Assembly (NCBI RefSeq): GCF_018398935.1
Contig: NZ_CP074694.1
Coordinates: 3,840,001-3,872,000 of the forward strand
DNA: 32,000 bases
Direction of reading: 5' to 3'
Origin: Telmatocola sphagniphila
GTDB taxonomy: Bacteria; Planctomycetota; Planctomycetia; Gemmatales; Gemmataceae
Part shown: piece after piece, positions 1 through 32,000 of the stretch
Position numbering within the stretch: the first letter of the stretch is position 1
Layout: the number at the start of each line of letters is the position of its first letter
Program-made: the position numbers and the translations under genes
The notes under the pieces: model-generated
Told to the model about the DNA's origin: nothing
The model's database searches: none
What the model saw: the letters and a program-made list of their open reading frames with translations, nothing else

Positions 1-41
1 ACGCTTCGAAAAAGCATAGAGATCAAAAACTTCAAATTCAC

Positions 42-395
42 TTGCGCGAAACGGTCGGCTGCCGACATTATTACGGTATGACACCGGTCGCCAAATATCT
101 CCGAACGCTCGTCCCCGAGTTTCACGCCCGAACTGACGGCGAACTGCTCACCGAGTTCCTGCTCCATCACGGCGAAGCACCCATTGTCGAGATTCTTCGC
201 CGGCATGGAGATTGGATCTGGGCCACCTGCCGGCGCATGCTCAATCATGCCGATGCCGAAGATGCTTTCCAGGCTACTTTCCTGATCCTGACCCAAAGAG
301 CTAGAAAACTGCAGCACTCCGCGAATATCGGCCCCTGGTTGCATCGTGTCGCTTTCCTCATAGTAGCAAAAAATCCCAGACCGATTCCGGGCTAG
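42..395 (+). CDS. ECF-type sigma-70 factor, N-terminal region-2 part only (apparently truncated)
   Basis: The ORF carries TDGELLTEFL...HGDWIWATCRRMLNHADAEDAFQATFLILTQRARKL...GPWLHRVAF, the typical sigma-70 region 2 pattern of planctomycete ECF sigma factors. It stops after about 117 aa with no region 4. The ATG at 78 is a more plausible start than the TTG at 42. Confidence 0.6.
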   Translation: MRETVGCRHYYGMTPVAKYLRTLVPEFHARTDGELLTEFLLHHGEAPIVEILRRHGDWIWATCRRMLNHADAEDAFQATFLILTQRARKLQHSANIGPWLHRVAFLIVAKNPRPIPG

Positions 396-510
396 CCCCC
401 AATCAAGCCAATCAAAGCTCTTTTCCCCCGACTATGTCGGACCCGAGAAAAGTTATTCATCGAAATGCCCTTTAGGGCAAAGATTAGGGGGTGTGGATAT
501 CCGTGGAAAT

Positions 511-876
511 TTACATTGGTTGATAGTCTTGGTTGGATGTGTCGTGAGATTGATCCGATTCCTGTTTCGGCACTCGATACACCCTATTGATCACCCGTGC
601 TACGACGGCGCAAATCAAAACAATGCCACCCTCAATCACCATCCCTTCCCAATTGTTGGGATCTTTGAATAGAGGGTTCTGACGTTTTGCTGGGAACATT
701 CCCAGAAAATAGAGTGTCAGTAAGCTCAGCGGAATCGGAAGCAAGCAGATCAGGCCGCCGATACGGGCGGGCCAACCCGAAACCGTGTGAACGGATCTTT
801 TATTCGTGAGAATCTTGCCGGTGAACAAGGAATACAAACCCATAATAAGAAGCGCGACTTCGGCACCAAGAATCAT
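511..876 (-). CDS. small hypothetical membrane protein
   Basis: 121-aa ORF with 3-4 hydrophobic helices (ILGAEVALLIMGLYSLF, IGGLICLLPIPLSLLTLYFLGMF, GMVIEGGIVLICAVVA). No family recognised. Confidence 0.5.
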   Translation of the reverse strand: MILGAEVALLIMGLYSLFTGKILTNKRSVHTVSGWPARIGGLICLLPIPLSLLTLYFLGMFPAKRQNPLFKDPNNWEGMVIEGGIVLICAVVARVINRVYRVPKQESDQSHDTSNQDYQPM

Positions 877-1079
877 GGTTACCTATCCCCGATTCATTCG
901 TAGGAAGCGTTAACGCGAAACTGCCAATGGAATGTTTTATAGCATATCACACCTCGCTTGGAAAAAGCAAAATTCAACTCAATTCGAACTTCACTCTGAC
1001 AAGCCCTTATCCGCTTGCCTCCTCGCCCCCTCCCAACGACAATTGCCTTATCGCCCGCACTTGAAGGAGTCTTCGAACT

Positions 1080-1937
1080 ATGTCAGAAGAAAATACGGGC
1101 TTGACCCTACCCATGAATCGACGGCAGTTTGCCATGACCACGCTGGCCGCCGGATTCGCTCTATCGACTCAGCCGGTCGCCGCTGAGACGATCACGACCG
1201 ATTCCGCGGGCCTCACTGCGGGCGAAGTCAAAATTCCAGTGAAAGACGGCACCATTCCCGCCTATCGGGCCCTACCGGAAAAAGGCGGCCCCTTCCCCAC
1301 CATTCTGGTAGTCCAGGAAATCTTCGGAGTTCACGAACACATCAAGGACGTCTGCCGACGGCTGGCTAAACTCGGCTATCTGGCTATCGCGGCGGAAATG
1401 TATGCCCGACAAGGGGATGTCTCCAAATTGCAGATGCAGGATATCATCAGCAAAGTGGTGTCAAAAGTTCCCGATGCTCAGGTGATGAGCGATCTGGATG
1501 CCGCCGTCGATTGGGCGAAAAAAAACAACGGCGACACTTCCAAACTCGGTATCACCGGGTTCTGCTGGGGAGGCCGGATCGTTTGGCTGTATGCCGCCCA
1601 CAATCCGAATCTCAAGGCGGGAGTGGCCTGGTACGGCCGTTTGGTCGGCGCAGGAAAAGCGAACGAATTGCAGCCGAAGCATCCGATCGATCTGGTGACC
1701 GAGCTGAAAGCGCCGGTGCTCGGCCTTTATGGAGAAAAGGACACGGGAATTCCCGTTAAGGATGTCGAGTCGATGAAAGCGGCCCTGAAAAAAGCCGATA
1801 AACCCTGCGAATTCGTGGTCTATCCCGATGCGCCGCATGCTTTCTTTGCGGACTATCGGCCGAGCTACCGCAAGGAACCGGCCGAGGATGGCTGGAAACG
1901 CCTGCAGGAATGGTTCAAGAAAAACGGCGTGGTGTGA
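1080..1937 (+). CDS. dienelactone hydrolase family protein with Tat signal peptide
   Basis: A GAAGGAG RBS lies about 9 nt upstream of the ATG. The N-terminus has a twin-arginine motif and hydrophobic region ([21 protein letters not shown]). DLH hallmarks are present: [14 protein letters not shown], nucleophile elbow GFCWGG, C-terminal YPDAPHAF. Confidence 0.9.
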
Positions 1938-1966
1938 GTGAAATGAATCTGTTTAAAGTCTTAAAC

Positions 1967-1992
1967 TGAGACCGTGTACAAATGCGGTCTCA
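1967..1992. terminator. hairpin between convergent genes (weak terminator candidate)
   Basis: TGAGACCG (1967-1974) pairs with CGGTCTCA (1985-1992) around a 10-nt loop. It lies just after the hydrolase stop codon. There is no U-tract. Confidence 0.25.
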
Positions 1993-2430
1993 CTCCTCCT
2001 GAGGATCGTGGCAATCCAGGCCAAACTCCTCTGCGATGGAACGTAGATAGGCGACGAATTCCGCAGCGTGCGATGGAGTAAATTGGGCGATCGACCTCAC
2101 CGGTTTTAGGTTGAGGAATCTCAGCAAATGATCCGTTGCAGATCGGTAACGATTGATCGTATTGATCGTATTGATCGAGGATCGGGAAATCTGTTCGTGA
2201 TGTTCGAGCGATTGCTGTCAGGCTTTTTCGATCGAGATACTTTCAAAGCTCAACTCGGCGGGTGTTCCGACATCCAACTGCGAGTTGATTTGCGAAGCGA
2301 GTGGGCGGGCGGCATTCCGGTCCGGACCGACCCGAGGGCGGTGCCGTCGCCCTTGTTCGTTGTAACAGAGATACCAAATTTTGCCGCGACGATACCCTCG
2401 AACTTTACCAATGCGGAACTCATTCGACAT
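1990..2430 (-). pseudogene. tyrosine recombinase/phage integrase, N-terminal fragment with in-frame stop
   Basis: Minus-strand translation gives MSNEFRIGKVRGYRRGKIWYLCYNEQGRRHRPRVGPDRNAARPLASQINSQL..., an arm-binding-type integrase N-terminus. It hits an in-frame TGA at 2218-2220, then continues as ..RYRSATDHLLRFLNLKPVRSIAQFTPSHAAEFVAYLRS.. (SAM-like domain). It ends at 1990 with no catalytic domain. Confidence 0.6.
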
Positions 2431-2808
2431 GCGTGCCTCAGAGATTTCTCCCGCCACAAAACGCCCCAAAAACCGCCACAAATGGGATTTTTTGAAGACA
2501 CTTCAAAAACGTAAGTTATTATTGGATATTGACTTACGTCAACCAAAGAAATGAAAATACGGAGAGGGGGGGAGACTCTGAGCCGATTTTTTCATTTCCG
2601 TCCGTTTGTTGCAACTGATTGAATAATAACGAGTTATAGCGATATGTCAAGAGCCGATAAAACCTGAAAATCGCCATTCTCGAGGTACAAAACGCCACAA
2701 AAACGCCACAAATATTTGTCTAAATTTTCGCTATTCAGATTCGCGTAAAATATCGAGCGTTTCCCTTCAGCTCCTGGAAGACCCAGAGATCGGTTTGTAG
2801 GTAATAAC

Positions 2809-3139
2809 TCACGCCCTGGCCAAGAGAGAAGGGGCTTTCTCTTTGGCAAAGTGAGCTTGGACGGCTTGAGTCATCCAGGCGAATGAATTCCGTCTCTGCT
2901 GTCGACAGGTTTCGATCACGGTCAGCATTCGTTCAACGAACCGACTCCCTTGAGCCGATTGGGTTCCAAAGCATAACTTCCGCCAAATGACCGCGGGCCG
3001 CAAAGCCCGCTCGGCGGCATTATTGGTGGGCTCTACTCCTTCGACATCGACGAACGTCCAAAGCCGAGCCCGGTATTACCAGAGTTCGGAGCAAAAGCCA
3101 CGCAGCTTCGGATCGAATTATCCTCGCAAGAGCAAGGGG
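2809..3139 (-). pseudogene. IS66-like transposase C-terminal remnant, cut by transposon end
   Basis: Minus-strand frame gives ..FVDVEGVEPTNNAAERALRPAVIWRKLCFGTQSAQGSRFVERMLTVIETCRQQRRN... This matches the TNNxAERxLR...RK...G pattern of IS66-type C-termini. Two in-frame stops lie upstream. Homology ends exactly at the TGT terminus at 3140. Confidence 0.5.
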
Positions 3140-3304
3140 TGTCCTTTACCGCGGTTTGATCGCACTTTGGAATTCGAATCGCCGAATAGTTATTGAATTG
3201 CCAGTCGTCGATTACGCTGCGAATTTGGTAAGGGAATTGACCTGTTAAGTCGGTTTTTCCCCGCCGTCTTTGATCGGTGATAAATCGTACCTCGCTCCTA
3301 CCCC
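3140..3304 (+). mobile_element. 165-bp left-end fragment of the four-gene transposon, interrupted by copy 1
   Basis: Starts TGTCCTTTACCGCGGTTTGATCGCAC and matches the first ~165 bp of the element. It is the CGAATCGCC / CGATTACG variant also seen in copy 2. It is broken where the TGT of copy 1 begins at 3305. Confidence 0.85.
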
Positions 3305-3339
3305 TGTCCTTTACCGCGGTTTGATCGCACTTTGGAATT
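3305..3339 (+). repeat. left terminal inverted repeat (copy 1)
   Basis: TGTCCTTTACCGCGGTTTGATCGCACTTTGGAATT aligns with the reverse complement of the right end, TGTCCCGAACCGAATTCTGGTCGCATTTGTAGCCG. Shared positions follow TGTCC...ACCG...T.TG.TCGCA.TT. Confidence 0.75.
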
Positions 3340-3517
3340 AGAATAGCCGAATAGTTATTGAATTGCCAGTCGTCGCTTACGCTGCGAATTTGGTAAGGGA
3401 ATTGACTTGTTAAGTCGGTTTTTCCCCGCCGTCTTTGATCGGTGATAAATCGTACCTCGCTCTACCCCGCCTCGTGTCTGTACAATTTTCCTTTTCCATT
3501 TTGCTGAGGCTCACTCC

Positions 3518-4078
3518 TTGGGCGAGGTGCGGTTTTACCGCAGCGAGGAGGAATGGAGTTCGATCGCTGAACGGCTCAAACAGACCCACTGTCCGCACTG
3601 CAAAGTGGTCGGCACGCTGATTCAGCACGGCTTTTTGTTCGGCTATGACGAACGCAACCCCCAGCGAAGAGCCCGGCGTGCCCGGCGGATCTTCTGCAGC
3701 AATCGCAATTCCCGTCGCGGTTGCGGGCGGACTTTCAGCATCTGGCTCGCCGACAAAATCCGACGCTTGAGCCTTACCAGCAGCACTTTGTGGCGCTTCC
3801 TCCAACTCGCCGTATTTGGCAGTATCGCCGCATCAATCCGTGCCATCGACTGTCATCTGAGCGACCGAACCTTGCAGCGGATTTGGAAACGCTTCGATCT
3901 GAGCCAATGCCCGATTCGGACGGCCCTGTTGAATCAGCGTCCACCTCCAGAACTCGTAGTTGAACGCTCGCGTTGGCCGGCTCGGGCCCAAGTACTCGCC
4001 CATCTTCAAACCGCCTTTCCCGACGCCGATTGTCCGATCGCCGCCTTCCAACAGGCAATCCAGATTTTCTTCCTGTAA
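3518..4078 (+). CDS. transposon zinc-ribbon protein (186 aa), function unknown
   Basis: The ORF is conserved in every copy. It has a non-ATG start (TTG 3518 or GTG 3527) with GAGG upstream. The CPHC...x31...CSNRNSRRGCGRTFS motif followed by a helical region resembles the IS1595-type transposase Zn-ribbon layout by eye. Confidence 0.65.
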   Translation: MGEVRFYRSEEEWSSIAERLKQTHCPHCKVVGTLIQHGFLFGYDERNPQRRARRARRIFCSNRNSRRGCGRTFSIWLADKIRRLSLTSSTLWRFLQLAVFGSIAASIRAIDCHLSDRTLQRIWKRFDLSQCPIRTALLNQRPPPELVVERSRWPARAQVLAHLQTAFPDADCPIAAFQQAIQIFFL

Positions 4079-4311
4079 ATCTGACCCGATGCATAAAAGC
4101 CGATAACCGTTGACATATTTGCGTCGCATACACGTCGATTACCAACCCCGGTTACCCAATTCGGATCGCGCTACGTCGCCGCCGGCGCGCTCCCCAAATT
4201 CAAAAATAGCCGACAACGCATGATGTCGTAGTGACTCTCTTTGGTTTTTGATTCAATCTCCCGAGTCTGGCACCGCCCTGCCAGCACTTTCCCCAATCCG
4301 GAGAACTCTCC

Positions 4312-5553
4312 ATGAAGCAACCTTCGGTCTATTTGAAGATGCGGGTCCTCGGTGCTGTCGACACCGTCGAAGGGCGAACCCGGCATGAACGCGTTCACAA
4401 TGTCGCCGCCATGACCTTCCTCGACGAACAGGGCAACTCGCGTCAGTTCACCTGGCGGACCATTCAGACCTGGTTCTACCGTTACAAAAACCACGGCATC
4501 ACCGGTATGACTCCTCAGCCACGCAAGGACAAGGGACAAGTCCGCAAGGCCACGCCCGAGGAACTGCTCGAAGCCATTAACGCCGCCCAGCCCCACTTCC
4601 ACAACAAACGCTCCAACAAGCGAGCGATCTATCGCTTCTGTATCGAACGGGGGTTCCTGCAAGCCGACCGCATTGCTCAAACCACTTTTTACCGCTTCAT
4701 CCGAGAATACGATCTGCTCGCTCCCGTAGACAACGACAACAAGAAACGACTGGCCTTCAGCATGAAATTCGCCAACCAACTCTGGCAGGCGGACACCATG
4801 TTCGGACCATACGTGGACACCGGTACGTCCGCCGGCTCACGCAAGCAAGCCAAGCTCATCGCCTTCATCGACGACGCCAGCCGCGTCCTCTGCCACGGCG
4901 AATTCTTCTTCGAAGAAAACGTCGATACCCTCGTGCAGGCCATCCGGGCCGCCTTCTACAAACGCGGCGTCCCCGAACAACTGCTGGTCGACAACGGTTC
5001 CATCTATTGCTCCCAGGAGTTTACACTCATCTGTGCCCGCGTCGGCTGCCTCTTGCGACATACCGCTGTCCGGGATGCCGCCGCCAAGGGGAAGATCGAA
5101 CGCTTTTTCCGCCGCGTTCGCGACCAGTTCCTCTTGCAAAAACTCGACCTTTCTTCCCTTCAAGCCCTCAATCGCCAGTTCACTCTCTGGGTCGAAAGCG
5201 ACTACAACGCCAGCGAGCACGACGCCATCGGCATGAAACCGATCGACCGCTTCGGCATCGACTTGGCTCGCATTCGATTCTTGTCGCCTTCCGAACACAA
5301 CGACGAACTCTTCTTCGCCGAGGCCACCCGGAAAGTCAAAAAAGACAATACCTTTAGCTTCTGCAACCGACGTTACGAAACTCCCGTCGATCTGCACGAC
5401 AAACAAATCCAACTCCGCTACGACCGACAACGCGATGACATCGACATCTCCTCTACCACCGTCGTCATTTATTACAAAGGCCAACGCATGGGCACCGCTC
5501 GACTCCTGGATGCCGTTGCCAACGGGCTCCAACGCCGAAAGGAACAGCCATGA
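4312..5553 (+). CDS. DDE (rve/integrase-core) transposase, TniA/TnsB/MuA-like
   Basis: 413 aa with an N-terminal HTH-like region. The DDE triad context is LWQADTMFGPY, LLVDNGSIY, KGKIERFF. The stop overlaps the next gene's start (ATGA at 5550-5553). Confidence 0.9.
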   Translation: MKQPSVYLKMRVLGAVDTVEGRTRHERVHNVAAMTFLDEQGNSRQFTWRTIQTWFYRYKNHGITGMTPQPRKDKGQVRKATPEELLEAINAAQPHFHNKRSNKRAIYRFCIERGFLQADRIAQTTFYRFIREYDLLAPVDNDNKKRLAFSMKFANQLWQADTMFGPYVDTGTSAGSRKQAKLIAFIDDASRVLCHGEFFFEENVDTLVQAIRAAFYKRGVPEQLLVDNGSIYCSQEFTLICARVGCLLRHTAVRDAAAKGKIERFFRRVRDQFLLQKLDLSSLQALNRQFTLWVESDYNASEHDAIGMKPIDRFGIDLARIRFLSPSEHNDELFFAEATRKVKKDNTFSFCNRRYETPVDLHDKQIQLRYDRQRDDIDISSTTVVIYYKGQRMGTARLLDAVANGLQRRKEQP

Positions 5554-6350
5554 TCCGCTCCTTCTTCGGACTCTCGCACAATCCCTTCGACGCACGCGAA
5601 TTCAAACTCCTGCCGCAGCAGCAAGAAATTCACGACACCCTCAAGGTCCATTGCCAGCAGGGTGGACTCTGCCTGGTTCTCGGCGTTCCCGGCACCGGCA
5701 AGAGCTTCATCAAGCAATCCCTTCAGCGGCTTCCCGAAAACCAGCACCTGGTCGCCACCGTGGGCCGCACCTTGCACACCTATACCAACTCCGTCAAAAT
5801 ACTCTGCGATGCCTTCCGCATCGACTTCGAAAGCTCTGCCTTCAAGTGCGAACGCCGACTCATCGAACAAGCCTTCAGCCTCAACCATGCGGGCAAGTCG
5901 GTCACCACCATTCTCGACGACGCTCACCTCATGGATATGGCCTGTCTGCGAAAGTTGCGGCTGCTCTTCGAAGACTTCCCCAAAAACCACAACCTCATCC
6001 TCATCGGCCAACCCAGCCTGCTCGCCAACCTCGACCTCGGCGTCAACCAGGACATCAAAAGCCGAGTCACTTACTCCGTCATCGCCAAACGGCTCGGACC
6101 CGATTTACTGCGCGACTTCCTTCTCCGGGAACTCGATCGCATCGGACTCGGCCACAATACTTTTACGCAACCCGCCGTCGATCTCATCGTCCGCGCCGCC
6201 GACGGCATCCTGCGTAAAGCCCGCAATCTCTGCGTCGGCTGCCTCATCGAAGCCGTTCGATCCGCCAATAAAACCGTGGACATCGACAACGTCAACCGCG
6301 TCCTCCTGCAACCCCACTGGCAAAAAGAATCCGACCTCGCCGATTACTGA
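5550..6350 (+). CDS. AAA+ ATPase, TniB/ExeA(AAA_22)-like transposition helper
   Basis: 266 aa with N-terminus FFGLSHNPF (ExeA/TniB style). Walker A is GVPGTGKS and Walker B is TTILDDAHLM. It is translationally coupled to the transposase gene. Confidence 0.85.
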   Translation: MIRSFFGLSHNPFDAREFKLLPQQQEIHDTLKVHCQQGGLCLVLGVPGTGKSFIKQSLQRLPENQHLVATVGRTLHTYTNSVKILCDAFRIDFESSAFKCERRLIEQAFSLNHAGKSVTTILDDAHLMDMACLRKLRLLFEDFPKNHNLILIGQPSLLANLDLGVNQDIKSRVTYSVIAKRLGPDLLRDFLLRELDRIGLGHNTFTQPAVDLIVRAADGILRKARNLCVGCLIEAVRSANKTVDIDNVNRVLLQPHWQKESDLADY

Positions 6351-6376
6351 TTCTCAGCGCCCCCGTCGGAGAAACG

Positions 6377-6682
6377 ATGATCCAACCCGATCTACTACGC
6401 CGCATTCGCAACGATTTGCCCATGCCCGTCACCATCGCCACGCTGGGAACCGATGGGCCACCTTCGAAAATGAGCGAAGGCTACTTCCGCTTCCTCTGCC
6501 CCAACTGCGGCGAAATGCGGGCTACCGTCAACCCACGCAACAACCTCGCCCACTGCTTCGACTGCCAAAAAAACTTCAACAACATCGACCTCTTGCTCAC
6601 CCTCGATTACGACTTCCTCACCGCCGTCGATTTACTCGAACGCTGGCTCAACGAATATCGAACCCGACAAGCCAAAAAGTAA
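6377..6682 (+). CDS. small CHC2 (DnaG-primase-type) zinc-finger protein
   Basis: 101 aa. CPNCGEMRATVNPRNNLAHCFDCQKNFNNIDLLL parallels the DnaG zinc-binding motif CPFHxEKTPSFxV...HCFGCGxxGNxIDFLM. Confidence 0.7.
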   Translation: MIQPDLLRRIRNDLPMPVTIATLGTDGPPSKMSEGYFRFLCPNCGEMRATVNPRNNLAHCFDCQKNFNNIDLLLTLDYDFLTAVDLLERWLNEYRTRQAKK

Positions 6683-6861
6683 TCAGTCGCAGGAAGCCCG
6701 TTACTCTACGAACCTCTGCTGCTCGCGGCGAACGGCAGCGCCTCGTGCCGGACTACGCCGGCCCATCGCAACACCCCGGTCTCGGTCATCAGACCGCTCC
6801 AATATTCCCCGGTATTCGGCAAAACACCCTTCAAAATGCCAAAATCCCTACAGCTTTAATT

Positions 6862-6896
6862 CGGCTACAAATGCGACCAGAATTCGGTTCGGGACA
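6862..6896 (+). repeat. right terminal inverted repeat (copy 1)
   Basis: CGGCTACAAATGCGACCAGAATTCGGTTCGGGACA. The subterminal ATTCGG motif recurs at 6824, 6859 and 6882. Confidence 0.75.
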
Positions 6897-6897
6897 C

Positions 6898-7629
6898 CTG
6901 ATTCGGACGGGCCCGCTCGAAGGACCGCACCTTGTCCGGATGCCCTCGCGTCGGAGCCTGCTCCAGTTGATAACCGGCTTCATGCAGCACCCGGGCCACC
7001 GCCGAAGCACTCGCCGGTAAAGCCGGACCTCGCAATAGCATGTCGCTAATCCGCTGACACCCCCATTCCGGATTCGATTTTTTGAGCATCAGGATTGTAC
7101 GCTTGGTCAACTCGTGAACGCGGCTGCCCGGAGGTTTGCCCCGCGGCTGATCCAACAATCCGGCCGGGCCAGAAATTTCAAACCGCTTCTTCCATGCGTA
7201 AAGCGTGTGTTTCGAGACGCCTACCAAAGGAGCAAAATCGCCGGCGGGCAAGCCGCTCCGCTGCCAGGTATCCAGCAACAAAATCCGCTGTTCCGCCGTC
7301 ATCGCCGGCACGGGTTCGGTCGATTTTTTCACCAAACGCCGTCCCTTAACAGGTCCCCGACCCGATAACCTCGAGTGGAATTCCCTACGCTTCGAAAGGC
7401 TGGCTTCTACCTCGGAATCCACGGAATCCGATAAATCCAGACCCGCATCGGGAAAGGACTCCGAAGTGGGGCGGGCTCCGCGTCGCTCCCCTTCGCTGCG
7501 CTCAGGGGCGCTCGGCTCCGCCCGCCCCACTTCGGCAGCCGCGGACTGCGGGTCCCTATCCTCCGTCGGACCAGCTCTCGGTTGTTCTTCTCTTTTCTCC
7601 GCAAATGCATTCTGGTTGAATTCATCCAT
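6898..7629 (-). pseudogene. IS481-like transposase, N-terminal half (split gene, part 1)
   Basis: Minus-strand ORF with HTH regions (HTLYAWKKRFEISGPAGLLDQPRG..., NPEWGCQRISDMLL). It ends ...SFERARPNQ exactly at the ACA terminus of copy 1. It continues at 12466 on the other strand. Confidence 0.8.
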
Positions 7630-7819
7630 ATAGCCTCTCTTCTGGCGGTATTCCCGCCTAAGAAAGAGAAGGTAATTCCTATAGCGATTTAAACGGCTAA
7701 ACCGGTAGATATTTCAGGAAAGGGGACACTGGATGAGTTCTCCATGTACAATGTGTCGCTCTGGAACAACCGACTTGGAACTCCAGTGCCAAGATGTGAT
7801 AATTGCAAGTTCTTGACTG

Positions 7820-8266
7820 ATGGCGTACAAGTTTTGTCAGGAAAGTGATCCAATGATTCGAGTAAATACGGACCTGATCGAGTTTACGGACGACTACGTT
7901 TATTTGCTGGATGGCAAGCCATTCACAGGTGTTGGGTACGAAACCGATGATGATGGTGTAATTAGATTAGAGATCGAGTTTCAAAGCGGCATGCAGCATG
8001 GAATAACAAGAGAATTTTACCCGACTGGGCAGCTCAAGCGAGAGGCCCAATACCAGCAAAACACTCTCGATGGAATAGTGATTGAATGGGATGAAACTGG
8101 CGTCTTGGAACGTGAAGAAGCATACGAAAGAGGAGTGTGCTTGAGAAGGAAAGCAAGAGATTTAACTGGTCAACTAAGCGTGTGCTACGAGTTAAACGAG
8201 AACGATCCGCTATTTAGCACCCTTCAACTGCTCCGTAGAGTCACGTTTAATTCGCCTCCCAAATGA
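7820..8266 (+). CDS. MORN-variant/YwqK-family repeat protein (antitoxin/immunity-like)
   Basis: Repeats of the G..hG....yY.nGql..e..y..g..dG type: GMQHGITREFYPTGQLKREAQYQQNTLDGIVIEWDETGVLEREEAYERG. The local sequence is visibly lower in GC. The start may be the ATG at 7853. Confidence 0.6.
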   Translation: MAYKFCQESDPMIRVNTDLIEFTDDYVYLLDGKPFTGVGYETDDDGVIRLEIEFQSGMQHGITREFYPTGQLKREAQYQQNTLDGIVIEWDETGVLEREEAYERGVCLRRKARDLTGQLSVCYELNENDPLFSTLQLLRRVTFNSPPK

Positions 8267-8368
8267 ATGGAATTTTAAATCCTGTCGTTCAGTGAAGAAT
8301 CCCCCTCGATCAATGAGCGATGCAAGCCTATTTTTTTTCATGCCTTTGATTCAAGCGACGGAGACGAC

Positions 8369-8866
8369 ATGATTGCTGCTCTCGATGTACACTACGATGA
8401 GGTTACAGCATCCGCTTTTGCGGCCGCAGTCGTATTCCAAACCTGGAAAGATGAGAAGCCTCTTCGAGAATACACTGTTCGCTGCAGTGACATTGCTGAA
8501 TACATCCCGGGGCAGTTTTTTCAAAGGGAATTGCCGTGTCTAAATGCTATTCTATCCCTTGTCGAAGAGCCAATAGATATTGTCGTAATCGACGGTTATG
8601 TTTCGCTCGGCGATAAGCCTGGATTAGGAATGTATCTCTGGGAATCCTTGCAGAAGAATAAGGTGGTCGTTGGAGTAGCAAAAACTCGGTATCATTCTGC
8701 ATCTGCGATTGAACTATCTCGAGGGGGGAGCAAATCGCCACTGTTCGTGACTGCGGTTGGAATGGAAGCAACGGATGCAGCGGCCAAGATCGCCTCCATG
8801 GCTGGGCAGCACCGCTTTCCGATTCTATTAAAAAGAGTCGATCGATTAGCTAGAGAGGTAAGCTAG
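8369..8866 (+). CDS. endonuclease V-like protein (short, 165 aa)
   Basis: The EndoV pattern is preserved in order: ALDVHY, YIPGQFFQRELP, VVIDGYVSLGDKPGLGMYLW, VVGVAKTRY, PLFVTAVGM, HRFPILLKRVDRLA. The transposon terminus starts 1 nt after the stop codon. Confidence 0.6.
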   Translation: MIAALDVHYDEVTASAFAAAVVFQTWKDEKPLREYTVRCSDIAEYIPGQFFQRELPCLNAILSLVEEPIDIVVIDGYVSLGDKPGLGMYLWESLQKNKVVVGVAKTRYHSASAIELSRGGSKSPLFVTAVGMEATDAAAKIASMAGQHRFPILLKRVDRLAREVS

Positions 8867-9081
8867 ATGTCCCGAACCGAATTCTGGTCGCATTTGTAGC
8901 CGAATTAAAGCTGTAGGGATTTTGGCATTTTGAAGGGTGTTTTGCCGAATTCCAGGGAATTTTGGAGCGGTCTGATGACCGAGACCGGGGTGTTGCGATG
9001 GGCCGGCGTAGTCCGGCACGAGGCGCTGCCGTTCGCCGCGAGCAGCAGAGGTTCGTAGAGGAACGGGCTTCCTGCGACTGA

Positions 9082-9387
9082 TTACTTTTTGGCTTGTCGG
9101 GTTCGATATTCGTTGAGCCAGCGTTCGAGTAAATCGACGGCGGTGAGGAAGTCGTAATCGAGGGTGAGCAAGAGGTCGATGTTGTTGAAGTTTTTTTGGC
9201 AGTCGAAGCAGTGGGCGAGGTTGTTGCGTGGGTTGACGGTAGCCCGCATTTCGCCGCAGTTGGGGCAGAGGAAGCGGAAGTAGCCTTCGCTCATTTTCGA
9301 AGGTGGCCCATCGGTTCCCAGCGTGGCGATGGTGACGGGCATGGGCAAATCGTTGCGAATGCGGCGTAGTAGATCGGGTTGGATCAT
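9082..9387 (-). CDS. CHC2 zinc-finger protein (copy 2)
   Basis: Translation identical to 6377-6682. Confidence 0.7.
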   Translation of the reverse strand: MIQPDLLRRIRNDLPMPVTIATLGTDGPPSKMSEGYFRFLCPNCGEMRATVNPRNNLAHCFDCQKNFNNIDLLLTLDYDFLTAVDLLERWLNEYRTRQAKK

Positions 9388-9413
9388 CGTTTCTCCGACG
9401 GGGGCGCTGAGAA

Positions 9414-10214
9414 TCAGTAATCGGCGAGGTCGGATTCTTTTTGCCAGTGGGGTTGCAGGAGGACGCGGTTGACGTTGTCGATGTCCACGGTTTTATTGGC
9501 GGATCGAACGGCTTCGATGAGGCAGCCGACGCAGAGATTGCGGGCTTTACGCAGGATGCCGTCGGCGGCGCGGACGATGAGATCGACGGCGGGTTGCGTA
9601 AAAGTATTGTGGCCGAGTCCGATGCGATCGAGTTCCCGGAGAAGGAAGTCGCGCAGTAAATCGGGTCCGAGCCGTTTGGCGATGACGGAGTAAGTGACTC
9701 GGCTTTTGATGTCCTGGTTGACGCCGAGGTCGAGGTTGGCGAGCAGGCTGGGTTGGCCGATGAGGATGAGGTTGTGGTTTTTGGGGAAGTCTTCGAAGAG
9801 CAGCCGCAACTTTCGCAGACAGGCCATATCCATGAGGTGAGCGTCGTCGAGAATGGTGGTGACCGACTTGCCCGCATGGTTGAGGCTGAAGGCTTGTTCG
9901 ATGAGTCGGCGTTCGCACTTGAAGGCAGAGCTTTCGAAGTCGATGCGGAAGGCATCGCAGAGTATTTTGACGGAGTTGGTATAGGTGTGCAAGGTGCGGC
10001 CCACGGTGGCGACCAGGTGCTGGTTTTCGGGAAGCCGCTGAAGGGATTGCTTGATGAAGCTCTTGCCGGTGCCGGGAACGCCGAGAACCAGGCAGAGTCC
10101 ACCCTGCTGGCAATGGACCTTGAGGGTGTCGTGAATTTCTTGCTGCTGCGGCAGGAGTTTGAATTCGCGTGCGTCGAAGGGATTGTGCGAGAGTCCGAAG
10201 AAGGAGCGGATCAT
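9414..10214 (-). CDS. TniB/ExeA-like AAA+ ATPase (copy 2)
   Basis: Translation identical to 5550-6350. Confidence 0.85.
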   Translation of the reverse strand: MIRSFFGLSHNPFDAREFKLLPQQQEIHDTLKVHCQQGGLCLVLGVPGTGKSFIKQSLQRLPENQHLVATVGRTLHTYTNSVKILCDAFRIDFESSAFKCERRLIEQAFSLNHAGKSVTTILDDAHLMDMACLRKLRLLFEDFPKNHNLILIGQPSLLANLDLGVNQDIKSRVTYSVIAKRLGPDLLRDFLLRELDRIGLGHNTFTQPAVDLIVRAADGILRKARNLCVGCLIEAVRSANKTVDIDNVNRVLLQPHWQKESDLADY

Positions 10215-11452
10215 GGCTGTTCCTTTCGGCGTTGGAGCCCGTTGGCAACGGCATCCAGGAGTCGAGCGGTGCCCATGCGTTGGCCTTTGTAATAAATGAC
10301 GACGGTGGTAGAGGAGATGTCGATGTCATCGCGTTGTCGGTCGTAGCGGAGTTGGATTTGTTTGTCGTGCAGATCGACGGGAGTTTCGTAACGTCGGTTG
10401 CAGAAGCTAAAGGTATTGTCTTTTTTGACTTTCCGGGTGGCCTCGGCGAAGAAGAGTTCGTCGTTGTGTTCGGAAGGCGACAAGAATCGAATGCGAGCCA
10501 AGTCGATGCCGAAGCGGTCGATCGGTTTCATGCCGATGGCGTCGTGCTCGCTGGCGTTGTAGTCGCTTTCGACCCAGAGAGTGAACTGGCGATTGAGGGC
10601 TTGAAGGGAAGAAAGGTCGAGTTTTTGCAAGAGGAACTGGTCGCGAACGCGGCGGAAAAAGCGTTCGATCTTCCCCTTGGCGGCGGCATCCCGGACAGCG
10701 GTATGTCGCAAGAGGCAGCCGACGCGGGCACAGATGAGTGTAAACTCCTGGGAGCAATAGATGGAACCGTTGTCGACCAGCAGTTGTTCGGGGACGCCGC
10801 GTTTGTAGAAGGCGGCCCGGATGGCCTGCACGAGGGTATCGACGTTTTCTTCGAAGAAGAATTCGCCGTGGCAGAGGACGCGGCTGGCGTCGTCGATGAA
10901 GGCGATGAGCTTGGCTTGCTTGCGTGAGCCGGCGGACGTACCGGTGTCCACGTATGGTCCGAACATGGTGTCCGCCTGCCAGAGTTGGTTGGCGAATTTC
11001 ATGCTGAAGGCCAGTCGTTTCTTGTTGTCGTTGTCTACGGGAGCGAGCAGATCGTATTCTCGGATGAAGCGGTAAAAAGTGGTTTGAGCAATGCGGTCGG
11101 CTTGCAGGAACCCCCGTTCGATACAGAAGCGATAGATCGCTCGCTTGTTGGAGCGTTTGTTGTGGAAGTGGGGCTGGGCGGCGTTAATGGCTTCGAGCAG
11201 TTCCTCGGGCGTGGCCTTGCGGACTTGTCCCTTGTCCTTGCGTGGCTGAGGAGTCATACCGGTGATGCCGTGGTTTTTGTAACGGTAGAACCAGGTCTGA
11301 ATGGTCCGCCAGGTGAACTGACGCGAGTTGCCCTGTTCGTCGAGGAAGGTCATGGCGGCGACATTGTGAACGCGTTCATGCCGGGTTCGCCCTTCGACGG
11401 TGTCGACAGCACCGAGGACCCGCATCTTCAAATAGACCGAAGGTTGCTTCAT
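10211..11452 (-). CDS. DDE (rve) transposase (copy 2)
   Basis: Translation identical to 4312-5553. Confidence 0.9.
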   Translation of the reverse strand: MKQPSVYLKMRVLGAVDTVEGRTRHERVHNVAAMTFLDEQGNSRQFTWRTIQTWFYRYKNHGITGMTPQPRKDKGQVRKATPEELLEAINAAQPHFHNKRSNKRAIYRFCIERGFLQADRIAQTTFYRFIREYDLLAPVDNDNKKRLAFSMKFANQLWQADTMFGPYVDTGTSAGSRKQAKLIAFIDDASRVLCHGEFFFEENVDTLVQAIRAAFYKRGVPEQLLVDNGSIYCSQEFTLICARVGCLLRHTAVRDAAAKGKIERFFRRVRDQFLLQKLDLSSLQALNRQFTLWVESDYNASEHDAIGMKPIDRFGIDLARIRFLSPSEHNDELFFAEATRKVKKDNTFSFCNRRYETPVDLHDKQIQLRYDRQRDDIDISSTTVVIYYKGQRMGTARLLDAVANGLQRRKEQP

Positions 11453-11685
11453 GGAGAGTTCTCCGGATTGGGGAAAGTGCTGGCAGGGCGGTGCCAGACT
11501 CGGGAGATTGAATCAAAAACCAAAGAGAGTCACTACGACATCATGCGTTGTCGGCTATTTTTGAATTTGGGGAGCGCGCCGGCGGCGACGTAGCGCGATC
11601 CGAATTGGGTAACCGGGGTTGGTAATCGACGTGTATGCGACGCAAATATGTCAACGGTTATCGGCTTTTATGCATCGGGTCAGAT

Positions 11686-12246
11686 TTACAGGAAGAAAAT
11701 CTGGATTGCCTGTTGGAAGGCGGCGATCGGACAATCGGCGTCGGGAAAGGCGGTTTGAAGATGGGCGAGTACTTGGGCCCGAGCCGGCCAACGCGAGCGT
11801 TCAACTACGAGTTCTGGAGGTGGACGCTGATTCAACAGGGCCGTCCGAATCGGGCATTGGCTCAGATCGAAGCGTTTCCAAATCCGCTGCAAGGTTCGGT
11901 CGCTCAGATGACAGTCGATGGCACGGATTGATGCGGCGATACTGCCAAATACGGCGAGTTGGAGGAAGCGCCACAAAGTGCTGCTGGTAAGGCTCAAGCG
12001 TCGGATTTTGTCGGCGAGCCAGATGCTGAAAGTCCGCCCGCAACCCCGACGGGAATTGCGATTGCTGCAGAAGATCCGCCGGGCACGCCGGGCTCTTCGC
12101 TGGGGGTTGCGTTCGTCATAGCCGAACAAAGAGCCGTGCTGAATCAGCGTGCCGACCACTTTGCAGTGCGGACAGTGGGTCTGTTTGAGCCGTTCAGCGA
12201 TCGAACTCCATTCCTCCTCGCTGCGGTAAAACCGCACCTCGCCCAA
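11686..12246 (-). CDS. transposon zinc-ribbon protein (copy 2)
   Basis: Same as 3518-4078 except for one substitution (HGFLFGY to HGSLFGY). Confidence 0.65.
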   Translation of the reverse strand: MGEVRFYRSEEEWSSIAERLKQTHCPHCKVVGTLIQHGSLFGYDERNPQRRARRARRIFCSNRNSRRGCGRTFSIWLADKIRRLSLTSSTLWRFLQLAVFGSIAASIRAIDCHLSDRTLQRIWKRFDLSQCPIRTALLNQRPPPELVVERSRWPARAQVLAHLQTAFPDADCPIAAFQQAIQIFFL

Positions 12247-12465
12247 GGAGTGAGCCTCAGCAAAATGGAAAAGGAAAATTGTACAGACACGAGGCGGGGT
12301 AGAGCGAGGTACGATTTATCACCGATCAAAGACGGCGGGGAAAAACCGACTTAACATTAACAAGTCAATTCCCTTACCAAATTCGCAGCGTAATCGACGA
12401 CTGGCAATTCAATAACTATTCGGCGATTCGAATTCCAAAGTGCGATCAAACCGCGGTAAAGGACA

Positions 12466-13133
12466 AATCAGTTATGGCAAACTGATCTTTTCACATTTGT
12501 GTTAAAACGTCAGAATCGGCGCGTTCATTTGGTCGGGTTCATGGACGATCACAGTCGGTTTTTGGTCGGCTACGGCTTGCATGCGAGCCAGTCATCGGCT
12601 TTGGTGCTGGAGGTCTTGCGAGCTTCCATGGCTTCTTATGGAACGCCGGAGGAGATTCTCACCGACAACGGTACGCAGTATGTGACCTGGCGGGGTAAAA
12701 GTGCCTTCTCGAAGGAACTCGAAAAACGGGGCATTCGACAGGTAGTAGCGTCTCCGCGTCATCCGCAGACTTTGGGTAAGATCGAGCGGTTCTGGGGAAC
12801 CTTGTGGCGTGAGTGCATCGAGAGTGCAATCTTCATCGACATGGGGGATGCTCAGCGTCGGATTGGGTTATTCATAGACCATTACAACTTCCAGAGGCCC
12901 CATCAGGGGATCGATGGTCTGGTGCCCGCGGACCGTTACTTCGGGGCGGCCTCGGAAGTGCGTCGGAGTCTTCAAACTCGGGTAGCCGCGAATGCCTTGG
13001 AGCTGGCTCGAAACGGGATTCCGAAGCAGCCGTTTTATCTGACCGGCCAGGTGGGAGGTCAGCCCTTCAGCGTCCATGCGGAAGGGGAACGGATGATCTT
13101 GACCCGGCCCGAAGGAGAACGGCGGGAGATAGA
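12466..13133 (+). pseudogene. IS481-like transposase, catalytic C-terminal part (split gene, part 2)
   Basis: The frame starts NQLWQTDLFTFVLKRQNRRVHLVGFMDDHSRF... directly at the copy 2 left terminus. rve motifs are present (ILTDNGTQY, LGKIERFW, YNFQRPHQGI). The 3' end is cut by the TGT terminus at 13134. Confidence 0.8.
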
Positions 13134-13564
13134 TGTCCTTTACCGCGGTTTGATCGCACTTTGGAATTAGAATAGCCGAATAGTTATTGAATTGCCAGTC
13201 GTCGCTTACGCTGCGAATTTGGTAAGGGAATTGACCTGTTAAGTCGGTTTTTCCCCGCCGTCTTTGATCGGTGATAAATCGTACCTCGCTCTACCCCGCC
13301 TCGTGTCTGTACAATTTTCCTTTTCCATTTTGCTGAGGCTCACTCCTTGGGTGTCCTTTACCGCGGTTTGATCGCACTTTGGAATTAGAATAGCCGAATA
13401 GTTATTGAATTGCCAGTCGTCGCTTACGCTGCGAATTTGGTAAGGGAATTGACTTGTTAAGTCGGTTTTTCCCCGCCGTCTTTGATCGGTGATAAATCGT
13501 ACCTCGCTCTACCCCGCCTCGTGTCTGTACAATTTTCCTTTTCCATTTTGCTGAGGCTCACTCC

Positions 13565-14125
13565 TTGGGCGAGGTGCGGTTTTACCGCAGCGAGGAGGAA
13601 TGGAGTTCGATCGCTGAACGGCTCAAACAGACCCACTGTCCGCACTGCAAAGTGGTCGGCACGCTGATTCAGCACGGCTTTTTGTTCGGCTATGACGAAC
13701 GCAACCCCCAGCGAAGAGCCCGGCGTGCCCGGCGGATCTTCTGCAGCAATCGCAATTCCCGTCGCGGTTGCGGGCGGACTTTCAGCATCTGGCTCGCCGA
13801 CAAAATCCGACGCTTGAGCCTTACCAGCAGCACTTTGTGGCGCTTCCTCCAACTCGCCGTATTTGGCAGTATCGCCGCATCAATCCGTGCCATCGACTGT
13901 CATCTGAGCGACCGAACCTTGCAGCGGATTTGGAAACGCTTCGATCTGAGCCAATGCCCGATTCGGACGGCCCTGTTGAATCAGCGTCCACCTCCAGAAC
14001 TCGTAGTTGAACGCTCGCGTTGGCCGGCTCGGGCCCAAGTACTCGCCCATCTTCAAACCGCCTTTCCCGACGCCGATTGTCCGATCGCCGCCTTCCAACA
14101 GGCAATCCAGATTTTCTTCCTGTAA
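13565..14125 (+). CDS. transposon zinc-ribbon protein (copy 3)
   Basis: Translation identical to 3518-4078. Confidence 0.65.
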   Translation: MGEVRFYRSEEEWSSIAERLKQTHCPHCKVVGTLIQHGFLFGYDERNPQRRARRARRIFCSNRNSRRGCGRTFSIWLADKIRRLSLTSSTLWRFLQLAVFGSIAASIRAIDCHLSDRTLQRIWKRFDLSQCPIRTALLNQRPPPELVVERSRWPARAQVLAHLQTAFPDADCPIAAFQQAIQIFFL

Positions 14126-14358
14126 ATCTGACCCGATGCATAAAAGCCGATAACCGTTGACATATTTGCGTCGCATACACGTCGATTACCAACCCCGGTT
14201 ACCCAATTCGGATCGCGCTACGTCGCCGCCGGCGCGCTCCCCAAATTCAAAAATAGCCGACAACGCATGATGTCGTAGTGACTCTCTTTGGTTTTTGATT
14301 CAATCTCCCGAGTCTGGCACCGCCCTGCCAGCACTTTCCCCAATCCGGAGAACTCTCC

Positions 14359-15600
14359 ATGAAGCAACCTTCGGTCTATTTGAAGATGCGGGTCCTCGGT
14401 GCTGTCGACACCGTCGAAGGGCGAACCCGGCATGAACGCGTTCACAATGTCGCCGCCATGACCTTCCTCGACGAACAGGGCAACTCGCGTCAGTTCACCT
14501 GGCGGACCATTCAGACCTGGTTCTACCGTTACAAAAACCACGGCATCACCGGTATGACTCCTCAGCCACGCAAGGACAAGGGACAAGTCCGCAAGGCCAC
14601 GCCCGAGGAACTGCTCGAAGCCATTAACGCCGCCCAGCCCCACTTCCACAACAAACGCTCCAACAAGCGAGCGATCTATCGCTTCTGTATCGAACGGGGG
14701 TTCCTGCAAGCCGACCGCATTGCTCAAACCACTTTTTACCGCTTCATCCGAGAATACGATCTGCTCGCTCCCGTAGACAACGACAACAAGAAACGACTGG
14801 CCTTCAGCATGAAATTCGCCAACCAACTCTGGCAGGCGGACACCATGTTCGGACCATACGTGGACACCGGTACGTCCGCCGGCTCACGCAAGCAAGCCAA
14901 GCTCATCGCCTTCATCGACGACGCCAGCCGCGTCCTCTGCCACGGCGAATTCTTCTTCGAAGAAAACGTCGATACCCTCGTGCAGGCCATCCGGGCCGCC
15001 TTCTACAAACGCGGCGTCCCCGAACAACTGCTGGTCGACAACGGTTCCATCTATTGCTCCCAGGAGTTTACACTCATCTGTGCCCGCGTCGGCTGCCTCT
15101 TGCGACATACCGCTGTCCGGGATGCCGCCGCCAAGGGGAAGATCGAACGCTTTTTCCGCCGCGTTCGCGACCAGTTCCTCTTGCAAAAACTCGACCTTTC
15201 TTCCCTTCAAGCCCTCAATCGCCAGTTCACTCTCTGGGTCGAAAGCGACTACAACGCCAGCGAGCACGACGCCATCGGCATGAAACCGATCGACCGCTTC
15301 GGCATCGACTTGGCTCGCATTCGATTCTTGTCGCCTTCCGAACACAACGACGAACTCTTCTTCGCCGAGGCCACCCGGAAAGTCAAAAAAGACAATACCT
15401 TTAGCTTCTGCAACCGACGTTACGAAACTCCCGTCGATCTGCACGACAAACAAATCCAACTCCGCTACGACCGACAACGCGATGACATCGACATCTCCTC
15501 TACCACCGTCGTCATTTATTACAAAGGCCAACGCATGGGCACCGCTCGACTCCTGGATGCCGTTGCCAACGGGCTCCAACGCCGAAAGGAACAGCCATGA
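14359..15600 (+). CDS. DDE (rve) transposase (copy 3)
   Basis: Translation identical to 4312-5553. Confidence 0.9.
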   Translation: MKQPSVYLKMRVLGAVDTVEGRTRHERVHNVAAMTFLDEQGNSRQFTWRTIQTWFYRYKNHGITGMTPQPRKDKGQVRKATPEELLEAINAAQPHFHNKRSNKRAIYRFCIERGFLQADRIAQTTFYRFIREYDLLAPVDNDNKKRLAFSMKFANQLWQADTMFGPYVDTGTSAGSRKQAKLIAFIDDASRVLCHGEFFFEENVDTLVQAIRAAFYKRGVPEQLLVDNGSIYCSQEFTLICARVGCLLRHTAVRDAAAKGKIERFFRRVRDQFLLQKLDLSSLQALNRQFTLWVESDYNASEHDAIGMKPIDRFGIDLARIRFLSPSEHNDELFFAEATRKVKKDNTFSFCNRRYETPVDLHDKQIQLRYDRQRDDIDISSTTVVIYYKGQRMGTARLLDAVANGLQRRKEQP

Positions 15601-16397
15601 TCCGCTCCTTCTTCGGACTCTCGCACAATCCCTTCGACGCACGCGAATTCAAACTCCTGCCGCAGCAGCAAGAAATTCACGACACCCTCAAGGTCCATTG
15701 CCAGCAGGGTGGACTCTGCCTGGTTCTCGGCGTTCCCGGCACCGGCAAGAGCTTCATCAAGCAATCCCTTCAGCGGCTTCCCGAAAACCAGCACCTGGTC
15801 GCCACCGTGGGCCGCACCTTGCACACCTATACCAACTCCGTCAAAATACTCTGCGATGCCTTCCGCATCGACTTCGAAAGCTCTGCCTTCAAGTGCGAAC
15901 GCCGACTCATCGAACAAGCCTTCAGCCTCAACCATGCGGGCAAGTCGGTCACCACCATTCTCGACGACGCTCACCTCATGGATATGGCCTGTCTGCGAAA
16001 GTTGCGGCTGCTCTTCGAAGACTTCCCCAAAAACCACAACCTCATCCTCATCGGCCAACCCAGCCTGCTCGCCAACCTCGACCTCGGCGTCAACCAGGAC
16101 ATCAAAAGCCGAGTCACTTACTCCGTCATCGCCAAACGGCTCGGACCCGATTTACTGCGCGACTTCCTTCTCCGGGAACTCGATCGCATCGGACTCGGCC
16201 ACAATACTTTTACGCAACCCGCCGTCGATCTCATCGTCCGCGCCGCCGACGGCATCCTGCGTAAAGCCCGCAATCTCTGCGTCGGCTGCCTCATCGAAGC
16301 CGTTCGATCCGCCAATAAAACCGTGGACATCGACAACGTCAACCGCGTCCTCCTGCAACCCCACTGGCAAAAAGAATCCGACCTCGCCGATTACTGA
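15597..16397 (+). CDS. TniB/ExeA-like AAA+ ATPase (copy 3)
   Basis: Translation identical to 5550-6350. Confidence 0.85.
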   Translation: MIRSFFGLSHNPFDAREFKLLPQQQEIHDTLKVHCQQGGLCLVLGVPGTGKSFIKQSLQRLPENQHLVATVGRTLHTYTNSVKILCDAFRIDFESSAFKCERRLIEQAFSLNHAGKSVTTILDDAHLMDMACLRKLRLLFEDFPKNHNLILIGQPSLLANLDLGVNQDIKSRVTYSVIAKRLGPDLLRDFLLRELDRIGLGHNTFTQPAVDLIVRAADGILRKARNLCVGCLIEAVRSANKTVDIDNVNRVLLQPHWQKESDLADY

Positions 16398-16423
16398 TTC
16401 TCAGCGCCCCCGTCGGAGAAACG

Positions 16424-16729
16424 ATGATCCAACCCGATCTACTACGCCGCATTCGCAACGATTTGCCCATGCCCGTCACCATCGCCACGCTGGGAACCGA
16501 TGGGCCACCTTCGAAAATGAGCGAAGGCTACTTCCGCTTCCTCTGCCCCAACTGCGGCGAAATGCGGGCTACCGTCAACCCACGCAACAACCTCGCCCAC
16601 TGCTTCGACTGCCAAAAAAACTTCAACAACATCGACCTCTTGCTCACCCTCGATTACGACTTCCTCACCGCCGTCGATTTACTCGAACGCTGGCTCAACG
16701 AATATCGAACCCGACAAGCCAAAAAGTAA
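16424..16729 (+). CDS. CHC2 zinc-finger protein (copy 3)
   Basis: Translation identical to 6377-6682. Confidence 0.7.
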   Translation: MIQPDLLRRIRNDLPMPVTIATLGTDGPPSKMSEGYFRFLCPNCGEMRATVNPRNNLAHCFDCQKNFNNIDLLLTLDYDFLTAVDLLERWLNEYRTRQAKK

Positions 16730-16944
16730 TCAGTCGCAGGAAGCCCGTTACTCTACGAACCTCTGCTGCTCGCGGCGAACGGCAGCGCCTCGTGCCGGAC
16801 TACGCCGGCCCATCGCAACACCCCGGTCTCGGTCATCAGACCGCTCCAATATTCCCCGGTATTCGGCAAAACACCCTTCAAAATGCCAAAATCCCTACAG
16901 CTTTAATTCGGCTACAAATGCGACCAGAATTCGGTTCGGGACAC

Positions 16945-17505
16945 TTGGGCGAGGTGCGGTTTTACCGCAGCGAGGAGGAATGGAGTTCGATCGCTGAACG
17001 GCTCAAACAGACCCACTGTCCGCACTGCAAAGTGGTCGGCACGCTGATTCAGCACGGCTTTTTGTTCGGCTATGACGAACGCAACCCCCAGCGAAGAGCC
17101 CGGCGTGCCCGGCGGATCTTCTGCAGCAATCGCAATTCCCGTCGCGGTTGCGGGCGGACTTTCAGCATCTGGCTCGCCGACAAAATCCGACGCTTGAGCC
17201 TTACCAGCAGCACTTTGTGGCGCTTCCTCCAACTCGCCGTATTTGGCAGTATCGCCGCATCAATCCGTGCCATCGACTGTCATCTGAGCGACCGAACCTT
17301 GCAGCGGATTTGGAAACGCTTCGATCTGAGCCAATGCCCGATTCGGACGGCCCTGTTGAATCAGCGTCCACCTCCAGAACTCGTAGTTGAACGCTCGCGT
17401 TGGCCGGCTCGGGCCCAAGTACTCGCCCATCTTCAAACCGCCTTTCCCGACGCCGATTGTCCGATCGCCGCCTTCCAACAGGCAATCCAGATTTTCTTCC
17501 TATAA
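16945..17505 (+). CDS. transposon zinc-ribbon protein (host copy 4)
   Basis: Same 186-aa sequence. Its TTG start lies inside the duplicated CTTGGG immediately after the copy 3 right terminus. Confidence 0.55.
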   Translation: MGEVRFYRSEEEWSSIAERLKQTHCPHCKVVGTLIQHGFLFGYDERNPQRRARRARRIFCSNRNSRRGCGRTFSIWLADKIRRLSLTSSTLWRFLQLAVFGSIAASIRAIDCHLSDRTLQRIWKRFDLSQCPIRTALLNQRPPPELVVERSRWPARAQVLAHLQTAFPDADCPIAAFQQAIQIFFL

Positions 17506-17738
17506 ATCTGACCCGATGCATAAAAGCCGATAACCGTTGACATATTTGCGTCGCATACACGTCGATTACCAACCCCGGTTACCCAATTCGGATCGCGCTA
17601 CGTCGCCGCCGGCGCGTTCCCCAAATTCAAAAATAGCCGACAACGCATGATGTCGTAGTGACTCTCTTTGGTTTTTGATTCAATCTCCCGAGTCTGGCAC
17701 CGCCATGCCAGCACTTTCCCCAATCCGGAGAACTCTCC

Positions 17739-18157
17739 ATGAAGCAACCTTCGGTCTATTTGAAGATGCGGGTCCTCGGTGCTGTCGACACCGTCGAAGG
17801 GCGAACCCGGCATGAACGCGTTCACAATGTGGCCGCCATGACCTTCCTCGACGAACAGGGCAACTCGCGTCAGTTCACCTGGCGGACCATTCAGACCTGG
17901 TTCTACCGTTACAAAAACCACGGCATCACCGGTATGACTCCTCAGCCACGCAAGGACAAGGGACAAGTCCGCAAGGCCACGCCCGAGGAACTGCTCGAAG
18001 CCATTAACGCCGCCCAGCCCCACTTCCACAACAAACGCTCCAACAAGCGAGCGATCTATCGCTTCTGTATCGAACGGGGGTTCCTGCAAGCCGACCGCAT
18101 TGCTCAAACCACTTTTTACCGCTTCATCCGAGAATACGATCTGCTCGCTCCCGTAGA
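17739..18157 (+). pseudogene. DDE transposase, 5' fragment (host copy 4)
   Basis: The first ~139 codons are identical to the 413-aa transposase. The fragment is broken at ...LLAPVD by the TGT terminus of the mini-element. Confidence 0.85.
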
Positions 18158-18679
18158 TGTCCTTTACCGCGGTTTGATCGCACTTAGGAATTAGAATAGC
18201 CGAATAGTTATTGAATTGCCAGTCGTCGCTTACGCTGCGAATTTGGTAAAGGAATTGACTTGTTAAGTCGGTTTTTCCCCGCCGTCTTTGATCGGTGATA
18301 AAACGTACCTCGCTCCTACCCCGCCTCGGGTCTGTACAATTTTCCTTTTCCATTTTGCTGAGGCTTACTCCTTGGGCGAGGTGCGGTTTTACCGCAGCGA
18401 GGAGGAATGGAGTTCGATCGCTGAACGGCTCAAACAGACCCACTGTCCGCACTGCAAAGTGGTCGGCACGCTGATTCAGCACGGCTTTTTGTTCGGCTAT
18501 GACGAACGCAACCCCCAGAGCCTCGTGCCGGACTACACCGGCCCATCGCAACACCCCGGTCTCGGTCATCAGACTGCTCAAAAAATTCCCTGGAATTCGG
18601 CAAAAACACCCTTCAAAATGCAAAAAATCCATACAGCTTTAATTCGGCTACAAATGCGACCAGAATTCGGTTCGGGACA
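18158..18679 (+). mobile_element. 522-bp internally deleted (MITE-like) derivative of the four-gene transposon
   Basis: An intact TGT left end plus ~361 bp is joined at 18518/18519 to the last ~161 bp, including the GGGACA terminus. It has no complete gene. It carries more substitutions than the full copies. Confidence 0.8.
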
Positions 18680-19110
18680 CCTCGCCCACTGCTTCGACTG
18701 CCAAAAAAACTTCAACAACATCGACCTCTTGCTCACCCTCGATTACGACTTCCTCACCGCCGTCGATTTACTCGAACGCTGGCTCAACGAATATCAAACC
18801 CGACAAGCCAAAAAGTAATTAGTCGCAGGAAGCCCGTTCCTCTACGAACCTCTGCTGTTCACGGCGAACGGCAGCACCTCGCGCCGGACTACGCCGGCCC
18901 ATCGCAACACCCCGGTCTCGGCCATCAGACCGCTCCAAAATTCCCTGGAATTCGGCAAAACACCCTTCAAAATGCCAAAATCCCTACAGCTTTAATTCGG
19001 CTACAAATGCGACCAGAATTCGGTTCGGGACATCTAAGCGGGATAGGGCGCTTTAGTTCGCGTCCATAGCGGTGTGCGACTGCGACTCTTTTCGAACGGA
19101 GAAATCCCTC

Positions 19111-19356
19111 TCAAGTGTTAACCGGATTGGTAAAGTTTCCGGGCGAGAAAACTAGGGTACAGTTGGGTTGACATATGACTGGTAATATTTCGGCCTTCAG
19201 ACGCATGAGTTCGCGTTGCCAGTAAAGATAGGCCGCTTCGCTGATTCGAAGACGCTGACAGTAAGCTCGAATCGGTTCGTTGCTGGAACGCGGATCCCGA
19301 ATAATCTTCTTCCAAAAAGCTTCCCGCTGCAGATCCCTCGCATGATGCTTTGACAT
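19111..19356 (-). pseudogene. IS accessory/HTH transposase ORF fragment (IS66 TnpA-like or IS3 OrfA-like)
   Basis: REAFWKKIIRDPRSSNEPIRAYCQRLRISEAAYLYWQRELMRLKAE shows an HTH-type pattern. The remainder appears cut off by the transposon right end at 19032. Confidence 0.4.
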
Positions 19357-19399
19357 GAATCAAACTCCCGATGGTTAAAACCACCAGGATAACTCCCCC

Positions 19400-19627
19400 G
19401 ACAAGAAGGGAATTCACGGAACGGACTCAACCTTATGCCGTCGGACGACGCAACTGTCTCTTCTTCGGTTCCGACAACGGCGGACGAATCTTGGCGATTC
19501 CTTCCAGCTTCACCGCCACCTGACTGATGCACAAAATCAATCCCTGGGAATATCTCCGCGATGTGCTGATCCGCCTGCCGATCACACGAAAGAGCAGCTT
19601 CCCAGGTTGCTGCCTTACAATTGGATG
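19400..19627 (+). pseudogene. IS66-family transposase C-terminal remnant (frameshifted)
   Basis: Manual translation gives ..ERTQPYAVGRRNCLFFGSDNGGRILA.. and then, in another frame, ..INPWEYLRDVLIRLPI...LLPYNW. These are hallmark IS66 TnpC C-terminal motifs. Frameshifts and stops are present. Confidence 0.55.
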
Positions 19628-19700
19628 AAAAACGACTGAACAGCGAAGAGTTGGTTCCACTAAGATGGGTTGTCCGACCCGTCGTTGGCGGAACAGATAC

Positions 19701-19848
19701 CTTATCTTCCTGAGAAAATTTTAGTCGCATCACTGGCCAAGAGGAGTTCAGGCCCAACATCATTCGGTAGTGATTGGTAAGTTCGCTCATCCTTGCAAAC
19801 GAACAAATCCGAGAACTCCTTGCTGCAGCTACCCACTAAAATTGGAGG
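19701..19848 (-). mobile_element. ISL3-like 5' end remnant
   Basis: The N-terminus MSELTNHYRMMLGLNSSWPVMRLKFSQEDK parallels the ISL3-type fragment at 22196-22373. The upstream ~60 bp are homologous to 22374-22430. Confidence 0.5.
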
Positions 19849-19868
19849 AGAATCAAGAATTACAACAA

Positions 19869-20291
19869 TTATCCGGTCTGAGAATAGTAAGTGCTTCTAG
19901 GCTGAGTTCTCTTGAACGGATTCTCAATCGATTCCAAGTATTGCTTTCGTATATTTTTCGGTTCGTTTTTCATGATTAACTGTTCTATCCTATCAATAAT
20001 GGGTTTTCTAAATTCATTCAAGACACTGTATTCTACTATCGGAGCACCCGAATAAAAAAGTGCTCTTCGCAAATTGAAATACAATTCGTCGTCTTCTATT
20101 AGCATAAATCCTTGACAGCTGAAATCATAAATTTGACAATTGTCAAGATTGAATTCTCCGCGACTTTTAGTATCAACCAGCAGATAATTGTCGAGATTGC
20201 TTGCAAGAGGTTCAGGTAAGATGAAATTGGCGTCCATTTTGATTCTCGTTATATAAAAAAACAGAGTAAAACCAGTTTTTTTGTGAGGCAT
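19869..20291 (-). CDS. AT-rich hypothetical protein (candidate orphan immunity protein)
   Basis: 140-aa ORF (the ATG at 20237, MDANFILPEPL, is an alternative start). Composition is markedly AT-rich, like the RHS immunity gene. IS debris lies on both sides. No family recognised. Confidence 0.4.
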   Translation of the reverse strand: MPHKKTGFTLFFYITRIKMDANFILPEPLASNLDNYLLVDTKSRGEFNLDNCQIYDFSCQGFMLIEDDELYFNLRRALFYSGAPIVEYSVLNEFRKPIIDRIEQLIMKNEPKNIRKQYLESIENPFKRTQPRSTYYSQTG

Positions 20292-20497
20292 TTATTAGAC
20301 CATGAAGGCAATGAGCTTTTTTTGTTCAGGAAATATTAAGGTATTGAATATAGGTCTCCGATTTCACGGCTAGGAGGATAGTAAGTCATTCTCTTGTTCG
20401 TTTCAGTAAAATTAAATATATCTAAGTTTCCCTTTTCGTCGAATCCTATGATTCTAGAATTTGAGTTTCGAAATTTATAAAGTAAATCCTGTACCCC

Positions 20498-20994
20498 TCA
20501 CGTAATATTTGCCGTTTTTTGCGATTTAATTACTAGAGGAATTGGCCCTCTCTTGAACAAAAGATCGCCGTGATCGACGAGAGCACGGCGTAAAGCAATT
20601 CGATCGATACGGCGAGCTTCCTGCTCGAGCAACACTCCCGAAGGAGATTTTCCTTCCTCCTCCATAGCTCGGTTCCGATGGATTTCAACAAGCTCTCGGA
20701 ACTGATCGCGAGATTCTGTCGCGACTCTCTCCCGACTTTTCCAAAGCGCCTCGGGAGTAGGACCCAGACCTCCTCTCGGTCGAGCCAAGGCATTGGCTTC
20801 CCGTCGAGCCGCCTCCACATCCTCAGCGTTCCACACTTCCGGATGGCCTTCCCAGGCAGCTCTACGTTCGATTCGACTTTTCAAAGATCCTATGCCCGCT
20901 TCGATCGCACCGTTATATTGTGGCCTCCTCGGCGGAGAGTACAAGCCGAACACGCCTTCTCGCTGCAAAAATTCTTGGACCACTTCGGCAATAA
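20498..20994 (-). pseudogene. DDE/rve transposase C-terminal fragment (5' truncated)
   Basis: ..SPFIAEVVQEFLQREGVFGLYSPPRRPQYNGAIEAGIGSLK.. shows the third acidic residue context of the rve fold. The upstream part is replaced by a transposon right-end fragment at about 20995. Confidence 0.6.
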
Positions 20995-21165
20995 ACGGAG
21001 AACGGCAGCGCCTCGTGCCGGACTACGCCGGCCCCTCGCAACACCCCGGTCTCGGTCATCAGGCCGCTCCAAAATTCCCCGGTATTCGGCAAAACACCCT
21101 TCAAAATACCAAAATCCCTACAGCTTTAATTCGGCTACAAATGCGACCAGAATTCGGTTCGGGAT
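20995..21165 (+). mobile_element. right-end fragment of the four-gene transposon with damaged tip
   Basis: Matches the last ~170 bp of the element (GAACGGCAGCGCCTCGTGCCGG...AATTCGGTTCGGGA). It ends GGGAT instead of GGGACA and is fused to internal ATPase-gene sequence. Confidence 0.75.
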
Positions 21166-21649
21166 AACAAGCCTTCAGCCTCAACCATGCGGGCAAGTCG
21201 GTCACCACCATTCTCGACGACGCTCACCTCATGGATATGGCCTGTCTGCGAAAGTTGCGGCTGCTCTTCGAAGACTTCCCCAAAAACCACAACCTCATCC
21301 TCATCGGCCAACCCAGCCTGCTCGCCAACCTCGACCTCGGCGTCAACCAGGACATCAAAAGCCGAGTCACTTACTCCGTCATCGCCAAACGGCTCGGACC
21401 CGATTTACTGCGCGACTTCCTTCTCCGGGAACTCGATCGCATCGGACTCGGCCACAATACTTTTACGCAACCCGCCGTCGATCTCATCGTCCGCGCCGCC
21501 GACGGCATCCTGCGTAAAGCCCGCAATCTCTGCGTCGGCTGCCTCATCGAAGCCGTTCGATCCGCCAATAAAACCGTGGACATCGACAACGTCAACCGCG
21601 TCCTCCTGCAACCCCACTGGCAAAAGAATCCGACCTCGCCGATTACTGA
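21166..21649 (+). pseudogene. TniB/ExeA-like ATPase, 3' fragment with frameshift
   Basis: Lacks the first ~105 codons including Walker A. A 1-bp deletion in the A-run near 21620 (CAAAAGAATCC versus CAAAAAGAATCC) shifts the frame. Confidence 0.8.
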
Positions 21650-21675
21650 TTCTCAGCGCCCCCGTCGGAGAAACG

Positions 21676-21981
21676 ATGATCCAACCCGATCTACTACGCC
21701 GCATTCGCAACGATTTGCCCATGCCCGTCACCATCGCCACGCTGGGAGCCGATGGGCCACCTTCGAAAATGAGCGAAGGTTACTTCCGCTTCCTCTGCCC
21801 CAACTGCGGCGAAATGCGGGCTACCGTCAACCCACGCAACAACCTCGCCCACTGCTTCGACTGCCAAAAAAACTTCAACAACATCGACCTCTTGCTCACC
21901 CTCGATTACGACTTCCTCACCGCCGTCGATTTACTCGAACGCTGGCTCAACGAATATCAAACCCGACAAGCCAAAAAGTAA
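21676..21981 (+). CDS. CHC2 zinc-finger protein (truncated copy; intact ORF with two substitutions)
   Basis: 101 codons, MIQPDLLRRIRNDL...EYQTRQAKK. It differs from copy 1 at T to A (LGADG) and R to Q. Confidence 0.5.
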   Translation: MIQPDLLRRIRNDLPMPVTIATLGADGPPSKMSEGYFRFLCPNCGEMRATVNPRNNLAHCFDCQKNFNNIDLLLTLDYDFLTAVDLLERWLNEYQTRQAKK

Positions 21982-22195
21982 TCAGTCGCAGGAAGCCCGT
22001 TCCTCTACGAACCTCTGCTGCTCGCGGCGAACGGCAGCGCCTCGTGGCCGACTACGCCGGCCCATCGCAACACCCCGGTCTCGGTCATCAGACCGCTCCA
22101 AAATTCCCTGGAATTCGGCAAAACACCCTTCAAAATGCCAAAATCCATACAGCTTTAATTCGGCTACAAATGCGACCAGAATTCGGTTCGGGACA

Positions 22196-22430
22196 CCGGA
22201 GCCAGATCCGCCTGCGGACAGGAAGCTTTGCACTCCGGGCAGACCAGCGATCCCCCCAGATGCTTCAACTCGATTTCGACCTTCTTTTCTTGCAGAGAAA
22301 AGTTCACTCGCTCCACGTGCCAGGAGGAATCCAGGACCAACAACAATTGGTGGTGATTGGTTATTTCGATCATCCTTCCAGACTAACAAGTCCGAGAACT
22401 CCTTACCGCACTTACCCACTAAAATTGATT
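22196..22430 (-). mobile_element. ISL3-like element 5' end, truncated by transposon
   Basis: Transposase N-terminus MIEITNHHQLLLVLDSSWHVERVNFSLQEKKVEIELKHLGGSLVCPECKASCPQ (ISL3 zinc-finger N-terminus) is cut at 22196 by the ACA terminus. The upstream leader is homologous to 19791-19848. Confidence 0.6.
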
Positions 22431-22451
22431 AAGAACCAGATTTTATTTTAC

Positions 22452-22856
22452 TCAACCCAAAAAAATCTGGCGGGCAAGCAATGGATCATTAACTTCGGTA
22501 TATGCGATTGGTTTTATATTGTTCAAAAAATCTAAGCCATAAAGTGACTCTCCTACAATTTTTAGAAATTCTTCTGATTTTCCATTGTTATATAAATCAA
22601 GATTTGCTGCCGAATCTCTCAATTCCCCAAATGGCGCTTTTAAGGTTGTCAAACAATATTCGAATGTGTTTTGTATAATTTTTTGGTTTTTTGGATTTAG
22701 AGACTGAATCACTGGCATGAGCCACTGATGAGTAATTTTAATTACATCTTTTGGATCTTCCGATGAGTATTCGAGGAAATCAATTTTGTTAACAAATTGT
22801 AGCCTTTCGAGCAGATCCCATATTTGTTGAAATATAAAATAATTTGAAATTAACAT
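22452..22856 (-). CDS. putative cognate immunity protein of the RHS toxin
   Basis: 134-aa ORF starting 4 nt after the RHS stop codon on the same strand. It is strongly AT-rich compared with the RHS core. No family recognised. Confidence 0.65.
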   Translation of the reverse strand: MLISNYFIFQQIWDLLERLQFVNKIDFLEYSSEDPKDVIKITHQWLMPVIQSLNPKNQKIIQNTFEYCLTTLKAPFGELRDSAANLDLYNNGKSEEFLKIVGESLYGLDFLNNIKPIAYTEVNDPLLARQIFLG

Positions 22857-22860
22857 AGAC

Positions 22861-30960
<8,100 letters not shown>

Positions 30961-31000
30961 GGACGGGGCTCCGGGACCGGGGGCCGATCAAGATGCTCAA

Positions 31001-31030
31001 AGAATATCTTTTGCTATCGCATGCTGTCAA
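31001..31030 (-). promoter_or_regulatory. sigma-70-like promoter candidate for the RHS gene
   Basis: On the minus strand, TTGACA (31030-31025), an 18-nt spacer, then TATTCT (31006-31001), about 40 nt upstream of the ATG. Planctomycete promoter rules are poorly known. Confidence 0.2.
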
Positions 31031-31120
31031 TTGAATTTCTGAAATTTAATTTGGCAGACTAACACACTTCGGCTAAGTTGTTGAGGTGGAATTTGGAACA
31101 TTTTTTTCGGAACTCAAATC

Positions 31121-32000
31121 ATGCCCGCTAGCTCTTTCTGGATCATCGGAATTAATCGTGAATTTGCACCAGTGGGATCTGTTTTACCTTGGGATACTTT
31201 TGCACAACTGGGTTATCGAGTGCGAGTAGCGGAGGCTTGCGATGCTCCTGCAAATTGGAATCGTATTCTTACCGAAGCGTTGGACGAAAAGATCGAAGCT
31301 GTTTTCTGGATGGATGCGAGATTGCGATTTGAGCCCCCAGCGCTCGAACGACTTTTCAATACCGGCCACGATTTTATTTCAGGAGTATATCCCAACGAAG
31401 AAAGTAGTGGTTTTAATTGCGAAATTCCATTATCTGCCTATCCCTTGCAACTTGGACAAGGCGGAGGAGTTATCGAGGCACGTTTTGCGGAATTAGGATT
31501 CACCCTGATGCGTCGCGCACTTTTGGAATCTTTACGTGACCGTCAACGATTGCCCCGGTGTAGCGATCTTCGAGGTAGGGCCATCATCCCTTTCTTTGCC
31601 CCCCTGGCAATCATGGAGAACGGAATTCATCGGTATCTCGACGAGCAAAGAGCATTCTGTGAGAGAGCAAGATTGTGCGGATTTCCATTGCGAGTCGATA
31701 CTTCTCTGCGGATTTGGAGAATGGGTTTCAGTTCCCTTAGTTGGGAAGACGTTCAGTCCTCGCGTCCCCGCCAATCCTCGGCTCAGTTCCACCTGCGGCC
31801 TGGAACCACGTCGGCTAAATTTCACACAGTATCAAGCCTAGCTGATAGCAAGAATTCGGTTACGGCAAATAGTTTTGATTACGAGAAAGTCAATGAATCA
31901 GAATTGGACGATCCGCGATTCGACCAACCCGCACTGGTAGAGGGCAAGAGACGGCGGAAGTATTTTATTTGTTCAACTCCTTGTTCCGGCTCATCCATCT
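31121..32000 (+). CDS. hypothetical protein, 3' partial (runs off window)
   Basis: My manual translation from the ATG at 31121 gives MPASSFWIIGINREFAPVG...FWMDARLRFEPPALERLFNTGHDFISGVYP... with no stop through 32000 (293 codons). It is absent from the supplied track, presumably because it has no in-window stop. The last residues, KYFICSTPCSGSS, resemble a sulfotransferase PAPS-binding loop (weak). Confidence 0.55.
   Translation, partial: MPASSFWIIGINREFAPVGSVLPWDTFAQLGYRVRVAEACDAPANWNRILTEALDEKIEAVFWMDARLRFEPPALERLFNTGHDFISGVYPNEESSGFNCEIPLSAYPLQLGQGGGVIEARFAELGFTLMRRALLESLRDRQRLPRCSDLRGRAIIPFFAPLAIMENGIHRYLDEQRAFCERARLCGFPLRVDTSLRIWRMGFSSLSWEDVQSSRPRQSSAQFHLRPGTTSAKFHTVSSLADSKNSVTANSFDYEKVNESELDDPRFDQPALVEGKRRRKYFICSTPCSGSSI

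Follow-up and report, generated by a model that had tools for sequence, protein, structure and literature searches.

A window of 32,000 nucleotides from Telmatocola sphagniphila (contig NZ_CP074694.1) was found by self-BLAST to contain three full copies of a 3,592-bp unit, together with at least six fragments and nested pieces (Table 1). The unit has TGTCC...GGGACA termini, imperfect terminal inverted repeats (19 of the first 28 bases match in an ungapped comparison) and four open reading frames (ORFs), just as a preliminary description of this DNA had reported, and the ORFs are intact in all three full copies. Genes 2 and 3 overlap by the ATGA at 5550-5553, and the 3.6-kb unit leaves no room for another ORF. 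The four proteins presented no TnsA, TniQ or resolvase domain in Pfam or NCBIfam searches, in agreement with the earlier reading. The conserved synteny that had been proposed for survey was found in more than 25 other genomes of Planctomycetota, where the four genes keep the same order even at identities as low as 43% for gene 1, 68% for the transposase, 69% for the ATPase and 62% for gene 4. The dN/dS values obtained gene by gene (0.09-0.23 for all four) indicate that all four genes are conserved under purifying selection. The target duplication of copy 3 and the recurrence of the four-gene unit in these other genomes confirmed that the repeat is a real transposon and not a chance arrangement.

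Table 1. Features of the element and of its copies in the window.
Feature	Positions	Strand	Remarks
Left end	3305-3517	+	Motif scan; blocks conserved in 14-member alignment
Gene 1, 186 aa (zinc-ribbon protein)	3518-4078	+	TTG start
Gene 2, 413 aa (DDE transposase)	4312-5553	+	N-terminal HTH, rve core, C-terminal Mu-transpos_C barrel (Pfam, NCBIfam)
Gene 3, 266 aa (AAA+ ATPase)	5550-6350	+	AAA_22 (Pfam)
Gene 4, 101 aa (predicted primase-type zinc protein)	6377-6682	+	CPxC...HCFxC
Right end	6683-6896	+	Motif scan and 14-member alignment; terminus ...GGGACA
Left-end fragment E1-164	3140-3304	+	Directly adjoins copy 1; remnant of nested insertion
Full copy 1	3305-6896	+	3,592 bp; self-BLAST, termini read; E coordinates count from 3305
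Different IS transposase gene, N-terminal (HTH) half	6897-7629	-	Insertion target; Pfam; adjoins right end of copy 1
Full copy 2, inverted	8868-12465	-	Differs from copy 1 by 9 substitutions and a 6-bp insertion
Copy 2 genes	11686-12246, 10211-11452, 9414-10214, 9082-9387	-	
Same IS transposase gene, C-terminal (rve core) half	12466-13133	+	Pfam; adjoins left end of copy 2
Older copy split by copy 3, first part, E1-218	13134-13351	+	Self-BLAST
Full copy 3, inside another copy	13352-16943	+	6-bp target duplication CTTGGG
Older copy split by copy 3, second part, E213-1426	16944-18157	+	Interrupted in turn at E1426 by the following insertion
Internally deleted derivative, about 525 bp, without genes	18158-18682	+	Left-end E1-360 joined to 167 bp of right end
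Right-end fragment, about E3239-3592	18679-19035	+	Self-BLAST
Right-end fragment, then E2562-3592	20996-21164, then 21166-22200	+	Co-oriented nested junction

Copies 1 and 3, which occupy different sites, were identical at 3,592 of 3,592 nucleotide positions on direct comparison, extending to the whole unit an identity previously noted for the translations and ends. The differences between copies 2 and 1 were confined to the end regions and gene 1. Copies 1 and 2 have been rearranged by inversion, as seen from the split IS gene: joining the half at 6897-7629 to the sequence from 12472 onward restores a single ORF (...RPNQ joined to LWQTD...), with the duplication AATCAG. Most copies presented no target duplication, so that later recombination or intramolecular events are needed as an explanation. 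This scarcity of duplications, the inversion and the dense mosaic of fragments would suit a reading in which the copies are inactive remnants that owe their spread to segmental duplication or recombination rather than to recent transposition, but it is contradicted by copy 3, inserted within another copy with a perfect 6-bp duplication; with junctions exactly at the termini, three copies with intact ORFs and two copies identical over 3.6 kb, we regard it as extremely improbable. Recent activity was supported instead by the identity of copies 1 and 3, the target duplication and the insertions into other mobile elements, in line with the apparently active transposon originally described.

The transposase matched a T. 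sphagniphila protein at 100% identity, and its family alignment presented D161, D227 and E263 as invariant catalytic residues. Against the NCBIfam models, the transposase scored 157.5 bits for IS481, 58 for IS21 and 57 for IS3, below the cut-offs of IS481 (224) and IS21 (160); a Geobacillus relative exceeded the IS481 cut-off (255 vs 224). By these scores, the catalytic core is closest to IS481, though below the cut-off of that model. When the family profile was compared with solved structures, the best match was ShCAST TnsB (7svw, E 9e-26), followed by IstA, and single-sequence PDB matches were weak, the best being IstA of IS5376 (E 5e-4). In the ATPase, the Walker A motif (G45-K51), the Walker B residue D123, R172 and R222 were invariant in the alignment, and the family profile matched MuB best (8xvb, E 4e-15), followed by ShCAST TnsC (E 3e-10). 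The placement in the Mu/Tn7/Tn552/Tn5053 world that had been put forward is thus borne out by the solved-structure profiles, TnsB for one protein and MuB/TnsC for the other, but not by the catalytic core, nearest to IS481. The ATPase had been called TniB/ExeA-like rather than IstB-like; its Pfam match was the ExeA-type AAA_22, with none to IstB_IS21 or TniB, and IstB was not among the 60 PDB profile matches listed, which supports the earlier reading except for TniB. The element shares with IS21 the two-component DDE and AAA+ design, and IstA is the second-best structural relative of its transposase. The possibility, raised at the outset, of an ordinary IS21 (IstA/IstB) element with two non-conserved passenger ORFs draws on these likenesses and on the single-sequence match to IS5376, but is contradicted by an IS21 score far under the cut-off, an ATPase that is not IstB/DnaC-like and two extra ORFs that are conserved under purifying selection, and it is hardly credible.

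Both zinc proteins proved to be real, conserved genes, as had been proposed. Homologues of gene 1 (1,161, none named) start at the same place in the alignment with ATG or GTG, and the motif CPHC..HG..C-SNRxxRxGCGRT varies little or not at all, with dN/dS values of 0.16-0.23. Neither Pfam nor the PDB gave a match to the protein itself, which falls below the Pfam threshold for DUF6431, and its AlphaFold model was poor (pLDDT 53). Comparison with DUF6431 proteins by hhalign (probability 88%, E 3e-6) places it as a remote DUF6431 relative. For gene 4, 2,023 homologues were found, with identities of 62-88% across the clade. The AlphaFold model (pLDDT 75) matched the primase zinc-binding domain 1d0q as best PDB fold (probability 1.0, TM 0.56), and the protein is predicted to be a stand-alone DnaG primase zinc-binding-domain fold, new in this clade. 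The former label of CHC2 zinc finger corresponds to a Pfam CHC2 zinc-ribbon hit that remained sub-threshold (18.4, under the cut-off of 24.9). Since gene 4 is missing from the nearest non-planctomycete relatives (L005, L077 and L079), it must be dispensable for the basic reaction.

The transposase-ATPase pair was accompanied by a DUF6431-type ORF, or by a Cys-rich ORF at the same position, in every clade examined, across four phyla. Elements with the DUF6431-DDE-AAA_22 arrangement also occur in Bacillota, Actinomycetota and Betaproteobacteria; units with an additional small ORF were found on plasmids of Geobacillus, Alicyclobacillus, Pandoraea and Streptomyces. A unit resembling these, on an Undibacterium plasmid, has a first ORF without a Pfam hit and the transposase and ATPase fused in a single ORF. 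The presence of the zinc-ribbon protein in every relative examined makes it most likely a third core component. It has to be weighed against the view that the element is basically an insertion sequence of the IS481 type accompanied by a helper ATPase, the zinc proteins being regulators (a repressor or copy-number control) outside the machinery. Such a view is consistent with IS481 being the best family model, with the IS481-like 6-bp central-TA target, with the 233 bp that separate gene 1 from the transposase gene, with the regulator-typical HTH domains in relatives and with a fourth slot that, depending on the clade, holds unrelated small proteins or none. The constant company of the first ORF, its invariant zinc ligands and the conservation of gene 4 within the clade argue against it, and we consider it rather unlikely.

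The ends of the element are asymmetric. At the left end, the terminal block TGTCC..GATCGCA (E1-26) is accompanied by a GCCGAAT site at 3346-3352 and by an inverted site copy, GCGAATTTGGTAA, at about 3383-3395, and the right end carries CCGAAT three times in direct orientation on the minus strand (6882-6887, 6859-6864 and 6814-6819). Aligning 14 family members showed this asymmetric CCGAATT array to be conserved, and it is a new feature of the planctomycete clade. Insertion duplicates 6 bp of target, and sites with a central TA are preferred (NYTARN, derived from 81 distinct left flanks and 77 distinct right flanks); duplications of GCTTCC (L002) and GGTCCG (L004) were read in relatives. The target of IS481 is NCTAGN, which this preference resembles. 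Members of IS481 with a 6-bp duplication have been reported (PMC10045372).

Rhs-like DNA was found within 6 kb of 34 of the 82 element loci, and in 33 of these 34 the Rhs gene lies on the strand opposite to the element (25 genomes vs 1); element termini often directly adjoin YD-repeat coding sequence. Nested copies were mostly co-oriented (about 23 vs 4). The cause of both orientation biases is unexplained. Together with the TnsB and TnsC/MuB relatives and the asymmetric, multi-site ends, they would fit a targeted Tn7/CAST-like system, in which a zinc protein acts as a TniQ/TnsD-type selector that loads the TnsC-like ATPase and directs one-orientation insertion, with Rhs as the candidate target. 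Nevertheless, TnsA and TniQ domains are missing, the duplication is 6 bp and not 5, the local target motif is short and palindromic, 48 of the 82 loci have no Rhs nearby, and insertions showed neither a constant spacing from Rhs nor a constant position with respect to it, the breakpoints being scattered in the core and 0.8-2.7 kb beyond its end. Rhs 3' regions are classical insertion-sequence sinks (H-rpt in the Rhs elements of E. coli), so that the enrichment may reflect retention and not targeting. A targeted system is accordingly judged improbable.

Among known systems, Tn6049 (3.5 kb, 12 copies in Cupriavidus metallidurans CH34; PMC2864759) has a similar size, multi-copy occurrence, TGT...ACA ends and the same order of four ORFs on one strand (a Cys-rich ORF of about 180 aa, an IS481-type DDE transposase, an AAA_22 'GspA' and a small ORF), and the architecture can no longer be called unnamed. 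The match to this named element is only partial. Its transposase aligns over 388 residues, including the C-terminal barrel, at 24% identity (BLASTP E 9e-25), and its ATPase at 25% over the N-terminal half only. Homology of ORF1 was not demonstrable (hhalign probability 45% against DUF6431 proteins, nothing against the 186-aa family), the fourth ORF encodes a helical protein of 71 aa that is not a primase-type zinc domain, and the inverted repeat is 12 bp and of different sequence. A 4-bp target duplication has been reported for Tn6049 (PMC4739549), and the copy in L087 was read here with a 5-bp duplication, TATGG. The unnamed DUF6431 elements of the plasmids listed above share gene order, protein sizes and overlapping or fused transposase and ATPase genes with the element, at identities of 30-48% for the transposase and 23-41% for the ATPase; they also share a first gene, DUF6431, remotely related to the 186-aa protein. 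Their fourth position is taken by DUF5348, by a helical ORF like that of Tn6049 or by a different small ORF, or is empty, and in no case holds a primase-type zinc protein.

The resemblance to IS481 covers the best curated model, the TGT...ACA ends and the target, but elements of that family have a single gene and a length of about 1-1.3 kb, whereas here the transposase has a Mu-transpos_C barrel and is joined by an ATPase and two more conserved genes. Tn552 resembles the element in that its DDE transposase (p480) has a Mu-type C-terminal domain and is paired with an ATP-binding protein (p271), and in its TGT...ACA ends and sub-terminal repeats; it differs in having a BinL resolvase and blaZ cargo and no zinc-ribbon genes. 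Staphylococcal p480-type proteins were about 24% identical to the transposase (E 1e-10 to 1e-13) and lie much further from it than the DUF6431-associated transposases do. Mu (MuA/MuB) and the Tn7-like/type V-K CAST systems (TnsB/TnsC/TniQ) are the best profile-level relatives of solved structure for both proteins, with asymmetric multi-site ends and the expected division between a transposase and a target-binding AAA+ activator. Unlike these, the element has much shorter proteins, no CRISPR module and no attachment site or sign of target immunity; given the frequent nesting, immunity of the Mu/Tn7 style, if present, is not evident.

On this basis, the N-terminal HTH region of the transposase would bind the CCGAATT array, with three direct sites at the right end and the terminal block, one direct and one inverted site at the left. 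The transposase would then pair the ends, expose the terminal CA-3'OH and join the ends to the target across a 6-bp stagger, with a preference for N-Y-T-A-R-N. The ATPase, MuB/TnsC-like and coupled in translation, would bind target DNA in an ATP-dependent manner and recruit and activate the transposase. The 186-aa protein, as a putative core component, might serve as an adaptor that binds DNA or as a regulator, and the 101-aa protein, occupying the variable fourth slot, is probably a clade-specific accessory factor. The literature yielded no experiments on any member of the group, and for Tn6049 only its naming and copy counts. We consider it likely that the element is an autonomous, recently active transposon that works in this manner and represents a Planctomycetota-wide clade of the Tn6049-like/DUF6431-DDE-AAA_22 group. 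It forms a new branch within a widespread group that is almost unstudied and in which Tn6049 is the only named member found.

Self-comparison of the window revealed three complete copies of the element together with several fragments, which bore out the recurring 3,592-bp unit of the preliminary description. Copies 1 and 3, previously called identical where compared, were found to be identical at 3,592 of 3,592 positions in a base-by-base comparison, a stronger result than the one stated. In the same comparison, copy 2 showed nine substitutions and a 6-bp insertion, all located in its first 414 or last 194 bases. This polymorphism pattern is compatible with a history in which two variants recombined and the resulting hybrid then transposed, giving rise to copy 3; a replicative route may also account for it. 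The boundaries of the element and its recent mobility are established. Its four ORFs, encoding a 186-aa zinc-ribbon protein (gene 1), a 413-aa DDE transposase, a 266-aa ATPase and a 101-aa zinc protein (gene 4), were located exactly where they had been described, including the ATGA overlap of the transposase and ATPase genes at 5550-5553. Copy 3 lies within an older element copy and is flanked on both sides by the perfect duplication CTTGGG. When the two separated halves of another IS transposase gene were joined, a single unbroken ORF was obtained (RPNQ/LWQTD across the join), with the duplication AATCAG and one extra base. Since the halves rejoin across copies 1 and 2, a single insertion followed by inversion between these oppositely oriented copies is indicated; the inversion could be due to a replicative event or to homologous recombination. 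Many element copies lack a target duplication, and one such case is accounted for by this inversion.

Element copies, fragments and junctions, neighbouring genes and wider-family loci (E, element coordinate counted from 3305; L001-L082, loci with element relatives in other genomes; L005 and L083-L087, plasmid or Cupriavidus loci of the wider family)
Feature	Window position or locus	Strand	Remarks
Copy 1, full	3305-6896	+	Window self-comparison
Copy 2, full	8868-12465	-	Window self-comparison
Copy 3, full	13352-16943	+	Window self-comparison
Left-end piece, E1-164	3140-3304		Adjoins copy 1
Older copy split by copy 3, E1-218	13134-13351
Older copy split by copy 3, E213-1426	16944-18157
Internally deleted derivative, ~525 bp	18158-18682		No genes; 360 bp of left end joined to 167 bp of right end
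Right-end pieces	18679-19035; 20996-21164; 21166-22200
HTH half of another IS transposase	6897-7629	-	Right of copy 1
rve half of the same IS transposase	12466-13133	+	Beyond left end of copy 2
RHS-repeat gene, 2,699 aa	22861-30960	-
Further stretch noted with the RHS-repeat gene	22452-22856	-
Nested junctions, window	3140-3304/3305; 13351/13352; 18157/18158; 18682/18683; 21164/21166
Nested junctions, other loci	L011, L024, L030, L031, L040, L041, L044
Undibacterium pUKW01	L005		Transposase 48% and ATPase 41% identical; both fused in one ORF
Pandoraea	L083
Geobacillus pGeo12a	L084		PGAP name 'IS481 family transposase', 255 bits
Alicyclobacillus	L085
Streptomyces	L086
Cupriavidus metallidurans	L087		Tn6049

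An endonuclease V (nfi) ORF at 8369-8866 (+) stops 2 bp short of the right end of copy 2 and spans only positions 19-145 of the 198 of its profile; the gene appears to have been truncated by the insertion or by later rearrangement. Short derivatives that are gene-less or internally deleted recur, in the window and at three loci of other genomes (L013, L026 and L073), and gene 1 is fused straight to gene 4 in derivatives of other genomes. Such derivatives may be non-autonomous elements mobilised in trans. Two metagenome contigs of ~3.7 kb, considered as candidates for circular or tandem junctions, proved to be complete elements that the assembly had collapsed, and no right-end/left-end junction occurs in them. 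No family was matched in the Rfam scan, no sigma-70-like promoter was found in the promoter scan, and terminator-like sites were no more frequent than in shuffled controls.

All four ORFs are real genes. The dN/dS ratios computed against two relatives of ~80% DNA identity were 0.16-0.23 for gene 1, 0.12-0.14 for the transposase, 0.09-0.16 for the ATPase and 0.15-0.23 for gene 4. The transposase matches a Telmatocola sphagniphila protein at 100% identity, and the best 119 listed of 4,636 significant matches, from JGI, ENA and Logan metagenomes, were 85-88% identical to it and came mostly from contigs of element length (~3.5-4 kb), suggesting that the clade is abundant and unusually uniform in the environment. 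For gene 1, 1,161 homologues were found, none of them named or with a Pfam domain, and for gene 4, 2,023 homologues; in the alignments the zinc ligands were invariant in both (CPHC...C-SNR-x2-R-x-GCGRT and CPxC...HCFxC, respectively), in agreement with the earlier claim of two different zinc proteins. The TTG start of gene 1 in the window is supported by its homologues, in which an ATG or GTG start codon stands at the same position. The only record of the exact 186-aa protein comes from a Logan short-read assembly, with none at NCBI, so that the deposited annotation apparently misses this TTG-initiated gene. In a related genome (L001-L003, 5231-5659), gene callers placed a 142-aa antisense ORF at the position of gene 1.

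The distribution was scanned with an alignment of the 186-aa protein in one genome per species, and 77 loci were obtained, nearly all in Planctomycetota (Gemmatales, Pirellulales and Planctomycetales), the few remaining ones being MAGs labelled Verrucomicrobiales, Acidobacteriota, Gammaproteobacteria, Deltaproteobacteria or Myxococcota. The four-gene synteny, for which a survey of related genomes had been proposed as a check, was kept in dozens of these loci by tblastn in the order gene 1, transposase, ATPase and gene 4, with identities in four-gene loci as low as 43%, 68%, 69% and 62%, respectively. In many of these genomes the element is present in multiple copies, and internally deleted derivatives and nested arrays occur as well. 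In most of the copies examined from the Gemmataceae MAG MFD01716, a tandem second right-end-like segment, at ~3664 of the element, was observed just within the true right end (L014-L020, L022, L023, L035, L037, L041 and L046); it is apparently an old nested event fixed in the lineage.

The termini are TGTCC...GGGACA, and as an inverted repeat the two ends agree at 19 of their first 28 bases, in keeping with the imperfect repeats first noticed. Alignment of the ends of 14 family members revealed binding-site-like arrays: three direct CCGAATT sites at 10, 33 and 78 from the tip of the right end, and, at the left end, a terminal TGT..GATCGCA block, a single GCCGAATT at position 42 and, near position 85, the site in inverted form (GAATTYGGYAA). 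Mu, Tn7, Tn552 and Tn5053 typically have asymmetric ends with multiple sites (PMC8649781). Clean 6-bp duplications were found in three independent cases (CTTGGG, GCTTCC and GGTCCG), and 81 distinct left and 77 distinct right flanks gave the palindromic preference N-Y-T-A-R-N. A 6-bp staggered target with a central TA is thereby established.

The transposase contains the Pfam domains rve, rve_3 and Mu-transpos_C and an N-terminal HTH, and its catalytic residues D161, D227 and E263 are intact and invariant in an alignment with distant relatives. Its top NCBIfam model was IS481 (NF033577), with 157.5 bits against a family cut-off of 224, followed by the IS21, IS3 and ISNCY models with ~50-58 bits. 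The element shares with IS481 the TGT...ACA ends and the 6-bp duplication with central TA, and its target resembles NCTAGN, the target of IS481. IS481 elements are, however, single-gene units of ~1-1.3 kb, whereas the present element has 3,592 bp and four conserved genes. A Geobacillus relative of the same architecture scored above the IS481 cut-off (255 bits), whereas the window transposase scored below it. The element is built on an IS481-like core that falls below the IS481 score cut-off. Among solved structures, the family profile of the transposase matched ShCAST TnsB best, over nearly its full length (E = 9e-26), followed by IstA of IS5376 (4e-21) and then by other TnsB proteins and retroviral integrases.

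The ATPase matched AAA_22 in Pfam, and its Walker A (G45-K51), Walker B (D123), R172 and R222 are intact and invariant in the alignment. Its family profile ranked MuB first (E = 4e-15), followed by ShCAST TnsC (3e-10) and then by Cdc6/ORC1 and VchTnsC. IstB was absent from the 60 listed PDB profile matches, and Pfam gave no match to the IstB-type, DnaC-like PF01695, so that the ATPase was rightly described as not IstB-like. The assignment to the Mu/Tn7 world was also right at the level of mechanism, TnsB and MuB/TnsC being the best profile matches, and the element may be said by analogy to work like a small Mu/Tn7-type system. As in Tn7, a TnsB-type transposase and a TnsC-type AAA+ regulator are present, with a resemblance at superfamily level only. 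Tn7, however, makes a 5-bp duplication and uses an attachment site at fixed position and orientation, whereas the element makes one of 6 bp and its insertion sites are scattered. As had been stated, no TnsA, TniQ/TnsD or resolvase was found in the four proteins, the first two by Pfam and NCBIfam, and nothing significant was found by sequence in the PDB as TniQ or any other solved relative of the two zinc proteins. Tn552 and Tn5053 possess a serine resolvase and a res site, whereas the element has no recombinase domain in its four proteins and no room for a further ORF. The IS21 model of NCBIfam gave the transposase a score of 58 against a cut-off of 160. Judged on their defining features, IS21, Tn7 and Tn552 do not include the element.

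Gene 1 had no Pfam match at E ≤ 0.1 and hence none to DUF6431 (PF20020). When its family was compared by hhalign with three DUF6431 proteins, a probability of 88% was obtained (E = 3e-6, 103 columns), the alignment covering both zinc knuckles (CPHC...HG...C..C.RT.S) and the downstream helix. Gene 1 also occupies the slot of DUF6431, upstream of the transposase. On account of the aligned knuckles and helix, it is regarded as a probable remote DUF6431 relative. Its AlphaFold model (pLDDT 53) was too poor for a structure search, and no solved relative was found by sequence in the PDB. For gene 4, the AlphaFold model (pLDDT 75) had as best match the zinc-binding domain of the Bacillus DnaG primase (1d0q), with a probability of 1.0 and a TM score of 0.56 over 97 aligned columns, and the protein is accordingly predicted to adopt the primase zinc-binding-domain fold. 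The Pfam CHC2 model (PF01807) gave 18.4 bits, under the gathering score of 24.9, and one homologue (P0249) had a precomputed CHC2 match. In a full-library profile search, the best 150 of 631 gene 4 representatives were all small (57-302 aa), with no primase or transposase fusion visible. An IS3-like 459-aa transposase at another planctomycete locus (L001, 204-1583, +) has precomputed Pfam rve, rve_3 and Zn_ribbon_DnaG matches, a hint that other planctomycete transposases, too, have recruited zinc ribbons of the primase type.

A wider family was recovered by searching annotated plasmids with the transposase and the ATPase. In four of its loci (L083-L086), the upstream gene of ~180 aa is DUF6431; the first ORFs of the Undibacterium and Cupriavidus loci had no Pfam match. 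In the Undibacterium plasmid, transposase and ATPase form a continuous 687-aa ORF (3992-6052) annotated as 'ATP-binding protein', either a natural fusion or a sequencing frameshift, and the fourth ORF resembles the 71-aa fourth ORF of Tn6049. At the Cupriavidus locus, the inverted repeats published for Tn6049, TGTGCATAAGCA and TGCTCACGCACA, are present (PMC4739549). Tn6049 is a transposon of 3.5 kb, present in 12 copies in strain CH34, with an ATPase gene named gspA (PMC2864759). Its order matches that of the element, with a Cys-rich ORF, a DDE transposase, an AAA_22 ATPase and a small ORF in ~3.5 kb. The relationship is distant, as the transposases share 24% identity over 388 residues (BLASTP E = 9e-25) and the ATPases 25% in the N-terminal half (E = 2e-7). 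By hhalign, Tn6049 ORF1 had no support against the 186-aa family and a probability of 45% against DUF6431 proteins, and its 71-aa fourth ORF is unrelated in fold and sequence to gene 4. The preliminary description had found the architecture to be without a name, a view that must be given up, since Tn6049 has the same gene order and size and a homologous transposase and ATPase. The element fits the architecture of the Tn6049-like or DUF6431-DDE-AAA_22 group, in which it represents a distant clade that extends across Planctomycetota and is set apart by its fourth gene and its ends.

The fourth slot varies by clade: it is empty or holds a Tn6049-type helical ORF, DUF5348 or some other small ORF. 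Outside the planctomycete clade, the primase-type zinc protein occupies this slot only in a sister lineage that is more distantly related, and the nearest non-planctomycete relatives (L077 and L079, transposase 57% identical) are without gene 4. In the sister lineage (L053, 4029-5625, -), with an ATPase 25% identical, a primase-type zinc protein (41%) was observed after the ATPase, and the present element has inserted into this unit and interrupted it. The literature yielded no experimental study of any family member, and we rate this kind of element as known but nearly uncharacterised. Large laboratory deletions of CH34 are described as removing regions 'except Tn6049' (PMC13192273); its retention at the deletion borders is as expected for transposon-mediated adjacent deletions or for inter-copy recombination.

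The element cluster of the window ends ~650 bp past the 3' end of the RHS-repeat gene, which lies on the opposite strand. When the 82 loci L001-L082 were surveyed with three Rhs queries over a range of 6 kb, Rhs-like DNA was found in 34, and in 33 of these 34 its strand was opposite to that of the element genes (25 genomes vs 1). In at least 12 loci a terminus directly adjoins YD-repeat coding sequence, and in one (L004) a clean insertion was found in the PVNHTDPSGL core-end motif. The position relative to Rhs is not fixed, so that Rhs is no attachment site of the Tn7 type. Junctions between a terminus and internal element sequence were also biased, 46 being co-oriented vs 4, or ~23 vs 4 among nested junctions once the inherited right-end duplication and paired junctions had been removed. 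Because nesting is common, target immunity of the Mu/Tn7 type is not evident. The local target motif is symmetric and therefore cannot set the orientation. A bias towards replication direction was considered, as element-oriented flanking GC skew was negative in 45 of 62 loci, but it was rejected as unsupported when the signal disappeared after splitting by ORF strand and pooling per genome (7 vs 7, Wilcoxon p = 0.95). Outside the Rhs loci, flanking ORF orientation showed no bias. The orientation bias might be explained by selection against read-through from Rhs promoters or by a transcription-linked targeting step.

A mechanism can be proposed from these relationships. By its kinship with TnsB and MuA, the transposase would bind the repeated end sites and pair the ends, and the ATPase, like MuB and TnsC, would bind target DNA with ATP and activate strand transfer; the coupling of the two is tight, with an overlap in the window and a fusion in Undibacterium. 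The universality of the DUF6431-type protein suggests a core third component, acting as adaptor or regulator, and the variable slot of the primase-type zinc protein points to an accessory factor. Since neither a TnsA-like nuclease nor a resolvase is present, the pathway would be either replicative with host-mediated resolution or of the copy-out/paste-in kind proposed for IS3 and IS481. A more ambitious reading, which we consider doubtful, is that the DUF6431/Tn6049-type elements form a distinct AAA+-regulated DDE class bridging IS481-type insertion sequences and Mu/Tn7, in which a third subunit, the zinc-ribbon protein, would be obligatory and the planctomycete primase-type zinc protein would add target sensing, leading to orientation-specific insertion. 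If true, such insertion would explain both the antiparallel relation to Rhs (33/34 loci) and the co-oriented nested copies.

Controlled target choice is best understood from systems that join a DDE transposase to an AAA+ regulator of targeting (Mu, Tn7, CAST and IS21), on which programmable insertion tools are also based. The present family, which ranges over at least four phyla, is compact and abundant, with thousands of near-identical transposases in metagenomes. It combines a core resembling IS481 with a MuB/TnsC-like ATPase of just 266 aa and a zinc-ribbon protein that is conserved alongside them, and an evidently active member whose ends and target preference have been mapped and whose site arrays are conserved offers a tractable starting point. 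The antiparallel relation to Rhs, if mechanistic, would represent a new kind of target or orientation control and, if it results from selection, would inform how such elements survive in dense genomes.

Follow-up and report, generated by a model that had tools for sequence, protein, structure and literature searches.

A four-gene Tn552-like transposon nested in its own sibling in Telmatocola sphagniphila, and the recurrence of self-junctions across its family

Transposons that pair a transposase with an ATPase

The best-studied elements that combine a transposase with an ATPase characteristically show target immunity; Tn3 works without an ATPase. Immunity and self-insertion can coexist. The Tn7-like element Tn6022 of Acinetobacter has nested and proximal insertions in genomes, yet assays measure an immunity of 50-fold to over 10^6-fold (PMC11014353). 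Other mobile elements are drawn to their own kind: IS30, IS26, and IS911 prefer a sibling copy as target, IS30 with strict orientation specificity (PMC9333248, PMC7986276). For Tn552, insertion inside or next to other transposons has been reported (PMC3276174).

We analysed a 32,000-nucleotide stretch of the Telmatocola sphagniphila genome (the window), in which a complete transposon lies inside another copy of itself. The element is an uncharacterised four-gene transposon with ends TGTCC...GGACA, and its closest studied relative is Tn552. Both encode an rve DDE transposase with a Mu-transposase C-terminal domain (in our element, Pfam rve at 52 bits and Mu-transpos_C at 24.5 bits, cut-off 21.7), and both duplicate 6 bp of target (Tn552 value from PMC3276174). 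The relationship is distant: the transposase is 24% identical to p480 over 71% of the query (tblastn, E 3e-10), the p480 gene compared being the one next to blaZ-blaR1-blaI-bin. By size and position, the 266-aa ATPase encoded beside the transposase gene is a candidate counterpart of the roughly 270-aa ATP-binding protein p271, which is truncated in the record compared. Unlike Tn552, the window element has no resolvase, res site, or cargo (domain searches of its four ORFs found no recombinase domain), and it carries two additional small genes of zinc-ribbon type. The terminal inverted repeat of the element is ~25 nt, against about 120 bp in Tn552, and its family occurs in Planctomycetota and many other phyla, whereas Tn552 belongs to Staphylococcus.

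Likeness to other systems is looser. Tn7, Tn5053, and Mu share the TGT...ACA termini, the DDE transposase with an AAA+ regulator, and repeated subterminal motifs; Tn7 and Tn5053 duplicate 5 bp rather than 6. Pfam searches of the element proteins gave no TniB, TniQ, or TnsA match even at E<=5, and no TnsC/TniB or MuB family match was found among them. IS21 has a similar two-protein DDE and AAA+ design; the IS21 IstA NCBIfam scores 58 bits against a cut-off of 160, the transposase weakly matches IS5376 IstA in the PDB (E 5e-4), and an IstB_IS21 domain is absent from the ATPase. The best NCBIfam match is IS481 (157.5 bits, cut-off 224), a single-gene IS in contrast to the four genes here. PDB sequence and profile searches with the element proteins returned weak IstA and ORC1 matches only, or none, and AF2 modelling gave poor results for the ATPase and for gene 1 (pLDDT 54). 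An earlier note on this DNA had expected immunity by comparison with Mu, Tn7, and Tn3-type elements, a premise that these comparisons do not establish. The element is none of the three, so the expectation is one of analogy.

Tn6022 and the window element share internal and proximal self-insertions that resemble a lack of immunity; they differ in that immunity has been measured for Tn6022, while ours is a different system, known from genomic sequence. IS30, IS26, and IS911 join their ends directly to a sibling's end without duplication, whereas the window insertion is internal and flanked by a 6-bp duplication. No abutted end-to-end junctions of their kind were seen for the element.

The nested pair and its surroundings

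Aligning the 3592-bp unit (13352-16943) to the window with BLAST gave the map of copies and fragments in Table 1.

Table 1. Copies, fragments, and genes of the element in the window; element positions refer to the 3592-bp unit.
Feature	Position	Strand	Basis
Solo left-end fragment, positions 1-164, 97%, followed directly by copy 1	3140..3304	+	
Complete copy 1, with no difference from copy 3; likely donor or sister	3305..6896	+	BLAST
IS-X transposase gene, N-terminal half	6897..7629	-	
Copy 2, complete, inverted, 99.6% identical	8868..12465	-	BLAST
IS-X transposase gene, C-terminal half	12466-13133	+	
Host copy 4, left part, positions 1-218	13134..13351	+	BLAST, 1 mismatch
Left CTTGGG of the 6-bp target duplication	13346..13351	+	sequence
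Copy 3, complete element, 3592 bp	13352..16943	+	BLAST; 100% identical to copy 1
Gene 1, 186 aa, CxxC...C..C, zinc-ribbon-like, TTG start, no family match	13565..14125	+	
Transposase, 413 aa, HTH_32 + rve + Mu-transpos_C	14359..15600	+	
AAA+ ATPase, 266 aa, AAA_22, ExeA/MshM-like	15597..16397	+	
Gene 4, 101 aa, weak CHC2 / zinc-ribbon similarity	16424..16729	+	
Right CTTGGG of the duplication; contains TTG start of host's gene 1	16944..16949	+	sequence, alignment
Host copy 4 resumed, positions 213-1426	16944..18157	+	BLAST, 4 mismatches
Internally deleted derivative, 522 bp, positions 1-360 joined to 3432-3592	18158..18679	+	BLAST
Right-end fragment, positions 3240-3592, 96.9% identity	18680..19032	+	BLAST
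Two stacked right-end fragments, about 3408-3590 then 2562-3592	20982..22195	+	

The structure described in the earlier note is borne out. BLAST coordinates place the complete copy 3 inside copy 4 at element position 218, and thus 218 bp from the left end of its host. Both CTTGGG repeats directly abut the element ends, TGTCC... and ...GGGACA, and the TTG within the repeat, start codon of the host's 186-aa gene 1, aligns with the ATG or GTG at which this gene begins in ten relatives. With copy 3 and one of the two stretches of positions 213-218 taken out, host copy 4 is continuous; it differs from copy 3 at 5 of 1432 positions (BLAST). A 6-bp flank match has a chance probability of 1/4096, and, with the host exactly continuous, chance or mis-assembly is a very unlikely origin of the nest. 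The nesting of copy 3 is a genuine transposition event. Self-nesting of this 3.6-kb element is real but fairly ordinary.

Nearby sibling ends were no bar to the insertion. In addition to the left end of copy 4, the left end of copy 2, which belongs to the copy-1/copy-2 inversion, is now ~0.9 kb from copy 3 (a present distance, not necessarily that at insertion). Copy 4 is itself inserted in the 3' part of the transposase gene of another IS; an rve ORF (12499-13170) runs into its left end. The second IS family of the window, IS-X, received 2 insertions; AATCAG is duplicated at both break points of its transposase gene. The nest is one of at least 5 self-junctions in an IS pile-up that includes this second family and borders an RHS gene. 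On the distal side, the 522-bp derivative abuts host copy 4 at position 1426, and the right-end fragment beyond it may or may not be copy 4's own right end. A pairing of the left flank of copy 4 with the right end at 19032 finds no support: the two share no duplication, and inverted repeats of IS-X were sought without a match.

Within the element, the ATPase gene overlaps the transposase stop codon. Besides the terminal inverted repeat, the ends carry scattered subterminal motifs: conserved blocks TTGCCGAATT (40-49) and GAATTTGGCAAA (83-94) and TACCCCGC repeats (about 120-170) at the left, and GCCGAAT motifs at the right. These conserved blocks in both ends are candidate transposase-binding repeats, judged by sequence. 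The base after GGGACA is C or T at 6 of 6 right ends, which prompted the idea of an ...ACAC end with a 5-bp duplication; 6-bp duplications with ...ACA ends at three other loci (L004, L050, and L176) exclude it.

Target preference and self-junctions across the family

A 6-bp target duplication is the rule of the family, with CTTGGG at L004, CCTTGC at L050, and GCTTCC at L176. In another genome, CTTGGG is duplicated as well, with a differing host position and the orientation reversed. A logo of 134 non-redundant left flanks (T in 66% at -4, A in 57% at -3) shows a loose, weak preference for the hexamer nYTAGn. Because of this logo, the TAGA that precedes several ends is read as target preference and not as part of an extended inverted repeat; the TAGA at 18158 is host sequence. 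Duplications are kept in low-copy genomes (about 2 of 3) and mostly lost in a 13-copy metagenome-assembled genome (MAG), a loss that fits recombination among copies.

Relatives at about 85% identity number in the thousands in soil and freshwater metagenomes. Exact left-end scans of genome contigs and metagenome contigs gave no match, and exact-protein look-ups returned at most a collapsed 3.1-kb Logan contig. Across other genomes and metagenomes, self DNA directly adjoins about 7-10% of left ends and some 30% of right ends, in genomes of which the element makes up <1%; the enrichment over chance is an estimate. Self-junctions were found at seven loci (L006, L008, L015, L018, L048, L053, and L178), and self DNA at 5-6 of 76 metagenomic left flanks. 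An independent MAG shows the same kind of nested structure and the same 6-bp rule. Sibling ends are just 20-250 bp apart at L005, L089, and L110, and a whole subfamily retains a second, fossil right end that lies 104 bp internal to the true end. Other elements are targets as well: in a genome with three copies, L176 is inserted in an IS66 element, and L175 sits about 330 nt beyond an intact IS66.

Across the family, the data support frequent landing in siblings in the co-oriented sense. Outside the window, 16-19 self-junctions are co-oriented and 1-2 inverted; one clean nested insertion, at L004, is inverted. Flank GC skew is negative in 27 of 35 loci, pointing to a global orientation bias, which we estimate to account for only part of the co-orientation. 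Compared with chance, relatives in other bacteria show an estimated excess of same-orientation insertions into their own copies.

Nested junctions in the window and other genomes occupy ~24 host positions, from 132 to 3470, and are skewed towards the right end. The earlier note had suggested that the element homes to its own leader; with sites scattered over the whole element, leader homing is unsupported. Two apparent hot spots, 2271-2298 and 3224-3252, lose significance given the right-side enrichment (scan-statistic estimate). Right-end fragments outnumber left-end fragments by about 3:1 and pile up beside full copies. Two departures from simple expectation stand out: the co-orientation is stronger than passive accumulation predicts, and the excess of right-end fragments is not predicted by uniform insertion with recombination.

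Origin and significance of the nests

We favor, with a probability of roughly 0.6, an element without effective cis-immunity that hops locally, prefers nYTAGn, survives in dispensable DNA, and is trimmed by recombination. Copy 3 of this Tn552-like transposon would have entered the leader and start codon of an older sibling's gene 1 by a recent simple insertion, and a staggered 6-bp cut would have produced the CTTGGG duplication. The identical copy 1, which lies 10 kb upstream, was probably the donor or is a sister copy. Insertions would persist chiefly where the DNA is dispensable, as in other IS copies; the use of other ISs as targets (IS-X twice, IS66) counts for such passive landing. Homologous recombination between co-oriented nested copies would then trim the stacks to a left fragment plus a full copy, or a full copy plus a right fragment. 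Self-integration by the same copy was rejected as a one-step source of end-fragment stacks on grounds of topology, since it would break the chromosome. This reading starts from direct observations: the anatomy of the nest, the duplication that flanks copy 3, the consensus of the target sites, and the recurrence of such junctions in other genomes.

Alternatively, the reverse of immunity may operate: an element protein bound to a sibling would recruit the ATPase-transposase complex in an orientation-specific manner, steering new copies into or beside old ones in the same orientation. Either the transposase, seated on the repeated subterminal motifs, or a zinc-ribbon protein could be this binder. 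The strong co-orientation of self-junctions, the share of left and right ends at self DNA, and the subfamily-wide fossil right end agree with such targeting, as do the terminal-core repeats (TACCCCGC, GCCGAAT) at positions 40-170, where junctions 132 and 164 fall. Yet the scatter of host positions, the lack of significance of the two clusters, the use of other IS families as targets, and the inverted nest at L004 weigh against it, and post-recombination survivorship would itself favor short terminal fragments. We consider active targeting possible, at about one chance in four by our reckoning. Slightly more doubtful is its most specific form, in which the Tn552-like family uses its own copies as preferred, orientation-specific landing pads, perhaps because end-bound transposase or zinc-ribbon protein polarly nucleates the AAA+ ATPase.

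The earlier note took the nest to mean that immunity is absent or overridden, a conclusion for which one nested copy is insufficient, given that Tn6022 nests in genomes despite strong measured immunity. By the same precedent (PMC11014353), and given an AAA+ ATPase and multi-site ends, copy 3 might be a rare escape from Mu/Tn7-type immunity, retained as harmless. Many unrelated genomes carry self-junctions or siblings at close spacing, and the proteins match no TnsC, TniB, or MuB family; we regard escape as improbable. Family-wide data on nesting and spacing fit weak or no cis-immunity. An assembly artefact or non-transpositional rearrangement might be suspected in so repetitive a region, with its identical 3.6-kb copies, but the termini and the 6-bp duplication are exact and the host is perfectly continuous, unlike the products of mis-joins or unequal crossovers, and the same kind of structure and 6-bp rule appear in an independent MAG, leaving this origin barely credible.

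The single copy 3 event adds little beyond the family-wide pattern. Nests, end-fragment stacks, and lost duplications explain why such regions break assemblies, and all three mark recombination-prone zones beside RHS toxin loci. Sibling targeting, if true, would build co-oriented nests and end-fragment stacks in Planctomycetota genomes. An abundant four-gene family that nests readily and co-directionally in itself would offer a natural contrast case for how an AAA+ regulator repels or attracts insertions near sibling ends.

Anatomy of the nested copy and its surroundings

Copy 3 represents a nested insertion of the ordinary kind, made by an uncharacterised Tn552-like element within an IS graveyard. 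Its host, the older sibling copy 4, is interrupted at element position 218 and restarts at position 213; the 6-bp overlap is CTTGGG, which occurs at 13346-13351 and 16944-16949 and borders the TGTCC... and ...GGGACA termini of the insert. BLAST anatomy and flank sequence therefore agree with the earlier note that the nest and its duplication are real, and the clean nest arose by simple insertion with cuts staggered by 6 bp. The same note placed the TTG start of the host's 186-aa gene (gene 1) within the duplication. This holds as well, since in an alignment of eleven left ends the TTG of the window shares a column with the ATG or GTG of relatives. Copy 3 is identical to copy 1, 10,047 bp upstream, and copy 4 shows 5 differences from it over 1432 positions; copy 3 is thus younger than its host.

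Element segments, self-junctions and neighbouring features of the window (element positions from BLAST of the 3592-bp reference unit, 13352-16943, against the window; a self-junction is an element end abutting sibling DNA)
Feature	Window position	Strand	Element position	Remark
Left-end fragment	3140-3304		1-164	97% identity
Self-junction	3304/3305			Left fragment, then full copy
Copy 1	3305-6896	+	1-3592	100% identity
IS-X transposase, N-terminal half (HTH_32)	6897-7629	-		Ends at copy 1 right end
Copy 2	8868-12465	-	Full length	99.6% identity
IS-X transposase, C-terminal half (rve)	12466-13133	+		Begins at copy 2 left end
Copy 4, left part	13134-13351		1-218	
Self-junctions	13351/13352 and 16943/16944			Clean nest
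Copy 3	13352-16943		1-3592	Reference itself
Copy 4, continued	16944-18157		213-1426	
Self-junction	18157/18158			Host position 1426 abuts 522-bp internally deleted derivative
Deleted derivative, left part	18158-18518		1-360	
Deleted derivative, right part	18516-18679		3432-3592	
Self-junction	18679/18680			Right end abuts position 3240
Right-end fragment	18679-19032		3239-3592	
Right-end fragment	20996-21164		3422-3590	
Self-junction	21165/21166			Right end abuts position 2562
Right-end fragment	21166-22195		2562-3592	
RHS-repeat gene	22861-30960	-		2699 aa; adjoins the element cluster

The window holds at least 5 self-junctions. The 522-bp derivative (18158-18679) is MITE-like, its two parts fused at a short CAG(C/A)G microhomology; comparable left-plus-right derivatives exist in L008 (1598-3876) and in L179/L180 (L-numbers denote relatives' loci fetched from genomes and metagenomes). 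IS-X, a second IS family, was struck twice by the element within the window, the second time where copy 4 interrupts its C-terminal half at 13134. The break points at the right end of copy 1 and the left end of copy 2 both carry AATCAG, with one extra C at 6897. The split halves and the shared AATCAG link copies 1 and 2 by inversion of the intervening segment, which could reflect homologous recombination between inverted copies or replicative inversion. In the neighbouring RHS gene, long tracts of CCNGTN (Gly-Thr-type) repeats lie at about 27900-29550, and large RHS/YD-repeat genes adjoin the element here and in at least 4 other loci (L175, L178, L179, and L180).

Genes, ends, and target preference of the element

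The element carries four genes in one orientation. The 186-aa product of gene 1 has a CxxC...C..C motif and matched no family in domain searches. The 413-aa transposase contains HTH_32, rve, and Mu-transpos_C domains; its top NCBIfam score is to IS481 (157 bits, under the cut-off of 224). The ATPase (266 aa, AAA_22; homologues are named ExeA or MshM in the sources) is encoded by a gene overlapping the transposase stop codon, and the 101-aa product of gene 4 has weak CHC2 zinc-ribbon similarity. None of the TniB, TnsC, TniQ, TnsA, or IstB models matches the element proteins of the window.

Transposase homologues number more than 4600; many are 85-88% identical and lie on 2-4-kb metagenomic contigs, typical of collapsed repeats. 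Genome matches fall mainly in Planctomycetota (Gemmataceae, Gemmatales, Pirellulales, Limnoglobus), and remoter copies in many other phyla. A 48%-identical relative on Undibacterium plasmid NZ_AP018440.1 (L062, 3270-6237) fuses transposase and ATPase into 686 aa and keeps the layout of flanking small genes. The sole characterised relative detected is Tn552 p480 (24% identity, E 3e-10), whose gene adjoins blaZ-blaR1-blaI-bin on a staphylococcal plasmid. Tn552 makes 6-bp duplications and lands inside or beside other transposons (PMC3276174). The eleven aligned left ends share conserved non-coding blocks at the terminus (1-28), TTGCCGAATT (40-49), and GAATTTGGCAAA (83-94), with the terminal core TACCCCGC repeated at about 120-170; these blocks may correspond to the multi-site ends of the Tn7/Tn552 class (PMC8649781).

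The mapping of termini covered 60 loci from genomes, 80 from metagenomes, and 6 others. Wherever the duplication is intact, it measures 6 bp: CTTGGG (L004), CCTTGC (L050), GCTTCC (L176), and about ACCAAC (L177). In a three-copy genome about two of three copies keep them, and a Gemmataceae MAG carrying at least 13 copies has lost most of them, consistent with flanks shuffled by recombination among copies. From 134 non-redundant left flanks (window and fetched loci), the target consensus is nYTAGn (Y at -5, T 66% at -4, A 57% at -3, G at -2), implying a palindromic core within the duplication; CTTGGG matches it only partly. TAGA precedes three window ends (8868, 13134, and 18158), and TTAGA a fourth (19032).

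Self-junctions and the question of target immunity across the family

Self-junctions recur at L006 (four), L008, L015, L018 (three), L048 (three), L053, and L178, and 5-6 of the 76 left flanks taken from metagenomes have one as well. Self DNA borders about 7-10% of left ends and about 30% of outer right ends; the element's share of these genomes is expected to be below 1% by estimate (e.g., 13 copies of 3.8 kb, the MAG's listed contigs alone totalling 4.2 Mb). Siblings lie 20-250 bp apart at L005, L089, and L110. Non-self IS targets are IS-X in the window and IS66 at L176. In the three-copy genome, L176 (8608-10000) sits in IS66 and L175 (3313-5027) about 330 nt beyond an intact copy of that IS66.

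The earlier note took the nest to mean, as one of two options, that target immunity is absent or overridden. A single event proves nothing here, because Tn6022 shows nested and proximal genomic insertions alongside strong measured immunity (PMC11014353). Given how frequent nests and close siblings are across the family, effective cis-immunity appears unlikely.

Homing to the element's own leader, also proposed, is not supported by the junctions. Converted to window-equivalent positions, those of the window and the other loci fall at 132, 164, 218, 558, 919, 1426, 1658, 2271 (inverted), 2292, 2298, 2497, 2563, 2771, 3083, 3224, 3234, 3240, 3252, 3278, 3302, 3356, 3361, and 3470. They are scattered along the element and denser rightward, with no concentration in the leader. 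CTTGGG is no leader-specific site either, since the L004 nest (6931-10693), which is inverted and lies where the ATPase gene begins, has the same duplication. Three independent nests from three sources lie within 27 bp at the sibling's ATPase gene start (2271-2298; L004, L048 at 9271, and L066/L114), and four from three genomes within 28 bp at 3224-3252; as hot spots, both clusters are suggestive and, by estimate, not significant given the right-side enrichment.

Orientation of nests and probable origin of fragment stacks

Outside the window, co-oriented self-junctions outnumber inverted ones 16-19 to 1-2 (exceptions L004 and possibly L080; binomial p about 3e-4 to 1e-3). With the element set on the plus strand, flank GC skew is negative at 27 of the 35 loci that have 8 kb or more of flank outside the element, which suggests that orientation is biased relative to replication or adjacent genes. 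On two contigs of 5.8 Mb, copies lie in reverse orientation along the first half and in forward orientation along the second. Such a global bias may explain part of the co-orientation: were about 77% of copies to point the same way, co-orientation would be expected in about 65% of nests, against at least 90% observed.

Recombination after insertion would account for the fragment stacks. In a co-oriented nest, recombining left arms would leave a full copy plus a right fragment, and recombining right arms a left fragment plus a full copy; short fragments would survive longest. The terminal bias of fragments could follow from both processes, yet such trimming leaves unexplained both the excess of right over left fragments (about 3:1) and the strong co-orientation of junctions. 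Active, oriented targeting of siblings is doubtful, at perhaps one chance in four or slightly less. IS30, IS911, and IS26 are known to target copies of themselves (PMC9333248, PMC7986276); these join end to end without duplication, whereas the present element nests with one.

Every copy of a Gemmataceae subfamily (MAG CAVVFU01; L003, L006, L007, L009, L014-L016, L018, L023, L050, and L051) has a second, degenerate right end 104-105 bp inside the true one, with TGG, TGC, or CGT in place of TGT. It resembles a fossilised nest that the element now carries along when it transposes. Co-oriented self-nesting across the family is a modestly interesting and testable pattern.
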